Source: an uncultured Candidatus Binatia bacterium (GTDB taxonomy: Bacteria; Desulfobacterota; Binatia; Bin18). From it: DNA of 64,000 nt. Below, one piece after another: positions 1 through 64,000 of the stretch. Both the position numbers and the translations under genes were made by a program. The notes beneath the pieces are model-generated. The model was not told where the DNA came from and did not search any database. It saw only the letters and a program-made list of their open reading frames with translations. The stretch covers positions 1,668,749 through 1,732,748 of the forward strand of contig OZ241332.1 in the NCBI GenBank assembly GCA_965200125.1, written 5' to 3'. The number at the start of each line of letters is the position of its first letter. Positions within the stretch are counted from its first letter, which is position 1.

Positions 1-1059
1 AACGTGTGCATCAAACACTGCACCTTCTGCGCATTCAGCCGCGAGTACCGCGAGGAAGAAGGCTACTTCCTGCCCGAGGAAGAGATCGTCCGGCGCGCCG
101 GGGAAGCGGTGGACATGGGCGCTACCGAAGTCTGCATGCAGGCCGGGCTGCCGCCCAAGATGAAAGGCAGCCTGTACGTGGACCTGACGCGGACGGTCAA
201 GAAGGCGTTTCCCGACCTGCACGTCCACGCTTTCTCGCCCGAGGAAGTCTTGTACGGGTCGGTCCGTTCGGGCGCCTCGATTCCGGAGTATCTGCGCGAA
301 CTCAAGGACGCCGGCCTCGACACGCTGCCCGGCACGTCCGCGGAAATCCTGGACCAGGACATCCGTGACGTAATCGCCCCGGGCCGGATCACGACCAAGC
401 AGTGGATCGAAGTCATCACCTCCGCCCACGACCTCGGCATTCCGACGACATCCACGATCATGTACGGCCACATCGAGACGCCGGAGCACTGGGTCAAACA
501 CATGAATCTGCTGCGCGACATTCAGAAAGAGACCCACGGGTTCACCGAATTCGTGCCGCTGTCCCTCATCCACCAGGAGGCGCCCATGTATCAGCGCAAA
601 CTGGTCGATGGCGTGCGCGAGGGCGCGACCGGGGCCGAAGTCATCAAGATGCACGCCGTGGCGCGGCTGATGCTCGGCCCCACGTTCCGCAACATCCAGT
701 CGTCGTGGGTCAAAGAAGGGCCCAAGCTGTCCCAGTACCTGCTGACCGTGGGCGCCAACGACCTGGGCGGCACGCTCATCAACGAGAGCATTTCCACCTC
801 CGCCGGCGCCCAGTACGGCCAACTCGTGCCCCCCAAGGAATTGCGCCGCTTAGTCCGCGACATCGGTCGGACGCCGGCCGAGCGGTTCACGACGTACAAG
901 CTGCGCACGGTGTTCGACGGGACGGACGAAAAACTGAGTCCGCTGGACATGATCGAAAATCCCGACGAACGGTTCGGGTCGTACCGCAAGCTGGCCGCCT
1001 CGGACGCGTTCCGGTACGTGCACCCCTTCGAGCGCGACAAGCAGGCCGCGGCGCATTGA
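1..1059 (+). CDS. cofH: FO synthase CofH-type radical SAM domain (cofH or C-terminal domain of FbiC); 5' end cut by window edge
   Basis: The translation starts inside the radical-SAM CxxxCxFCAF motif (NVCIKHCTFCAF), which is CofH-type; CofG has CxYCTF. About 350 aa of CofH-like sequence follow. It sits directly upstream of cofD and cofE. Confidence 0.8.
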   Translation, partial: NVCIKHCTFCAFSREYREEEGYFLPEEEIVRRAGEAVDMGATEVCMQAGLPPKMKGSLYVDLTRTVKKAFPDLHVHAFSPEEVLYGSVRSGASIPEYLRELKDAGLDTLPGTSAEILDQDIRDVIAPGRITTKQWIEVITSAHDLGIPTTSTIMYGHIETPEHWVKHMNLLRDIQKETHGFTEFVPLSLIHQEAPMYQRKLVDGVREGATGAEVIKMHAVARLMLGPTFRNIQSSWVKEGPKLSQYLLTVGANDLGGTLINESISTSAGAQYGQLVPPKELRRLVRDIGRTPAERFTTYKLRTVFDGTDEKLSPLDMIENPDERFGSYRKLAASDAFRYVHPFERDKQAAAH

Positions 1060-1105
1060 GTCCGGCTCCGCCGGCGTCTCCGCAAACACCGTCGGTGGAC
1101 GGGCC

Positions 1106-2089
1106 GTGCCGACTCCCTTCCGCATCACAGCTTTGGCAGGCGGCGTGGGCGCCGCGCGATTCCTGCGCGGCGTCGTGCGTGTCGTGCCGCCCGCGGACCT
1201 GACCGTCATCGTCAATACGGGCGACGACGAAGAATTCTTCGGCCTGTCCGTCTCGCCCGATCTGGACACCGTCACCTATACGCTGGCCGGCGCGGTCGAT
1301 GCCGAAAAAGGCTGGGGGCTGCCGGACGAGACGCATCGCTGTCTGGACGCGCTGGAACGCTACTTCCCCGAGACGTGGTTCGGCCTGGGCGACGCCGACT
1401 TGGCGACCCACCTGTTTCGGACCGAACGGCTGCGCCGCGGGGAGCCGCTCAGCCGGGTCACGGCAGAAATCGTCCGCCGCTGGAACGTCGCCGCGCGCGT
1501 GCTGCCCATGAGCGACGACCGCGTGCGGACCGTCGTCACGACCGAGGACGGGGTGCTGCCGTTTCAGGAATACTTCGTCAAGCGGCGCGCGGAAGGGCGG
1601 GTTTCCGCGGTGACCTTTCGCCACGTCGAGACGGCGCGGCCCGCGCCGGGCGTGTGCGAGGCCATTGCCGCGGCCGACCTGATCGTCCTGCCGCCCAGCA
1701 ATCCGATCGTCAGCATCGGCCCGATTCTGGCCCTCCCCGGCGTCCGCGAGACCCTGCGTCGAGCCGCGGCGCCCGTGGCCGCCGTCAGTCCGCTGATCGC
1801 CGGGAAACCCGTCAAGGGACCGGCCGACCGGATGCTGGCCGGTTTGGGCATCGAAGTCTCGGCCGCGGGCATCGCCGATTCGTACGACGACTTCGTGGAC
1901 ACCTTCGTGCTGGACCGGCGGGACGTTGAAAGTGAATCCGCTGGTGCCGCTGCCGTGCGCAAGCGGATAGAGGCGATGGGGATGGACGTTCTCGTTACCG
2001 AGACCCTCATGCGCGATATGGACACGTCCGTGGCTCTGGCGCGCACCGTCATCCGGCATCCGCACCGCAAACGCACCCGGCGCGGCTGA
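1106..2089 (+). CDS. cofD: 2-phospho-L-lactate transferase (LPPG:FO transferase) CofD
   Basis: 327 aa with a GTG start. The N-terminal ALAGGVGAARFL motif and overall CofD/UPF0052 family similarity support the call, as does its position in the F420 cluster. Confidence 0.85.
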   Translation: MPTPFRITALAGGVGAARFLRGVVRVVPPADLTVIVNTGDDEEFFGLSVSPDLDTVTYTLAGAVDAEKGWGLPDETHRCLDALERYFPETWFGLGDADLATHLFRTERLRRGEPLSRVTAEIVRRWNVAARVLPMSDDRVRTVVTTEDGVLPFQEYFVKRRAEGRVSAVTFRHVETARPAPGVCEAIAAADLIVLPPSNPIVSIGPILALPGVRETLRRAAAPVAAVSPLIAGKPVKGPADRMLAGLGIEVSAAGIADSYDDFVDTFVLDRRDVESESAGAAAVRKRIEAMGMDVLVTETLMRDMDTSVALARTVIRHPHRKRTRRG

Positions 2090-2110
2090 GGACGGACGCG
2101 AGGATTTCCC

Positions 2111-2863
2111 ATGAACACGATTGCCATCATCCCCGTTCCCGGCGTACCGCAGATCCAGCCCGGCGACGACCTGCCGGCGCTGCTGCTGGCCGCGATCGAC
2201 GTGGCCAAGGTCGGCCTCAAGGACGGCGACATCCTGGTGCTGTGCCAGAAGATCGTATCGAAAGCCGAGGGCGCCGTGGTCGACCTGGGGACCGTCACGC
2301 CGTCGGCCTTCGCCCGGCAGGTCGCCGACATGTGGGACAAGGACCCGCGCATGGTCGAGGTCGTGCTGACCGAGAGCAGCCGCATCGTGCGCATGAAGAA
2401 CGGCGTCGTCATCACCGAGAGCAAACACGGCTGGGTGTGCGCCAACTCCGGGGTGGACGCCTCCAACACGCTGGCCGACGACGTGGTCATTCTCCTACCG
2501 AAGGACCCGGACGCCTCCGCCCGTCGGTTGCGGCTGGCCATAGAGCGGGAACGGGGCACCTCCATCGGCGTCATCATTACCGACACGTTCGGCCGGCCGT
2601 GGCGCGACGGCCTGGTCGAATTCGCGTTGGGCGTATCCGGACTCGACCCACTCGACGACCAGCGCGGCGAAGAAGATCTGCAAGGCCGCGAGTTGCACCA
2701 CACGGTCATCGCCGTGGCCGACGAACTGGCCGCGGCCGCGGGCCTGCTCATGGAAAAGAGCGCGGCCATGCCGGCCGTGATCGTGCGCGGCTATCGCTAC
2801 ACCCCCGCGGACGTAGGCAGCGAGTCGCTCAAGCGGCCCGCGGACGCCGACCTGTTCCGGTAG
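2111..2863 (+). CDS. cofE: coenzyme F420:L-glutamate ligase CofE
   Basis: 250 aa with an ATG start and a GAGGA ribosome-binding site at 2099-2103. CofE-like sequence (ILVLCQKIVSKAEG, CANSGVD). Confidence 0.85.
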   Translation: MNTIAIIPVPGVPQIQPGDDLPALLLAAIDVAKVGLKDGDILVLCQKIVSKAEGAVVDLGTVTPSAFARQVADMWDKDPRMVEVVLTESSRIVRMKNGVVITESKHGWVCANSGVDASNTLADDVVILLPKDPDASARRLRLAIERERGTSIGVIITDTFGRPWRDGLVEFALGVSGLDPLDDQRGEEDLQGRELHHTVIAVADELAAAAGLLMEKSAAMPAVIVRGYRYTPADVGSESLKRPADADLFR

Positions 2864-2890
2864 GCAGCGCAGCCCCTCCTTCCTGAGATT

Positions 2891-2952
2891 CGGACCCTCT
2901 CCCCCGGATCAAGTCCAGGGCAGGCTCCAGCCCCCTCCCGGAGGGAGAGGGG
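2891..2952. repeat. REP/MITE-like element family A, copy 1 (ggaccctctcccccggatcaagtccagggcaggctc plus a CCCTCCC/GGGAGGG hairpin)
   Basis: It is about 90% identical to the reverse complement of 15626-15692 and related to 4287-4340. It carries internal GGGAGAGGG/CCCTCTCCC inverted repeats and lies between cofE and fbp. Confidence 0.7.
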
Positions 2953-3171
2953 ATTCGGAAGGAAAAACCCCTTCTCCCTCGAGAGGGGGTCCTCGGACGT
3001 CGCCTCCGCCCCTGAATTTCAGCCGAACCCTTCCCCGCTCCCGCCGGTTTTGGCGTCCGCCGCCCGCGTGTGATAGGGAACGGCCTCCGACGCCCTTCGA
3101 GCGTTTCGTCAAGCACTGCCGGGCCGCGCCGGCCGGGGAGGCGCGTCGAGGAGGCTCACGAGGAGGAACGT

Positions 3172-4185
3172 ATGCCGACCGAGCGCATCACCCTGACCCG
3201 CCACATTCTCATGCAGCAACAGCGCCATCCGGGCGCAACCGGCGAATTTTCCATCCTGCTGTCCCAGATTGCACTGGCCGCCAAACGCATCTCGCGACGG
3301 CTGCGCGTGGCCGGGCTGACCGATGCGCTCGGCACGACCGGCGACGTCAACGTCCAGGGTGAGGTCGTCCAGAAGCTGGACGAAATCTCGAACGAGGCGT
3401 TTCTCGAATCCTTTGCCGACGGCCAACTCGTCTCCGAGATGGTCTCCGAAGAAATGGCACAGCCCGAACGGATCGTCGGCAACGCCGACAAGGGCAAATA
3501 CATCGTGTTCGTGGACCCGCTGGACGGCTCATCGAACATCGACGTGGACGTGACGATCGGGTCGATCTTCTCGGTGCACCGGCGGCCCGCCGGCCGCGGC
3601 GAGGCGTTCACCAAGTCGCTGCGCCTGCCGGGCCGGGAGCAGGTCGCGGCCGGCTATGCGTTGTACGGCCCGAACACGATGCTGATCTACACCGCGGGGA
3701 GCGGCACGCACGGCTTCACCCTCGACCCCGGTATCGGCGACTTCTTCCTCTCCCACGAAGACATCCGCATCCCGGAGCGCGGCACGACCTACAGCATCAA
3801 CGAGGGACGGCGCAACGCGTGGTTCCCGGAAACGCGCGGCTATATCGACGCCCTCCAGCAACAGGACAAGGCCAGCGGCCGGCCTTACTCCGCGCGCTAC
3901 GTTGGCTCGCTCGTCGCCGACTTCCACCGCACCCTGCTGAAAGGCGGCATCTTTCTGTATCCGGCCGACCCCAAGAACACGCGCGGCAAGCTCCGGCTGA
4001 TGTACGAAGCCGCGCCCATGGCCATGGTCATCGAACAGGCCGGCGGACGTGCTAGCACCGGCACACAGCCGATCCGCGACGTCGTGCCCTCGGCCCTGCA
4101 CGAACGCACGCCGCTCCTGATCGGCAGCAAGCTGGACGTAGAAGAAGCCGAATCGTTCTACCAAACGGGCACGCGAACCGGATGA
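3172..4185 (+). CDS. fbp: fructose-1,6-bisphosphatase class 1
   Basis: 337 aa with AGGAGG at 3161-3166. FBPase class 1 sequence (GEFSILLSQIALAAKRISRRL, DPLDGSSNIDV). Confidence 0.92.
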   Translation: MPTERITLTRHILMQQQRHPGATGEFSILLSQIALAAKRISRRLRVAGLTDALGTTGDVNVQGEVVQKLDEISNEAFLESFADGQLVSEMVSEEMAQPERIVGNADKGKYIVFVDPLDGSSNIDVDVTIGSIFSVHRRPAGRGEAFTKSLRLPGREQVAAGYALYGPNTMLIYTAGSGTHGFTLDPGIGDFFLSHEDIRIPERGTTYSINEGRRNAWFPETRGYIDALQQQDKASGRPYSARYVGSLVADFHRTLLKGGIFLYPADPKNTRGKLRLMYEAAPMAMVIEQAGGRASTGTQPIRDVVPSALHERTPLLIGSKLDVEEAESFYQTGTRTG

Positions 4186-4286
4186 AACCACGGGCCGGTT
4201 CGAGTTTCAGTGTGTGATTCTCCCTCGGCCCAACCCTCCGCCCTTCGACCTTTCGGCAGGCTCGAGGCACCGCAAGCTCAGGGACC

Positions 4287-4340
4287 ACCGGGAGAGGCGA
4301 GAGCCCGCCCCGGACTTGATCCGGGAGAGGAGGCTCGAAC
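4287..4340. repeat. REP/MITE-like element family A, diverged copy 3
   Basis: The segment accgggagaggcgagagcccgccccggacttgatccgggagaggaggctcgaacc aligns at about 80% with 15638-15692. It lies in the 350-bp leader of the aldolase gene. Confidence 0.5.
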
Positions 4341-4534
4341 CCGCACCATTCCATCCGCCCGGAAGTCCCAAAACGAGACACGACCTTCCTGGGAACGCGG
4401 CCGTCTCGCCCGCATCCTTCTGGAGTGCACCGGCCTGGAGGTCTCAAATAGAGACTCGACTGCCGCCCTTGGACGCGACCGCGGATGTATGGTTAGCTAC
4501 GCACACACGCGACACACGGCGAGGAGGTGCCACC

Positions 4535-5458
4535 ATGACGGAACGGGTCAAGGAAATCCTGAGCTGGTACGAGGGCGACAATCCGGGGACGCGCACGAAT
4601 CTCGCGCGGCTGCTTGATCACGGGCGGTTGGCCGGGACCGGCAAGCTGGTCATCCTGCCGGTCGATCAGGGGTTCGAGCACGGCCCGGCGCGCAGCTTCG
4701 CCCCCAACCCGGCCGGCTACGACCCGGACTACCATTTCCAACTCGCCATCGACACGGGCTGCAACGCGTACGCCGCGCCGCTCGGCTTCCTGGAAGCGGG
4801 CGCCGACCGTTTTCTGGACCGCGTGCCGCTGATTCTGAAACTCAACAACCATGATGTGCTGCACGACGAAAAAGACCCGCTCTCCGCGGTGACCAGCGGC
4901 GTGGACGACGCCCTGCGGCTCGGCTGCGTCGCGGTCGGCTTCACGATCTACCCCGGCTCGTCCGCGGCACAGACCATGTACGGGCAACTCCGCGAAATTG
5001 CTCACGAGGCCAAGGCCAGGGGGCTGGCAGTCGTCGTATGGTCCTATCCGCGCGGCTCGGACCTGAGCAAGGCGGGCGAGACCGCCATCGACGTCGTGGC
5101 GTACGCGGCACAGATCGCGGCGCAGATGGGCGCCCACGTCATCAAGGTCAAACTGCCGAGCAACCACGTCGAATTGGGCGAAGCGCAGAAGGCGTACCAG
5201 AAGCATCACGTACCCATCGTCACACCGGCCGAGCGCGTCCGACACGTCGTACAGAGCGCCTTCGACGCCAAGCGGATCGTCATCTTCTCGGGCGGCGCGG
5301 CCAAAGGCGACGAGGAGTTCTTCGACGAGGTGCGCGCTATCCGTGACGGTGGCGGCTTCGGCTCCATCATCGGGCGCAACTCGTTCCAGCGTGTGAAGGA
5401 AGACGCCCACGCCTTTCTCGACACGGTCATGGGCATCTACGAAGGCTCGATCCCGTAA
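4535..5458 (+). CDS. class I fructose-bisphosphate aldolase (DhnA/archaeal type)
   Basis: 307 aa with GAGGAGG at 4521-4527. The VILPVDQGFEHGP and VIKVKLP motifs match the class-I FBA family. It sits next to fbp. Confidence 0.85.
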   Translation: MTERVKEILSWYEGDNPGTRTNLARLLDHGRLAGTGKLVILPVDQGFEHGPARSFAPNPAGYDPDYHFQLAIDTGCNAYAAPLGFLEAGADRFLDRVPLILKLNNHDVLHDEKDPLSAVTSGVDDALRLGCVAVGFTIYPGSSAAQTMYGQLREIAHEAKARGLAVVVWSYPRGSDLSKAGETAIDVVAYAAQIAAQMGAHVIKVKLPSNHVELGEAQKAYQKHHVPIVTPAERVRHVVQSAFDAKRIVIFSGGAAKGDEEFFDEVRAIRDGGGFGSIIGRNSFQRVKEDAHAFLDTVMGIYEGSIP

Positions 5459-5598
5459 CCCTCGAGCGTACATTTCCCTCCCCTCTCCCCTGGTGGGAGA
5501 CGGGGAAGGTGAAGATCCTTCCGAGGGTGACCAGTGTCGATCATGAGGGGCGCCAGTTGGTTCCTGTTTGCACGTTAGCCGTCCCATTAAAGAGACCC

Positions 5599-6276
5599 CT
5601 ACCGTGCGTCCGTATAAAACGCCTTGAGCGTACTTGGCAGAACACCCACGCAATGGGCCAGCCGTAACCCCCACATCAGGACGATCGTTCGGATCACCCC
5701 GTGCCGCTGCCAACGGCGGGCGGAAGTGCAGACGCGGGGCCGCAGACAAGCGAGCCGGCCGCGGCGCTTCAGCCGCCGGCTGAATTCCACGTCCTCCATC
5801 AGATCCCAGTCCGGGAAACCGTCAAGGGCGGCGAACGTCTCCGCACGCACGAAGATTCCCTGATCGCCGGTCGCGATCCGCGTCCAGCGCGAGCGGACGT
5901 TCATCAGCGTTTCGATCATCCGAAAGGCCCCGCCCGCGGCGTCCAGCCGCACGTCGAACCGGCCGCCGACCACCGCGGGGTCGGCCAAGCTCTCGGCGAT
6001 CAGTCGCGCGAATCTGGCGGGCGGCCGGCTGTCCGCGTGGAGAAACAGCAGGGCTTGACCGCCTGCGATGCGCGCGCCGGCGTTCATCTGCCGGGCCCGC
6101 CCGCGCGGGGCGCAGATCACCCGGTCGGCGACGGCGCGGGCCAACTTACGAGTCCCGTCCCGGCTGCCGCCGTCGGTCACGATGATTTCGCAGTCGTCGG
6201 CCTGCCGCACGGCAGCGAGCGTCCGCGCGATGACGTCCGCCTCGTCGAGAGTCGGCACGATGACGCTGACACGCAT
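5599..6276 (-). CDS. family 2 glycosyltransferase (small TIGR04283-like GT2)
   Basis: 225 aa. It starts VSVIVPTLDEA and contains a DGGSRDGT motif. It is the last gene of a five-gene minus-strand operon. Confidence 0.8.
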   Translation of the reverse strand: MRVSVIVPTLDEADVIARTLAAVRQADDCEIIVTDGGSRDGTRKLARAVADRVICAPRGRARQMNAGARIAGGQALLFLHADSRPPARFARLIAESLADPAVVGGRFDVRLDAAGGAFRMIETLMNVRSRWTRIATGDQGIFVRAETFAALDGFPDWDLMEDVEFSRRLKRRGRLACLRPRVCTSARRWQRHGVIRTIVLMWGLRLAHCVGVLPSTLKAFYTDAR

Positions 6277-6286
6277 GAGCGTGGAA

Positions 6287-6691
6287 TCACCCGCCGACGC
6301 GGAGAAAGGCGAGCGTGAGTTGCCGCTTGAGACGCGCCTGATCCGCGGCGTCCACCCCCGTACAAGTCACGCGTAGCAACGTCCGCGGGCGCGCATGGGC
6401 GCCGCCGAACGGACCCGGTTCGGAACCCAACGGCTGCACGCGCACATCGACCGATCCCGCCCCGAGCGTGGTCCGGTATTGCCAGGGTGTCGAACCGGCG
6501 TCCGGGCCGCTGACGGCGTCTTCGCGGGTGTACGCATACTCGTGCTGCCGGAACAGCGCCTCCAAGCACGGCACGACTTCGTCCGGGGCGAAGGCCAGAT
6601 TCCATTCCAGCGTCCATTCCCCCACGGTTTCGCTCACTATGCCCTCCTTCATCGGCCCACCCGCGATCCGGCCCCATTTCGCCCGGCTCAT
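6287..6691 (-). CDS. hypothetical protein (134 aa)
   Basis: GC3-rich ORF. Its ATG overlaps the stop of the upstream GT2 gene in an ATGA arrangement. No family is recognised. Confidence 0.5.
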
Positions 6692-7380
6692 CTTGCGTAC
6701 CGGAAGACGGTCCACAGAATTTTCGTTCCGGCCAGCAGCGTGCCTTTGAGCGTCCCGCTGACCTTGGACCGACCGATACGCGGACGATAGCCCACCGGCA
6801 CCTCGGTGATCCGCAGCCCGCGGCGTACTGCCTTGATCTGCATTTCCACGGTCCAGCCGTAGGTCTCGTCACGCATGTCGAGCGCCAACAGTTTGTCGAA
6901 CCGGATGGCGCGGAACGGCCCCAGGTCGGTGTACCGAAATCCGTACAACAGCCGGATCAAGCCGGTCGCCAGCGCGTTGCCGAACCGCGCGTGCCCGAGC
7001 AGCGCACCCGCTTCGGCGCGTTGGGGCCGCGAGCCGATCACCATGTCGTAGCCCCCGTCCAGAATCGGCTGCACGACCGCGGGCAGATCGCCGGGATAAT
7101 CGCTGTAGTCCCCGTCCAGAAAGACGACCACGTCGGGAGGCTGCGCCTTCAGGTGGGCGATGCCTGCCAGACAGGCACGACCGTAGCCCCGCCGCGGCTC
7201 GCTGACGACCGTGGCGCCGCAGTCGCGGGCGACGTGCGACGTGCCGTCGGAGGAGCCGTTGTCCACCACCACGACCTCGGCCAGCATGGCTGCGGGAAGG
7301 TCGGCCAGCACGCGGGGGAGCGAGACGGCTTCGTCGAGCGCGGGAATCACCACCGCGATGCGGTGCCGGTCGTCGCGCAT
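6688..7380 (-). CDS. GT2 polyprenyl-phosphate sugar synthase (Dpm1/Ppm1-like)
   Basis: 230 aa. The [21 protein letters not shown] and FLDGDYSD motifs are typical of dolichol/polyprenol-phosphate mannosyl- or glucosyltransferases. Confidence 0.8.
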
Positions 7381-7383
7381 GGC

Positions 7384-8133
7384 TCACGCCAGCAGATCGA
7401 ACCGGACGCGAACCGGCGTGCCGTCTGGCGGCAGGCGTTCTGCGTCCGCTCGGAACCGGACGGTGCGGGCCACGTAGTCGGCGATACTCACGGAGCGGTT
7501 GCTGACCTTACCGCTCGGGCAACTGTAGGCGCACAGCAGACAGCCGGGCCGTCCCCCGGCCGGCAGCCGATTCCACCAACGGTCGCGGTTCCCGCCGAAC
7601 GTCCAGACCGCGGGCACCGCGGCGGGCTGGACGGCTTGGAGTACCGCGGGCAGGGGTACGGTGTGCAGCCCCGGCCGGCCAACCTCTCGCCAGGAGAGAG
7701 AGATAGCCAACCGGCTGCCGCCGACCTTCCGGTGTGGGGCTGTGCTGTCTCGCCGGTGACGATGCGTCCACGTTTCAGGCGGTAGCCTATTGCCCGGTCG
7801 GGCGCCGATGGCGAGCAAGGCGTCGTGAAAGACTAGGTCGTCGACCGGCGTTTCGATCAGCGCGTTCGAAGCCCGTCCGTCCTGCCACGCCAGAACGTGG
7901 AACTGCGCCTCGCCTCCCGCGGCACGATTGAACCGGCCCGGATACATCACGCCATAGACGCTGACGTGGCGCGTGTCCGTAGAAACATGCAACGGAGCCG
8001 CGGGGCTGACCTCGAATCCCACCAGTGTAGGTAGCGATCCACCAACCTGCACCGACCCGATCCGGTCGGGACCGAACAGCACGTTCATCGCCGCCATGCC
8101 GACGGTCGCAAGGAGAACGGTGCGGAGGATCAT
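7384..8133 (-). CDS. secreted hypothetical protein (249 aa) with a CxxSCP motif, possibly DUF547-like
   Basis: The start was moved to the ATG at 8133, which overlaps the TGA of the upstream membrane GT in an ATGA arrangement. A signal-peptide-like N-terminus (MILRTVLLATVGMAAMNVLFG) is present. The C-terminal CLLCAYSCPSG motif is the basis for the DUF547 suggestion. Confidence 0.5.
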   Translation of the reverse strand: MILRTVLLATVGMAAMNVLFGPDRIGSVQVGGSLPTLVGFEVSPAAPLHVSTDTRHVSVYGVMYPGRFNRAAGGEAQFHVLAWQDGRASNALIETPVDDLVFHDALLAIGARPGNRLPPETWTHRHRRDSTAPHRKVGGSRLAISLSWREVGRPGLHTVPLPAVLQAVQPAAVPAVWTFGGNRDRWWNRLPAGGRPGCLLCAYSCPSGKVSNRSVSIADYVARTVRFRADAERLPPDGTPVRVRFDLLA

Positions 8134-9598
8134 GGGCGTCCCGTCCGGGCCACGGCGGAAGAGACGCCCGGGGCGAACGGCAACGGCCGGCCACGGTATC
8201 CCCGCCACGCCTCCCACACCAACAGCACGTAAAACGGAAGATATTCCACGCAGACGATCCAGCGGACGACTTCGGGCTGCCCACGATACAGAAAGAAGAA
8301 GCCAAGGTAGTACAGGCCCAACAGGCCGGACAAGCACAGCCACGATGCGCGTGGGAACAGACACACGAGCGGCATCACCCACACGTAATACCACGGATTG
8401 CCGACCGGGCTGAGCAGCAGCAGCGTCCCGATCACCAGAAAATATGCACGCGGCAGGGCGTCCGCGGATCCCTCTGCCCCCCTACGTAGTCCGATCAACA
8501 GCGCGGTCGCCACACCCAGGGCCGCTACGCCGTTCGCCAACCAACGTTCCGTCACGACATGCTGCACGACCGGAAACGCCAAGCTGTTGGTCAGCCATTC
8601 CTCCGCAAACGTGCCCGGCCCTTGCCACAGCGCGTCGCCCGCCGCGGCGAACGGAAGATACCCGCCCACGACGACCAGGCACGCCAGCGCCAACCCGCCT
8701 GCCGCGGACGGCGCCCCGTGTCGGCGCCACGTGTAGACCGTGCACAGCGGTACGAGAAGAACCGGAAAGAGCTTCGCCAGGGTGGCGAGCCCGAGTCCGG
8801 CGTGGGCCAGCAGGAATCGTCCATGAGACCCGCCCACACCGCCAGCATGACCAGCAGCATGGGCAGGACGTCGTAATGCGTGGAGTTGGCCGTTTCCTTG
8901 ATGACGAGCGGTGACCAAGCGTAGATCACGACCCAGCCAACCGGACGTCGGAGGCGGCGCAACAGTCCGACCAGCGCGGCCACGATCCCGAGATCCAGCA
9001 ACAGGAACTCGACCCGTAAGGCCGCCAGACTGCCCGGGGCCAGCATCGCGGCGAGGCCGAACGCAGCCTGGGCCGAGGGCGGGTACACCGTCGGCAGGTG
9101 GGGATGGTTCACGCGCGACAGGATGCGGGCGAATCCGTCATCCGCAACGGCGCGGTAGGCTTGGAGCGAACCCGTCTCGTCGGCTCCGGCATCGGCGACT
9201 TGCTGTGGACTGTAGCGGTACGGATTCAAGCCGCTCGCAACGACTTTGCCATCCCACAGGTAGCGGTAGAAATCGTCTTCCTGAATCGGCTCGGAATAGA
9301 GCAATATCCCCCGGAACAGCACCCCGAACACGACAATCGGCAACAGCGCGGTTGGCGTTGTCCGAGGTCGGGTGACACTCCACACTGCGACGCCGTACAC
9401 GGCGAACGCCGCGGCGTAGAGCGACAGATAGGCGACGATCGGCCGGTCGGCGTGACCCGTGCCGTACACGAACGCGTGGCTCAGCCACGCCATGCCGACA
9501 TAGACCGCGACCGACAGCAGGCCCGGAACGAGTACGTCAGGGAATCGACCCCACAGCGTCCGGTTGGGGGAGCAGAACACGGGACGGCGAACGGCCAT
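8130..9598 (-). pseudogene. GT-C fold integral-membrane glycosyltransferase (DUF2029/GT87-like), interrupted by a 1-nt frameshift near 8813-8818
   Basis: Two overlapping ORFs (8591..9637 and 8130..8918, frames differing by 1 nt) together encode one polytopic membrane protein of about 490 aa. The first loop carries a DD motif (EPIQEDDFYRY). The sensible translation switches frame between ...LAVWAGLMD and FLLAHAGLGLATLAKLF... There is no slippery heptamer at the switch. Confidence 0.6.
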
Positions 9599-9614
9599 GA
9601 GGGAGGAAAAGAGA

Positions 9615-9688
9615 CGCGCCCGGGGTGACTCGAACACCCAACCTACGGGTTCGAAGCCCGGTGCTCTATCCGATTGAGCTACGGGCGC
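9615..9688 (-). tRNA. tRNA-Arg (anticodon UCG)
   Basis: 74-nt cloverleaf derived by hand. Acceptor stem GCGCCCG/CGGGCGC, D stem GCTC/GAGC, anticodon loop CTTCGAA, T arm GGGTG-TTCGAGT-CACCC, discriminator G. No CCA is encoded. Confidence 0.75.
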
Positions 9689-9976
9689 GCATGGCAGAAG
9701 CGGGGCACCGGCCTCGCCTTTTGCGCGTCGACCCTATGCAGCGGCCCGCTGACGCGCAAGGTCGGGCTCCCATCTCGGCTGCACGTTCAGCAAAGGCTAT
9801 ATCCCTCCGAAGCGGCGCATCATCAGGAGAATGTCGAGACGAACCCCTCCCCTTGCATTGCATTGGTGGGCGCGCCCCTGTGCGTCCCCCCACCGCAAAG
9901 AAGCGCCCGGCTGGTCACACGATCATCTATATTGCAGAAAAGAAAAACCGAGCCCGCGACCGCAAAGGACCTTACG

Positions 9977-11398
<1,422 letters not shown>

Positions 11399-11419
11399 GC
11401 GGGTTCGCACCGCAGCGGG

Positions 11420-13372
<1,953 letters not shown>

Positions 13373-13460
13373 GCTGTCCTCCTGGATCCGCGGCAGGCCG
13401 TGCAGTTCGCCCCATCTGCTCGGATGCGAGCGGGAAGCGCCCACGGCCCGCGGCGCGCCT

Positions 13461-14594
13461 CTATTCTTTGATGCCGATGGCCTTGAGAAAGCGTTCCTGC
13501 ACCACGCCGCAGGTCATGGCGTACAGCGTATCGCGGTCGGGCGATTGGGCCAGAAAGCCCAGCGGAATCTGGAACCCGCCCTTATCCTGGATGTTGCCCC
13601 CGCCGTAGTACGATTTCTTGTCCTCGTCCTGGCCGAACACCTTCTTCAGAAATGCGTCCGGGTTGATGGTATCGCTGCGGGTGCGCAGCGACCCGTCGAT
13701 GACCTTGCCGTCCACAATGCCGAACACCAGCACCGTATCCGTGCCCGCGCGCTGCAGCAGGAATTCCGCGACTTGCGGAATGCCGTCGCGGTGCTCGCCG
13801 CGCACGAAACCCACGTCCGTGAACACGAACGCGTCGAACACCTGTTTGCGTTCGAGTGCCTTCTGGATCATGTCCATGACGATCGGCGGCAGGGACTTGC
13901 CCGAAATGGCCTTGAGCAGCGGCTGGTCCACGCACGGCCACAGATAGGCCGCGGCCTCGAACTCCATGCGGCTGGCCTCGACCAGCGCCATGGTGTCCGA
14001 GCGGATGCCGTGCATCAGCGCGGTCGCCAGCCGCACCTGATCCACCTCGCCCGGGTTGAGGCCGCCGGGATACTGCTCGCGCAGATACCCGCTGTAGATC
14101 GCGCACGTGGACGCGGCGTCCTCCCGGACGTCGACGAACTCGGCCGCTACGTCGCCCAGCCGCCGGTGGTGATCCACGAACGACAGAAACGTCTTGCCGG
14201 CCAGCTTGTCGGAGATGGGCGTCTCGGGGTTCTGGGTATCCACCAGCGCGTACGCCGAATAGGGCGAGAGGTCGAACCCGTCGTGGTAGAGTTGCAGATC
14301 GATTTCCAGACGTTTCACCAGCGCGCGGTTCTCGTGGTGGCTGACCTCGTGGAAGCACAGCAGCGTAGTTTCGATATCGAATTCCTCGGCCAGGAACTGA
14401 TGCGCCAAGCCGGAAGCGATGTTATCGGGGTCGGGATAGCCGACCAGGATGAGCAGAATTTTCCGGCCCCGATGCCGGGCCAACACTTTCCGGAAGACGT
14501 TCCACCGGTTGGCGGATGATTCGGGCTCCTCACAAGGGTCGCTTTCGACGACGCGGAGCGCGGGTTCCCCGGATGCTTCGGCAGGTGTTGCCAT
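13461..14594 (-). CDS. DHH/DHHA1 family phosphoesterase (NrnA-like nanoRNase/pAp phosphatase)
   Basis: DHH motif (FVDHHRRL), [10 protein letters not shown] and a DHHA1 GGGN motif. Confidence 0.8.
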
Positions 14595-14840
14595 AGTGTT
14601 TCCTCCACATATCGCGGACTACCGGTCGCGCGAACCATACTCTGCTGCGTAACCTGCTGACAAGTGCATGCTGCGGCTCTCCTCATGCCCGCTCCCTTGA
14701 GGCCACGGCAAGCATGTGGTAGGGCTGCTCCTGTTCAATACACCCGTTTTTCCAACGCAATTCCATTCCTTTGGCCGAGAGATTGTCCCACTCCAACCAG
14801 CCGCTCCAGACCCCCACTTTCGAGCCGGAGAGGAACCCGC

Positions 14841-15611
14841 GTGCTCACGTTCGTTCGTGCGTGTGGACGGCACACGTTGCGCCACCTGCGCGAAACGGGC
14901 CGCATGGGTATCTTCCTCGGCACCGCCCTGGGCGACGTCTTCATTCCGCCGCTGCAAGCCGGCCAACTCGCCCGGCGCATCTATTTCATCGGCAGCCGCT
15001 CGCTGCTGCTGATCGTGTTCACCGGTGCGTTCACCGGCATGGTCGTCGCCCTGCAAGGCTACATCGCGCTGCGCCGCTTCGGGGGCGAGGAAGCGCTGGG
15101 GCCGATGGTCGGCCTGAGCCTGATCCGCGAACTGGGACCGGTCCTGTCTGCGCTCATGATTACGGCGCGCGCCGGCTCCGCCCTGACCGCGGAGCTCGGC
15201 ATCATGCGCATCACCGAACAGATCGACGCCCTGGAAGTCATGGCCCTCAACCCCATCCGCTACCTGGTCGTGCCGATCTTCCTGGCCGCGCTGATTACGT
15301 TTCCCCTCCTGAACGGCATCTTCGTGACCGTCGGCATCTACGGCGGCTACGTCGTGGGGGTCGAGTTGCTGGGCGGCAGTTCCGGGGCGTACTTCACGCA
15401 GATGAGCAGCGCCGCGGACTCCAACGACGTGTGGATGGGGCTGTACAAATCGTTGTCGTTCGGCGTGATCGTGGCGTGGGTCAGTTGTTTCAAGGGGTTC
15501 TATGCCGACCGCGGCGCCGAGGGGGTGAGCCAGGCGACGACGCAGGCGGTCGTGACGTGTGCGGTGCTGATCCTGGTCTGGGACTATTTCCTGGGCTCGA
15601 TCTTGCTGTAG
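14841..15611 (+). CDS. mlaE: phospholipid ABC transporter permease MlaE
   Basis: 256 aa from a GTG at 14841 with GGAGAGG upstream. MlaE/YrbE family membrane protein. Confidence 0.85.
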   Translation: MLTFVRACGRHTLRHLRETGRMGIFLGTALGDVFIPPLQAGQLARRIYFIGSRSLLLIVFTGAFTGMVVALQGYIALRRFGGEEALGPMVGLSLIRELGPVLSALMITARAGSALTAELGIMRITEQIDALEVMALNPIRYLVVPIFLAALITFPLLNGIFVTVGIYGGYVVGVELLGGSSGAYFTQMSSAADSNDVWMGLYKSLSFGVIVAWVSCFKGFYADRGAEGVSQATTQAVVTCAVLILVWDYFLGSILL

Positions 15612-15625
15612 TGATGCGATGTTTC

Positions 15626-15692
15626 GGTCCCCTCTCCCTCCGGGAGAGGGCTAGAGCCTGCCCCCGAACTTGATCCGGGGGAGAGGGTCCGA
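15626..15692. repeat. REP/MITE-like element family A, copy 2 (inverse orientation)
   Basis: It is about 90% identical to the reverse complement of 2891-2952. It contains the ccctctc-N-gagaggg hairpin and lies in the 120-bp mlaE-mlaF spacer. Confidence 0.7.
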
Positions 15693-15730
15693 CTTCTGCC
15701 ATAAGTAAGTCGCCGAATTCAGACTGACCC

Positions 15731-16495
15731 ATGAGACCGGAGACCGCCGTGATTCGAATCGACAACCTGCACAAATCGTTCGGCAGCCAGGAGGTGCTGC
15801 GCGGCGTGCACCTCGAAATCCCCGACCAGGCGGTCTTCGCAGTGGTCGGAGGCAGCGGGGCGGGGAAAAGTTGTCTGCTCAAGCACGTGATCGGCCTGCT
15901 GCGCCCGGATGCGGGCCGCGTATGGGTGGATGACGTCGACGTTACCCGCCTGGGCCGGCGGGCGCTCAACCGCGTGCGGACCCGGTTCGGGATGCTGTTC
16001 CAGGGCGGCGCCCTGTTCGACTCCATGTCCGTGTACGACAACGTGGCCTTTCCCTTGCGCGAGAAGACCCGCAAGAGCGAGGCCGAAATCAAGGCCAAAG
16101 TCGAAGAACGGCTGTTTCAGGTCGGACTGGCGGGCGGGGGCGACAAGTTTCCGTCCGAACTGTCGGGCGGTATGCGGAAACGCGCCGCGCTGGCCCGCGC
16201 GCTGGTCTCGGACCCGGAAATTCTGCTGTTCGACGAGCCGACCACCGGCCTGGACCCGATCCGGGTGAACGCCATCCATCGGCTCATCCAGGATCTGCAC
16301 GGCCTGTTGGGCTTCACCGCGGTGATCGTCAGCCACGAGATCCCCGCGGTCTTCTCTCTGGCGACCCATGTCGCTATGTTGCACAGTGGTGTAATCGTCG
16401 AGTCGGGATCGCCCGCGGACCTGCAAGCGTCGGACGACCCGGTCGTCCGTCAGTTCCTGAGCGGCGCCCTCGACGGCCCGATAGACGTACATTGA
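15731..16495 (+). CDS. mlaF: phospholipid ABC transporter ATP-binding protein MlaF
   Basis: Walker A GGSGAGKS, LSGGMRKR signature, Walker B LLFDEPTTGLD. Confidence 0.9.
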   Translation: MRPETAVIRIDNLHKSFGSQEVLRGVHLEIPDQAVFAVVGGSGAGKSCLLKHVIGLLRPDAGRVWVDDVDVTRLGRRALNRVRTRFGMLFQGGALFDSMSVYDNVAFPLREKTRKSEAEIKAKVEERLFQVGLAGGGDKFPSELSGGMRKRAALARALVSDPEILLFDEPTTGLDPIRVNAIHRLIQDLHGLLGFTAVIVSHEIPAVFSLATHVAMLHSGVIVESGSPADLQASDDPVVRQFLSGALDGPIDVH

Positions 16496-16672
16496 GACAT
16501 CCTCCGACATCCGATGAGGCGAAATTCCATACACGACGGGCCGGGAACCGTTTCGGCAAGCTCAACGGAGCGGTTCCCGAGTTTGCGGTGGCTTGGGCCG
16601 GCCGATAAGGTCAAGAGCATGTGCCGTATCCAGGGGTGTCCTGCCCGCTGAATCGCGCGCCCTTTCCTTCCC

Positions 16673-17185
16673 ATGAAATACGACGCGGAACTGCTGGTCG
16701 GAACGCTGCTGCTGGGCGTCGCCGGCCTGCTGGGCTATTTCTCGATCCAACTCGGACAGGTCGGTCTGGGCGCAGACCACTATCCGCTGTATGCGGACTT
16801 CACGACCGCAGGCGGCTTGCAGGACGGCGCGGTGATCGAACTGGCCGGGGTCGAGATCGGGCGCGTCGAGCGCGTGCGGCTGGCGGATTACAAGGCGCGC
16901 GTCACGCTCAAGATCGACGAGGCCGTCCGGCTCCACACCGATACGCAGGCCGCGATCAAGACCAAGGGGCTGATCGGCGAACGCTACGTGGAAATCACGC
17001 CCGGCCACGCCGCGGACACGCTCGCCCCGGGCGAGACTATTGACAACACCGAGGAGCCGGTCGACATTCAGGAACTGATCGGGGAATTCATTTTCGGGAA
17101 CGTAGGCGCCGCGGGCAGCGAGCCGGCGGCATCCCGAACGACGGAGGGGCCGGGCGGGGATGTCTGGTCTCTGGGGCTCGAATAA
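16673..17185 (+). CDS. mlaD: MCE-domain substrate-binding protein MlaD
   Basis: N-terminal transmembrane helix followed by an Mce domain (TLKIDEAV...TKGLIGERYVEI). Confidence 0.85.
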   Translation: MKYDAELLVGTLLLGVAGLLGYFSIQLGQVGLGADHYPLYADFTTAGGLQDGAVIELAGVEIGRVERVRLADYKARVTLKIDEAVRLHTDTQAAIKTKGLIGERYVEITPGHAADTLAPGETIDNTEEPVDIQELIGEFIFGNVGAAGSEPAASRTTEGPGGDVWSLGLE

Positions 17186-17225
17186 TTCCATAAAAACACA
17201 CGAACCGCGGACGGAAGGGGAGAGG

Positions 17226-17963
17226 ATGGTGGTGAAAAAACTGGTCTCGGTACTCTTGGTCTGCGGCCTCGTCCAATCCGGTCTCCCGACGAAAGCCGCT
17301 CTGGCCGCGGGACACACCGCGGCGGCTTCACCTCCGATCGCCGACCCGCTGGAGCCGTTCAACCAGGCGATGTTCCATTTCAACCTGACGCTCGACGAAT
17401 ACCTGCTACGACCGGCCGCCAGTGGCTATGCCGCGGTCGTGCCGACCGGGGCGCGGCAGGGCGTTGCCCGCTTCTTCCAGAATCTCAACGTCGCCCCGCG
17501 GGTCGGAAACAAGCTGCTGCAACTCGAACTCGCGGGCGCGGGGACCGAAGTGGCCCGCTTTCTGATCAACACCACCGCCGGCGGACTCGGTTTCTTCGAC
17601 GTCGCGGACCGCTGGTTCGGGCTCGAAGCCGGCCATGCGGACTTCGGACAGACCCTGGCGAAATACGGCGTCGGATCGGGTCCGTACCTCGTGCTGCCGT
17701 TCTTCGGTCCGTCCACGGTGCGCGACGCCGTCGGCCTGGGCGTCGATGGCGCCATGCAGCCCATCAACTACCTGTTGCCGACCGTGCCCGAGCAGATCGC
17801 CGCACGCACCGGCTGGCTCGTCGGCGCGACCGTGAACGCGCGCGCGCTCAACCTCGAACTCTTCGAGAGCGTGGACCGCTTTTCGCTCGACCTGTACGGC
17901 GCCGTGCAGGACGGCTACCTCCAACGGCGCGAGCAGGTCATCCGGGACGCCGTGGACCGCTGA
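17226..17963 (+). CDS. mlaA: lipoprotein MlaA/VacJ
   Basis: Signal peptide followed by VacJ family motifs (EPFNQAMFHFNLTLDEY, GPYLVLPFFGPSTVRD). Confidence 0.85.
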   Translation: MVVKKLVSVLLVCGLVQSGLPTKAALAAGHTAAASPPIADPLEPFNQAMFHFNLTLDEYLLRPAASGYAAVVPTGARQGVARFFQNLNVAPRVGNKLLQLELAGAGTEVARFLINTTAGGLGFFDVADRWFGLEAGHADFGQTLAKYGVGSGPYLVLPFFGPSTVRDAVGLGVDGAMQPINYLLPTVPEQIAARTGWLVGATVNARALNLELFESVDRFSLDLYGAVQDGYLQRREQVIRDAVDR

Positions 17964-17974
17964 CGCGCCGAACC

Positions 17975-18622
17975 ATGACCCTCCGCCCGTTCGCCGCGAT
18001 TCTCGGCGGCCCGGTCCTCGTCACGGCCATCCTGTCGGCGTCGGCCAGTGCCGCGGACTCGCCCCTGCACACCGTCCGCACGACGATCGACCGCATCGTG
18101 GCGGTCTTCGAGTCTCCGGAGTACCGCGGCCCGGACCGGCGCACGGCACGGATCGGGCGGGTCGGCGCTATCGTGCGGCCGCTGATCGACGAGCGCGAGG
18201 TCGCCCGCCGCACCCTGGGCGTGTATTGGCGCGACCGGACCGAGGCCCAACGCGCGGAGTTCACCGACATCTTCATGCGCCTGGTCGAGCAGTCGTACGG
18301 CGAGACGTTCGACCGGCAAGCCCGGAAATATCTGGATACGGTGCAATTCCTGTACGACAAGGAAACCATCGACGGGGACTTCGCCGAAGTCGCCACGCGC
18401 CTCTTCCTGCCGCCCCAGAACAAACATTTTGCGATCAACTACCGGTTCCACAAGGTCGGCGGGCAATGGCTGGTGTACGACGTGGTGGTCGAAAACGTGA
18501 GCATGGTCCGCAACTTTCGGACGCAGTTCTACCGCATCATCGGGAAAAGCTCGTATGACGACTTGGTGCGCCAACTTCGGGCCAAACTCGAGCGGCTCGC
18601 AACCACCCGGCCGGCATCCTGA
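17975..18622 (+). CDS. mlaC: periplasmic phospholipid-binding protein MlaC (Ttg2D)
   Basis: Signal peptide plus a Tol-tolerance MlaC domain. It is the last gene of the mla operon. Confidence 0.85.
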   Translation: MTLRPFAAILGGPVLVTAILSASASAADSPLHTVRTTIDRIVAVFESPEYRGPDRRTARIGRVGAIVRPLIDEREVARRTLGVYWRDRTEAQRAEFTDIFMRLVEQSYGETFDRQARKYLDTVQFLYDKETIDGDFAEVATRLFLPPQNKHFAINYRFHKVGGQWLVYDVVVENVSMVRNFRTQFYRIIGKSSYDDLVRQLRAKLERLATTRPAS

Positions 18623-18690
18623 GCGCGTGGCGAGCGGCGGCCCCTCCCCTCCGGCCGTACGCCCGCACGGTTGACTCCGGGGGGTTCGTC

Positions 18691-20280
18691 ATGCCCGGTC
18701 TCGTGCCAGACGCCACCCGGCCCGTCATTTCCACGGCCGACTTCGACGCGGTGCTGTTCGACCTGGACGGTGTGGTTACCCAGACGGAAAAGCTGCACAC
18801 CGTCGCCTGGAAGCAGCTGTTCGACGAGTTTCTGGACCGCTGGGCGGGCAAGACGGGCGCGACCTGTGCGCCGTTCGACGCCGAGTCCGACTACCTGGAA
18901 TACGTGGACGGCAAGCAACGTTACGACGGGGTGCGCAGCTTTCTGGCGGCGCGCGGCATCACGTTGCGCGAGGGCGACCCGGACGACGACGAAACGCGAG
19001 AAACCGTTTGCGGGCTGGGCAACCGCAAGAACGCGGCTTTTCTGGACTGCCTGGGCGAGACCGGCGTGCAGGTCTTCGACTCGACCGTCGAACTCGTGCG
19101 GACGCTGCGAGACCGCGGGCTGAAGATCGCGATCGTCTCGTCCAGCAAGAACTGCCGGGTCGTGCTGGAACGGGCCGGCCTCGACCGCTTGTTCGACGTG
19201 CGCGTGGACGGGGTGGAAAGCGCGGCCCGCGCCCTGCCCGGCAAGCCCGCGCCCGACACCTATCTGGAAGCCGCGCGCAGGCTGGCCGTCGCGCCCGGCC
19301 GTGCGGTCGTGGTGGAGGACGCGAACTCGGGCGTTGAGGCCGGCCATCGCGGCGGGTTCGGCCTGGTGCTGGGCGTGGCCCGGCGGCGGAATCACGCCGC
19401 GCTGGTCGCCAACGGCGCCGACGCGGTGGTGACCGACCTGGCCGAAGTCAGCGTGAGCCCAGCGCCCGAGGTCTCGCGCGTGCGCAACGTCGTGAATCTC
19501 CCGTCGGCGCTGGATCGGTTCGACGCCATCGCCGGCCGCCTCGCCCGCGGTCGGGCGGCCGTCTTTCTGGATTATGACGGCACGTTGACACCCATCGTCA
19601 GCCGTCCGGAACTGGCCCGCCTGGCGGATGACGTGCGCGACACCGTGGCCACGCTCGCCGCCCGCTGTCCCGTGGCGCTCGTCAGCGGACGCGACCGGGC
19701 TGACCTGCAACGCATGGTCGGGCTGGAAGCGTGCCACTACGCCGGCAGCCACGGTTTCGACATCAGCGGCCCGGGCGGACTGGCGATGCAGCACGCCGAC
19801 GGACTGAGGTTCCTGCCGACCCTGGATGCAATCGAAACGTCTCTGCGCGAGGCGCTCGCCGACGTTCCGGGCACGCTGGTGGAACGCAAGAAATTCACGC
19901 TCGCGGCCCATTTCCGCAACGTGGCGCCGGCCCGCGTCGCCGCGGTCGAAGCGCGGGTGGACGCGCTGCTGGCCGACCAGCCCACTTTCCGCAAGACGAC
20001 GGGAAAGATGGTCTTCGAGATCCGACCGCGGCTCGACTGGCACAAGGGCAAGGCGGTGCTCTGGCTCCTCGATGCGTTGGGACTCGACGGCCCCGACGTG
20101 GTGCCGGTGTTCGTCGGCGACGACGCGACCGACGAAGATGCGTTCACGATGCTGGCCGGCCGTGCGGTGACGGTCGTCGTGGCGGACGCCCCGCGCCCGA
20201 GCGCCGCGGCCTACACGCTGCGCGATCCCGGGCAGGTCCATACGTTTCTGCGTCGCCTCGCCGAAATTTTCGACGGCTGA
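18691..20280 (+). CDS. bifunctional HAD protein: beta-phosphoglucomutase-like N-domain plus trehalose-6-phosphate phosphatase (OtsB) C-domain
   Basis: The N-terminus has DAVLFDLDGVVT and VEDANSGVEAG (PgmB-like). The C-terminus has AVFLDYDGTLTP and VGDDATDEDAF (TPP). Read as a domain fusion upstream of the GH65 gene. Confidence 0.8.
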   Translation: MPGLVPDATRPVISTADFDAVLFDLDGVVTQTEKLHTVAWKQLFDEFLDRWAGKTGATCAPFDAESDYLEYVDGKQRYDGVRSFLAARGITLREGDPDDDETRETVCGLGNRKNAAFLDCLGETGVQVFDSTVELVRTLRDRGLKIAIVSSSKNCRVVLERAGLDRLFDVRVDGVESAARALPGKPAPDTYLEAARRLAVAPGRAVVVEDANSGVEAGHRGGFGLVLGVARRRNHAALVANGADAVVTDLAEVSVSPAPEVSRVRNVVNLPSALDRFDAIAGRLARGRAAVFLDYDGTLTPIVSRPELARLADDVRDTVATLAARCPVALVSGRDRADLQRMVGLEACHYAGSHGFDISGPGGLAMQHADGLRFLPTLDAIETSLREALADVPGTLVERKKFTLAAHFRNVAPARVAAVEARVDALLADQPTFRKTTGKMVFEIRPRLDWHKGKAVLWLLDALGLDGPDVVPVFVGDDATDEDAFTMLAGRAVTVVVADAPRPSAAAYTLRDPGQVHTFLRRLAEIFDG

Positions 20281-20286
20281 CCAGCC

Positions 20287-22791
20287 ATGTCCGACCGACC
20301 CGTGGTTGCCGGACGGACGGCGCAATCGTCCGGTCCCGTACCGTCCGACGGGCTCATCCGGTTCGACGACTACCTCCCTGCGCAAGAGGGCGTGCGCGAA
20401 GCGTTGTGCACGCTGGGCAACGGGTATTTCGCCACGCGCGGCGCTGCCGAAGAGGTCGTCGCGGACGGCGTGCACTATCCCGGTACGTATCTGGCGGGTG
20501 GCTATAACCGCCTCACGACCGAGATTGCCGGCCGTCGCATCGAAAACGACGACTTGGTGAATTTTCCGAACTGGCTGGGCCTCACCTTCCGGGCTGAGAG
20601 CACCGAGTGGTTCACGCCCGGCGCATACGACGTTCTGGAGTGGGCGCGGGAACTCGACCTCGCCCGCGGGCTGCTGACCCGCACGGTGCGCGTGCGCGAC
20701 GCGCATGGACGAGAGACTCGACTCGTCTATCGGCGGCTGGTCAGCTTGGCTGACCGGCACGTGGCCGGCATCGCGCTGACGCTGACCCCGGAGAACTGGT
20801 CCGGGCAAATCGAATTCCGCACAACCCTCGACGGGCGGGTACGGAACGCGGGCGTCCCGCGCTATGCGCAACTCGCCAACCGGCACTTGGCCCCCGTGAC
20901 GGACGAGACGTTCGGCCCGGACGGCGTGGCGATCATCGTCCGCACCACGCAATCCCGCCTGACGGTCGCGCTCGCGGCGCGGACGCGGATGTTCCGCGGG
21001 ACCGACGTCGTTCCCGCGGACCCACGGACGCATCTCGACGCCGGCCACGTCGCCCAATATCTGTCGTGCAGGGTCGTGACCGGCGAAGCGATCGATCTGG
21101 AAAGAATCGTGGCGCTGGCGACCTCGCGCGATCGTGCTTCGCAGTCCGCCGCGGCACCGGCGGACGCGGAGACGGCCCCTCTCCGAGCGACCCTCTCCGA
21201 GACGCTCGAAGGCGCCGGGCGGTTCGACGGCCTGCTCGACGCCCACGCCGCGGCGTGGCGCCGCGTGTGGGATCGCTCGGACGTCACCGTCCGTGAGCAA
21301 CCGCGGACCCAGCGGTTGCTGCGTTTCCACGCCTTCCATCTCTTGCAGACCGCGTCCGAGCATACGCGCACCCTGGACGTCAGCATTCCCGCGCGTGGCC
21401 TGCACGGCGAGGCGTACCGCGGGCACGTCTTCTGGGACGAGGTGTTCATCTTTCCGTTCTTCACGTTCCGGCAGCCCGCACTGACCCGGTCGCTGTTGGC
21501 GTACCGCTACCGGCGGCTGCCCGCGGCGCGTGCCGCAGCGCAACGCGCCGGCTACGCAGGCGCCATGTTTCCGTGGCAGAGCAGCAGCGACGGGCGCGAG
21601 GAGAGTCAGGTCGTCCATCTCAATCCGGCATCCGGGCGCTGGATTCCGGACCACAGCGCCCTGCAGCGGCACGTGAACGTCGCCATCGCCTACAACGTCT
21701 GGCAGTACTACCAAGCCAGTCTGGATGTGGAGTTCCTGGCCGGGTACGGCGCAGAACTCCTGCTGGACGTCGCGCGGTTCTGGTCCAGCGCGGCCTCCCT
21801 GAATCCGCAGCGGGGACGCTACGAAATCCACCGGGTGATGGGTCCCGACGAATACCACGAAGCCTATCCCGACGCGGACGAACCCGGACTGCGCAACAAC
21901 GCCTACACCAACGTCATGGCCGTCTGGACACTGCTGCGGGCGCTCGACGTCCTCGCCCTGCTGCCCGCGGACCGCGCCCGCAGCCTGTGTGCCGCGCTCG
22001 ACATCACCGCAGCCGAGCGCGCCCGCTGGGAGAACCTCACGCGCAAGATGTACGTCCCCACTCACCGCGACGACCGCGGCGGCGAGATCGTCAGCCAGTT
22101 CGAGGGGTTCGAGACCCTGCGTGCCTTCGACTGGGACGGCTACCGAAAAAAGTACGGCGACATCCACCGTCTCGACCGCATCCTGGAGGCCGAGCACGAC
22201 AGTGCCGACCGGTACCAAGTCGCCAAACAGGCCGACGTGTTGATGCTGTTCTACCTGTTGCCCGTAGCCGAGGTGCAGGCATTGTTCGACCGCCTGGGCT
22301 GCCGTCTCGACGACGACGCGGTACGCCGGAACGTGGACTATTATTTCCGGCGTACCTCGCACGGCTCGACCCTGAGCCGCGTCGTGCACGCCTGGGTGCT
22401 GGCCCGGCTCGACCCGGAGCGTTCCTGGCGATTGTTCTGCGAGGCGTTGGAGAGCGACGTGAACGACGTTCAGGGCGGTACGACGGCCGAAGGGATTCAC
22501 ACCGGGGTGATGGCCGGGACGCTGGACCTCGTCCTGCGTTGCTACCTGGGCATGGAACCGCGCGGCGATACCGTCTGGTTCGCCCCCTGTCCGCCCCCGG
22601 CCCTACGTGCAGGCGTGAGGTTTCGAATGCAGTACCGCGGGAACTGGCTGTCGGTCGAAACGACGCCTGACCGTCTGCGGGTCGCGTGTGACGTCGGAGG
22701 GCCGCGACCCGCGCGTGTAGGTGTGGCCGGCCACGTCGTCGAGCTCGTCCCCGGCCGGACGCACGACTTCGCCCTGCCGGCCGCGTCCTGA
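20287..22791 (+). CDS. glycoside hydrolase family 65 disaccharide phosphorylase (trehalose/kojibiose/maltose phosphorylase-like)
   Basis: 834 aa with GH65 N-terminal, catalytic and C-terminal domains. Confidence 0.85.
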   Translation: MSDRPVVAGRTAQSSGPVPSDGLIRFDDYLPAQEGVREALCTLGNGYFATRGAAEEVVADGVHYPGTYLAGGYNRLTTEIAGRRIENDDLVNFPNWLGLTFRAESTEWFTPGAYDVLEWARELDLARGLLTRTVRVRDAHGRETRLVYRRLVSLADRHVAGIALTLTPENWSGQIEFRTTLDGRVRNAGVPRYAQLANRHLAPVTDETFGPDGVAIIVRTTQSRLTVALAARTRMFRGTDVVPADPRTHLDAGHVAQYLSCRVVTGEAIDLERIVALATSRDRASQSAAAPADAETAPLRATLSETLEGAGRFDGLLDAHAAAWRRVWDRSDVTVREQPRTQRLLRFHAFHLLQTASEHTRTLDVSIPARGLHGEAYRGHVFWDEVFIFPFFTFRQPALTRSLLAYRYRRLPAARAAAQRAGYAGAMFPWQSSSDGREESQVVHLNPASGRWIPDHSALQRHVNVAIAYNVWQYYQASLDVEFLAGYGAELLLDVARFWSSAASLNPQRGRYEIHRVMGPDEYHEAYPDADEPGLRNNAYTNVMAVWTLLRALDVLALLPADRARSLCAALDITAAERARWENLTRKMYVPTHRDDRGGEIVSQFEGFETLRAFDWDGYRKKYGDIHRLDRILEAEHDSADRYQVAKQADVLMLFYLLPVAEVQALFDRLGCRLDDDAVRRNVDYYFRRTSHGSTLSRVVHAWVLARLDPERSWRLFCEALESDVNDVQGGTTAEGIHTGVMAGTLDLVLRCYLGMEPRGDTVWFAPCPPPALRAGVRFRMQYRGNWLSVETTPDRLRVACDVGGPRPARVGVAGHVVELVPGRTHDFALPAAS

Positions 22792-22862
22792 ACCGCCCCG
22801 GTCCGTCGTCCGATACCGTTTCGCCTCCGCGTCCGACCGACGGCAGCACTGCGAGGACATCC

Positions 22863-23876
22863 ATGCGTGTCATGGCCGTCGTTTCGCCCGGACCGATAGA
22901 GCGCCACCCGCTCCGGCTCGTCGCACTCCCGACGCCCCAACCCGGCCGCGGACAGGTATTGGTCCGCGTCGAAGTGTGCGGGGTGTGCCGGACCGATCTG
23001 CATGTGGCCGAAGGCGACCTGCCCGCCCAGCGCAGTCCGATCGTTCCGGGCCACGAGGTCGTGGGGCGCGTCGTCGCCTGCGGCCCGGATGCCCAACAAG
23101 TACGGGAAGGCGACCGGGTCGGCGTGGCGTGGCTGCATGCCACGTGTGGACGGTGTCGGTTCTGCAACCGCGGGGACGAGAACCTGTGCCTCGCGCCCCG
23201 CTTCACCGGCTATCACGAACACGGCGGGTACGCCGAATACATGGTCGCGCCTGCCGCCTTCGTGTACGCGCTGCCGGAGGACGTCTCCGCGGTCGAAACG
23301 GCACCTTTTCTCTGTGCCGGCATCATCGGATACCGCGCCCTGCAACGCTGCGGGATCGAAGCCGGCGGCCGGCTGGGCCTGTACGGCTTCGGCGGCTCCG
23401 CCCACATCGTCCTGCAGATCGCCCGACACCGGAACTGTGAAGTGGCCGTCGTCACCCGCGGCGAGCGCCACCGCAACCTAGCCCGACAGATGGGCGCCAC
23501 CTGGGTCGGCGGCCTGTCCGACCCGCTGCCCCACGCGCTCGACGCAGCCATCGTCTTCGCCCCCGCGGGCGACGTGGTGCCGCACGCGCTGGCCGCATTG
23601 GACCGAGGCGGCACCCTGGCCCTCGCCGGCGTATACATGACGGAGATTCCGCCGCTCGACTACGCGCGCACCCTCTTCTACGAACGCACCGTGTGCAGCG
23701 TCACGGCCAATACGCGCGCAGACGGCCGGGCGCTGCTCGATTTGGCGCGGCGTATCCCCTTGCACACCCGGACCGAGGAGTTCCCGCTGTCCGAGGTCAC
23801 CGAGGCGCTGCGCCGCCTGAAAGCCGGGCGTATTTCCGGGGCCGCGGTGCTGCGCGTCTCCGACGGTCGGACGTGA
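22863..23876 (+). CDS. zinc-dependent alcohol dehydrogenase (MDR family)
   Basis: GHEVVGRV catalytic-Zn motif, a CGRCRFC structural-Zn site and GFGGSAH NAD-binding motif. Confidence 0.88.
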   Translation: MRVMAVVSPGPIERHPLRLVALPTPQPGRGQVLVRVEVCGVCRTDLHVAEGDLPAQRSPIVPGHEVVGRVVACGPDAQQVREGDRVGVAWLHATCGRCRFCNRGDENLCLAPRFTGYHEHGGYAEYMVAPAAFVYALPEDVSAVETAPFLCAGIIGYRALQRCGIEAGGRLGLYGFGGSAHIVLQIARHRNCEVAVVTRGERHRNLARQMGATWVGGLSDPLPHALDAAIVFAPAGDVVPHALAALDRGGTLALAGVYMTEIPPLDYARTLFYERTVCSVTANTRADGRALLDLARRIPLHTRTEEFPLSEVTEALRRLKAGRISGAAVLRVSDGRT

Positions 23877-23982
23877 CCGCACGCCCTGCTTTCGCGCGGG
23901 ATTTCTGGTACATCTGCGCTGTTACGACCGAAATGTTTGGGGGGAAGCCGCTGATAGCAGGCACACATACGGAGGGACGTCC

Positions 23983-24186
23983 ATGAAGCTGACCGTTGTG
24001 GTCCATCAGGCAGAGGAAGGTGGGTATTGGGCGGAAGTGCCGGCTATTCCCGGATGTGCAACGCAGGGAGATACCTACGAAGCTCTGTTGAAAAACGTTT
24101 ACGAAGCCGTTGAGGGCTGCCTGTCGATCGACGTGCCAGACGTTCCCGTCTCGGAGACGGACCGAGTCGTCGAAATTACACTGTGA
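23983..24186 (+). CDS. hicB: HicB-family antitoxin (UPF0150, minimal form)
   Basis: 67 aa of the UPF0150 type (VVHQAEEGGYWAEVPAIPGCATQGDTYEAL). It overlaps hicA by ATGA. Local GC is only about 53%. Confidence 0.8.
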   Translation: MKLTVVVHQAEEGGYWAEVPAIPGCATQGDTYEALLKNVYEAVEGCLSIDVPDVPVSETDRVVEITL

Positions 24187-24389
24187 AAACCATTACTGGA
24201 AAAAAGTTCTGTCAGCTTCTCGGTTCCCGGGGATGGCAGTTGAAACGGATCAGCGGCAGTCACCACATCTACACGAAGACAGGAGTCGCGGCATCTCTCT
24301 CGATTCCGGTTCATGGCGGCGCAATTCTGAAACGCGGTCTCCAGAAACACCTGATGAAAATCGCAGGAATCGACGATTCGGAACTGTAG
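24183..24389 (+). CDS. hicA: HicA mRNA interferase toxin
   Basis: 68 aa YcfA/HicA fold (GKKFCQLLGSRGWQLKRISGSHHIY). Confidence 0.85.
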   Translation: MKTITGKKFCQLLGSRGWQLKRISGSHHIYTKTGVAASLSIPVHGGAILKRGLQKHLMKIAGIDDSEL

Positions 24390-24524
24390 GGGGCACTCAG
24401 CAGAACAGACGTGCGAGGAGCCTGTCAGCCGTTTCGACCTCACGTGCAAGGAGGAAGCGAAACCAGCGGCGCTCTGAATCGTACAGGTTCGCTTTGCGCT
24501 TCAGAGAAAAGCGACATTATCATC

Positions 24525-25268
24525 ATGACCAAAGCGGTACTCTTCGACTTCGGCGGCACACTGTTCGATTATGCGACGACCGCCGCGGGCGAACGTGCGT
24601 GTCTGCTCGAATTGGCCCGACAGGCAGGGACCGGCGCGGACGCGGAGACCGTCCAGCGGGCTTACCGGGCCGCCCTCAAGGCGGTGTTCTACCGCTACCT
24701 GCCGCGGCCGTTCTATTTCCACCGCGACCTGTTCGAGGACGCCCTGCAAGAGACCGCGGCGCGGTTCGACACCCGGTTTACGGACGCACAGTTGGCCGAT
24801 TACCGAGTGCGATTATGGGAACGGCGCGAACGGGAGTTTCGCCTGCGTCCCGGGGTGCGCGATACGCTGACCGCCTTGCGCGGGCGCGGCCTGCATGTCG
24901 GCATCGTGAGCAATGCGGACAACGACCACTTTGCGCATCTCATGCACCTCTCCGGTCTGGACGCCTGCGTGGACGCGGCGCTGACCAGCGAAGACGCCCG
25001 GTCGTGCAAGCCGGACCAAGCCATTTTCTCCCTGGCCCTGGACCGGGCGGGCTGCGCCCCGGACCAGACGTGGTTCGTGGGAGATTCGCTGCAACAGGAC
25101 GTTGCCGGGGCCAACCGGGCCGGGATGCACGCGGCGTTGATCTGGTCGCAGCCGCACGTTCCGGCTCCCGACGCAGAGGACCAGCCGGAGCGCGTCATCC
25201 ACGCCATTCCCGAACTGCTGGAGATCGTCCGACTGCCAATCCCGGCGACCCACCCCGACCGGCGGTGA
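24525..25268 (+). CDS. HAD-superfamily hydrolase (subfamily IA)
   Basis: Motif I (AVLFDFGGTL) and a VGIVSNAD motif. The start is set at MTKAVLF within ORF 24411..25268. Confidence 0.75.
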   Translation: MTKAVLFDFGGTLFDYATTAAGERACLLELARQAGTGADAETVQRAYRAALKAVFYRYLPRPFYFHRDLFEDALQETAARFDTRFTDAQLADYRVRLWERREREFRLRPGVRDTLTALRGRGLHVGIVSNADNDHFAHLMHLSGLDACVDAALTSEDARSCKPDQAIFSLALDRAGCAPDQTWFVGDSLQQDVAGANRAGMHAALIWSQPHVPAPDAEDQPERVIHAIPELLEIVRLPIPATHPDRR

Positions 25269-25283
25269 AGCGGAAAACTCCCC

Positions 25284-27752
25284 ATGCGCAAACTGACGAT
25301 CGTCGCCGCGGTGCTGGCCGTCGTGATCGCGCTGGTCGCGTTTGCGTTGAGCAATCTGGATACGCTCATCGCCGACAACAAGGACCGGATTGTGGCGCAG
25401 GTCGTCGACACGCTGGGACGCGAGGTGGACATCGATGAAATCGGCGTGAGCCTGTGGCCGGGCATCGGGGTCCGCCTGAACGGGTTTCGAGTGGCCGACG
25501 ACCCGACTTTTTCGTCCGAGGATTTCGTGCGCGCCGAGGCCGCCCGGCTGAACGTCGCGCTGTGGCCGCTGCTGTCCCGCGACGTCCGGGTCACCCGCTT
25601 CGTGCTCCAGAAGCCGGAGATTCGGATCATTCGGGACGCACACGGACGGTTCAACTTCGAGAGCCTGACCCCGACTCCGGCAGCCGAGGCGGCGGGCGAG
25701 GCAGACGCGCCGCCAGCCGAGGAACAGCCACAGGCCGGCCTGCCCCTCCTGGTCGCGTTGCTCGACATCGAGGACGGTGCGGTCCACTTCCAGGACCGGG
25801 CGGACGGCGCCGAACTCCGCGTCGGCCGGATCGAATTACGCGCGCGCGACGTGAGCTTCGACACGCCAGTCCACCTCAAACTCGAAGCCGCGCTGCTTTC
25901 GGACCGCCGGAACGTCTTCATCGACCTGCGGGCCGGTCCGCTCGGTGCCGACGTGGAAACGCTGGGTCCCGTTCCGCTCGACGGCAGCCTGGAACTGCGC
26001 GGACTCGACCCGGCCGGCCTGCTCCGCGCCCTGCCGAGCGTGGCGCGATCCCTCCCGCCCGCGCTCCTCCCGCTGTTGGACGAGACCGGATCCGTGAGCC
26101 TCAAAGCCGGAGTGTCCGGTCGCATGGACGGGCTCCGGCTTTCCGACGTGGACCTGCGGGCGGTCATCTTCGGGGCGGAGAGACCCAATCTGCGGCTCGC
26201 CGGCAGCCTGGGCCCGGTGGCGGTCGGGAGTGCCGACTCGCCGGAAGATACCGCGCTCGACGTGAATCTCGCGCTGAGGCCGGTCGCGGGCGAGCGGGTA
26301 CTCGAACACGCCGCTCTGCACGAACTGGTGTCCCCGGACTTGACGGTGAGCGGCCCGATTTCCGCGGGACTGACGGCAACGGGAACGCTCGACGCGTTGG
26401 CGCTGACGGGCACGGTGGACGCGGCGGCGAGCGCGCTGCGGTTCGGCGATCTGGTCTCCAAGGCCGCGGACCAACCCTTGAAACTCTCCATGCGCGCGGA
26501 ATGGACGCCCGCGGCGATAGACGTCCCGGAACTGCGGGTCGAGGCGAACCGGTTGCAGGTGAAGGCAGACGGCCGATTCGGCCTGGGCGCTGCGCCAGCG
26601 ATGAGCATGCGCCTCCGCTCCGCGCAGATCGGGGAATCGTTGCTCGAAGCCGCGGTGCGCATCGAGCGCTTCGCACCACTGCAGGCGGAATACGAAATCA
26701 CCGCGCCGCTGCTCCGCTTGGCCGACCTGCAAGACGACGCCGGCGCCACAGCTTTGGAGAGCGTGCAGGCGAGCGGCCGGATCCGGCGGCAGGACACCGG
26801 GTTCCGGCATACGGGCCGCCTCGAGGTCGAACGGGGAGCCGTTGCGGTTATGGAGTTCAGCGACTTCCGGCTTACCTCCTCGATCGCCGACCGAGTCGCG
26901 CGCCTCACCGACGTACAACTGCGGGCGTTCGGAGGCACCATGACGGGCCGCGGGCAGTACGCCTTCGACGCCGAGCCTCCGCGCTTTTCCGCGCAGACGC
27001 GCGTTACGGACGTGAAACTTTCCGAGTTCTTCGGCTCCGTCCTGGCGACCGCTCCGCAGAACATCGACGGGACGGCGACGGCCGACTTGCGGATCGAAGG
27101 CAGCGGGGCGGATTGGGAGGCGATCCGCCCCGGCTTGCGCGGGGAAGGTCGGCTGGGCGTGGCCGACGGCGCGGTGCGCGACGTCAACATCGCCGAAGGC
27201 GTGCTGTCCGGCCTGACCGGCATTCCGGGGCTGTCGCTGCGCATCCCGCAACGGCTCCGCAACCGCTATCCCGCGGTGTTCACGGCGCAGGATACCGCGT
27301 TCGACGAATTCGCCGCGCGCTTCCGCATCCTCGGCGGATCGCTGGAGGTCGAGCGGCTGCGCATCGCCGCGCGCGACTTTCTGGCCCAAGGCGCCGGTAG
27401 CATGGATTTCGACCAGAAGGTCGATCTGGACGCGTCGCTGACGCTCTCCAAAGATTTGTCCGCGGATCTGATCCACACGGTGAAGGAACTGCGCTACATC
27501 GCGGCCGGGGACGGACGCATCGAGATTCCGTTCGTCCTGACCGGCGTGGCCCCGAACCTGCGGCCGGCGCCGGACGCCGCACATATCGGCCGTCTCCTGC
27601 AGCGAGCCGCAACCGGGGTGTTGAAAGAAGAGGTTATGGACAAGCTCCTGCGACCGAAACAGCCCCGCGAATCCGACGAGGATGCCGATCGGAAGCCCGA
27701 CCTCGGAGACCAACTCCTCCGTCAGGGGTTGGACGCGCTGTTCGGCCGCTGA
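25284..27752 (+). CDS. AsmA-family outer-membrane biogenesis protein
   Basis: 822 aa. An N-terminal signal-anchor is followed by a long, low-complexity AsmA-like body. Confidence 0.75.
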   Translation: MRKLTIVAAVLAVVIALVAFALSNLDTLIADNKDRIVAQVVDTLGREVDIDEIGVSLWPGIGVRLNGFRVADDPTFSSEDFVRAEAARLNVALWPLLSRDVRVTRFVLQKPEIRIIRDAHGRFNFESLTPTPAAEAAGEADAPPAEEQPQAGLPLLVALLDIEDGAVHFQDRADGAELRVGRIELRARDVSFDTPVHLKLEAALLSDRRNVFIDLRAGPLGADVETLGPVPLDGSLELRGLDPAGLLRALPSVARSLPPALLPLLDETGSVSLKAGVSGRMDGLRLSDVDLRAVIFGAERPNLRLAGSLGPVAVGSADSPEDTALDVNLALRPVAGERVLEHAALHELVSPDLTVSGPISAGLTATGTLDALALTGTVDAAASALRFGDLVSKAADQPLKLSMRAEWTPAAIDVPELRVEANRLQVKADGRFGLGAAPAMSMRLRSAQIGESLLEAAVRIERFAPLQAEYEITAPLLRLADLQDDAGATALESVQASGRIRRQDTGFRHTGRLEVERGAVAVMEFSDFRLTSSIADRVARLTDVQLRAFGGTMTGRGQYAFDAEPPRFSAQTRVTDVKLSEFFGSVLATAPQNIDGTATADLRIEGSGADWEAIRPGLRGEGRLGVADGAVRDVNIAEGVLSGLTGIPGLSLRIPQRLRNRYPAVFTAQDTAFDEFAARFRILGGSLEVERLRIAARDFLAQGAGSMDFDQKVDLDASLTLSKDLSADLIHTVKELRYIAAGDGRIEIPFVLTGVAPNLRPAPDAAHIGRLLQRAATGVLKEEVMDKLLRPKQPRESDEDADRKPDLGDQLLRQGLDALFGR

Positions 27753-27900
27753 CGGGATCAGGGGTCCGTGGCCGGTCGCCAGAGACGCACGACCGCACCA
27801 CTCGGTTGCCGTCATCCGACCCCCAGCCGGTCCGATCTTTCCCTGTCCCCCGGCAAAATGCTATGCCAGCCACATTCTGCCGCGTGGAGGGAGATGACGA

Positions 27901-28395
27901 ATGTGGAAATCGCGTGTCCGAGCCAGCCTGTTGCCTTTACTCCTCGGCACCCTGCTCGTCGGGGTTGACCCGACGGCCCGCAACGCGGCCGCGGAAGACG
28001 CTATGGGCGCGCTCGAGGCGGCCTTTCAGGAACAGATCGCAGCGTTCAACAACGGCAACCTGGAAGCCGCGATTGCCGCGGCCCACCCCGACATCGTGCT
28101 GTACGGCATCTTTTCTCCATTCCCGGTTCAGGGAAAATCCGATTTCCAGAAATCCGTCCAAGCGTATTTCGGCCAGTACGAGGAAGCCGAACTGTCCCCG
28201 GTCACCCCGCAGTTCCGCATCGTGGGCACGACCGGCTTGGCGTGGGGCCATTACCAATTGGCCGCGGTGCCGCAGGGCGAGAAGCTGACCTACGCGCACG
28301 GGCGCTACCTGTTCGCCTACGCCAAGGTCGACGGAAAATGGCTCGTGCTGGGTATGGATTTCTCCCCGCTGGAATCGTACCGCTTCGCGCCCTGA
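27901..28395 (+). CDS. SnoaL-like/NTF2-fold secreted protein (DUF4440-like)
   Basis: Signal peptide followed by the NTF2-like pattern (FNNGNLEAAIAAAHPDIVLYG...KWLVL). Confidence 0.6.
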   Translation: MWKSRVRASLLPLLLGTLLVGVDPTARNAAAEDAMGALEAAFQEQIAAFNNGNLEAAIAAAHPDIVLYGIFSPFPVQGKSDFQKSVQAYFGQYEEAELSPVTPQFRIVGTTGLAWGHYQLAAVPQGEKLTYAHGRYLFAYAKVDGKWLVLGMDFSPLESYRFAP

Positions 28396-28422
28396 GCCGG
28401 CGGGCGCGCGTCCGAGGCCGAG

Positions 28423-29304
28423 ATGGCCGACCGTGAACCATCGCGAGCCGAGTTGGAGGCGGAACTCGCCGTCCTGCGGCAGCGGGTAGCCCGACTCGAA
28501 GCCGCGGCCGCGGAGCATCGCCATGCCGAGACGGCGCTGCGCGACACCGAGGCGCGGCAACGCATCATCAACGAGTCGGCCTTCGATTATGCGTTTTCGT
28601 TCCGCGTGGCCGCGGACGGCGCGTTCATTCTGGACTGGCTGACCGAAGGCTTCACCCGCATCACCGGCTACACGGCGCACACCCTGCTCGGCAAACCGAA
28701 TCCGCTCCGCCGATACATCCATCCCGACGACTTGGCCCGGGTGACGCAGACGTTGCAGGCGCTGTCCCCGGAGCGGCCCACGGAGTACGAATTCCGCATC
28801 GTCACGCAGGACGGCAGCATCAAGTGGCTCCGCTCGCGTGCCCGGGCGCGCATCCGTGACGATGGGGCACCCGCGCACATCGACGGTGCGACCCAGGACA
28901 TCACCGACCGCAAACATGTAGAAGAGGCGCTGCAGCAGAGCGAAGAACGCTTCACCCTGTTCCTCGACCACCTGCCCGGCATTGCGTTCATCAAAGACCT
29001 GGACGGCCGCTACCTGTACGCCAATCACGCCCTGGTCGAACGCTGGAAGATGTTGTTTCCAGACCGCGCCCTCACGTGGTTGGGACGCACCGACGACGAC
29101 ATTCTGCCCCCCGAAGACGCCGAGCGGGTGCGCGCCAGCGACCGGAGCGTCCTGGCGACCGGTCAAGGCCAACAGATGGTCGAACCCGTCCCCCATCCCG
29201 ACGGGCCGCAGGAGTGGCTGGTGAGCAAATTCCCCATCGTCGATCCGTGGGGGGTGCCGATCATGCTGGGCGGAGTGGGCATCGACGTCACCAAACGGTC
29301 TTGA
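28423..29304 (+). CDS. tandem PAS-domain sensor protein without recognisable output domain
   Basis: A coiled-coil N-terminus precedes two PAS/PAC units (ESAFDYAFSF...ITDRK; LDHLPGIAFIKD...IDVTKR). Confidence 0.7.
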   Translation: MADREPSRAELEAELAVLRQRVARLEAAAAEHRHAETALRDTEARQRIINESAFDYAFSFRVAADGAFILDWLTEGFTRITGYTAHTLLGKPNPLRRYIHPDDLARVTQTLQALSPERPTEYEFRIVTQDGSIKWLRSRARARIRDDGAPAHIDGATQDITDRKHVEEALQQSEERFTLFLDHLPGIAFIKDLDGRYLYANHALVERWKMLFPDRALTWLGRTDDDILPPEDAERVRASDRSVLATGQGQQMVEPVPHPDGPQEWLVSKFPIVDPWGVPIMLGGVGIDVTKRS

Positions 29305-29353
29305 TCCGTGCTGCGACGTTCCTCCGCAGCCATCGTGGAGAGCGGGCGTCGCC

Positions 29354-30382
29354 TTACGTGGCCGATTCCTTCTTCAACGCAGCCAGTTCCTGCTCCAGTT
29401 TCCGCACGCGGCGCAACAACGCCGGCAGTTTGGGCAGCGCCGCGGAAGTCCGCCGCCAGGACAGGACGTTCACCGCGGGATAGCCGCCGATCACGCTGTT
29501 CGCCGGCACGTCGTTGGGAATCCCGCTCTGGGCCACGACTCGGCTGTTCTCGCCGACGGTCAGATGCCCGGCCACCCCGACTTGGCCGCCGAGTTGCACG
29601 CGGTCGCCGAGCGTCGTGCTGCCGGCCAGCCCGACCTGGGCACACACGAACGCCGCGCGGCCCACGTCCGAGCCGTGGCCGATCTGGACCAAGTTGTCGA
29701 TCTTGGCCGCGGTGCGGATGCGCGTGGTCCCCGTAGTCGCGCGATCGACGGTCGTGTTCGCGCCGATCTCGACCGCGTCCTGCAACTCGACCGTACCGGC
29801 CTGCGGCTTGGCCATGATCGACCCGTCCGGCAGCGGCACGTAGCCGAAGCCGTCGCCGCCCACGACCACCCCGCTCTGCAACACCACGCGGTTGCCGATC
29901 GCCACCCGCTCGCGCACGACCGCGCCGGCGTGGGCCGTGAAATGATCGCCGATCCGCACGTCGGGGTACACGACCACGTGGGCGAAGAGGCGCGCGTGCG
30001 CCCCGATCTCGACCCGGTCGCCGATCACCGCGTACGGCCCGACCGAGGCATGGGCGCCGATGCGGGCGGACTCCGCAATCACCGCGGTCGGATGAATGCC
30101 CTCCGGCGGGGCGTACGCCGGAGAGAACCACCCCAGCACGGTCGCAACGGCCAATTCGGGATTGTCCGTGCGCAGCGAGGGGAGCGAGACCGGCGGCGCG
30201 TCGGTCGGCAGAATGACCGCGGCCGCGCGCGTATTCGGAAGTTTGGCGAAGTATTTCTTGTTGCTCACGAAGGTGAGATCGTGCGGGCCGGCCTCGTCAA
30301 CGGGTTGCAGACCGGAGACGTCGATGTCTCCATCTCCGTGGAGTTCGCAGTCCAGGCGTGTGGCGATGTCGGACAGTTTCAT
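29354..30382 (-). CDS. lpxD: UDP-3-O-(3-hydroxyacyl)glucosamine N-acyltransferase
   Basis: The sequence begins MKLSDIA. It contains hexapeptide repeats and an LpxD-specific N-domain. Confidence 0.9.
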   Translation of the reverse strand: MKLSDIATRLDCELHGDGDIDVSGLQPVDEAGPHDLTFVSNKKYFAKLPNTRAAAVILPTDAPPVSLPSLRTDNPELAVATVLGWFSPAYAPPEGIHPTAVIAESARIGAHASVGPYAVIGDRVEIGAHARLFAHVVVYPDVRIGDHFTAHAGAVVRERVAIGNRVVLQSGVVVGGDGFGYVPLPDGSIMAKPQAGTVELQDAVEIGANTTVDRATTGTTRIRTAAKIDNLVQIGHGSDVGRAAFVCAQVGLAGSTTLGDRVQLGGQVGVAGHLTVGENSRVVAQSGIPNDVPANSVIGGYPAVNVLSWRRTSAALPKLPALLRRVRKLEQELAALKKESAT

Positions 30383-30795
30383 GGTCGCGGCTCCCGTCGT
30401 TCGCGGCTTCGGTTGGAGGGCGCGTTGCGCCAAAGTCGTAGCAGACGTCCCATCTTCCGCCTATGCGGCGACGCCGGCTACGGGATGACGGGCGGGCGTG
30501 GCGTGGTCGGTATTTCCTGGGTGGATTCGTCGGCGCAGTGATCCGGGGACCCTCTACCCGGTCCTTGAGCCTGTCGAAAGTCAGGGGGGAGGAAGAGAGT
30601 TGAGTGAGGATCCCCGCGGCGGTGAATCCGTCTGGAACATTGCCAATAGAGACCCTCCCCGCGGGTGTCTTGCTTGCGGCGCACGGGGCGCTGTGGTAGG
30701 CAGGCGCGCAATCTCACGCGGGAGCACCGCGTTCCGTCGGTGCACGAGCATCCCCCCCGCTCTCGGAACCCCGCCCCTAGAAAAGAAAGCGCGAC

Positions 30796-31677
30796 ATGTC
30801 AGGTACGGAGATTCTGCGGCTCGGACTCCCCAAAGGGAGTCTGGAGGCGACGACCATCGAACTGTTCCGCAAGTCGGGTTGGAAGGTGACGACCAGTTCG
30901 CGCAGCTATTTTCCCAGCATCGACGACCCGAACATGCGTTGCGCCCTGGTGCGCGCGCAGGAGATGGCCCGCTACGTCGAGTCCGGGACGCTGGACGCCG
31001 GCATTACCGGCAAAGACTGGATCATGGAAAACCACGCCGCCGTCGAACCGGTCATCGACCTGGTGTACTCCAAGGCCAGCTTCCAGCCGACCCGCTGGGT
31101 CCTCGCGGTTCCGCAGGATTCGGGGATTCGGGAACTGGCCGACCTGAACGGCAAGAAGATCGCCACCGAGCTCGTGCAGTACACGACGCGCTATTTCGCC
31201 GAACGCAACATCCGGGTGGACGTGGAATTCTCCTGGGGAGCGACCGAAGCCAAGGCAGCGGACGGCTTGGTGGACGCGATCGTCGAAGTCACCGAGTCGG
31301 GTTCGACCATCCGCGCCCACGGACTCAAGATCATCCACGAACTGTTCCGCTCCAACCCGCAACTCATCGCCAACAAGGACGCGCTCCGCGACGACCGGAA
31401 ACGCGACAAGATCAACCAGATCGCCCTGCTGCTGAAGGGCGCGCTCAGTGCGGAAGCCAAAGTCGCCCTGAAGATGAACGTCCCCAAGCCGCAACTCGAC
31501 CGCATCGTCAAGATGCTGCCCAGCCTGACCGCGCCGACCGTCTCACCCCTCTACGAATCCGAGTGGTTCGCGGTCGAAAGCGTCATCGACGAGGACGTGG
31601 TCCGCGAGCTGATCCCGCAACTCATCAAGAACGGCGCGGTCGGGGTGATCGAGTACCCGCTCAACAAGATCGTCTAG
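30796..31677 (+). CDS. hisG: ATP phosphoribosyltransferase, long form with C-terminal regulatory domain
   Basis: 293 aa HisG-long. Confidence 0.9.
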   Translation: MSGTEILRLGLPKGSLEATTIELFRKSGWKVTTSSRSYFPSIDDPNMRCALVRAQEMARYVESGTLDAGITGKDWIMENHAAVEPVIDLVYSKASFQPTRWVLAVPQDSGIRELADLNGKKIATELVQYTTRYFAERNIRVDVEFSWGATEAKAADGLVDAIVEVTESGSTIRAHGLKIIHELFRSNPQLIANKDALRDDRKRDKINQIALLLKGALSAEAKVALKMNVPKPQLDRIVKMLPSLTAPTVSPLYESEWFAVESVIDEDVVRELIPQLIKNGAVGVIEYPLNKIV

Positions 31678-31731
31678 CGGGAACCGGCTGGTCTGTTCTT
31701 CTCCAGACGAGCACCGGACAGTGATACAGAC

Positions 31732-31766
31732 AAAAAAGGGAGCCATACGGCCCCCTTTTTCTTTTC
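31732..31766. terminator. bidirectional intrinsic terminator between hisG and the ferredoxin gene
   Basis: The sequence aaaaaa-GGGAGCC-atac-GGCCCCC-ttttt has a GC stem flanked by an A-run and a T-run. Confidence 0.65.
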
Positions 31767-31787
31767 ATGGTGCGGACAGTTCCGCGG

Positions 31788-32264
31788 TCAGGGCGCGGCT
31801 TCCTCGAGTTCGACACCGATCGTCGTCAGGAACGCCTCTTTCTCTTTCGTCGGCATGATGTAGATACCTTCCCAACCGCACACTTCTTCGCACAGCTTGC
31901 AGCCGACGCAGGTCTTCTCTTCGACTTCGACGCGACCCAGGTACTGCGGGCCGTTGTCGCCCGACGGCGTGATGCAGTCGAACGGGCAGACGTCGATGCA
32001 CACCCCGCAGCCGTTGCAGTTGTCCTGGTGGACGACCGCGATGGGGCGGTCGACGCGCTTCAGCACCTTGGTCAGATTGCCGAAGGTGTCCAGAATGGCG
32101 TCGTCCGGACAGATGACGCCGCACGCGCCGCAATCAACGCACATGTTGGGTTCGATCAGATAGGCTTTCTTGGGGTCGCCGCTGATGGCCCTGGTCGGGC
32201 AACGCTGCTCGCAGGCGCTGCAGCCGGTACAGTTCTCGGCGATGATGGTGAACGGCATGCGCAC
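31788..32264 (-). CDS. 4x[4Fe-4S] ferredoxin-domain protein
   Basis: Four CxxCxxCxxxCP motifs. Confidence 0.85.
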   Translation of the reverse strand: MRMPFTIIAENCTGCSACEQRCPTRAISGDPKKAYLIEPNMCVDCGACGVICPDDAILDTFGNLTKVLKRVDRPIAVVHQDNCNGCGVCIDVCPFDCITPSGDNGPQYLGRVEVEEKTCVGCKLCEEVCGWEGIYIMPTKEKEAFLTTIGVELEEAAP

Positions 32265-32270
32265 AACTCC

Positions 32271-32456
32271 CTATTTCTGCATCTCTTTCAGGATTTCGTC
32301 ACCGCGGCCTTCTTCGATCAACTGGTCGTTCTTGCGCGCTTCGCGGAAGGCCAACCACGTGAAATAGAAGATCAGGAACATCAGGCCGACGATAGGGATG
32401 TTGTCGGGCTTGAGGATGATTTCGAGGAATTGGTCCCAGCCGGTCTTGTGTATCAT
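32271..32456 (-). CDS. small single-TM membrane protein (61 aa; CcoQ/CoxIV-like accessory candidate)
   Basis: Good codon bias and a hydrophobic core (IVGLMFLIFYFTWLAF) with a charged tail. It lies 7 bp upstream of the ferredoxin gene and is divergent from coxB. Confidence 0.5.
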   Translation of the reverse strand: MIHKTGWDQFLEIILKPDNIPIVGLMFLIFYFTWLAFREARKNDQLIEEGRGDEILKEMQK

Positions 32457-32517
32457 CGGGGGGAGAACTACCGACTCGGTTCGGGCTTGTCAACATCGCG
32501 GCGCCCGACGGACGCTC

Positions 32518-32545
32518 TTGCTACAGGCCGGGTTTCCGGTATAAG
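32518..32545 (+). promoter_or_regulatory. candidate sigma70-type promoter for the cox operon
   Basis: TTGCTA, a 16-bp spacer, then TATAAG. It lies about 75 bp upstream of the coxB ATG. Confidence 0.3.
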
Positions 32546-32620
32546 AAGGGCGACTTTTCCGGCGCTTCTTTCTTCGGCTCTTTCCTTCGACTCTTTCCTT
32601 GGACAAGGGGTACGCATCTC

Positions 32621-33325
32621 ATGCTGCAATGGCTTCCCGAGGACGTCTCTCCGTACGGGGGGAGCATCGATTCGCTCTTCTATTTCATCTACTACATCAC
32701 CGCGGCCGCCTTCATCCTGGTCACCGCGGCGATGATCGTCTTCCTGATTCAATACCGTTACAAAGCCGGCCGACGCGCCACCTATACGCACGGCAGTTCC
32801 AGCCTGGAACTGGTCTGGACCATCGTTCCCGCGCTGGTGTTCATCGGCCTGGGGCTGGCCAGCAAGACGACCTGGGAACAGGTCAAGCTCGACGTGCCGG
32901 AGACCGACATCGAAGTCCGGATCACCGGCAAACAATTCAACTGGGAAATTCTGTACCCCGGCCCGGACGGTGAATTCGAGACCGACGACGACTATCAGGT
33001 CGATAACGACATCCACGTGCCCGTCGGCAAGCCGGTGCGGGTCTTCCTCCACTCCAGGGACGTGATTCACAGCCTGTTTCTGCCCCACCTCCGCTTCAAA
33101 CAGGATACCGTCCCCGGCCGGGAGATCGAGGCGTGGTTCCAGGCCGACAAACCCGGCGCGTACGAAATGCCGTGCGCCGAATTGTGCGGCTTCGGGCATT
33201 CGGGCATGAAGGGAATGTTGTACGTCGATACGCCCGAAGACTACGCCGCTTGGTACGCCGAGCGCTGGCCGAGCCCGACGGAGAACGGCGCGGCCACGGA
33301 ACCCGACGCAGAGCAAGGCGTTTGA
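32621..33325 (+). CDS. coxB: cytochrome c oxidase subunit II (CuA)
   Basis: Two transmembrane helices and the CuA site (HSxxxPxxxFK...CAELCGFGHSGM). No fused cytochrome c domain. Confidence 0.92.
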   Translation: MLQWLPEDVSPYGGSIDSLFYFIYYITAAAFILVTAAMIVFLIQYRYKAGRRATYTHGSSSLELVWTIVPALVFIGLGLASKTTWEQVKLDVPETDIEVRITGKQFNWEILYPGPDGEFETDDDYQVDNDIHVPVGKPVRVFLHSRDVIHSLFLPHLRFKQDTVPGREIEAWFQADKPGAYEMPCAELCGFGHSGMKGMLYVDTPEDYAAWYAERWPSPTENGAATEPDAEQGV

Positions 33326-33365
33326 GACCCCCCTGCCCGCCCGACGCGACGACAGGAGAGCGATC

Positions 33366-35216
33366 ATGAGCGAAGCCGGAGCCGCGGCGCACGATGCGCA
33401 CGCCGAACACCACGAACTCGGATTCATCCGCACCTACGTCTTTTCGACCGACCACAAGATGATCGGCCGGCAGTTCATGCTCTCCAGCATCCTGATGCTC
33501 GTCATCGGCGGCCTGCTGGCGATGATGATCCGCTGGGAGCTGGCATGGCCGGAGACCGCGGTGCCGCTGACGAGCTGGATTCCCGAGCCGTTCATGTATC
33601 CGACCGACGACGAGACCGCCGCGGGCGCGGTGGATGCGCTGAGCGAGTTCGTCGATCCCTATCCGGGGGCCAGCTTCGCCAAATCGATCGGGCCGACCGC
33701 GGGCGCCCACATGGACCCGGCCTTCTACAACTCGGTGTTCACCATGCACGCCACGATCATGATCTTCTTCGTGGTGATGCCGTTCATGGTCGGCGGGTTC
33801 GGGAATTTCCTCATCCCGCTGATGATCGGCGCCGGCGACATGGCCTTTCCCGTGCTCAACATGCTGTCGTTCTGGACCGCGGTGCCGGCGGTCGTCATGA
33901 TCGTCTGGAGCTTCTTCGTCGAAGGCGGCGCGGCCGCGGGCGGCTGGACCATGTATGCTACCTTGTCGGCCGACCCGCTGCTCAGCGGCGTCAACGCCGG
34001 CGCCAATCTGTGGATCATCAGCCTGCTCGTGCTCGGCGTGTCCTCGCTTATGGGCTCGATCAACTACATCACGACGGTCATCAACATGCGCGCCCCGGGC
34101 ATGACGTGGTTCCGCATGCCGCTCGTCATCTGGTCGCTGTTCATCACCGCCATCCTGCTGCTGCTGGCGCTGCCGGTGCTGACCGCGGCGCTCGGTATGC
34201 TGCTGTTCGACCGCACGATGGGGACCAGCTTCTTCCTGCCGGGTGGCGGGGGCGAGCCGATTCTGTGGCAACATCTGTTCTGGTTCTTCGGCCACCCCGA
34301 GGTGTACATCCTGGTCCTGCCGGCCATGGGCGTCACGTCGGACATTCTGGCGACGTTCGCCCGCAAGCCCATCTTCGGCTACAAGGCGATGGCGTTCTCC
34401 ATGATCGCGCTGGCCTTCCTGTCCTGGATCGTCTGGGGCCACCACATGTTCGTGAGCGGCATGAACCCGGTGCTGGGAACCGCGTTCATGCTGACGACGA
34501 TGGTCATCGCGGTGCCGTCCGCGATCAAGACGTTCAACTGGCTGGGGACGCTGTGGGGCGGCAACATCCGGTTCACCAGCCCGATGCTGTTCGCGCTCGG
34601 CTTCGTGTCCAACTTCGTCATCGGCGGGCTGTCCGGCATCTACATGGCCTCCACGCCGGTGGACATCTTCATCCACGACACCTACTTCATCGTCGCCCAC
34701 TTCCACTACGTGGTGGCGGGGATCATCTTCGGCATGTTCGCCGCACTCTACTACTGGTTCCCCAAAATCTTCGGGCGGATGATCAACGAACCCCTGGCCA
34801 AGCTGCACTTCGTGTTGACCTACGTCTTCTTCAACTGCGCGTTCTTCCCCATGCACTTCCTGGGCGTCGGCGGCCACATGCGGCGCATCTACAACCCGCT
34901 GCAGTACGAGTTCCTGCACGACCTGCAATGGTGGAACGTGTTCATCACCATGAGCGCGTTCTGCCTGGGGCTGTCGCAGATCGTCTTCTTCGTCAACTTC
35001 ATCTGGAGCCTGGTCGCCGGCAAGAAGGCGGACGCGAATCCGTGGGAGGCCAATACGCTCGAATGGACGGTGCCGTCGCCGCCGGGACACGGCAACTTCG
35101 CGGCCACGCCGACGGTCTATCGCGGCCCGTACGAATACAGTTCGCCGCTGGTCACGGAAGACTGGCTCGCTCAGGACCGGAAGCTCGGACCCGAGGTCGT
35201 CAGCGCCTCGCACTAG
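33366..35216 (+). CDS. coxA: cytochrome c oxidase subunit I
   Basis: 616 aa heme-copper oxidase subunit I. Confidence 0.95.
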   Translation: MSEAGAAAHDAHAEHHELGFIRTYVFSTDHKMIGRQFMLSSILMLVIGGLLAMMIRWELAWPETAVPLTSWIPEPFMYPTDDETAAGAVDALSEFVDPYPGASFAKSIGPTAGAHMDPAFYNSVFTMHATIMIFFVVMPFMVGGFGNFLIPLMIGAGDMAFPVLNMLSFWTAVPAVVMIVWSFFVEGGAAAGGWTMYATLSADPLLSGVNAGANLWIISLLVLGVSSLMGSINYITTVINMRAPGMTWFRMPLVIWSLFITAILLLLALPVLTAALGMLLFDRTMGTSFFLPGGGGEPILWQHLFWFFGHPEVYILVLPAMGVTSDILATFARKPIFGYKAMAFSMIALAFLSWIVWGHHMFVSGMNPVLGTAFMLTTMVIAVPSAIKTFNWLGTLWGGNIRFTSPMLFALGFVSNFVIGGLSGIYMASTPVDIFIHDTYFIVAHFHYVVAGIIFGMFAALYYWFPKIFGRMINEPLAKLHFVLTYVFFNCAFFPMHFLGVGGHMRRIYNPLQYEFLHDLQWWNVFITMSAFCLGLSQIVFFVNFIWSLVAGKKADANPWEANTLEWTVPSPPGHGNFAATPTVYRGPYEYSSPLVTEDWLAQDRKLGPEVVSASH

Positions 35217-35286
35217 ACGTGCGCCGCGGCGGACGGTTCCCGCCGTCCCCGCGGCGCCGCGAACCCCCGCGCGGACGGCTGCCGGG

Positions 35287-36249
35287 ATGCAGACCGACGA
35301 CCCCATCCCCTCCGGTTCCGTTCCGGTCTGGCCCCACCGGCTGGCCGTGACGACCGCCGCGGCCACGCTGCCGCTCCTGTTTCTGGGTGGCTTGGTGACG
35401 AGTATGCAGGTGGGCATGGTCGTCCCCGACTGGCCGACCACGTTCGGCTACAACATGTTCCTGTATCCCTGGTCCAAGATGGTCGGCGGTATCTTCTACG
35501 AACACAGTCACCGGCTGCTGGGCGCCGGCGTCGGGATGCTGACGCTCGCCCTGGCCGCCACGTTGTGGGTGACGGAGTCGCGTCGCTGGCTGGCATGGCT
35601 CGGGGTCGCCGCGGTGGTCGCGGTGATCGTGCAGGGCGTATTGGGCGGGCTGCGGGTGGTGCTGATCGAACAGCGCATCGCCATCGTGCACGCCTGTCTG
35701 GCGCAGGCGTTTTTCGCCCTCGTAGCCAGCATCAGCCTGTTTACGGCCGCGGAGTGGCGGATCGAGCCTCGCCATGCCCCGCAGGCCGACGCGACGAAAC
35801 TGCGGCACTTCGGGCTGCTGAACGTGGCGCTGATCTACGCCCAACTCGTGCTGGGCGCGGTCTTTCGCCACACGGGCGCCGGGCTCGGCCTGCACATCGC
35901 GGGCGCGATGGTCGTCTTCGTGACCGTCTTTCTGCTGGTCGATCACGCACAGGAGTATGCCCGGCAGTCCGACGGCCACGCCGCGGGGGCGCGCCTGCTG
36001 CGGTCGGCCCGCACGTTGCGCGGCTTGGTGTTGCTGCAAATCGGCCTCGGACTGGCCGCCTATGTCGTGAAATATCTGACAGCGGCCGGCCCGTTGAGCG
36101 CCGCGGCCGTGCTGCTGGCGACCGGCCACGTCATCGTCGGCGCCCTGCTGCTGGTGACCAGCCTGCGCTGCACGCTGCGCGCCTATCGCTTGTCCGGACG
36201 GGCGCACCCGGTCACGGAATCGTTCGCCGCGCCCGAGGTTCGCGCATGA
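35287..36249 (+). CDS. ctaA: heme A synthase
   Basis: COX15/CtaA family, eight transmembrane helices, conserved His. Confidence 0.8.
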   Translation: MQTDDPIPSGSVPVWPHRLAVTTAAATLPLLFLGGLVTSMQVGMVVPDWPTTFGYNMFLYPWSKMVGGIFYEHSHRLLGAGVGMLTLALAATLWVTESRRWLAWLGVAAVVAVIVQGVLGGLRVVLIEQRIAIVHACLAQAFFALVASISLFTAAEWRIEPRHAPQADATKLRHFGLLNVALIYAQLVLGAVFRHTGAGLGLHIAGAMVVFVTVFLLVDHAQEYARQSDGHAAGARLLRSARTLRGLVLLQIGLGLAAYVVKYLTAAGPLSAAAVLLATGHVIVGALLLVTSLRCTLRAYRLSGRAHPVTESFAAPEVRA

Positions 36250-37208
36250 CGCCGCTCGCACAGACGCTCGGACTCGATACGTCCCGCCTCCGGCGGCGGA
36301 CCGCTGCGTTCGTCGAACTCACCAAACCGCGGCTGGTCAGCATGATCCTGCTGACGACGACCGTCGGGTTCTATCTGGGGTCGTGGCCGACCGTGGACTA
36401 CGGCCTGCTCCTGCACACGTTGCTGGGAACCGGCTTGGCCGGCGGCGGGACACTGGCGCTCAACCAGTTGATGGAGCGCCACGCCGACGCGCTGATGGAG
36501 CGCACCCGAACACGTCCACTGCCCGCGGGCCGCTTGCAGCCCGCGGACGCCCTGGTCTTCGGATCGCTGCTGACCGTGGCAGGCTTGGTGTACTTACTGC
36601 TAGTCGTCGATCCGCTGAGCGCCCTGGTCACGGCGGCGATCAGTGCGAGCTATCTCTTCGCCTACACGCCGCTCAAGCAGAAGACCACGCTGTGCAGCAT
36701 TGCCGGCGCGGTGCCGGGCGCCCTACCGCCGGTCGTCGGCTGGACCGCGGCCAGCGGGACGTTGGGCATCGAAGCGGCCATTCTGTTCACGATCATGTTT
36801 CTCTGGCAAATGCCCCATTCGCTGGCGATTGCCTGGCTGTACCGCGAGGACTACGCCCGGGCCGGCTTTCGACTGCTGCCGGTGATCGAACCGGACGGGA
36901 AAAGTACCGGCCGCCAAGTCGTGACGCATTGTCTGGCGCTGCTGGCCGTCGGCCTGCTGCCGACGCTGGTAGGAATGGCCGGCACACGGTACTTCGTCAT
37001 CGCCTTCGGGCTGGGCTGTCTGTTCCTGTGGTACGGCATGCGCTTGGCACGGACCCGCTCGCGGGAGTCCGCGCGCACCCTCATGTTCGCGTCGCTGGTG
37101 TACCTGCCGATCCTGTTGACCGCCATGGCTCTGGATAAGCTCCCCGGCAACGCTATGCACCCGACGTTCCCGGCGTCCGCCGTGCATGGAGATCACCGAT
37201 CCGGTTGA
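36246..37208 (+). CDS. ctaB: protoheme IX farnesyltransferase (heme O synthase)
   Basis: UbiA-family sequence. ATGA overlap with ctaA. Confidence 0.88.
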   Translation: MTPLAQTLGLDTSRLRRRTAAFVELTKPRLVSMILLTTTVGFYLGSWPTVDYGLLLHTLLGTGLAGGGTLALNQLMERHADALMERTRTRPLPAGRLQPADALVFGSLLTVAGLVYLLLVVDPLSALVTAAISASYLFAYTPLKQKTTLCSIAGAVPGALPPVVGWTAASGTLGIEAAILFTIMFLWQMPHSLAIAWLYREDYARAGFRLLPVIEPDGKSTGRQVVTHCLALLAVGLLPTLVGMAGTRYFVIAFGLGCLFLWYGMRLARTRSRESARTLMFASLVYLPILLTAMALDKLPGNAMHPTFPASAVHGDHRSG

Positions 37209-37425
37209 ACATCGGGGAAGCCGACTGTACGAAAGACGCCATGCCCCTCGTCAGACGGTCCGAACGCCAGGCGGAAAACCGCTCCCTCGGCCGCATCCTG
37301 GCCGTATTCATCGTCCTGTACATCCTCGCCACGGTGTGGTTCATCATCGTGGCGTAGCGCCGGGGGAATGGCCGCGGCGACAAGCAACGAGAGTTGACTC
37401 CCGGTGGCGGAAAAAGGCGGCACGA

Positions 37426-38124
37426 ATGCCCTTGCACGCAGTCGGATCGGCACAGACAGGGCGGGCGGAAGCTCTCCGACCTGCCGACTTCGAGCCGGTC
37501 CCGGCCCGCGATACCTCGGAACCCCTCGTTGCCCTACCCGGTTTCGGCGGAGGCCCACCACCCGGTTCCCCCCGACCGCCGATCAGCAACGTGCGCATGG
37601 GAATGTTGATGCTGATCGGTGCGGAGACGATGTTCTTCGCCGGCCTCATCGGCGCCTACATCGTCTTCCGCTTCGGCAGCGTGACGTGGCCGTCGGGACA
37701 CGTCTTCCTGCCCGTGGGCATCACCTGGGTGAACACCGGCGTGCTGCTGTCGAGTTGTTACACCATGTTCCGGGCGATGGGCCGCCTCAAGGCCGACCGG
37801 CAGGAGGCGTTCGTGCGCGGGCTCGCCGTCAGCGCGGCGCTGGGCACCCTCTTTCTTTGCGTGCAAGGCTACGAGTGGGTGAATCTCGTCCGCGACGGGC
37901 TGACCCTTTCGGCCGGCATGTACGGTGCCACGTTCTACACCCTGATCGGCTGCCACGGCCTCCACGTCCTGGTCGCGGTGTTGTGGCTGGGGGTCGTCGT
38001 ATTCCAGGCTCGTCGCGGAAAATTCTCGTCCGACGCCCACGCCGGCGTCGAGGCATGCAGTATGTACTGGTATTACGTCGGCGCCCTGTGGGTCGTGCTC
38101 TTCCCGCTCGTGTATCTGAACTGA
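37426..38124 (+). CDS. cytochrome c oxidase subunit III homologue (CoxO-like)
   Basis: Subunit-III-like transmembrane core (LMLIGAETMFFAGLIGAYIV...GCHGLHVLVAVLWL). The start is uncertain: an N-terminal extension exists if the ATG at 37426 is used. Confidence 0.7.
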   Translation: MPLHAVGSAQTGRAEALRPADFEPVPARDTSEPLVALPGFGGGPPPGSPRPPISNVRMGMLMLIGAETMFFAGLIGAYIVFRFGSVTWPSGHVFLPVGITWVNTGVLLSSCYTMFRAMGRLKADRQEAFVRGLAVSAALGTLFLCVQGYEWVNLVRDGLTLSAGMYGATFYTLIGCHGLHVLVAVLWLGVVVFQARRGKFSSDAHAGVEACSMYWYYVGALWVVLFPLVYLN

Positions 38125-38161
38125 CTCGACAAGATTGCCCTCGACCGGACGCACCTCCGCA

Positions 38162-38485
38162 ATGGACACGTTCCCTACCCTGATGATCCGGCTCGGCGGC
38201 AAGCTCGCACTGTTTCCAGCCGCGGGCTTGGTACTGATGGGCGGCGAGGCTCTAGCGCAGGGCTGCGCGATGTGTCAGACTCTCTTTCCCAGCGCGAATG
38301 AACAAGTCGCCCAAGGAATGCTGCGGAGCGCGTTCTTTCTGATGAGCATGCCGTTCGTCGTGTTCGGTTCGATCGGCGGCTGGATCGCCTACCGATACTG
38401 GAAAACGCGGCCTTCCCGCCAATCCGATCACATCGTTCGCCCCCACGTTCCGACCGAGCCGGTCTCGAAGGAGGATCATCCGTGA
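38162..38485 (+). CDS. small membrane protein with signal peptide, CxxC (CAMC) motif and one transmembrane helix
   Basis: It sits between the two subunit-III genes and overlaps the next gene by 4 nt. No family is recognised. Confidence 0.45.
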   Translation: MDTFPTLMIRLGGKLALFPAAGLVLMGGEALAQGCAMCQTLFPSANEQVAQGMLRSAFFLMSMPFVVFGSIGGWIAYRYWKTRPSRQSDHIVRPHVPTEPVSKEDHP

Positions 38486-39111
38486 GCGAAGCCGCTATCG
38501 AGTCGCCCGCCCACTTGGCAGTCAAGCAACCGGCAGAGTCGCCGGTCACGCCGGAGAGTTGGGGAAAACTGGGCATGTGGGTCTTTCTGGCCGGCGACGC
38601 CATGTCGTTCGGCGGATTGCTGGCCGGGTACGGCGCCATCCGCGCCAGCAGCCCGGACTGGCCCAACCCAATCGACGCGCTCGGCATCAACCTGACCGCG
38701 TTCATGACCTTTCTGTTGATCGTCAGCAGCTTCACGATGGTCAAAGCACTCTCCGCGGCCAAACACAGCGACCTGCCCAACTTCCGCAAATACCTGTTCT
38801 TGACCATCGGCGTCGGCACCATCTTCCTGGGACTGCAAGCCTACGAGTGGACCCATCTGACCGACATCGGCATGACCATGAGTGAGAACCCGTGGGGCGC
38901 GCCGCTGTTCGGCACGACGTTCTACATTCTGACCGGCTTTCACGGCTGCCACGTCTTCGGCGGCGTCGTATATCTGACCTGCGTGCTGTTCGCCGGCAGG
39001 CACGGCCGGTTCCTGGGCGATAACGCCAGCCCGGTCGAAATCGTCGGACTCTACTGGCACTTCGTCGATCTGGTCTGGATCCTGGTCTTCACGTTCGTCT
39101 ATCTGCTGTAG
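38482..39111 (+). CDS. coxC: cytochrome c oxidase subunit III (CoxP/CoxC-like)
   Basis: 209 aa subunit III. Confidence 0.88.
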   Translation: MSEAAIESPAHLAVKQPAESPVTPESWGKLGMWVFLAGDAMSFGGLLAGYGAIRASSPDWPNPIDALGINLTAFMTFLLIVSSFTMVKALSAAKHSDLPNFRKYLFLTIGVGTIFLGLQAYEWTHLTDIGMTMSENPWGAPLFGTTFYILTGFHGCHVFGGVVYLTCVLFAGRHGRFLGDNASPVEIVGLYWHFVDLVWILVFTFVYLL

Positions 39112-39453
39112 ATGGGAGACACGATGGCAAACGATCACGCCGAACCCAACTATCTCGCCATCATGGGAGCGCTGACCCTGCTCACCATCCTCGAGTTGAT
39201 GGTGCCCCCCCTCGTCTCCGCCAAGCTGACCGCTGGCAGCCTGCTGGTCATCCTCGCCGTCGCCAAGGCGCTGCTCGTCGCCCTGTATTTCATGCACCTG
39301 CGGTTCGAGCGGACGACGCTGAGCGTCATCGCCCTGGTGCCGATGGCGATCTGCGTGTTTCTGATCGTCATGCTGCTCCCCGACCTGACCTCATCGGGCC
39401 GCACGTACACCCCGGTCGAGCCGGTCGCAATGAGCGAAACCGCAGGTCATTAG
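39112..39453 (+). CDS. cytochrome c oxidase subunit IV (prokaryotic caa3/aa3 type)
   Basis: 113 aa with two or three transmembrane helices. It starts immediately after the coxC stop (TAGATG). Confidence 0.7.
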   Translation: MGDTMANDHAEPNYLAIMGALTLLTILELMVPPLVSAKLTAGSLLVILAVAKALLVALYFMHLRFERTTLSVIALVPMAICVFLIVMLLPDLTSSGRTYTPVEPVAMSETAGH

Positions 39454-39612
39454 TCCGCCGCTCCTCTCTCCTCCTCCGTTCTTCCGTCCCGGCCGCGGTC
39501 GAAACGCCCGGCCGACGAAACCCTCCCCCGACCTTCGGAGATGCACAGTCGGACGATGGTCTTGACCCTGTCGGTCGGAACGTCCTAGGCTTCCGCTGTC
39601 TTGGGGTGAGAT

Positions 39613-40080
39613 ATGCGGTTTCTGGCGATTCCCATCGTCGTTCTGGCCATCCTCCTCTTTTTCCGAACGTCCGATCGCACCGCGGCGGAACGCGACGCAT
39701 CGCCGGCGTTCCGCATGTCCGCCGAAAGCCTGTCGACCGCCTATTTCGACGCCCCTGTTGCCGCGGACCGGCGATACCGCGATCATCTCGTCCAGGTGAC
39801 GGGCCACGTCGCCCGCGTCGAGCAGGACATGACCGGCCAACTCGCGATCATCTTGCAGGGCGGTCGATCCCTCCTCAACGGCATCGAGTGCCAAATCGCA
39901 CAAGCCCAGCTCGACGAGGTGAAGGATCTGCGGTCCGGTCAACGGATCCTCGTCAAGGGCTACGCCGCGGGGAAGACGATTCACGTCCGCCTGAGCAGTT
40001 GTGCGCTCCTGCATGCGGATTCGCTGGATTTCCAGGAAACGGCGGCCGCCCCGCGGCGGCAATCGATGATGAGATCTTGA
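39613..40080 (+). CDS. hypothetical secreted/membrane-anchored protein (OB-fold/tRNA_anti-like candidate)
   Basis: 155 aa with an N-terminal hydrophobic segment. Confidence 0.5.
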   Translation: MRFLAIPIVVLAILLFFRTSDRTAAERDASPAFRMSAESLSTAYFDAPVAADRRYRDHLVQVTGHVARVEQDMTGQLAIILQGGRSLLNGIECQIAQAQLDEVKDLRSGQRILVKGYAAGKTIHVRLSSCALLHADSLDFQETAAAPRRQSMMRS

Positions 40081-40112
40081 TCGGAGACCGTTGCAAGAAG
40101 GAGAGCTTCCAC

Positions 40113-40508
40113 ATGACGAGAACGTCCCCGAACTATTTTCTCGTACTCGGCCTCTGGCTGGTGTTCGTCTTCGTCTCACCGACCGCAGGTGTCGCGCAGT
40201 CCCTGTTCTCCGTTCGTCCGGATTCTGCCGGGTCCTTGCTCGGCGGCGACACCGCCTTGGAAGACGGCACGTTCGGAGACACGGAGACCGCCCCGGACGT
40301 GACGGACGAAAGCCTGGAAATGCGGATGCGCTACCCCGAACTCTACGACAGCGGCCTGACGCCCGACCTCGAGCGCAGCGCCACACCAGAGGATGCCGAA
40401 GTCAGTGGGGACGAGACTCTGGAAACTCAGGCCCGTTACCCGGAAATCTACCTCGAGAATCGGCTGTACGACGAAGATGACCTGCTCTCGATCGACCGAG
40501 AGGAATAG
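40113..40508 (+). CDS. hypothetical secreted acidic protein (131 aa)
   Basis: AAGGAGAG ribosome-binding site, signal peptide, then an Asp/Glu-rich repetitive region (LEMRMRYPELYD...LETQARYPEIYL). Confidence 0.55.
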   Translation: MTRTSPNYFLVLGLWLVFVFVSPTAGVAQSLFSVRPDSAGSLLGGDTALEDGTFGDTETAPDVTDESLEMRMRYPELYDSGLTPDLERSATPEDAEVSGDETLETQARYPEIYLENRLYDEDDLLSIDREE

Positions 40509-40583
40509 TGTCTCCCCAGTTCGTCAGCTAACGGACCAGTCGATATTGTTCTCAAATTCCGGGTGTGATACTTCACCAGCCGT

Positions 40584-40655
40584 GCCCCCGTGGTGAAATG
40601 GATATCACACAGGTCTCCGGAACCTGGGGTCTGGGTTCGATTCCCGGCGGGGGTA
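40584..40655 (+). tRNA. tRNA-Arg (anticodon CCG)
   Basis: Hand-folded cloverleaf. Acceptor stem GCCCCCG/CGGGGGT with a G1-U72 wobble, D stem GTGA/TCAC, anticodon loop CTCCGGA, T arm CTGGG-TTCGATT-CCCGG, discriminator A. Confidence 0.75.
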
Positions 40656-40705
40656 AATCCTCTCACCTCTCGTTTCACCCCATCTGAAACGCAGTCGCCT
40701 CGGCA

Positions 40706-41764
40706 ATGGCCATCCTCGTCACCGGAGGTGCCGGCTTCATCGGGTCGAACTTCGTTCTGGACTGGGTGCAGCAGTCCGACGAGCGTATCGTCAACCTCGA
40801 TAAACTGACCTACGCCGGCAATCTGGAAAACCTGGTCGAACTTGACGGCGACGCGCGTCACCTGTTCGTGCACGGCGACATCAGCGACCCACAACTGCTC
40901 GGAACGCTGTTCGCGGAACATCGGCCGCGCGTGGTCATCAACTTTGCGGCCGAGTCCCACGTCGATCGTTCCATCCACGGGCCGGAAGACTTCGTCACCA
41001 CGAACGTCGTCGGGACGTTTCGGTTACTGGAGGCGGCCCGCGACTATTGGAACGGTCTTCCGAAGCGTGAGCGGACGCGCTTTCGCTTCCTCCACGTTTC
41101 CACCGACGAGGTGTACGGTGCGCTCGCGCCGGACGACCCGGCGTTCACCGAAACGCACCGCTATCGGCCGAACAGTCCGTATAGCGCCAGCAAAGCTGCC
41201 GCGGATCACTTGGTGCACGCATACGTTGCCACCTACGGGCTCCCGGCGATAACGACCAACTGCTCGAACAATTACGGCCCGTACCAATTCCCGGAAAAGC
41301 TCATTCCGCTGGTCATACACAACGCCTTGGCAAGCGACCCCTTGCCCGTGTACGGCGACGGCCAACACGTGCGCGACTGGCTGTATGTACGAGACCATTG
41401 CCGTGCCCTCCGTCGGGTACTCGAGGCCGGGCGCTGTGGAGAGGTGTACAACATCGGTGGTCTGAACCAGAAAACCAATTTGGAACTCGTGTCCGACCTG
41501 TGCGACCTGCTCGACGAACTTCGCCCGAAAGCCGACGGCCGCTCGTATGCTTCTCAAATCACCTTCGTCAAAGACCGGCCGGGGCATGACCGGCGCTACG
41601 CTATCGACACCGCCAAAATAGAACGCGAACTCGCCTGGGCGCCGATCGAGACCTTTGCGAGCGGCCTACGCAAAACCGTGCAGTGGTACCTGGAACATCC
41701 CGCCTGGGTCGCCCACGTCACGAGCGGCGACTATCGCTGCTGGGTCCGCCAACATTACACATGA
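40706..41764 (+). CDS. rfbB: dTDP-glucose 4,6-dehydratase
   Basis: GGAGFIGS motif. Local GC is about 60%. Confidence 0.93.
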
Positions 41765-41771
41765 AGAACAC

Positions 41772-42680
41772 ATGAAGACGCTTCTATTCGGAGCCAATGG
41801 CCAAGTCGGCTGGGAACTGCGTCATTCCCTCACCTCTATCGGCCAAGTCAAAGCGTGCGACCGGCAAACAGTCGATCTTGAACGGCAGGACGAACTGCGA
41901 GCCGCGATTCGTGACTACCGTCCCGAGTTGATCGTCAACGCCGCGGCGTACACGGCGGTCGACAAAGCCGAAGCTGACCCGGACACGGCCAAACGGGTCA
42001 ACGCCGATGCCGTCGGACTCCTGGCGACCGAGGCGAAGCGGCTCGATGCCGTCCTGGTCCACTACTCGACCGACTACGTCTTCGACGGAACCAAAGTCGG
42101 GGCTTACGGAGAAACCGATACGCCCAATCCGCTCAACGTCTATGGTCGGACCAAGCTCGAGGGAGAGAAGGCTATTCGGGGCAGTGGATGTCGGCATTTC
42201 ATTTTTCGGACGAGCTGGGTGTACGCGCCGCGGGGTGTCAATCTCCTGCGCATCATACTTCGGATGGCCAAGGAACGGAATACGCTCCGCATCGTGGCCG
42301 ACCGGACAGGAACACCGGCCTCCGCCCGATTGGTCGCGCGTACCACGGCTCTCAGCCTGCAGAAATTCGCCCATGCCAAGAGAAGCACCGAATCTCTGCT
42401 GGGGACATATCACATAGCTCCGCCCGGCGTGACGAGTCCGTACGGGCTTGTCTGCCATCTGCTCCGGGAGGCGCAAAGGTCTGGCACCAAGCTTCGATGT
42501 CCCCCCGAAAACGTCCAGCCCATCACTGCTGCGGAATACCCACAACCAGCAAAACGGCCTGTGAATGGGAGGCTTGACACTCAAAAGCTTCGTTCGACCT
42601 TCAACGTTCGCCTACCCGCATGGCAGACTGAAATTCGCCAGACAGTCCAAGAAATCAACGGGCGGAATATGGAACGATGA
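41772..42680 (+). CDS. rfbD: dTDP-4-dehydrorhamnose reductase
   Basis: RmlD family ([10 protein letters not shown]...YSTDYVFDG). Confidence 0.9.
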
Positions 42681-43558
42681 CGCGCAGGGGTATTATTCTG
42701 GCGGGCGGATCGGGGACTCGGCTTTCCCCGATCACTCGGGCATTTTCCAAGCAATTGCTGCCCGTGTTCGACAAGCCCATGATCTATTATCCGTTGACCA
42801 CGCTGATGCTGGCCGGACTTCGAGAGATTCTGGTCATCTCCACCCCCCGCGACGCCCCGTTGTTCAAGGACATGCTGGGCGACGGGCGGCAATGGGGCAT
42901 CTCCATTCGGTACGCCGAGCAGCCTTCGCCCGACGGCCTCGCCCAAGCGTTCCTGATCGGCGTAGATTTTCTGGGCGACGCGCCGGCCGCCCTGGTCCTC
43001 GGCGACAACATTTTCTACGGCCATTCGTTTCACGAAATGCTTGCCGCGGCCCATGCCAGGGAAGATGGGGCGACGATCTTCGCCTATCACGTGCACGACC
43101 CGGAACGGTACGGTATCGTAGAGTTCGACGCGAACGGGCGGGTCCTCAGTCTCGAAGAAAAGCCCTCGCAGCCAAGATCCAGTTTTGCGGTGACCGGCCT
43201 GTATTTCTACGATCGCCACGTCGTGGAATACGCCGCGCGGCTCGAACCTTCCGCTCGCGGCGAGTTGGAAATCACGGATCTGAACCGTTGTTATCTCGAA
43301 CGCGGCACGCTCTCGGTTCAACGTCTGGGAAGGGGCTACGCCTGGCTGGATACCGGCACGCAGGAAAGTCTGCTCGAAGCCAGCCAATTCGTCCAGACCA
43401 TCGAGCACCGGCAGGGGCTGAAGATCGCCTGTCCCGAAGAGATCGCCTACCGGAAGCGATGGATCGACGCCCGGCAAATGGAAACGCTGGCCGCGATGAT
43501 GGAAAAAAGCAACTACGGACGCTACCTGCGCCGAGTCCTGCACGAGGTCGGGGCCTGA
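42677..43558 (+). CDS. rfbA: glucose-1-phosphate thymidylyltransferase
   Basis: [12 protein letters not shown] motif. ATGA overlap with rfbD. Confidence 0.93.
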
Positions 43559-44109
43559 TGAAAGCGACGCCACTGGCTATTGCGGACGTGATCCTGCTCG
43601 AACCGCGGGTTTTCGAGGACGAACGCGGCTTCTTTTTCGAGAGCTTCAATCAGCAAGCGTTCGAGCGAGCCTGCGGACACGCCCAGATTTTCGTACAGGA
43701 CAATCATTCCAGGTCGAGCCGTGGCGTGCTGCGCGGCCTGCATTACCAACTCCCGCCCAAGGCCCAGGGCAAACTCGTGCGCGTAGTGTACGGCCAAGTC
43801 TTCGACGTGGCGGTCGACATCCGCCGCGGTTCGCCCACCTATGGCAACTGGGTCGGAGAACGTCTGTCGGCCGAGAACAAGCGGCAACTCTGGATACCCG
43901 AAGGCTTTGCACACGGATTTCTCACACTTTCCGACGCAGCCGAGGTCATCTACAAGACGACCGAGTTCTATGCCCCGGAACTGGAACGCTGCATTCGCTG
44001 GGACGACCCGGTCATCGGGATCAAATGGCCTGTGACGCCCTCGGTGTCGAGCCTGTCGGCCAAAGACGCCGAAGCTACCCCTTTCGTCGATGCCGAACCA
44101 TTCACTTGA
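43558..44109 (+). CDS. rfbC: dTDP-4-dehydrorhamnose 3,5-epimerase
   Basis: RmlC cupin fold. TGATG overlap with rfbA. Confidence 0.9.
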   Translation: MKATPLAIADVILLEPRVFEDERGFFFESFNQQAFERACGHAQIFVQDNHSRSSRGVLRGLHYQLPPKAQGKLVRVVYGQVFDVAVDIRRGSPTYGNWVGERLSAENKRQLWIPEGFAHGFLTLSDAAEVIYKTTEFYAPELERCIRWDDPVIGIKWPVTPSVSSLSAKDAEATPFVDAEPFT

Positions 44110-44202
44110 ACGCATCGGGGATCATCGACCGGGACAAAGGCCCGGCGTCCAGACCACCCTGCTGAACCTTACAAATTAGAAATAGAATTCTAATTTACAC
44201 AT

Positions 44203-44800
44203 ATGTTGCTCCGGAAAGTATTGCCTACGCTTCGTGCCCGCTTGGACGCTCATCCCGCCGTTGCACTGGTCGAGCCGCATCAAGGTGAAAACAGGAAAAA
44301 GTTTAGGACTTTCCTACCACACGGTGAACAACTACGTGGACTATCTGGAAGGGGCCTTTCTCGTCCGCCGGCGGCCTCCCTATTCCGCGAATATTCGCAA
44401 ACGGGTCATCAAACGCCCCAAGCTCTACTGCGCGATACGGGCCTTCTCCATGCCCTGTTGAGCGTACGAGACCGGACACCTTGTTGAACCAACCCTGGGT
44501 TGGGGCGAGTTGGGAGGGATTCGTCATTGAAAAGATCTTGGCGGCGTTGCACTGTACAGACCGCCCGTTCGATGCGTATTATCTGCGCACCAGCGATCAG
44601 TGAGAAATCGATTTGTCATCCAGATGGATGCAAAGTTATGGGAACTGAAGATCAAGCTCACAGCGCGCCCGAGTTTCGACGATATGGCACGACTCGACGC
44701 AACCGCGGACCTCGCCCATGCGGATCGGCGGTTCCTCGTCTTCAATTCGGTGATTTCATCGAGAGTGATCCCTGGATCATCTGCAACATCCAAAGCCTCA
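44203..44800 (+). pseudogene. degenerate 3' remnant of an AAA+ ATPase with DUF4143 domain
   Basis: DUF4143-like pieces are spread over three frames with frameshifts and a stop (YHTVNNYVDYLEGAFLVRRRPPYSANIRKRVIKRPKLY / LRDTGLLHALL / WEGFVIEKILAAL / DAKLWELKIKLT). The N-terminal ATPase domain is absent. Confidence 0.65.
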
Positions 44801-45021
44801 TAAACTTCGTTGAGCGGAGGCATTAAATTCGAAAGTCTCGCAAATACCCATCGCACAAACATTTCGGCCTACTTACTAGGGTGTCCAACAACGCCTCATA
44901 TATCTTCTGGCGGCAAATGCCGCATAGTTATATTGGTGGCGCGTGGACTGAATCTACAGATTTGCAGGAGCGGGATTTCCTGCCTACCCCCGCACAACAG
45001 AAAGTCGATCCCCGCGTCTCT

Positions 45022-48000
45022 TTAATAGTAACGCTTAAGCCATTTTGACGAATTGGTATGTTCCTTGATATAAGATGAACCTAAATGGGATACATATTTG
45101 AGGTACGATGAATTTTCTTTAACATAAAAAGGATGGGGAAACATCAATTGAAGTTCGAATTTCTTCCTATAATATTCACGATGTACGTCAGATATAATAA
45201 CTCCGTTGTCGTAACGGGAATATATCCATTCTGATTTCCATTCTTTGTAAGATCTTAAAAACCATTTCACCGTATCGTCGTATTCGGATATCAATGATTC
45301 GAGATCCTTAGTGAATCGTCCGAAAACATCAAACATAGTTCGGGGAACGCCGAGATCGTAGCCGGAGAAATGGAAGAATATGAGAGGGTCATTGCCTGAG
45401 AACCAACAATTATTCCTTCGGGATATCGGCCTGTAAGATATATTCCATGATGCAGTGTTACAGCCTTCGTGCTTCAGCACTTTGATGCCCTCGAAAAAGA
45501 TAGGGACATGATTGAACCACTTTTGATCAGTGAACAGACCGCGGGCGTGGTCGTCTTGACAGTATCTCAATAGTCTTCTGGACCAAAAATCGATCACTTC
45601 ACGTGCTTTTTTTCCTCGCTTGAATCCGACGAAGCCCAGATTGAAAACACCATGCGCCAGAGAGGATATCTCGTTGTAATGAATTTCGGCATCTCGAATC
45701 GCTTTTTGGGTACAATGAGGAGTAAGTAATACTTCGCACTCTGCCATTTCGTCCACGAGAGCCTCGAGATCGCTATAGGCGTATGTATCCGGGTCGAAGT
45801 AGAACACATATTCATATCCTCTGTCCAACAGATATTGCGAATAAAATGGCTTGGTCGCTGTGCATAATTCCACAACATTGTGCGAGAATATCCAACTGTG
45901 GAGAGAGGGTATCCCTAGGTGGGAGATCGGAAAAACGGCGTCTATGCCCGGCCAATTTGAGGCACTGTCCGGGACGAAGTCATTCAACAATATATGGGTC
46001 TCCCAGTCCGGATTATGCCTCTTGACCGACCGTGCCCAAGAAAGCGCTTTTGGCAGATAACGTAGACTAATAGAGGTGAAAGCCGCAATCTTCGACTCGA
46101 ATTTCGGTTCGGGATCCGGCCCAGGAGACGACTCGTTCCCAAGATATTTCATCAATCGTGCAGTCTTTTCGGATTCCCGCCCCTCCCCGTCTTTCCTCTT
46201 GTCCGCGAAGGGTAGATTCGCTCGCCGAAAAGCTTTTCCCATTAAGTGGCGCGCATGATCGTCAATAAGACCCATATCCGAGATGCCATAGATTTCAAGG
46301 ATCGTGTTCCGTTGAATATTTAGATATTCTTCAGCTTCGAAGTGGGATTCGAGACGCTTTTGGTTTTCTAGTCGTGGGGGCACATGAAACACACTCGTGA
46401 CTTCTCCGACCAATAGCACGCGGCATCGAATGAGCATCTGCATCCAGAACAACCAATCCTCTAGGGCGTCGAGGTTCTCGTCCAATCTATCAGACGAGAG
46501 ACGCGATGTCCGGCGGAACAGAACTGCTTGAATTGGAAAGTAATTGCAATGGAACAACTCTCCGGGAGAAGACAGGAAAGGGAAGAATATGGTGCTTGGG
46601 CCGGTTTTGCCCAGACGCATGTCCCCTTTCTCCAACAGCGCCTCTACCTCCTTACTTGCAGCATATACAGCACCGGCCTCCGGTCGCTTCAACAAACGGG
46701 CTACAAGCAACCCACAATGATTCTCCAGGAGATAATCGTCATCGTCGAGAAATCCAATGAAATCTCCATCTGCATGATCGAGTCCGAGGTTTCCGGCTGC
46801 TGAACGGCCCATCTTCTTGCCCGTCGCAACATGCTTGAAGCGGCACCTGTCATCTCCAGCATTCAGAGCAGCTATCTTATCAGACAATTCACCAACTCCG
46901 TCTTCTGCTACAATTACTTCGATAGGACGATAGCGTTGGTTCTTGATCGATTCGAGAGCGATCCGAGTTAGCGGCCACCGTCCAGCGTAGGTACGCAAGA
47001 CAATTGTCACTAGCGGGCCGGTAGAAACCGGCTCGACGTCGATCTCGCTCTTATCGACCGGCCCATCATCATCGGGGGACGAAAGCGCCGCCGCAATCAC
47101 TCGGATATAGTTTCCCTGCTCTCGAAACGAATCTAGATCCCAATGGCCATCGGGAGGAATAGGATGCTTCGTAGAAAAGTCATCATCAAGTGGAGAAACC
47201 TGCGGTTGGTCACCCAGATCGCCTTCCGTCGCCGCAAGCGGTGGAGGCTGTAACACGCGATAGGCACGTCTGGGGGCACGTGACGACACCGCCGTGAGCA
47301 GCAGTCCTTTGATCCGCAGTTTGAATGCCGGCGAAAGCGGAGCTCGATGATATATCCATCGGGCGCTCTGACGGGCATTCGCTCGCACGCGGGTGGCCGA
47401 CGAACGTATTACTTGCATCGCATCTCGAAGAGGAGACGTGACCCTCCAACTACGGGAAGCGTACAGTTCTGCGATCCACCTACCCCGTGCCGCCACCGCA
47501 TTGTTCAACTCTCCTATCTCCTCGTCCCGTGCCGCCACCGCATTGTTCAACTCTCCTATCTCCTCGTCCCGTGCCGCCACCGCATTGTTCAACTCTCCTA
47601 TCTCCTCGTCCCGTGCCGCCACCGCATTGTTCAACTCTCCTATCTCCTCGTCCCGTGCCGCCACCGCTCGTTTACTCGTAACTAAAGCTTGGCTAAAAGC
47701 TGGCGTTGCTGCATCAAAGGCTGACTTGATCCTCTCGATATTCGTTATATCCTCCCCACCTACCTTTCCGTAACACCATTGTTCCAGAATGTTGAAGCTT
47801 GATACCACCCAACGAGAAAGTCTTGGATTAGCTGCAAGCGCGGAATCGTCGGTGGCATGGTGGCGTAATCTAAAGGTAAGAAATTTGTCGATTTCCGCTT
47901 GAACATGAACCGCGTCACTGTGTGGCCACGAAATATCAAGAGCATTTCCCAGCCTGTCCACGGTTGCTTGGGGGTTAGAAAGTAGCATTTCGTATCGCAA

Positions 48001-48540
48001 ATACACGCGCTTAATAGAACGTGAATCTGTCTCAGCATCGAGAACGTGCCGCAACCAGAGAAGATATCCGATAGAAGGATCAATGCTATCGCGCACCTCT
48101 AAAGACAGAGCGACATCAAGAGGGTTCCGGATCGGCGAGACAATAAGAGGATTCGTGCCAAAAGTCCTCACTGCATCAATCCAGAAGGGAAGTAATCGAC
48201 ATATCCTCGGATCCTTCAGAACAAATAAAGGGCTGTCGCCAAATTCATTTTTTAGAATCGTTTGAGCGCGATCGCGAAAGGGGTCGGCAATGGAAGAAAC
48301 GTACCAGCGTGGATCGAAGCTCTCCCAGTCATCCCAGGCCGACCCTGCAGATTCAAGAATCTCATCATTCAAAGCTACGATTGAATCCGACTCCCAGTGT
48401 CCGGCTTCATTAGAGGGACTGGCGCCCATCAAGGTTCTCGGTAAATCACAGCCAACCAAATGCAAGACGCGGGTGACGGCCGACGTCCCGCTCCGGTGCA
48501 TCCCGACAACCAGAATGGCCACCTTTTTCTTCTGGTCCAT
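45022..48540 (-). CDS. 1172-aa multidomain glycan-synthesis protein: N-terminal sulfotransferase, coiled-coil with tandem 14-aa repeats, GT2 domain, C-terminal second GT-A-like nucleotide-sugar transferase domain
   Basis: The sulfotransferase has PAPS-binding motifs 5'-PSB (VVGMHRSGTS) and 3'-PB (RNPLDVALS). Four repeats (ARDEEIGELNNAVA) sit in a predicted coiled coil. The GT2 domain has a DDDD DxD motif. The C-terminal domain has an FDPD motif. GC falls from about 52% in the sulfotransferase part to about 40% in the GT parts. Confidence 0.8.
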   Translation of the reverse strand: MDQKKKVAILVVGMHRSGTSAVTRVLHLVGCDLPRTLMGASPSNEAGHWESDSIVALNDEILESAGSAWDDWESFDPRWYVSSIADPFRDRAQTILKNEFGDSPLFVLKDPRICRLLPFWIDAVRTFGTNPLIVSPIRNPLDVALSLEVRDSIDPSIGYLLWLRHVLDAETDSRSIKRVYLRYEMLLSNPQATVDRLGNALDISWPHSDAVHVQAEIDKFLTFRLRHHATDDSALAANPRLSRWVVSSFNILEQWCYGKVGGEDITNIERIKSAFDAATPAFSQALVTSKRAVAARDEEIGELNNAVAARDEEIGELNNAVAARDEEIGELNNAVAARDEEIGELNNAVAARGRWIAELYASRSWRVTSPLRDAMQVIRSSATRVRANARQSARWIYHRAPLSPAFKLRIKGLLLTAVSSRAPRRAYRVLQPPPLAATEGDLGDQPQVSPLDDDFSTKHPIPPDGHWDLDSFREQGNYIRVIAAALSSPDDDGPVDKSEIDVEPVSTGPLVTIVLRTYAGRWPLTRIALESIKNQRYRPIEVIVAEDGVGELSDKIAALNAGDDRCRFKHVATGKKMGRSAAGNLGLDHADGDFIGFLDDDDYLLENHCGLLVARLLKRPEAGAVYAASKEVEALLEKGDMRLGKTGPSTIFFPFLSSPGELFHCNYFPIQAVLFRRTSRLSSDRLDENLDALEDWLFWMQMLIRCRVLLVGEVTSVFHVPPRLENQKRLESHFEAEEYLNIQRNTILEIYGISDMGLIDDHARHLMGKAFRRANLPFADKRKDGEGRESEKTARLMKYLGNESSPGPDPEPKFESKIAAFTSISLRYLPKALSWARSVKRHNPDWETHILLNDFVPDSASNWPGIDAVFPISHLGIPSLHSWIFSHNVVELCTATKPFYSQYLLDRGYEYVFYFDPDTYAYSDLEALVDEMAECEVLLTPHCTQKAIRDAEIHYNEISSLAHGVFNLGFVGFKRGKKAREVIDFWSRRLLRYCQDDHARGLFTDQKWFNHVPIFFEGIKVLKHEGCNTASWNISYRPISRRNNCWFSGNDPLIFFHFSGYDLGVPRTMFDVFGRFTKDLESLISEYDDTVKWFLRSYKEWKSEWIYSRYDNGVIISDVHREYYRKKFELQLMFPHPFYVKENSSYLKYVSHLGSSYIKEHTNSSKWLKRYY
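47486..47667. repeat. perfect 42-bp tandem repeat (4.3 copies) inside the multidomain gene
   Basis: The unit cgtgccgccaccgcattgttcaactctcctatctcctcgtcc encodes the in-frame 14-aa heptad repeat ARDEEIGELNNAVA. Copies are 100% identical. Confidence 0.9.
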
Positions 48541-48543
48541 CGT

Positions 48544-49305
48544 TCAGACTCCAACGACTCGACCGTACTCCCCCGCCACATCCTCGATCGGCCCGCTGGC
48601 CCGAACCCGCCCGGCGTCAAGCAAAATCCCCTTCGTACAGATACGACCCAAGAGGTCAAGATCGTGCGAGGCCAGCACCAGTATCCCCGCACAGTCGATG
48701 AACGCATCGAGCCGGCGTTTGGCTTTCTCGACGAACGCGGCGTCTCCGACGCTGAGCCACTCGTCCATGAGCAAGATATCTGGTTTGATGCAGGTGGATA
48801 CCGCGAACGTGAGTCGCATCAACATTCCCGTCGAGTAGGTCCGGACAGGCAGGGCCAAGTATTCCCCAAGTTCGGAGAACTCGGCAATCTCTTCCGTGCG
48901 CTGCTGTATCTCCTTCGGCGTGAGTCCGAGTAGCAACCCGCACGTCACGATGTTCTCATAGCCGGTCGTTTCATGGTCCATCCCCAGGCCGACATCGATC
49001 AGCGAAGTCACCCGCCCATGTCGCCAGACCCGCCCCTGCAGCGGCTCATACACACCCGCCAGCACGCGCAGCAGCGTCGTCTTGCCCGAACCGTTGTGAC
49101 CGAGCAGACCGACGCGGTCACCGTGCTCGATCGTTAAGCTCACGTCTTCGAGTGCCCGGACGCAGAGCACGCTTTCGGCATTATTCCCGATGCGCCCACC
49201 CGTCCCCCTGTGCAACAGGCTGGTCTTCAGCGAACGTGTCCGCGCGCTGTAGATGGGAAAGTCGACCGTGACGCCTTCGAGTCGGATGGTAGCGAAGGTG
49301 CTCAT
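48544..49305 (-). CDS. wzt: ABC transporter ATP-binding protein Wzt/TagH-like (NBD only, no C-terminal carbohydrate-binding module)
   Basis: 253 aa from MSTFATIRLEG. Walker A GHNGSGKTT. ATGA overlap with wzm. Confidence 0.85.
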   Translation of the reverse strand: MSTFATIRLEGVTVDFPIYSARTRSLKTSLLHRGTGGRIGNNAESVLCVRALEDVSLTIEHGDRVGLLGHNGSGKTTLLRVLAGVYEPLQGRVWRHGRVTSLIDVGLGMDHETTGYENIVTCGLLLGLTPKEIQQRTEEIAEFSELGEYLALPVRTYSTGMLMRLTFAVSTCIKPDILLMDEWLSVGDAAFVEKAKRRLDAFIDCAGILVLASHDLDLLGRICTKGILLDAGRVRASGPIEDVAGEYGRVVGV

Positions 49306-50078
49306 ACCCAATAGGCGAGACGTCCACGACGGCCGGTGTAGAAGATCAACATCACAATCCATCCCCCCAGCGTGACGCCGAGTGTCGCGAGCCACGTGGT
49401 CACCTCCGGCACCTGTCCGAGTAACGGCGCGCGCACCACCTCCAAAAGATAGAAGAATGGGTTCATGTCCAACACGAGCGCCCGATCGGGCAGAAGCTCG
49501 GGTTTCCATAATACCGGCGTGAGAAAAAAAGCGACCTGCACGGCGCTGGCAACCACCTGCGGCACGTCGCGGAAACGGGCAGACAGGAGACCGAGCAAGA
49601 GCCCTATCCATACGCCGTTCAGACAGAGGATCGCCAAGCCCGGAACCGTGAGCAGTCCGGCCCAACCCGGACGGACCGAAAAGAGGACGGCTACGACGAT
49701 GAAGATGACGACGTTATGGGCGAAGATGACGAAGTTGCGCCACACGGCTCGGTACACGTGAACGGATAGAGGCAGCCTGACTTGTTTGATGATGCTCTCC
49801 GCCTCAATGAAGGCCGTACAGCCGTCGGTGATCAAACCGGAGATCAAACCCCACACGACGAATCCGGCGGCAATGAATGGCAGATAATTTGCAATCTCGA
49901 CCTTGAACAAAGCTGAATACAACACTCCCAACGCACCGACCAGCACGCCCATACTGATCGTGAGCCAGAATGGTCCGAGTTTCGAACGGCGATACCGTTG
50001 GCGGATGTCCTGCCAGCCCAGCCGCCCCCAGAGATACGGTGAGCACGCGCCTTGGATGATGTCCGATAAGGCGGTCAT
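49302..50078 (-). CDS. wzm: ABC-2 type polysaccharide export permease Wzm/KpsM-like
   Basis: 258 aa from MTALSDIIQG. Six transmembrane helices of ABC-2 topology. Confidence 0.8.
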   Translation of the reverse strand: MTALSDIIQGACSPYLWGRLGWQDIRQRYRRSKLGPFWLTISMGVLVGALGVLYSALFKVEIANYLPFIAAGFVVWGLISGLITDGCTAFIEAESIIKQVRLPLSVHVYRAVWRNFVIFAHNVVIFIVVAVLFSVRPGWAGLLTVPGLAILCLNGVWIGLLLGLLSARFRDVPQVVASAVQVAFFLTPVLWKPELLPDRALVLDMNPFFYLLEVVRAPLLGQVPEVTTWLATLGVTLGGWIVMLIFYTGRRGRLAYWV

Positions 50079-50208
50079 TCGTATGCTGAATCCAGGGGGC
50101 GAGGAGAAGCGAGCGTGCTGTTCAACGTCATATCGTGCCGGGGCCGGACGTGTCCGAACCCTGCGGAACCGGATTTTCACTGGCAAGTGCCATACGGCCC
50201 CGACGCTG

Positions 50209-50649
50209 TCATCTCGAAGCGAACGGGTCACGGGTACGGAGTTCTGGAAACAGGGAGAAGTCACGGTCGCGCGTCAGCAACGCCTCCGCACCGTGCGCGA
50301 CACAGACTGCCGCAACCCGGGCATCGTGTACGACGCCTCCGATGACCCGCAGACGCTGGACGAACCCGCTCAGGATGTCGAGGAAGTCGTCGACCTCGCC
50401 CATCAGACGGTTCGACGGCGACACAGCCCAGGCGTGGAGTTGTCTCCATGCGCGTTCCGGCGTCGTTGCAGCGTCTTTCCAGATCCGGCGGTTCGTCACG
50501 ACGATCAGGAACTCGTAACAGCACGGCCACGGAATCGCCCAGGCGTGGGTGCCTTCGGCGAGTTCGCGCACGACCGCCGCGGCGGTCTCGTGCATGCTCG
50601 ACTCCCGGCGGTATGCATAGACGAGGAGGTTGGTATCGACCGCAATCAT
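50209..50649 (-). CDS. vapC: PIN-domain toxin VapC
   Basis: The sequence MIAVDTNLLVYA supplies the conserved Asp. PIN fold. ATGA overlap with the upstream antitoxin gene. Confidence 0.8.
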   Translation of the reverse strand: MIAVDTNLLVYAYRRESSMHETAAAVVRELAEGTHAWAIPWPCCYEFLIVVTNRRIWKDAATTPERAWRQLHAWAVSPSNRLMGEVDDFLDILSGFVQRLRVIGGVVHDARVAAVCVAHGAEALLTRDRDFSLFPELRTRDPFASR

Positions 50650-50894
50650 CTCGCTTCCGGCGGGCCGTAGATGATTTCTCGCAAGTCCTGCCAAGTATAT
50701 GCTTCGAGTGGGTCGTGTTTTCCCGCCCTTCCCGCGCTCCAGTCCGGCAACCGATATTTCGGGCTCGCAGGTGCGGGGGCAAGCACGAGGCGGAGTCCGT
50801 CTTCGACGACCGCGCCGAGTGGACGGCCCGTTTTTCGGGCGTGACGCTTTGCCCGCACAAGCAGGGCCTCATGGGTATCCAAGGTCGTCTTCAT
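50646..50894 (-). CDS. vapB: VapB-type antitoxin
   Basis: About 82 aa (MKTTLDTHEALLVRAKRHARKTG...), upstream of and overlapping vapC. Confidence 0.7.
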   Translation of the reverse strand: MKTTLDTHEALLVRAKRHARKTGRPLGAVVEDGLRLVLAPAPASPKYRLPDWSAGRAGKHDPLEAYTWQDLREIIYGPPEAR

Positions 50895-51073
50895 GTGTGC
50901 CAGCCTACCCATATCGAGCAATATGGCAAGACCAGGAAATTCGAGGTTGCAGGTTCGCCGCACGGGTCGAAAAACGCTCGTGCCGGCGGTTTGTACTTCC
51001 GCGGCGTTTGCGCTACAGGCGGAAGAAATCCCACCCCGCGCGAACGCAGGCAACCCAAAAGGAGGGACGCGCC

Positions 51074-52195
51074 ATGTTACTCGGGAGAATCATCGACGCG
51101 GACGGCCACGTGCTGGAGCCGCCCGACCTGTGGAAGGACAATCTGGAGGCCAAGTACAAGGACCGCGCGTTGGGTCTGTGCGACGACGAGGAAGGCTGGG
51201 AATGCCTGAAGATCGACGGGCAGATCTCGCCCGTGATTCGCGGCATGGGGATCGCGTCCGCGTTCGGCAAGCCGGGCGAGGTCGCGTTCTCCAAGGAGTT
51301 CCGCTACATGGACGGTCCCAAGGGCGCCTACGACCCGCACGAGCGCGTCAAACAACTCGACGCCGACGGCATCGACGCCGCGGTCCTGTACCCCACGATC
51401 GGCCTGCTGTGGGAGGAGGAAGTCGCCGACCCCGACCTCTCGTTGGCTTACAACCGGGTGTACAACGACTGGATCGCGGACTTCTGCAGCCACTATCCCG
51501 ACCGCCTGTACGGCGCGGCCCACATTTCGCTGATCGACCCGGAGAAAGCCGTTGCGGAGTTGAAGCGCGCTGCCAAGCTAGGGCTCAAGAGCGTCATGCT
51601 CACCCCCTTCCCCACCAACGGGAAGGCGTACGGCGATACGTCCTACGACCCGTTCTGGGCCGCGGCGCAGGACCTGAACATGCCCGTCGGCCTGCACGTG
51701 GTGGCTCGGCCGAACTTCCACGGCAGCAAGTGGTACGACCACCCGACGTTTCACGGCTCGCCGTTCTACTTTCTGTCGGTGACGCTGGGCTTCGACATCC
51801 AGGCGTCGTTCGTCAGCATGTTCGAGGGCGGCACGCTGGACCGATTTCCGCATCTCAAACTGCTCGTGCTGGAAGTGGGCGCCGGTTGGGTGCCGCATTT
51901 CATCGAACGGATGGACAGCAAGTGGGACCACAGCGGCTTCATGACGGCCTGCAAGCTGCGGCCGAGCGAGTACTTTCGGCGTCAGGTGTGGGTCGGCTGC
52001 GACCCGGACGAAAGCATGATTCCCCCGGCCGCGGCGCGCTGGGGTTCGGACAAGTTCTTCTGGTCCACCGATTTTCCGCACTTCGACGGCTTCCCGGACG
52101 CGCTCGACACTCTACAGAACGGCATCAAGGAGCTGCCGCCGCCCGACCGCCAGAACGTGCTGGGCGACAATGCGACCCGGGCCTACGGGCTGTAG
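51074..52195 (+). CDS. amidohydrolase-2 family metal-dependent hydrolase (ACMSD/o-pyrocatechuate decarboxylase-like)
   Basis: AAAAGGAGGGA ribosome-binding site. DADGHVLEPPDLW N-terminus and an HxH...D metal-ligand pattern (PF04909-like). Confidence 0.8.
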   Translation: MLLGRIIDADGHVLEPPDLWKDNLEAKYKDRALGLCDDEEGWECLKIDGQISPVIRGMGIASAFGKPGEVAFSKEFRYMDGPKGAYDPHERVKQLDADGIDAAVLYPTIGLLWEEEVADPDLSLAYNRVYNDWIADFCSHYPDRLYGAAHISLIDPEKAVAELKRAAKLGLKSVMLTPFPTNGKAYGDTSYDPFWAAAQDLNMPVGLHVVARPNFHGSKWYDHPTFHGSPFYFLSVTLGFDIQASFVSMFEGGTLDRFPHLKLLVLEVGAGWVPHFIERMDSKWDHSGFMTACKLRPSEYFRRQVWVGCDPDESMIPPAAARWGSDKFFWSTDFPHFDGFPDALDTLQNGIKELPPPDRQNVLGDNATRAYGL

Positions 52196-52230
52196 GTTCG
52201 CAGAGTCGGGGGAAAGATCGTCCGTCATTA

Positions 52231-52257
52231 CGGGCCGCCGAACGGCGGCCCGTTTTT
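52231..52257 (+). terminator. rho-independent terminator of the amidohydrolase gene
   Basis: cgggccgcc-gaac-ggcggcccg is a perfect 9-bp GC stem followed by TTTTT. Confidence 0.8.
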
Positions 52258-52410
52258 CGTGAAGCGTGACGGTCTCGACCTCCTCCGGTCGTCATTCCCG
52301 TGCAGGCGGGAATCCCGGACGTGGATACCTGCTTGTGCAGGTATGACGGAAAATTCGCCCTCGGACCGTCTTGTATAGAAGAATTCCCTCTCGACAGCAT
52401 GCGGCCTTTC

Positions 52411-52536
52411 GATCCTTGGACCATTCGACAAGCTCGGGACATCGCAGGCTCAGGACGCCGTAGGTTCAACGAACTGAGGGTTGGAGAAGGTCTCTGAATT
52501 TGCGGTGCCTTGAGCTTGTCGAATGGTCCAAGGATC
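52411..52536. repeat. MITE-like palindromic element with 26-bp perfect terminal inverted repeats
   Basis: The arm cgatccttggaccattcgacaagctc (52411-52436) matches the reverse complement of 52511-52536, around a loop of about 70 bp. The core 16-mer CCTTGAGCNTGTCGAA recurs at 52593-52612 (reverse complement), 52650-52665 and 30563-30578. Confidence 0.7.
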
Positions 52537-52589
52537 GAAATGAACCCCAAGGAGATTACCGCTCTCGCACGCTGCCCCCGCCCTCGGCC

Positions 52590-52680
52590 TTTCGACAGGC
52601 TCAAGGACCTTCCCCGCTTCCCCCCTCAGTTCGTTGACCCTGCGTCGCCTTGAGCGTGTCGAAGGGGTAAAAGGTCCCCT
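52590..52680. repeat. second, inverted and partly degraded copy of the same palindromic element
   Basis: Arms cctttcgacaggctcaagg and ccttgagcgtgtcgaagg. The loop shares cctcagttcgttgacc (inverse) with the loop of the first copy. Confidence 0.55.
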
Positions 52681-52732
52681 ACCCGCGCACCAGCTTTTGC
52701 AGGCTGATGCGGAACGGCTCGACGTAGCCGGC

Positions 52733-53683
52733 TTAGCGCGGATAGACGGCCCGTTTCAGCACGGCGTGGATGCGCGGCAGGCGGTAGAACGGAATCGACG
52801 GATAGAGGTGGTGCTCCAGGTGATACCCCACCTGTTTGGGAGCGAAGAAGAAGCGCAACGCCGCGGACATGAAGTACGTCCGCGTCCGTTGGTAGGCGTT
52901 GTCCGGGTCGGGAACGTTGCCGTGTTCGATGGCGCCCCGGATGCGGAAGAAGACCTGCATCAGCGTGCAGTACGGCACCAGCCAGTACAGCACGAACAGC
53001 CCGCCGAAGGTCTAGCCTGCCACGCCGAATCCCACCGCCAGCACCACCGCCCAGCACGTCGCAAAGCGGCGCATGTCGGTCGTTTGCGCATAGCCCGCCG
53101 CTCCCTCCTCCCCGAGGAACCGCCGGTTGAATTGCCCGGTCACGAACGGAACGTCCGCGAAATACTTGAGCGTCGAGACCACGTTCAACCCGCACACGTC
53201 GCGCAACAGGAGCCGCCGGAGCTTCTTCGCAGCGAGCGGATAGCGCGCGTAAATGGCCCGGTCCGGGTCGTCCGCGGTATGCGTGTGCCGGTGGTGTTGC
53301 AAATGGATGAACGCCCACTTGGACAGCGAGATGAACACCGGGAAGGTGGCGACGTACCGGCCGAGGCCGTCGTTGACCCAGGGGTTGGCGGACAGGCGTT
53401 TATGGATGGCCTCGTGTCCGAGGACCATCAGCGCGTGCTGCCGGGAAGCGACGACCGCGACGGCGAGAACGTAGCCGGCTACGGAGACCAACGTCGCCCA
53501 GCCCGTGGACAAACCCTCCACGGCGTGGGGAATCGCCCACGCGCCGAGCCAAACGGCCAGTCCGACGACCAGCCAGATTTCGCACAGATGGTACACGCCG
53601 CGTGCGGTGGACACGCGCGACAGCAGTTTCACGGCCCGATGGACGTCCGCAGGGCCGGCGACCGCGGCCTCGTCCGTTCGCAT
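52733..53683 (-). pseudogene. membrane fatty-acid desaturase interrupted by an in-frame TAG at 53012-53014
   Basis: His boxes HEAIHKRL and HLQHHRHTH lie upstream of the stop, and the third box HLEHHLYP lies downstream of it in the same frame. The combined length is about 316 aa. Confidence 0.7.
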
Positions 53684-53788
53684 GGCGGAGGACGTATCGC
53701 AAACGACGTTGCAGCGGCAAGCCGGGCGGGCGCGTGGTTTGCGATTCCCGGCCGAACTGGATAAGACACCCACGAAAGGCGGACGCTC

Positions 53789-54595
53789 ATGCCACACACC
53801 CACGTCAACGGCATCAAGCTCCACTACACTCGCCAAGGCCGCGGCCAGCCGCTCTTGCTGATTATGGGACTCGGCGGGCCGGCCGCGGCGTGGGACCGCG
53901 AATTTCTGCGGCAAATGGCAACGGACTACGAACTCGTCACGTACGACAATCGCGGCACCGGCCAATCCGACAAGCCGGACGAACCCTATTCGATTGCGTC
54001 GTTCGCCAGCGACGCCGTCGGCCTGCTCGACGCCCTGGAGATTCCCCGCGCCCATGTCTTCGGCATCTCTATGGGCGGCATGATCGCCCAGGAAATCGGC
54101 ATCGAGCACCGCGGGCGCATCGCCAGCCTGACGCTCGGCTGCACCACCCCGGGTGGCCGCCACGCGGTGCCGGCCCCGCCCGAATCCATGGCGGCCCTCG
54201 AGGCGCGGCCCGGCCAGACGCCGGCCGAGGCCATCCGCGACGGCTGGAAATTGTCGTACAGCCGGGACTACATCGCCGCCCACCGGGACGAACTCGAAGA
54301 CACGCTGCGCCGCGTTCTGGAACACCCGACTCCGCGTTTCGCCTACAACCGCCACCTGGACGCGACCATGACGCTGCACGTCTATAAGCGACTCAAGGAG
54401 ATTCAGGCGCCCACGCTGGTCGTCACCGGGCGTGACGACGTCCTCATTCCCGCGGCCAACTCGGAGATTCTCGCGCGCGAGATTCCCAACGCCACGTTGC
54501 GCGTCTTCGACAACGCCGGGCACGGTTTCGTATCCTCCGCGCGCGAGTCGTTCGTTCGGGTGTTGCGGGACTTTCTCGCGCAACACGCCATGTAA
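53789..54595 (+). CDS. alpha/beta-fold hydrolase
   Basis: GISMGG nucleophile elbow and an HGF terminal motif. It is divergent from the desaturase gene. Confidence 0.8.
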   Translation: MPHTHVNGIKLHYTRQGRGQPLLLIMGLGGPAAAWDREFLRQMATDYELVTYDNRGTGQSDKPDEPYSIASFASDAVGLLDALEIPRAHVFGISMGGMIAQEIGIEHRGRIASLTLGCTTPGGRHAVPAPPESMAALEARPGQTPAEAIRDGWKLSYSRDYIAAHRDELEDTLRRVLEHPTPRFAYNRHLDATMTLHVYKRLKEIQAPTLVVTGRDDVLIPAANSEILAREIPNATLRVFDNAGHGFVSSARESFVRVLRDFLAQHAM

Positions 54596-54650
54596 CTCGC
54601 GATGGTTCCGGGGCCGCACGAGTGGAAGACCGCTTCGAGTACAGCACCGG

Positions 54651-55046
54651 ATGGAACACGACACCCGCACGATCAAGGGCTACCACGCCCACGTCTATTA
54701 CGACGCATCTACTCGCGCGCTGGCGGCTCGCATCCGCGGGGCCATCGCCGGCCGGTTCACGGTCACGCTGGGCCGCTGGCGCGACGAGCCGGTCGGCCCG
54801 CATCCGCAATCCATGTATCAGGTCGCCTTCCGCGCCCGACAGTTCCATGCCGTGGTCGCGTGGCTGATGTTGAACCACGCCGGCCTGTCCGTGCTGATCC
54901 ATCCGAATACGGACGATCACGTGGCCGACCATGACGGCCGCGCCCTGTGGCTGGGAAAACGGCTGAAGCTGAACCTGAAATTTCTGCGCGCTCATCAGAA
55001 GAAACGCGACAACGAACGGGAGGCGCACCGCCATGCAAGCCATTGA
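54651..55046 (+). CDS. DOPA 4,5-dioxygenase family protein (YgiD-like)
   Basis: 131 aa with a GYHAHVYYD...VGPHP...LSVLIHPNT...DH pattern. Confidence 0.65.
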   Translation: MEHDTRTIKGYHAHVYYDASTRALAARIRGAIAGRFTVTLGRWRDEPVGPHPQSMYQVAFRARQFHAVVAWLMLNHAGLSVLIHPNTDDHVADHDGRALWLGKRLKLNLKFLRAHQKKRDNEREAHRHASH

Positions 55047-56202
55047 CGCCGTGTTGCAACAATCCGTCGCGTCCGGCGACCTGCCGGGCGTCGTCGCCGC
55101 GGTCGCGACCGACGCGGGCGTGGTGTACGAGGGCGCGTTCGGCAAACGCACGCTCGACGCCGAACCGGCCATGACCGCGGACACGGTCTTTCGCATCGCG
55201 TCCATGACCAAGGCGGTCGCCTCCGTCGCGCTCATGCAGTTGTACGAGCGGGGGAAGTTCGCGTTGGACCAACCCGCGGGCGAAATCCTGCCCGAACTCG
55301 GCTCCGTCGAAGTGCTCGACGGTTTCGGCGGCGACGGGCAGCCGCGTTTGCGCCCCGCGCAACGGCCGGTCACTCCCCGGCATTTACTGACGCACACGGC
55401 CGGCTTCAGCTATGAAATGTGGAACGCCGACCTCAAGCGCTACCAGGAAACCACGGGACGGGAAGGCGTGCTCGGCGGCAAGAAAGCCGGGCTGCGGATG
55501 CCGCTGGTGTGCGATCCCGGAACGCGCTGGGAATACGGCGTGAACACCGATTGGGTCGGCCTGCTGGTCGAGGCGCTGAGCGGCCAGACCCTGGCGGCCT
55601 ATCTGGAGGCCAACGTGTTCGCGCCGCTCGGCATGACCGACACCGGCTTCCGCCGCACGCCCGAGCAGGAGACGCGCACCGCGGGCGTCCACCAGCGCGG
55701 CGTGGACGGCACGCTGGCGCCGTCCACGGTCGAACTGGTGCGCGGCGACGCCGAATACGACAGCGGCGGCCACGGCCTCAACTCCACGGCAGGGGACTAC
55801 CTGACTTTTCAGCGGATGCTGCTCGGCCGCGGCTGCCACAACGGCGCGCGGATACTCGAACCCGACACCGTCGCCCTGATGGCGGAGAACCACATCGGCG
55901 CCCTGGACGTCGGCCGCATGTCCAGCGTGGCGCCCCCGGTCTCGAACGACGTCCAGTTCGCCCCCGGCATCGTGCACAAGCACGGCCTGGGTTTTCTGAT
56001 CAACACCGCGGCGTACCCCGGCGGACGCGCCGCCGGCAGCCTGGCGTGGGCCGGACTGCTGAACACCTATTACTGGATAGACCCGACTAGGCGCGTGGCC
56101 GGCGTCATCCTGACGCAGATGTTGCCGTTCTTCGACGCCAAGGTCATTCCCACGTACGACCGATTCGAAAAAGCGACCTACCGAGCCCTGAATCCGAACT
56201 AG
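55033..56202 (+). CDS. beta-lactamase-family serine hydrolase (class C/esterase EstB-like)
   Basis: SMTK (SxxK) motif, Y-x-N and HTAG-like boxes. Confidence 0.85.
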   Translation: MQAIDAVLQQSVASGDLPGVVAAVATDAGVVYEGAFGKRTLDAEPAMTADTVFRIASMTKAVASVALMQLYERGKFALDQPAGEILPELGSVEVLDGFGGDGQPRLRPAQRPVTPRHLLTHTAGFSYEMWNADLKRYQETTGREGVLGGKKAGLRMPLVCDPGTRWEYGVNTDWVGLLVEALSGQTLAAYLEANVFAPLGMTDTGFRRTPEQETRTAGVHQRGVDGTLAPSTVELVRGDAEYDSGGHGLNSTAGDYLTFQRMLLGRGCHNGARILEPDTVALMAENHIGALDVGRMSSVAPPVSNDVQFAPGIVHKHGLGFLINTAAYPGGRAAGSLAWAGLLNTYYWIDPTRRVAGVILTQMLPFFDAKVIPTYDRFEKATYRALNPN

Positions 56203-56240
56203 GGCGCATGCCGCCCGGCACCCAGACTGGAGGACCTCCC

Positions 56241-57446
56241 ATGCAACCCCCGCTCCGTTTCGGCATCTTCATGGCCCCGTTCCATCCTTCGGGGCAGAAC
56301 CCGACCCTGGCCCTGGAACGCGACCTGGAACTCATCGAACACCTGGACCGGTTGGGGTACGACGAAGCCTGGATCGGCGAACACCATTCCGCCGGCCTGG
56401 AGATCATCGCCTCGCCAGAAGTGTTCATCGCGGCCGCGGCGCAGCGCACCCGGCACATCCGCCTGGGCACCGGCGTCAGTTCGCTGCCCTACCACCATCC
56501 GCTGATTCTGGCCGACCGCATCGTGCAGCTCGACCACATGACGCGCGGGCGGGTCATGTTCGGCGTCGGCCCGGGCGCCTTGCCGTCCGACGCGCACATG
56601 CTCGGCATCCCGTTCGACAGCCAGCGCACGCGCATGGAAGAGTCGCTCGGCGCCATCGTGCGACTGCTGACGTCGGACGAGCCCTTCAGCATGGAGACCG
56701 ACTGGTTCACGCTCGAGGACGCCCGGCTGCAACTCCGGCCGTACAGCTTTCCGCACTTCGAGATCGCGGTCGCGGCCACGGTGTCGCCCGCCGGACCGCG
56801 CACCGCGGGACGCTACGGCGTCGGCCTCCTGTCGCTGGGCGCCACGAGCATGGGCGGCTTCGCGGTGCTGGGCGACCACTGGAAGGTCTGGAACGACAAG
56901 GCACAGGAATACGGCCATACGGTCGATCGTTCCGCGTGGCGGCTGGTCGGCCCGATGCACGTCGCCCCGACGCGTGAACAGGCGTTGGAGGAGGTCCAGT
57001 ACGGCATCTACGACTGGATTGACTACTTCAAGAACGTCGTCGCCCTGCCCCTCGCCCCGACCGAGGACGACCCGCGCAAGTGGCCGCAGGCGTTGATCGA
57101 ATCCGGCACCGCGGTCATCGGCACGCCCGACGACGCGGTCGCCCAGATCGAACGGCTGACCAAACAGTCGGGCGGCTTCGGCTGCTACATGCTGATGGCC
57201 AACGACTGGGCCGACCGCCGGGCGCGGCTGGCGTCGTACGAACTACTCGCCAAAGAGGTGTTTCCGCATTTCCAGCATTCCGCGGACCGTGCGGTCACCT
57301 CCCGGGAATGGTGCCGCAAGGACTACGACAGCCTGATCGGCGGCGCCATGAACGCCGTCGCCAAGGAAATCGACCGCTACGAACGGGAGACCGGCTACCG
57401 CATGTCGGTCGCCGACGCCGCGCAGGGACGGGCCAACGCCAAATAG
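56241..57446 (+). CDS. LLM-class (luciferase-like) flavin/F420-dependent oxidoreductase
   Basis: GGAGGA ribosome-binding site. TIM-barrel LLM family (FGIFMAPFH...EAWIGEHH). Confidence 0.8.
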   Translation: MQPPLRFGIFMAPFHPSGQNPTLALERDLELIEHLDRLGYDEAWIGEHHSAGLEIIASPEVFIAAAAQRTRHIRLGTGVSSLPYHHPLILADRIVQLDHMTRGRVMFGVGPGALPSDAHMLGIPFDSQRTRMEESLGAIVRLLTSDEPFSMETDWFTLEDARLQLRPYSFPHFEIAVAATVSPAGPRTAGRYGVGLLSLGATSMGGFAVLGDHWKVWNDKAQEYGHTVDRSAWRLVGPMHVAPTREQALEEVQYGIYDWIDYFKNVVALPLAPTEDDPRKWPQALIESGTAVIGTPDDAVAQIERLTKQSGGFGCYMLMANDWADRRARLASYELLAKEVFPHFQHSADRAVTSREWCRKDYDSLIGGAMNAVAKEIDRYERETGYRMSVADAAQGRANAK

Positions 57447-57475
57447 CGACCGCACGCCGCTTCCCGGAGATTCCC

Positions 57476-58432
57476 ATGCAAGACCGTCACTTCGAGATGA
57501 TCGAAACCAACGGCGTCCGGCTGCGGACCGTCGTGGAAGGGCGCGGGCCGCTCGTCGTCCTGCTACACGGCTTTCCGCAGTGCTGGTATCTCTGGCGGCA
57601 CCAGATCGACCCGCTCGTGCAGGCCGGCTTCCAGGTCGCGGTGCCGGACCAGCGCGGCTACGGGGGCAGCGACCGGCCAGCGGAGATCGAGGCGTACAAC
57701 GTCGTGGATCTCAGCGCGGACGTGGTCGGCATCGCCGACGCGCTGGGCCACGAGCGATTCCTGGTCGTGGGGCACGACTGGGGCGCGCCGGTCGCCTGGC
57801 ACACCGCGATGCTGCACGCCGAGCGGGTCGAGGCCGTCGCCGGATTGAGCGTCCCGTACGTGCGCGGCCAAGCCGGCACGCTGACCCGGCAGGAATCATT
57901 CGGCGACAACTTCTGGTACATCGTTTATTTCCAGACGCCGGGCGTGGCCGAAGCCGAGTTCGAGGCCGACGTGCGGACCACGCTGCGCATCACCTATTAC
58001 GTGGCCTCGGGTGACGCGCCGGACAACGCGTGGCTGGTGCAGAAACCGGCCACGGCGAAATTCCTGGACGGCCTGCCCGACCCGGACACGCTGCCCGCGT
58101 GGCTGACCGAAGAAGACCTGGACTACTACGTCGCCCAGTTCGAGCGCAGCGGGTTCCGCGGGCCGCTCAACTGGTATCGGAACATCGACCGCAACCTCGC
58201 ACTCACCCCCCAATTGGAGACGGCCAAGATCGAGCGACCGGCGCTGTTCATCGCCGGCAAGAAGGATCCGGTGCTGTCGTTCGGCGGCGGCGGATGGGTC
58301 GATCTGATGGACCGTTTCGTGCCCGACCTGCGCGGCAAGGTGTACGTCGATGGCGCCGGCCACTGGGTCCAGATGGAACGCCCCGAGGCGGTCACCGACG
58401 CCCTGCTCGGTTTTCTGACCGAGTTCGCCTAG
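57476..58432 (+). CDS. epoxide hydrolase-like alpha/beta hydrolase
   Basis: HGFPQCWYLW oxyanion region, GHDWGA nucleophile, C-terminal HW. Confidence 0.85.
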   Translation: MQDRHFEMIETNGVRLRTVVEGRGPLVVLLHGFPQCWYLWRHQIDPLVQAGFQVAVPDQRGYGGSDRPAEIEAYNVVDLSADVVGIADALGHERFLVVGHDWGAPVAWHTAMLHAERVEAVAGLSVPYVRGQAGTLTRQESFGDNFWYIVYFQTPGVAEAEFEADVRTTLRITYYVASGDAPDNAWLVQKPATAKFLDGLPDPDTLPAWLTEEDLDYYVAQFERSGFRGPLNWYRNIDRNLALTPQLETAKIERPALFIAGKKDPVLSFGGGGWVDLMDRFVPDLRGKVYVDGAGHWVQMERPEAVTDALLGFLTEFA

Positions 58433-58675
58433 AGCAAGTGCACACGAACGCGGGCAATCGGAGAAAATAGCGAACAGAAGTTGGCCGATTGTGTGAATGC
58501 GCCCGAGAATGATTGCGGCGTGTCAATTCTCGACGAGGGCAGCCCCCCACCCGACATCGTCGGGCGTATGGCTTGGCCCGACCGTGGGTAATCAGGGAAC
58601 GGGAGAGCCAGGGCGGGAACGACGGTCTGTCCAGCGTCCAGTTCTGCCTCGGCACTCTACAGGAAGACTTCCACT

Positions 58676-60841
58676 ATGATCGAAGAGAGTCCGAATAACC
58701 GGGACCGCTCTGATTTCCCCCCTCCGCCCCACCAAGTAGCCGGGGCCGCCCGGGATGGTATCCGGCCGATTCATCTGCTGCTGTACCTGCCGTGGCTGGT
58801 CCTACTCGGCTGGATGACCCATGTGGCATGGTTCATGACCGACGACGCCTTCATCGGCTTCCGCTACGCCCATAATCTGGTGGAAGGCCACGGGCTGGTC
58901 TTCAATCCCGGCGAGTATGTCGAGGGCTACTCCAGCTTCCTATGGGTGCTGGAACTCGCCGCGCTGTGGGGAGTGTTCGGATGGCGGCTCGAACACACCG
59001 CCCCGTGGCTGTCGGTCGCCTGCACGGTGGGCACACTCGCGGCGATGCTGTGGTGGGTAGCGCGGCTGCCGGGGTTGCCGCAGCGGAGGCTGGTCGGCTG
59101 GATGGCGTTGGGCTTGGTGTGTAGCAGTGCGACCTTCGCAGAGTGGACATGGGCCGGAGGGCTTGAGACGCGGCAGTTCACGATGTTCATTGTGCTGGCA
59201 GTGGTGGGGCTGACACTCTACCCAGAGCACCGGCGGACGCTGTTGGGGGTGTCGCTGAGCTTGGCGGCCGCCGCGCTGACCCGGCCCGAAGGGCCGCTGT
59301 TCGCGGCCTGTTGTTTTGGCTGGTACGCGGGGCAGCGACGCGTCGACACGGGCACATGGAGGCGGGACTGGCGTGGCGTGGCGTGGCTGGTCGGCCCGTT
59401 CGTGGTGCTAGTGGCGGCACACTATCTGTTCCGCTACGCCTACTACGGTGAGTGGCTACCCAACACGTACTACGCCAAGTACGTGCGCCCGTGGTACGAG
59501 ATGGGCGGCCGCTACCTGGGGGTAGCGGCCGTGGATACCGGGCTGTACCTCTTGCTGCCGCTGGCGGGGTTGGCGCTGGTCAGGGAATGGCAGGCGCATC
59601 GCAAGCTGATCTACGCTCTGCCACTCCTCTGTATCGGTCTCCACATGGCCTACATTGCCCGGATTGGTGGCGACTTATTTGGATATCGAATGATAGACGT
59701 CTACTGGCCGCTGCTCGGTGTGCCAGCAGCGGCGGGCATCGCGTCTCTAGGCGGGTGGCTGGGGGCAAGGTTCGGTGCGAGCAATCGGGTGACTTGGCCG
59801 CGAGCGCCCAGGAGTTGTGCGTTGATTCTCTTCTTGCCCGTGGTGCTCTACTGTGGGGTTATACAGGCCATGTGGCCGCTCCTGAATCACAAAGGGGAGG
59901 AGAATCGCCCAACACAACCACAAGAGAAGGCCGTCGGCTGGCTGCTCGCGCTGCCTGGAATATCAACCCTAACCGCCCTGTCATCTGATCCGCGCCGAAC
60001 ACTTCGGGATGCCTGGATATTGGCCGGTCCTTCCATTCTCAATAAAACTTATGATGTTCATTACCATCGTTTTATGCGATGGCAGCCGTATCAGAACATG
60101 GAACGCGGGATTATCCCCGACGATGCGTTGGCACTCGAGGGTATACTAGGCATTCCTCCCTATTTCGTCTTGGACCTGAAATTCATAGACCGTTACGGCC
60201 TAAGCGATGCGACCATCGCTCGTCATCCGGTTACAGTCCCCAACAACCGGCGCCGTATAGCTCACGATAGATTTCCACCGCCCGGCTATCTGTCGGAACG
60301 GGGAGTGAACTTCTCTCTCTATCCTCCGGCAGCAAGCGAGGAGCGGGCACTGAAACGCGCACGCTATGCCGTGCAAGTTGGTCCGGACGTATGGATGCCC
60401 TTCGATGCCCCTGATCTGGAATGGGTGGCCGCCCGGTTCGAGCGGTTTGCCTATGGCAAAGATCCCAACCAACCCGTCGAGGAGATGTTGAAGACCGCCA
60501 GACTTCTGAGCCGCGGCCCTTTTGATATCTATCTCAACGGCAACCGCCTGATTTACGTGAAAGACCGTTGTGATTATGAGCCACGTTTCTTTTTGCATGT
60601 TGTGCCAAAAGAAAAGGGAGATCTCCCTGCGGAGCGCATACAATTGGGGTTCGACAATTTGGATTTCGATGTGACCTGGTGCTTACCGACGCTTCGCTGT
60701 TTAGCAGCACGGACGCTGCCCGATTACCCGATAGCAGCTATTTCCACGGGCCAGTACATGATGGAAAGCGGAGAGCAACTCTGGAAAAGGGAGTTCCGTT
60801 TCGGAGACAACGACAACGCAGGGAATCCGAGAGAAAGGTGA
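58676..60841 (+). CDS. GT-C-like polytopic membrane protein with C-terminal soluble domain, paralogue 1 (721 aa)
   Basis: About nine transmembrane helices. The first loop has a DD motif (MTDDAFIGFRYAHNL). It is about 85% identical to 61333..63498. Confidence 0.7.
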   Translation: MIEESPNNRDRSDFPPPPHQVAGAARDGIRPIHLLLYLPWLVLLGWMTHVAWFMTDDAFIGFRYAHNLVEGHGLVFNPGEYVEGYSSFLWVLELAALWGVFGWRLEHTAPWLSVACTVGTLAAMLWWVARLPGLPQRRLVGWMALGLVCSSATFAEWTWAGGLETRQFTMFIVLAVVGLTLYPEHRRTLLGVSLSLAAAALTRPEGPLFAACCFGWYAGQRRVDTGTWRRDWRGVAWLVGPFVVLVAAHYLFRYAYYGEWLPNTYYAKYVRPWYEMGGRYLGVAAVDTGLYLLLPLAGLALVREWQAHRKLIYALPLLCIGLHMAYIARIGGDLFGYRMIDVYWPLLGVPAAAGIASLGGWLGARFGASNRVTWPRAPRSCALILFLPVVLYCGVIQAMWPLLNHKGEENRPTQPQEKAVGWLLALPGISTLTALSSDPRRTLRDAWILAGPSILNKTYDVHYHRFMRWQPYQNMERGIIPDDALALEGILGIPPYFVLDLKFIDRYGLSDATIARHPVTVPNNRRRIAHDRFPPPGYLSERGVNFSLYPPAASEERALKRARYAVQVGPDVWMPFDAPDLEWVAARFERFAYGKDPNQPVEEMLKTARLLSRGPFDIYLNGNRLIYVKDRCDYEPRFFLHVVPKEKGDLPAERIQLGFDNLDFDVTWCLPTLRCLAARTLPDYPIAAISTGQYMMESGEQLWKREFRFGDNDNAGNPRER

Positions 60842-61145
60842 ACACCAGATGGCAGCCCGGCCCGACGCCTTCCTCACGCACATGGAGGGTGTCGCCCGCT
60901 TTCCGGTTACCATCTGCTCATTGATCCGCCCGGGAGTGCCGATGGCAACGGCGCCACCTTACTTAATCGGCTCGCCGTTCATCGTTCTGATCCAGCAGCG
61001 TGACGGGGTCCCCCCCTGCACGCCGCAGCGCGATGTGCCCTTGCCGGATATGCGCCAGCGTTGGCAGCGGGCTGCGCACGCGATCCATCAGCCCTTCCTG
61101 CTCACAGCCATCGGGGCCCAAGAACGAGCGCGGGGCCGCGCGGAT

Positions 61146-61290
61146 GGCGTGGGCCGGACTGCTGAACACCTATTACTGGATAGACCCGACCAGGCGTGTG
61201 GCCGGCGTCATCCTGACGCAGATGTTGCCGTTCTTTGATGCCAAGGTCATTCCCACGTACGACCGGTTCGAAAAAGCGACGTCCTGCCCG
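61146..61290 (+). repeat. duplicated 3' fragment (about 145 bp, about 95% identity) of the beta-lactamase-family gene (equivalent to 56040-56185)
   Basis: It encodes [45 protein letters not shown] without the upstream gene body. It is fused about 40 bp upstream of the second GT-C paralogue. Confidence 0.85.
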
Positions 61291-61332
61291 GCGTGCAGTT
61301 CTGCCTCGGCACTCTACAGGAAGACTTCCACT

Positions 61333-63498
61333 ATGATCGAACAGGGTCCGAATAACCGGGACCGCCCTGATTTCCCTCCTCCGCCCCACCGAGTAGCCGG
61401 GGCCGCCCGGGATGGGATCCGGCCGATTCATCTGCTGCTGTGCCTGCCGTGGCTGGTCCTACTCGGCTGGATGACCCCCGGGGCATGGTCCCTGTGCAAC
61501 GATGCCTTCATCAGCTTCCGCTACGCCCGCAATCTGCTGGAGGGCCACGGGCTGGTCTTCAATCCCGGCGAGTACGTCGAGGGCTACTCCAATTTTCTGT
61601 GGGTCCTGGAACTCGCCGCGCTGTGGTGGGTGTTCGGGTGGCGGCCCGAACATACCGCCATGTGGCTGTCGGTCGCCTGCACGGGGGGCACGCTGGCGGC
61701 GATGCTGTGGTGGGTAGCGCGATTGCCGGGATTGCCGCAGCGGAGGCTGGTAGCCTGGATGGCGTTGGGGTTGGTGTGCAGCAGTGCGACCTTCGCGGTG
61801 TGGACGACGGCCAGGGGATTGGAGACGCGGCAGTTCACGATGTTCATCGTGCTGGCGGTGGTGGGGCTGACGCTCTACCCGGAGCGCCGCCGGGCGCTGT
61901 TGGGGGTGTCGCTGAGCTTGGCAGCCGCCGCGCTGACCCGGCCCGAAGGGCCGCTGTTCGCGGCCTGTTGTTTCGGCTGGTACGCGGGGCAGCGACGCGG
62001 CGCGACGGGCACGTGGCGCCGGGACTGGCGCAGCGTCGCGTGGCTGGTCGTTCCGTTCGTGGCGCTGGTGGGGGCGCACTACCTGTTCCGCTACGCCTAC
62101 TACGGCGAGTGGCTGCCCAACACGTACTACGCCAAGTACGTGGGCCCGTGGTACGAGATGGGCGGCCACTACCTGGAGGTAGCGGCCGTGGATACCGGGC
62201 TGTACCTCCTGCTGCCGCTGGCGGGGTTGGCACTGATCAGAGAATGGCGGGTGCATCGCAAGCTGACCTACACTCTGCCACTCCTCTGTATCGGTCTCCA
62301 TATGGCCTACATTGCCCGGATCGGCGGCGACATCTTCGGGTATCGGCCGCTGGACGTCTATTGGCCGCTGCTGGCGGTGCCGGCAGCGGCGGGCATCGTG
62401 CATCTCGGGGGGGGGGGGGGGGCAACAAGGTATGGTGCGAGCAAGCAGGCGGCGTGGCCGTGGAAGCCCAGGAATTGTGCGTTGCTTATCTTCTTGCCCG
62501 TGGTGTTCTATTGTGGGGCCATACAGGTCGTGGTTCCGCTTCTGAATTACCGGGGAGAGAGGAATCAGCGAATCCGGCTGACACCTCCACAGGAAAAGGC
62601 CATCGGCTGGCTGCTCACGCTGCCTGGAATCCCGACCCTGGTTAGCCTGTCCGCTGATCCACGTCGAACGCTCAGAGAAGCCGGGATCGGGGCCGAGCCT
62701 CATTTTTTCGTGAAAGCTCAACGCCCGCACTTTACGCGATGGCAGCCGTATCAGCACATGGAACGCGGGATTATCCCCGACGATGCATTGGCAATCGTCG
62801 GCGATGCTGGCGTTGCTCCCTACTTCGTCCCGGACCTGAAATTCATAGACTCTTGGGGCTTGACCGACGCGACCATCGCCCGCAGTCCGGTGACGCGCGG
62901 GCGGCGCATACTCGCGCACGAGCGCCAGCCGCCAGCCGGCTATCTTGCGGAACGGGGAGTGAACTTCGTCGTTCACACTGCGGCCCCCAACGCGGAGAAA
63001 GCGATGCGCCGCGGGCTCTACGCCGTGCAAGTCGGCCCGGCGCTGTGGATGCCTTTCGACGCCCCCAGCCGGGAATGGGTAGCCGCCCGGTTCGCGCAGT
63101 TCGAAAGCACACTGGAGAACGTTCGGCTGCTGATGCGCGGGCCGTTCGACGTCTATTATCTGGGTCCCGAGGGCACCCGGCTCCTCTACGTCAAAGACCG
63201 CTGCGACCCATCGGAGCCGACGGTCTTTCTGCACATCGTGCCGGTGAAGTTGGCGGACCTAGCCGCGGACCGGCAGCGGTACGGGTTCGAAAATTTCGAT
63301 TTCACAATTCCTCACCCATATTCGTCGAGGGGACGGCCGAGGCTGGCACAGCCGTGTGTAGTGAGGCTGTGGCTCCCCGACTACCCCATTGCCGCGATCC
63401 ACACGGGCCAGTACATGTCGGAGAGCGGAGAGCGACTCTGGGAAAGAGAGTTCCGTTTCGGGGACAGCGGCCACGCAGAGAATCCAAAAGAAAGGTGA
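61333..63498 (+). CDS. GT-C-like polytopic membrane protein, paralogue 2 (721 aa)
   Basis: It has the same 5' leader as paralogue 1 (gttctgcctcggcactctacaggaagacttccactATG). It contains a G-run encoding GGGGG at about 62401-62416. Confidence 0.7.
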
Positions 63499-63553
63499 AC
63501 GCGAGGAAGCCCGTTGTGCGAGTATCTCCTCTGAGGGGAGTCGTCTGCTTTGA

Positions 63554-64000
63554 TTATTGGCCAATAGGTGCCCCCGCGTTTTCGTCCCGATAGCGAGACG
63601 GGCACGAGTCCACGGGAGGCTCCGCCACGGCGAGTTGCCGCCGGGTCAAGCCGTGTGTCTGCGACAGATCCACGCCCGTAAGATTCGCTCCCGCCAAGTC
63701 CGCCTCGGACACGTCCGCGCGATGTAACGCGCTGCCGGACAGATTGGCGCCGCGCAGGACAGTATAGCGCAGGTCGGCGCCCGTCAGGTCGGCCCCGCGC
63801 AGGTCCATCCCCTCCAGGTCCGCGCCGGCCAGCCCGGCGTCGCGCAGGTCAGCGCCGGCCAGACTCACGACCTTGCCGCGGTCGTTCAGAAGGTCCCACA
63901 CCAGCCGCCACTTGGCGTCCAGTTTGGTGTCCTCGTCGATCCGAGCGCCGGACAACTCGGCGCCCGCCAGCACGGCGTCGGTCAGGTCCGCACCTGAGAG
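63554..64000 (-). CDS. pentapeptide-repeat protein (5' end beyond window)
   Basis: Tandem A(D/N)L(x)x pentapeptides (ADLRDAGLAGADLEGMDLRGADLTGADL). Confidence 0.7.
   Translation of the reverse strand, partial: LSGADLTDAVLAGAELSGARIDEDTKLDAKWRLVWDLLNDRGKVVSLAGADLRDAGLAGADLEGMDLRGADLTGADLRYTVLRGANLSGSALHRADVSEADLAGANLTGVDLSQTHGLTRRQLAVAEPPVDSCPSRYRDENAGAPIGQ

Follow-up and report, generated by a model that had tools for sequence, protein, structure and literature searches.

A candidate sulfate-capping, coil-ruled glycan polymerase: a sulfotransferase, coiled-coil and dual-glycosyltransferase fusion encoded beside a CBM-less Wzm/Wzt exporter

For WbbB of Klebsiella O12 and ORF6 of Klebsiella O7, it is experimentally established that the terminating enzyme lies beyond a coiled coil and that the polymerising glycosyltransferases are placed C-terminally (PMC11231755). 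ORF6 of Klebsiella pneumoniae O7 is built from a methyltransferase-kinase terminator, a coiled coil and two GT2 modules (PMC11231755), and WbbB of Klebsiella pneumoniae O12 and Raoultella terrigena from a GT99 Kdo-transferase terminator, a coiled coil and a GT102+GT103 polymerase. Every characterised terminator system has a carbohydrate-binding module (CBM) on its Wzt (PMC11231755). The locus described here, found in a 64,000-nucleotide stretch of DNA from an uncultured Candidatus Binatia bacterium (the window), encodes a protein of 1172 residues with a sulfotransferase-fold head, a coiled coil, a GT2 module and a GT8-like module (Table 1). An earlier note on this DNA had drawn the parallel to WbbB and to WbdD/WbdA, and profile, fold and context support it; the analogy is sound because the layout matches those of WbbB (Klebsiella O12) and ORF6 (O7).

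With wzm and wzt, the 1172-aa gene makes up an operon of tight, translational coupling that adjoins the dTDP-rhamnose genes. wzm and wzt overlap by the ATGA that had been noted before, and 3 nt separate the wzt stop from the start codon of the 1172-aa gene. The latter had been placed directly upstream of wzt and wzm, but the coding-strand order is wzm, wzt, 1172-aa gene, so that it lies downstream of wzt. The rml genes, said to be 1 kb away, are convergent with it on the opposite strand, 913 bp from its stop codon, and match the Pfam families GDP_Man_Dehyd/Epimerase, RmlD_sub_bind, NTP_transferase and dTDP_sugar_isom (E 1e-75 to 1e-95). The best NCBIfam matches of the exporter are the galactan-export permease Wzm/RfbD (304 bits, under the 380-bit cut-off) and the galactan-export Wzt/RfbE (292 bits, under the 400-bit cut-off). 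As the earlier note had recognised, Wzt is an ABC domain without a CBM: Pfam ABC_tran covers residues 51-183 with no other domain, the nucleotide-binding domain runs straight into the stop codon (C-terminal extension 0), and the same absence is seen in all close relatives. Set against the CBM of all characterised terminator systems, this makes the locus an exception. Genes for an initiating transferase, an adaptor glycosyltransferase or a ligase are absent from the window. Most likely, the locus is a compact ABC-transporter-dependent surface glycan pathway for an O-antigen-type, rhamnose-containing polymer.

Table 1. Features of the locus, with coordinates in positions of the window.
Feature	Position	Strand	Basis
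rmlB, rmlD, rmlA, rmlC: dTDP-L-rhamnose synthesis	40706..44109	+	Pfam matches
Strain-variable cassette	44809..48586	.	blastn vs related strains L088, L089
Single 1172-aa ORF: sulfotransferase / coiled coil / GT2 / GT8-like	45022..48540	-	
GT8-like (retaining GT-A) module, residues ~818-1172	45025..46089	-	profile + fold
GT2 (inverting GT-A) module, residues ~506-790	46171..47025	-	Pfam Glycos_transf_2
Basic, partly amphipathic linker after SWRVTSPLR, residues 373-505	47026-47424		
Conserved post-coil motif SWRVTSPLR, residues 364-372	47425..47451	-	
Coiled-coil spacer, residues ~264-363 (~100 residues), candidate ruler of ~150 Å	47452..47751	-	
Perfect 42-bp tandem array, 4.4 copies, encoding AVAARDEEIGELNN x4	47484..47667	.	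TRF, 100% matches, score 368
Sulfotransferase-fold domain, residues 1 to ~263	47752..48540	-	
wzt, exporter ATPase, 252 aa, no C-terminal carbohydrate-binding module	48544..49302	-	Pfam ABC_tran only
wzm, ABC-2 permease of glycan exporter, 258 aa	49302..50078	-	Pfam ABC2_membrane, E 2.5e-14

The protein has no predicted transmembrane segment (maximum Kyte-Doolittle score 1.39). Its spacer is helical in the AF2 model from residue 264 through the model end and matches Pfam PKcGMP_CC (E 2e-10) as well as, by profile, the coiled coil of gp26, the tail needle of P22. The perfect 14-aa heptad repeats reported earlier are indeed there, as four copies of AVAARDEEIGELNN (residues 292-347) encoded by the 42-bp array, which in the 90% relative L002 is collapsed into a 100-N gap. 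The motif behind the coil, [ST]W[RK]x[TS]xP[LIVMF]R, recurs in 80 of 120 homologues and in every orthologue in which the region is present. In the GT2 module, Pfam Glycos_transf_2 (E 2.3e-16) spans residues 514-627 and Glyco_tranf_2_2 reaches residue 708; the DDDD singled out before (residues 599-602) sits in FLDDDDYL, which, together with LEDWLFW, is invariant in nine orthologues. The last module, previously described as GT-A-like with an FDPD motif, is GT8-like by profile (GT8 structure 3tzt, E 1.4e-7; glycogenin) and by fold (AF2 model with pLDDT 90; Foldseek matches to glycogenin, LgtC, GlyE, the GT8 domain of WbbM, and LARGE1), and both its DxD FDPD (residues 915-918) and its FFHFSG (residues 1055-1060) are invariant. 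More than 1400 homologues of this module exist, most of them stand-alone and of ~390 aa. Of the domain families expected by the earlier note, Glycos_transf_2 and, marginally, Sulfotransfer_3 were recovered, while a Pfam search of the GT8-like module gave no match and its assignment came from the other profile and the fold.

The sulfotransferase-coil module is a member of a very large and uncharacterised family whose fusion partners are many sets of glycosyltransferases; its sulfotransferase domain shows 45-59% identity across more than 100 proteins with differing C-terminal sets (RgpF, WbsX, GT2, GT4). Across 80 homologues, the spacer between P-loop and SWRxTxPLR ranges from 323 to 842 residues. 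Of 89 family genes, 25 have a tandem array in frame behind the sulfotransferase domain, and in all but one of these (24/25) the period is divisible by 21 or 33 nt (heptads or hendecads). The closest relatives in other lineages have wzm-wzt (65-72% identical) directly upstream, and distant family members have as neighbours Wzt proteins equipped with Wzt_C, the cap-reading module. At locus L071, rmlACBD is followed by sulfotransferase-coil (529 aa), wzm and wzt-CBM, in that order, the sulfotransferase-coil gene being the sole one in that run that is neither rml nor transporter, and at L080 wzm and wzt-CBM are followed by a sulfotransferase-coil-GT2-GT2 gene. The L071 protein and the 471-aa pB protein of Cereibacter sphaeroides are stand-alone, without glycosyltransferases. 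In the wider family, a Wzt-like ATPase lies within 10 kb at only about a third of the loci, and the neighbours often include additional sulfotransferases and methyltransferases.

Among related strains, the 1172-aa gene behaves as an exchangeable cassette. On either side of it (35362-44808 and 48587-58435), L088 and L089 share 92-96% identity with this DNA. The interval between these flanks, essentially the 1172-aa gene with the final ~45 bp of wzt, is unalignable by blastn, and it alone within the locus is not shared with the two strains. The corresponding cassettes carry, on the opposite strand, a sulfotransferase-WbsX-RgpF gene (1114 aa) in L088 and a sulfotransferase-WbsX-GT4-GT2 gene (1522 aa) plus a methyltransferase in L089. 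Horizontal acquisition, as the earlier note suggested for the locus, is strongly supported by these alignments, narrowed to one gene replaced in two related strains. The compositional contrast was overstated at ~40% GC in the glycosyltransferase modules versus ~67% genome-wide: the gene has 49.8% against 64.2% for the window (GT8-like 44%, GT2 51%, sulfotransferase 49%), and 39% is reached in just one 500-bp window.

We propose that both glycosyltransferase modules would lie near the membrane and alternately lengthen a lipid-linked chain, probably of a disaccharide repeat such as α-L-rhamnose plus α-D-hexose, with the coil keeping the sulfotransferase head ~150 Å away. On meeting the head, the growing non-reducing end would be sulfated from PAPS and further extension blocked, and the length of the coil would then determine that of the chain, on the model of WbdD, WbbB and Klebsiella O7 ORF6. 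Once complete, the chain would leave through Wzm/Wzt, with export not gated on the cap because this exporter has no cap-reading module, and each 42-bp unit gained or lost would lengthen or shorten the ruler by two heptads, or ~21 Å. Taken whole, a sulfate-capped, coil-ruled glycan, made by the glycosyltransferase modules and exported by a cap-independent Wzm/Wzt, is in our judgement an even call. We infer the sulfate-terminated, ruler-controlled polymer with circumstantial support from the hypervariable coil length of the family, from array periods in multiples of heptads or hendecads, and from the distant members that adjoin Wzt proteins with Wzt_C.

Since Wzt is CBM-less in this locus and in all its close relatives, export does not require a cap, and this break with the rule of terminator systems leaves room for a sulfotransferase that decorates internal or repeat-unit sugars instead. 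The coil would then serve mainly for oligomerisation or as a scaffold, and length would follow from polymerase-exporter coupling and stoichiometry, as in Klebsiella O2a. In the CBM-less system that has been characterised, extension goes hand in hand with export, and the proportion of transporter to synthase determines length (PMC11231755). Here wzm, wzt and the synthase gene, coupled through the ATGA overlap and the 3-nt gap, would be expressed in a fixed stoichiometry. It is not evident, however, why a decorating enzyme would need a long rigid spacer, and the sulfotransferase consistently stands at the far end of a variable coil, which is the position of the terminators in all characterised cases. 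The tandem arrays in multiples of heptads or hendecads point, moreover, to selection on coil length. The extra sulfotransferases and methyltransferases beside wider-family members are typical of decoration, and the terminal modification of Klebsiella O1 exists without control of length or export, but some family members do adjoin CBM-bearing Wzt proteins. Decoration is possible on this evidence, though we hold it to be rather unlikely.

The PAPS-type sulfotransferase proposed in the earlier note is supported by motifs and fold. The 5'-PSB motif GMHRSGTS occupies residues 13-20 and the 3'-PB motif RNPLDVALS residues 138-146, with the R-x7-S spacing of the SULT motif RNPKDTAVS, and in fold comparison the head groups with sulfotransferases, well apart from P-loop kinases. 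Its Pfam Sulfotransfer_3 match (residues 9-206) is marginal at 27.7 bits versus a cut-off of 27, a sequence profile of the head retrieved no PDB sulfotransferase with a significant E value, solved sulfotransferases share just 10-17% identity with it, and no PAPS-synthesis genes were seen in the neighbourhoods of family members. The marginal match and the failure to detect PDB sulfotransferases by sequence would also suit a head that is not an active PAPS-dependent sulfotransferase, being either a degenerate nucleotide-binding or regulatory domain or an enzyme that moves some other group, for instance phosphate, and known terminators do include kinases (WbdD, O7 ORF6). This is improbable, given that the 5'-PSB (xHRSGTS), the 3'-PB (RNPxxVxxS), E50 and K109 are invariant or nearly so in 40 homologues at 35-62% identity and that the head has no Walker GxxxxGK[ST] motif.

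That separate genes were fused into this ORF by faulty assembly or annotation, a concern raised by its misassembly-prone perfect repeat and by the N-terminal truncation of both other members of its 90% identity cluster (838 and 798 aa), is most improbable, because the four-part protein announced by the earlier note is encoded in one unbroken frame, independent full-length orthologues (P0002-P0009; 52% identity for P0002, 40% for P0009) are collinear across all four parts, the sulfotransferase-coil-glycosyltransferase layout is common to more than 100 other proteins, and L002 (~90-91% identity) is short because a 100-N scaffold gap sits exactly at the repeat, upstream of which sulfotransferase-coding DNA resumes at 90% identity.

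Returning to a capping head on a coiled-coil ruler, the sulfotransferase shares fold, 5'-PSB and 3'-PB motifs with the Sulfotransfer_3 group (TPST / Stf / HS-OST), from which the present family differs in its fusion to coiled coils and glycosyltransferases; LpsS, a characterised bacterial LPS sulfotransferase, is annotated to a different family, Stf0. Among the fold matches of the GT8-like module is mammalian LARGE1, itself a dual-glycosyltransferase polymerase with a GT8 domain, and HNK-1 sulfation of the LARGE1 product caps its elongation. This product, matriglycan, is reported to be 3-O-sulfated on glucuronic acid by the HNK-1 sulfotransferase (Sheikh et al. 2020). The parallel is an analogy only, to a eukaryotic system of separate proteins in the Golgi lumen with no homology overall.

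As in our locus, the Wzt of Klebsiella O2a/O1 is CBM-less, and the terminal pyruvate of O1 is needed for neither export nor length control; that system, however, has no coiled-coil terminator, and its polymerase, WbbM, pairs a GT111 with a GT8 module. WbdD, with WbdA in E. coli O9a and Klebsiella O3, shares the coiled-coil molecular ruler and the distal terminating enzyme, and the stand-alone sulfotransferase-coil proteins of L071 and Cereibacter sphaeroides mirror its format, whereas WbdD is a kinase and methyltransferase that recruits a separate polymerase and whose cap must be recognised by the CBM for export. WbbB unites polymerisation, termination and chain-length control in one protein with the same N-to-C order of parts, and its product is a disaccharide repeat with L-rhamnose, as ours probably is; its terminator, in contrast, is a glycosyltransferase adding β-Kdo that is read by the Wzt CBM, where we find a candidate sulfate cap, no CBM and other glycosyltransferase families. 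From O7 ORF6, our protein differs in a head of sulfotransferase fold rather than methyltransferase and kinase, without an Ig-like domain, in a GT8-like second glycosyltransferase, in a Wzt without CBM, and in a coil that is partly a perfect tandem DNA repeat. Like ORF6, it is a single polypeptide with an N-terminal chain-modifying enzyme, an extended coil and C-terminal polymerising GT2-type modules, in a Wzm/Wzt-dependent locus whose polymer contains rhamnose (most likely so in our case), and both families include orthologues with or without glycosyltransferase modules. By this analogy, a sulfate cap at the chain end is plausible and would be a new chain-end chemistry on a known architecture.

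At the centre of the locus lies one open frame whose product joins a sulfotransferase-fold head (residues 1-263), a coiled coil, a GT2 module and a GT8-like module on a single polypeptide. The observation is real and beyond chance, and we read it as a new variant of a known design: a sulfotransferase-headed candidate terminator-ruler-polymerase served by an exporter whose Wzt has no carbohydrate-binding module (CBM), carried on a single-gene, exchangeable cassette. The earlier note had proposed a sulfate-terminated, ruler-controlled glycan polymerase, a reasonable interpretation whose architecture is supported and which as a whole is supported in part. The features discussed are collected in the table.

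Coordinates of the synthase locus, its surroundings and features of related loci
Feature	Sequence	Position	Strand	Remarks
Synthase gene	window	45022-48540	-	single open frame, 1172 codons
wzt	window	49302-48544	-	252 aa, ABC domain only
wzm	window	50078-49302	-	ABC-2 permease
rmlB, rmlD, rmlA, rmlC	window	40706-44109	+	convergent with the synthase gene
42-bp tandem array	window	47484-47667		4.4 copies, 100% identity
SWRVTSPLR	window	47425-47451		residues 364-372
PIN-domain (VapC-like) gene	window	50212-50649	-	directly upstream of wzm
Decayed AAA_14/DUF4143 ATPase gene	window	44203-44814		left junction of the variable cassette
Flank aligned with L088/L089	window	35362-44808		92-96% nucleotide identity
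Interval unalignable to L088/L089	window	44809-48586		synthase gene and last ~45 bp of wzt
Flank aligned with L088/L089	window	48587-58435		92-96% nucleotide identity
CofH-like radical-SAM and CofD genes	window	4-2089	+	coenzyme F420 biosynthesis
Long ORF, 377 aa	window	13461-14594	-	coding-like GC3, no Pfam match
Long ORF, 832 aa	window	61000-63498	+	coding-like GC3, no Pfam match
rmlA-C-B-D	L089	5672-9119
rmlA-C-B-D	L002	6500-9951
Genes for sulfotransferase-GT2-coil protein (771 aa) and stand-alone GT8-like protein (408 aa)	L084	9962-13461		directly after CBM-bearing wzt
Genes for stand-alone sulfotransferase-coil protein (471 aa) and 821-aa RgpF-family protein	L090	8231-13440		Cereibacter sphaeroides 2.4.1 plasmid pB

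On the minus strand the order is wzm, wzt, synthase gene, with an ATGA overlap joining the first two and 3 nt separating the wzt stop from the ATG of the synthase gene. The synthase gene thus closes an operon, wzm-wzt-synthase, whose members are tightly coupled. The earlier note had set it upstream of wzt and wzm, where strand order puts it downstream; its other statements on the operon held, namely the ATGA coupling, the rmlBDAC genes at ~1 kb (913 bp from the stop codon of the synthase gene by our measurement) and the CBM-less Wzt, which has no C-terminal extension and no Wzt_C match. The top curated-model matches of both Wzm and Wzt were to the CBM-less galactan exporter pair of mycobacteria, each under its equivalog cut-off. 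Scans for promoters and terminators gave no signal exceeding shuffled controls. Cytochrome oxidase genes lie on one side of the locus and hydrolase/oxidoreductase genes on the other, and no further glycosyltransferase genes were seen in its flanks within the window. The organism is Gram-negative, as marked by LpxD and an AsmA-family gene; its otherwise Gram-negative genome also carries, at the edge of the window, the CofH-like and CofD genes, and two of the window's long ORFs are devoid of Pfam matches. The PIN-domain gene next to wzm is 95% identical to its copy in L088, a metagenomic contig from a related strain, and is missing at the same position in L089, a second such contig, where ~900 bp are absent.

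These two contigs share the chromosomal neighbourhood of the window, and the interval that cannot be aligned to them corresponds almost exactly to the synthase gene. In its place, on the opposite strand, L088 carries a gene for a 1114-aa sulfotransferase-WbsX-RgpF protein, and L089 one for a 1522-aa sulfotransferase-WbsX-GT4-GT2 protein together with a methyltransferase gene, while the C-terminal extension of Wzt is absent from both. Across the three alleles the sulfotransferase domains show only ~50% identity to that of the window. Clustering at 90% identity leaves the synthase with 3 members, as opposed to 20-39 for the flanking genes. In GC content its gene (49.8%; GT8-like module 44%, GT2 51%, sulfotransferase 49%) falls below both the window as a whole (64.2%) and wzm, wzt and the rml genes (58-61%). 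The swapped interval, the cluster sizes and the low GC together make horizontal acquisition well supported, as had been claimed from the sequence alone, although the GC values then offered (~40% versus ~67%) had the right direction and were too extreme. The ATPase gene at the left junction, intact in L088 (382 aa), is reduced in the window to residues 1-27 and ~204-364, in different frames. The rml operon occurs in two versions at one chromosomal site, rmlB-D-A-C in the window and L088 and rmlA-C-B-D in L089 and the related locus L002, with a nucleotide identity of just 76-77% for rmlA; L002 pairs a window-type synthase with the second version.

In the protein, the GT2 module (residues ~506-790) was matched by Pfam with an E value of 2e-16 (PF00535, 60.6 bits against a cut-off of 23.3), and its DxD motif, DDDD at 599-602, is invariant, as are FLDDDDYL and LEDWLFW in the orthologues. 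The C-terminal module (~818-1172) gave no Pfam match from its own sequence, and we call it GT8-like, rather than a GT8 family member, because of this; of the Pfam families anticipated by the earlier note, Glycos_transf_2 was recovered for the GT2 module and none here. A profile built from 37 homologues of the domain matched the GT8 structure 3tzt (E value 1.4e-7) and glycogenin, and a structural model (pLDDT 90) resembles glycogenin, LgtC, GlyE, the GT8 domain of WbbM and LARGE1, the first three found by Foldseek with E values of 2.5e-8 to 3e-7 and TM-scores of about 0.42-0.58. Its FDPD (915-918) and FFHFSG (1055-1060) motifs are invariant, among them D916, D918 and H1057. We infer that the two modules act as a polymerase. 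No transmembrane segment was predicted anywhere in the protein.

The head directly precedes the coiled coil (~264-363), whose helix starts at residue 264 and which is supported by matches to a Pfam coiled-coil family and, in a profile search, to the coil of gp26. Within it, residues 292-347 form four perfect copies of AVAARDEEIGELNN, a 14-residue pair of heptads encoded by the 42-bp array. Such arrays recur in the family: of the 89 genes examined, 25 carry a tandem DNA repeat in frame behind the head, with periods that are multiples of the heptad (21 nt; 42, 63, 84, 168 or 189 nt) in 18 genes and of the hendecad (33 nt; 33, 66, 198 or 264 nt) in 6. Copy numbers reach 11, and several coil-coding arrays are 97-100% perfect, with near-perfect identity in the related loci L001, L005 and L086, which suggests that copy number changes frequently. 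This pattern is the one expected of a length-variable coiled coil. The P-loop of the head and the SWRxTxPLR motif behind the coil lie 323 to 842 residues apart, the 351 of the window protein being near the short end. Both the variable spacer and the heptad-periodic arrays are indirect evidence that coil length may determine chain length. That motif, followed in the window protein by a basic linker, is kept as [ST]W[RK]x[TS]xP[LIVMF]R right after the coiled coil in 80 of 120 homologues, whichever glycosyltransferase modules come next; it is possibly a docking site for the membrane or a partner.

The family to which the head belongs is large. A head-only query retrieved 5,138 representatives of 50% identity clusters at E ≤ 1e-30 and 13,799 at E ≤ 1e-10, and at least 588 species-level genomes, mainly of Alpha- and Gammaproteobacteria, encode a relative. 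Among the best 120 whole-protein matches the heads are 45-59% identical and are followed by coils of widely differing length and by varied C-terminal glycosyltransferase sets (RgpF, WbsX, GT2, GT4 and others), sometimes with methyltransferases. Around the nearest heads from other lineages (L001, L005, L085, L086 and L087), wzm-wzt lies directly upstream in every case, with 65-72% identity to the window's genes and a Wzt of 252-254 aa without the extension, and a GT2 gene of ~300 aa usually stands between wzm-wzt and the sulfotransferase gene. The wzm/wzt linkage is kept in these five and in L088 and L089, so that the CBM-less exporter travels together with the sulfotransferase-coil-glycosyltransferase gene. 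Wzt_C was found only beside three distant members of the family: L071 (gene order rmlACBD, sulfotransferase-coil of 529 aa, wzm, wzt-CBM), L080 (wzm, wzt-CBM, sulfotransferase-coil-GT2-GT2) and L084 (wzm, wzt-CBM, sulfotransferase-GT2 protein, stand-alone GT8-like gene). Apart from the rml and transporter genes, the run in L071 contains only the sulfotransferase-coil gene, which is thus the obvious candidate maker of a cap read by the CBM. L084 holds the same parts in another arrangement, its 771-aa protein having the order sulfotransferase, GT2, C-terminal coiled coil, and its stand-alone GT8-like gene encoding 408 aa with 37% identity to the window's domain. Stand-alone sulfotransferase-coil proteins also occur among distant members. 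On plasmid pB of the model organism Cereibacter sphaeroides 2.4.1, the gene for one such protein follows that of a 'rhamnan synthesis F family protein' (RgpF-family, 821 aa), with one hypothetical gene between them and no wzm/wzt within 12 kb; it could serve as a tractable test system for the function of the family. In ~40 diverse loci (140 neighbour genes), RmlB/RmlD-type enzymes, methyltransferases, further sulfotransferases and glycosyltransferases are enriched among the immediate neighbours, which include nucleotide-sugar genes; adjacent ABC transporter genes occur in only some, and PAPS-synthesis genes are absent from the top neighbour families.

The most likely mechanism, which we believe about as much as we doubt, is the sulfation-terminated, coil-measured synthesis of a rhamnose-containing polymer exported by the CBM-less Wzm/Wzt. 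Working together at the membrane, the two GT-A modules would probably assemble, on a lipid carrier, a disaccharide repeat that contains rhamnose; on their predicted specificities, the inverting GT2 could add α-L-rhamnose from dTDP-β-L-rhamnose and the retaining GT8-like module an α-linked hexose. The coil, with ~100 residues and a length of roughly 150 Å, would keep the head distant from the membrane. Once its non-reducing end was sulfated, the chain would grow no further and would be exported with its cap unchecked. Each 42-bp unit added or removed would then alter the ruler by two heptads. In the main rival explanation, the sulfotransferase decorates the chain and length is set by coupling between polymerase and exporter, as in Klebsiella O2a. 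The missing CBM and the tight translational coupling of wzm, wzt and the synthase gene favour such decoration. Against it stand the position of the head at the distal end, the heptad-periodic coil of hypervariable length and the relatives linked to a CBM-bearing Wzt, and we regard it as the less probable of the two.

That the head is inactive, or not a sulfotransferase, is improbable. Its 5'-phosphosulfate-binding P-loop, GMHRSGTS (residues 13-20), has R16, S17, G18, T19 and S20 invariant across 40 homologues, and its 3'-phosphate-binding motif, RNPLDVALS (138-146), in which R138, P140 and S146 are invariant, aligns with RNPKDTAVS of SULT7A1 in a profile alignment whose E value is not significant. 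The domain has the sulfotransferase α/β fold, and E50 (in HWE, invariant) and H15 (nearly invariant) are candidates for the catalytic base. Pfam PF13469 scored 27.7 bits on it, against a cut-off of 27.0, and no sulfotransferase model matched in NCBIfam. Single-sequence PDB searches with the N- and C-terminal domains found nothing meaningful, profile searches with the whole protein were dominated by coiled-coil and GT2 matches, and those with the head alone gave SULT matches, all sub-significant. By motifs and fold the head is a probable member of the PAPS-dependent sulfotransferase superfamily, Sulfotransfer_3-like, with PAPS-dependent sulfuryl transfer as its predicted activity. The Sinorhizobium LPS sulfotransferase LpsS was considered as a family member and rejected, as it is annotated as Stf0, a different family.

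An assembly artefact is highly improbable, and the possibility raised in the earlier note that the frame is a fusion of several genes was not borne out, since the homologues P0002 (52% identity) and P0009 (40%) align with the protein over its full length. In the 91% identical relative P0001 (838 aa), which begins at residue 335, the sulfotransferase might seem to be a separate gene; we rejected this, as a 100-N scaffold gap falls exactly at the 42-bp array and explains the truncation, and sulfotransferase-coding DNA continues upstream of it at 90% identity.

We propose, tentatively, that a PAPS-derived sulfate cap, a repeat-tuned coil ruler, CBM-less export and a swappable one-gene cassette amount to an undescribed bacterial termination chemistry. 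If so, termination would be uncoupled from export proof-reading, cassette swapping would offer bacteria a way to change their surface glycan, and glycan length control of this kind would be widespread and unrecognised, given more than 5000 sequence clusters in the head family. If the head is a terminator, sulfate would be a new cap chemistry, and thousands of 'sulfotransferase family' proteins from environmental Proteobacteria, Acidobacteria and others would gain a function. The head family is very large and uncharacterised, the proposed cap chemistry is open to direct test, and the perfect 42-bp array is a directly testable natural mechanism of ruler tuning. For glycoengineering, one synthase gene with wzm/wzt and rml could give length-defined, end-sulfated rhamnose-containing polymers. 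Should the sulfotransferase only decorate, the locus would still be a clean example of serotype switching through replacement of one multidomain gene.

The coiled-coil-ruler paradigm comes from a small number of O antigens of enterobacteria, with methyl, phosphomethyl or Kdo caps. A coil serves as molecular ruler in these terminator systems, whose polymerising glycosyltransferases may reside in the same polypeptide, as in Klebsiella O12 WbbB and O7 ORF6, the latter having two GT2 modules besides a methyltransferase-kinase and a coil, or be recruited separately, as WbdA is by WbdD (PMC11231755). The CBM of Wzt binds the terminal epitope in all terminated examples, while the CBM-less O1/O2 transporter couples extension to export, the terminal pyruvate of O1 being dispensable for export and length control (PMC11231755). 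A terminating head in the window protein would work without CBM-gated export and thus be an exception to this rule. In the literature searched we found no paper tying sulfotransferases to WbdD-type termination, although the terminator survey of Mann, Kimber and Whitfield (2019) may hold an earlier mention. In the O-antigen cluster of Aeromonas salmonicida an unexplained gene for a 216-aa sulfotransferase-domain protein adjoins wzt and the gene of a WbbB homologue (PMC4483657), a hint that such pairings had already turned up and gone uninterpreted. The parallel drawn in the earlier note to WbbB and WbdD/WbdA holds for the architecture and fails for the CBM: with WbbB, O7 ORF6 and WbdD the window protein shares the N-terminal position of a chain-modifying domain, here a candidate terminator, the extended coiled coil, the polymerising modules and the linkage to wzm/wzt, whereas it differs from them, as do all its close relatives, in a Wzt without a cap-recognising CBM.

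Follow-up and report, generated by a model that had tools for sequence, protein, structure and literature searches.

A 42-bp in-frame tandem array in the predicted coiled-coil spacer of a putative sulfotransferase–glycosyltransferase protein, and its candidate role as a ruler of polysaccharide length

Gene neighbourhood and protein architecture

The window (the whole 64-kb stretch of DNA that we analysed) contains a long open reading frame on the minus strand, 45022..48540, that encodes a protein of 1172 amino acids. Immediately upstream of it, also on the minus strand, are wzm and wzt, and only 3 bp separate its ATG from the wzt stop codon. The wzt gene (48544..49305, minus strand; PF00005 and NCBIfam NF050108) encodes an ABC-transporter ATPase of 253 residues, counted from MSTFATIRLEG; positions 2–240 of the 244 in NF050108 align to residues 128–367 of the 373-residue open reading frame. 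The ABC-2 permease gene wzm (PF01061, NF050109) spans 49302..50264 on the minus strand as a maximal open reading frame, though translation probably begins near 50078, and its orthologue in the related contig L087 is called at 258 residues. Adjacent to the gene for the 1172-residue protein, and convergent with it, are rmlB, rmlD, rmlA and rmlC, the dTDP-L-rhamnose precursor genes (40706..44109, plus strand, assigned by Pfam).

The wzm-wzt pair is kept immediately upstream of the gene in the relatives L001, L002 and L084–L087, and the Wzt is short in these too. The Wzt encoded in the window ends with its ABC domain: Pfam and NCBIfam searches, together with a tblastn extension analysis, found no Wzt_C carbohydrate-binding module (CBM) on it. 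Distant sulfotransferase–coiled-coil relatives adjoin a Wzt that does carry this module (PF14524, E 1e-22 to 1e-31, in the six distant family members L038, L041, L044, L062, L068 and L074, the last from Dyella jejuensis), and this module is the hallmark of capped-glycan systems.

From its N terminus, the 1172-residue protein runs through a PAPS-sulfotransferase fold, a coiled coil, a basic and putatively membrane-binding segment, a GT2 module and a GT8-like module, all encoded on the minus strand. The first domain (residues 1–261, 47758..48540) is a putative chain terminator. Its Pfam match, Sulfotransfer_3, scores 27.7 bits, barely above the cut-off of 27. The AlphaFold2 (AF2) model has a mean pLDDT of 90, and in a Foldseek search of the PDB all the matches listed above rank 42 are sulfotransferases, with a probability of 1.0 for CurM-ST, TPST, 3-OST and Stf0. 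The motifs GxHRSGTS and RNPxDxxxS are family-invariant, with GxHRSGTS and R138-x7-S146 unchanged across 35 sequences. As modelled, then, residues 1–261 combine the fold of a PAPS-dependent sulfotransferase with the motifs expected to bind the 5'-phosphosulfate and the 3'-phosphate.

Residues 262–361 (47458..47757) are predicted to form one continuous α-helix, which we take to be a coiled-coil spacer. The helix is 100 residues or ∼15 nm long, and 61 of these residues derive from the tandem array described below. An AF2 model of residues 230–480 places it at model residues 33–132, with pLDDT 86–98 across the array. Of its 24 strongly hydrophobic residues, 20 fall in two heptad positions three apart, the a/d pattern is constant, and the spacer has a Pfam coiled-coil match (PF16808).

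The helix is followed by a conserved SWRxTxPLR motif and two basic helices (residues 362–420, 47281..47457), a putative membrane-association segment. The helices appear in the AF2 model; residues 362–425 include 15 K/R against a single D/E, and the alignment has invariant columns for S (twice), W, T, P and R. By analogy with the C terminus of WbdD (PMC11231755), this basic stretch at the foot of the spacer is a putative membrane anchor. A proline-rich linker modelled at low confidence (residues 421 to ∼505, 47026..47280; pLDDT <50 at model residues 193–230) leads to the GT2 glycosyltransferase module (residues ∼506–730, 46351..47025; PF00535, E=2.3e-16, and PF10111), whose sequence matches in the PDB include PglI (9jma) and GalT1. 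The GT8-like glycosyltransferase module forms the C terminus (residues 790–1172, 45022..46173 with the stop codon). It has 587 homologues, mostly stand-alone proteins of ∼400 residues, several of which contain PF01501 or are annotated as glycosyl transferase or nucleotide-diphospho-sugar transferase.

The array and its turnover

Tandem Repeats Finder confirms a perfect 42-bp tandem array at 47484..47667 on the minus strand (score 368), with 4.4 copies that match at 100% and contain no indels. No other strong tandem array occurs in the window. The original prediction had placed 4.3 copies at 47486–47667; the array itself stands, the predicted left end was 2 bp off, and both differences are trivial. 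Shifted by 42 bp, the array is identical to itself over 142 bp, which cannot arise by chance.

The array lies in frame within the 1172-residue open reading frame and encodes (AARDEEIGELNNAV)x4 + AAR, approximately residues 292–352. Each unit comprises the heptads DEEIGEL and NNAVAAR, with I and L at a and d of the one and V and R at a and d of the other. The repeat finder, the sequence and the frame all bear out the earlier description of a perfect in-frame repeat whose unit encodes 14 residues and keeps the heptad register. The estimate of two heptads, or about 2 nm, per unit was also correct: 14 residues of helix measure ∼2.1 nm. Open reading frames on the plus strand across the array (47347–47773) were rejected as artefacts generated by the repeat. 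On/off phase variation was rejected as well, because a unit length that is a multiple of 3 makes it impossible.

Two close orthologues record how the array evolves. Gene-wide DNA identity to the window is 91.4% for L001 and 95.2% for L087, and their units differ from the window's unit at 4 and 2 of 42 bases, respectively; within each array, the copies are identical. Units that are internally identical yet distinct between lineages indicate concerted evolution, as judged from these sequences. The differences are mostly synonymous and are nevertheless fixed in every copy of all three orthologous arrays. This pattern shows turnover at the DNA level, and we therefore rejected protein-level selection alone as the source of the homogeneity. 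L001 and L087 are metagenome scaffolds and each has a 100-N gap inside its array, which implies that short-read assemblers are unable to resolve it.

Copy number across the family

Relatives on genome contigs were found with the N-terminal-domain alignment as the query; a query with the full protein recovered none. In metagenome contigs, a degenerate exact search gave no match to the 42-bp unit, and a protein scan gave two relatives only (44–45% identity), both without arrays.

Among 89 protein repeats in the family, 88 have a period of 7n residues, with 2–20 copies and a start near residue 292. At the DNA level, the arrays of L002, L084, L085 and L086 are 98–99% homogeneous. Copy number varies even between near-identical alleles: in homologous arrays from lineages other than that of the window, it differs in seven of nine comparisons of repeat-bearing alleles that are at least 99% identical. 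P0099, P0097 and P0286 (at least 99% identical) have 7.3, 13.3 and 16.3 copies; P0275 and P0279 (99.5%) have 7 and 8; and members of the P0038 cluster (at least 99.3%) differ in length by 42, 70 and 84 residues. The P0046 cluster, at 90% identity, spans 6–13 copies. Copy number is equal in P0061/P0282 and in P0082/P0332 (99.9% each). A search of related genomes for copy-number heterogeneity had been proposed with the original prediction, and many relatives, including alleles that are at least 99% identical, do vary in copy number at the homologous site.

All coiled-coil indels in pairs of 85–99.7% identity are multiples of 7 residues. This is partly a mechanical consequence of the unit length and is on its own no proof of selection. 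Spacer length across the family extends from 53 residues, with none shorter, to 571, and 42 of 49 proteins fall into only two classes of spacer length modulo 7. Independent arrays that all have periods of 7n residues, and an anchor-to-anchor distance that takes one of two phases, indicate a rigid, register-sensitive rod. Proteins P0003–P0009, L082 and L083 have the same GT2 and GT8-like C terminus (40–48% identity) and non-repetitive coiled coils; the repeat is therefore dispensable for function, which tells against the ruler explanation proposed below.

A ruler for chain length and its alternatives

We propose, with a probability of roughly 0.6, that the array is the portion that sets the length of a coiled-coil spacer, within a terminator–ruler–polymerase made as one polypeptide, which would serve an ABC-transporter-dependent and probably rhamnose-containing polysaccharide pathway. 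The repeat is probably an evolvable dial for sugar-chain length. We infer the ruler and terminator functions from architecture, by analogy with the systems compared below; an oligomeric coiled coil, the capping activity, an effect on phenotype and the mutation rate are likewise inferred.

In the proposed mechanism, the basic segment after the helix would hold the GT2 and GT8-like modules at the membrane, where they would extend a lipid-linked glycan, while a parallel coiled coil would keep the N-terminal PAPS-sulfotransferase ∼15 nm away. Once the growing non-reducing end reached the sulfotransferase it would be sulfated, elongation would stop and Wzm-Wzt would export the chain, so that modal chain length should scale with helix length. 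Unequal recombination or replication slippage in the 42-bp minisatellite would add or remove 14 residues with frame and heptad phase intact, giving rise to rapid, lineage-specific changes in ruler length across the family.

This design has much in common with WbdD of E. coli O9a and Klebsiella O3 and O5. Both have an N-terminal terminating enzyme (putative here), an extended coiled coil, a membrane-associated region (predicted here) and wzm-wzt. WbdD is a methyltransferase or kinase terminator that its coiled coil keeps away from the membrane, and inserting or deleting segments of this coiled coil by engineering alters modal O-antigen length (PMC5082667, PMC11231755); a membrane-associated amphipathic region follows the coiled coil (PMC11231755). 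Stand-alone sulfotransferase–coiled-coil relatives of 353–511 residues have a WbdD-like format. Unlike WbdD, the protein encoded in the window has a sulfotransferase fold, its polymerase is fused rather than recruited, the local Wzt lacks a CBM, and a homogeneous DNA minisatellite encodes the ruler.

WbbB (Klebsiella O12 and Raoultella terrigena) and ORF6 of Klebsiella O7 share the module order in one polypeptide, with a distal N-terminal terminator and two glycosyltransferase modules after the coiled coil. The Klebsiella O7 locus also includes rml genes and wzm-wzt (PMC11231755). The terminator of WbbB and ORF6 is a GT99 β-Kdo transferase or a methyltransferase-kinase, whereas here it is a putative sulfotransferase; the glycosyltransferase families differ as well (GT2 and GT8-like here), and a Wzt CBM is present there. 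We found no report, in the searchable literature, of tandem-repeat rulers or a natural copy-number series for either protein.

A phmmer search of all PDB chains (E≤0.01) gave only GT2-type matches and no sequence similarity to the solved WbdD or WbbB chains, so the likeness is architectural and not one of homology. What the locus shares with the WbdD/WbbB type is the Wzm-Wzt setting and a predicted extended coiled coil between a distal catalytic domain and the membrane or polymerase end; what it lacks is that sequence homology and a Wzt_C on its Wzt. The latter counts against a capped-ruler model, as a CBM gates export in all characterized terminated systems (PMC11231755), and the window's Wzt has no such cap-recognizing module.

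Three other explanations have to be weighed against a ruler that is retuned between lineages. That the array is an assembly artefact, either a chimera or a copy number collapsed or inflated by the assembler, is very improbable. The 100-N gaps at which both close short-read orthologues break would fit it, but three assemblies of the lineage, independent of one another, each have this type of array at one and the same position, and it also occurs in chromosome-scale contigs of relatives (5.38 Mb for L002; a 1.16-Mb contig for L085). Moreover, the contig that encodes the window protein measures 4.13 Mb, a size that points to a long-read or finished assembly, and the reading frame is intact. We also consider it unlikely that the array is a contingency locus in the strict sense, mutating at ∼1e-5 to 1e-3 per generation so that clonal cells bear different ruler and glycan lengths as a form of bet-hedging. 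The perfect identity of the copies, the turnover of arrays since lineages 5–9% diverged and the differences in seven of the nine comparisons, all of them in frame, agree with such a locus. However, with a 42-bp unit in 4.4 copies, no more than ∼142 bp of homology is available for misalignment, and an array of this kind is far less mutable than classical tracts of 1–8-bp units. The two 99.9%-identical pairs keep equal copy number, and the differences observed are between samples rather than within one.

Slightly less probable again is a neutral minisatellite in a tolerant spacer, where the coiled coil only oligomerizes the protein or separates its domains, length has no phenotype and copy number drifts. 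Weak constraint on length would be expected to produce the ten-fold range of spacer lengths and the variation among near-identical alleles, and the coiled coils of related proteins function without a repeat. The CBM-less Wzt recalls the Klebsiella O2a type, in which transporter:polymerase stoichiometry determines length (PMC11231755). Against neutrality, a change in coiled-coil length shifts modal chain length in two experimentally tested systems (PMC5082667, PMC11231755), and the independent arrays keep to periods of 7n residues and to one of two anchor-to-anchor phases, with a minimum spacer of 53 residues. The ruler-and-contingency interpretation in the original prediction is, overall, partly supported; we favour the ruler, with lineage-specific changes in length.

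Other systems that measure or display length offer a parallel to this favoured ruler. Streptococcal M protein, the Yersinia type III secretion needle ruler YscP and phage tape-measure proteins are size-variable coiled-coil or ruler proteins made of in-frame tandem repeats. As there, gain or loss of an in-frame repeat would alter the length of an elongated protein and, as a result, the dimension being measured or the structure on display; those proteins act at the surface, in secretion or in the virion, whereas here the repeat would lie in the spacer of a cytoplasmic enzyme that putatively sets polysaccharide length. Classical contingency loci are simple-sequence repeats with 1–8-bp units in phase-variable genes, where they give heritable, reversible variation. 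The window has a similarly homogeneous repeat tract within a surface-structure gene, but its unit is 42 bp and the frame is never shifted, so that the outcome would be graded in length rather than on or off.

Our broader and more tentative suggestion, which we regard as doubtful, is that the family is an undescribed and widespread class of glycan terminator-polymerase. It would have sulfate caps, one subfamily without CBM-gated export, and a minisatellite ruler retuned in 2-nm steps: contingency variation that is graded and never off, exerted through the spacer of a cytoplasmic enzyme. The full-text literature open to our searches yielded no sulfate-capped glycan made by such a route, which counts against the capped-ruler model, and nothing relevant that links a sulfotransferase with a terminator, a coiled coil or Wzt. 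The family suggests that sulfation may be a new chain-terminating chemistry and that some systems with a terminator dispense with the Wzt CBM checkpoint.

In short-read assemblies these genes are broken or given the wrong size exactly at the array, so that variation relevant to chain length would be invisible in most metagenome-assembled genomes. In engineered WbdD and WbbB, coiled-coil length sets O-antigen length, and natural use of this dependence by bacteria has so far not been clear. The family provides a natural allelic series (6–13 copies; 7, 13 and 16 copies; a single-unit step at 99.5% identity) in which the rest of the protein is nearly constant, which makes the ruler model directly testable, together with its importance in ecology (resistance to phage, predation, complement or desiccation).

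The array and the protein that carries it

The array is real. It occupies window 47484–47667 with a period of 42 bp, 4.4 copies, 100% matches and no indels, and is the sole strong tandem repeat across the 64-kb window. The original prediction had described a perfect array in frame with a coiled coil, and this description is borne out, with one end 2 bp off. The array lies in frame within a 1172-aa ORF on the minus strand (45022–48540), and encodes AARDEEIGELNNAV four times followed by AAR. Near the window end (63767–63859) there is also an imperfect 15-bp GC-rich tandem repeat (5.9 copies, 64% matches).

We assigned the domain order of the 1172-aa protein from Pfam, NCBIfam and PDB sequence searches together with two AlphaFold models. 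Residues 1–261 have a sulfotransferase fold. In Pfam they score barely over the cut-off for Sulfotransfer_3; the AF2 model of the domain has a mean pLDDT of 90, and among the matches listed in a Foldseek search of the PDB, all those above rank 42 are PAPS-dependent sulfotransferases, including CurM-ST, TPST, heparan 3-OST and Stf0. Moreover, the motifs GxHRSGTS and RNPxDxxxS show no variation among 35 homologues.

Residues 262–361 are predicted by AF2 to form a single continuous helix of 100 residues (pLDDT 86–98 over the array). Along its entire length, 20 of the 24 strong hydrophobics fall in two positions three apart, indicating a constant heptad register. Within the unit this register reads DEEIGEL/NNAVAAR, with I and V at the a positions and L and R at the d positions. 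Two very basic helices follow (residues 362–420; 15 K/R vs 1 D/E), then a linker disordered in the AF2 model, a GT2 module (Pfam and PDB sequence searches) and a GT8-like module (residues 790–1172), a member of a large family of GT8-like glycosyltransferases that occur as stand-alone proteins. The basic segment opens with SWRxTxPLR (window 47434–47457, residues 362–369), directly C-terminal to the coiled coil. Its S, S, W, T, P and R columns are invariant in A2, an alignment of family members, and it is retained in relatives as remote as Dyella (L074) and L041. The motif may cap the helix or serve as a hinge on the membrane side of the putative ruler.

Likeness to capped-glycan systems

In ABC-transporter-dependent O-antigen assembly, an extended coiled coil serving as molecular ruler carries the terminator at its distal tip. 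The polymerase is recruited in WbdD/WbdA and fused in WbbB and Klebsiella O7 ORF6, and for WbdD and WbbB modal chain length is set by coiled-coil length (PMC11231755, PMC5082667). The layout of the window protein is that of these systems. However, its distal domain has a sulfotransferase fold, unlike WbdD and WbbB, and a PDB sequence search detected no similarity to the solved chains of either. We give a probability of about 0.6 to the reading that the array forms the variable segment of a coiled-coil ruler, re-tuned in length by repeats, within a fusion of sulfotransferase terminator and polymerase. Gain or loss of units would adjust the ruler in 14-aa (about 2.1 nm) steps over short evolutionary timescales. 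Sulfate capping and the ruler function are both proposed from architecture and from literature on non-homologous analogues.

The Wzt of the window has no C-terminal carbohydrate-binding module (CBM), whereas this module is found in all terminated examples according to a 2024 paper (PMC11231755). The objection is softened by six distant family loci (L038, L041, L044, L062, L068 and L074, Dyella jejuensis among them), in which the adjacent Wzt carries Wzt_C (PF14524, E 1e-22 to 1e-31). These neighbours tie the sulfotransferase-coiled-coil family to capped-glycan systems, the subfamily of the window being a CBM-less variant. Some of the Wzt_C-adjoining relatives are stand-alone and WbdD-like (353–511 aa); others are GT-fused. 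The sulfotransferase-coiled-coil module is widespread, with at least 515 loci in many phyla (bacterial set, one genome per species). The ruler principle itself is already known. In the part of the literature that could be searched, we found no published account of a minisatellite-encoded ruler with a natural allelic series, of a sulfotransferase as putative terminator, or of a CBM-less terminator-bearing system.

Copy number and coiled-coil length in relatives

Tandem repeats starting near residue 292 are present in 89 of the 120 best homologues, in 2 to 20 copies and with a common motif AERDGxIExL; in 88 of the 89 the period is 7n aa (7 to 70). In this consensus and in the window array, each second core d position is Arg followed by Asp (the ERD motif), a layer conserved across arrays that expanded independently. 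Polar core layers recurring at regular intervals in this way may determine the oligomer state or the register.

At the DNA level, four arrays are 98–99% homogeneous: L002 (42 bp × 11.2), L086 (42 bp × 8.2), L084 (63 bp × 13.8, L084 7048–7914) and its sister allele L085 (63 bp × 7.8). The L084 sub-variants come in blocks, GGGTGG in the first five copies and GGTTGG later, and a GAACGC variant recurs at four-unit spacing; L085 has the GGTTGG type only. This pattern records duplications of multi-unit blocks.

The closest orthologues, on metagenome scaffolds, share 91.4% (L001) and 95.2% (L087) gene identity with the window. Their units differ from the window unit at 4/42 and 2/42 bases, close to gene-wide divergence and mainly synonymous (ATA/ATC, GGA/GGG, TTG/CTC, GAG/GAA), and all visible copies inside each array are identical. 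Since the differences are common to every visible copy, homogenisation or re-expansion at the DNA level has followed the lineage split; the three arrays evolve in concert.

In keeping with the gain and loss of units foreseen in the original prediction, near-identical alleles differ in copy number at the homologous site in relatives outside the window lineage. Proteins P0099, P0097 and P0286 (≥99% identical) have 7.3, 13.3 and 16.3 copies, and P0275 and P0279 (99.5% identical) have 7 vs 8. Lengths in the P0038 cluster (≥99.3% identical) are apart by 42, 70 and 84 aa, and the P0046 cluster has 6, 7, 7, 7, 8, 9, 11, 11, 12 and 13 copies. Strict contingency behaviour, in which copy number would often switch back and forth among the cells of a clone, is a less probable reading; copy number is unchanged in the near-identical pairs P0061/P0282 and P0082/P0332. 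That the array is an artefact of assembly is very improbable. Runs of about 100 N fall exactly inside the arrays of the short-read scaffolds (L001 2634–2731, L087 4835–4933), and gene callers split the proteins there, leaving fragments of 838 aa (P0001) and 798 aa (P0242). Short-read MAGs systematically fragment genes of this type.

A neutral, tolerant spacer is a possible but less likely reading. The internal coiled-coil indels found are all multiples of 7 aa, the rest of the proteins being nearly indel-free; this is a mechanical result once a 14-aa unit exists. The spacing between FDAATPAF, which closes the sulfotransferase domain, and the SWR motif varies from 53 to 571 aa (81 aa in the window protein, toward the short end). 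Taken modulo 7, this spacing gives 4 or 0 for 42 of the 49 proteins, each value following one subfamily. Wide-ranging length with fixed phase is what is expected of a rod that is rigid and sensitive to register but free to vary in length. Relatives at 40–48% identity, whose C-terminus is likewise GT2 plus GT8-like, have non-repetitive coiled coils. More distant loci have weaker arrays, and in a few of them the period departs from 7n aa (for example 33/66, 96, 120 and 135 bp). Those of a Bradyrhizobium MAG (33/66 bp, 11/22 aa, hendecad-like; L025 6961–7217) and a Roseiarcus MAG (135 bp, 45 aa; L028 6968–7512) are examples, and may reflect another supercoil geometry or non-canonical repeats.

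Genomic setting

The gene order is wzm, wzt, synthase, with 3 bp between the wzt stop and the synthase ATG; rmlB, rmlD, rmlA and rmlC lie convergent on the other side. Across the synthase gene (44500–48500) G+C is 43–55% vs 60–68% in the flanks, and about 60% in the adjoining rml, wzt and wzm genes. Such composition suggests horizontal acquisition, and that all or part of the multidomain gene may have been acquired or swapped apart from its neighbours.

A scan of the flanking ORFs (about 30.5–52.2 kb) revealed no PF00953-type initiating glycosyltransferase; the L084 and L085 loci have one. Just upstream of rml are cytochrome c oxidase genes (33366–38124) encoding COX1, a UbiA-type prenyltransferase (likely heme O synthase) and COX3, which makes the glycan locus a compact ~10-kb island among housekeeping genes. 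Between rmlC and the synthase gene, a plus-strand 75-aa ORF (44234–44461) matches DUF4143 over positions 35–82 only (E=2.9e-10). This ORF resembles a decayed ATPase gene, and at the equivalent position L087 has AAA_14 and DUF4143 genes that are intact (7591–8741). Just past wzm, a minus-strand PIN-domain (VapC-like) ORF with a small overlapping upstream ORF (50209–51053) is a probable toxin-antitoxin pair beside the glycan locus, and the PIN gene is also found in L087.
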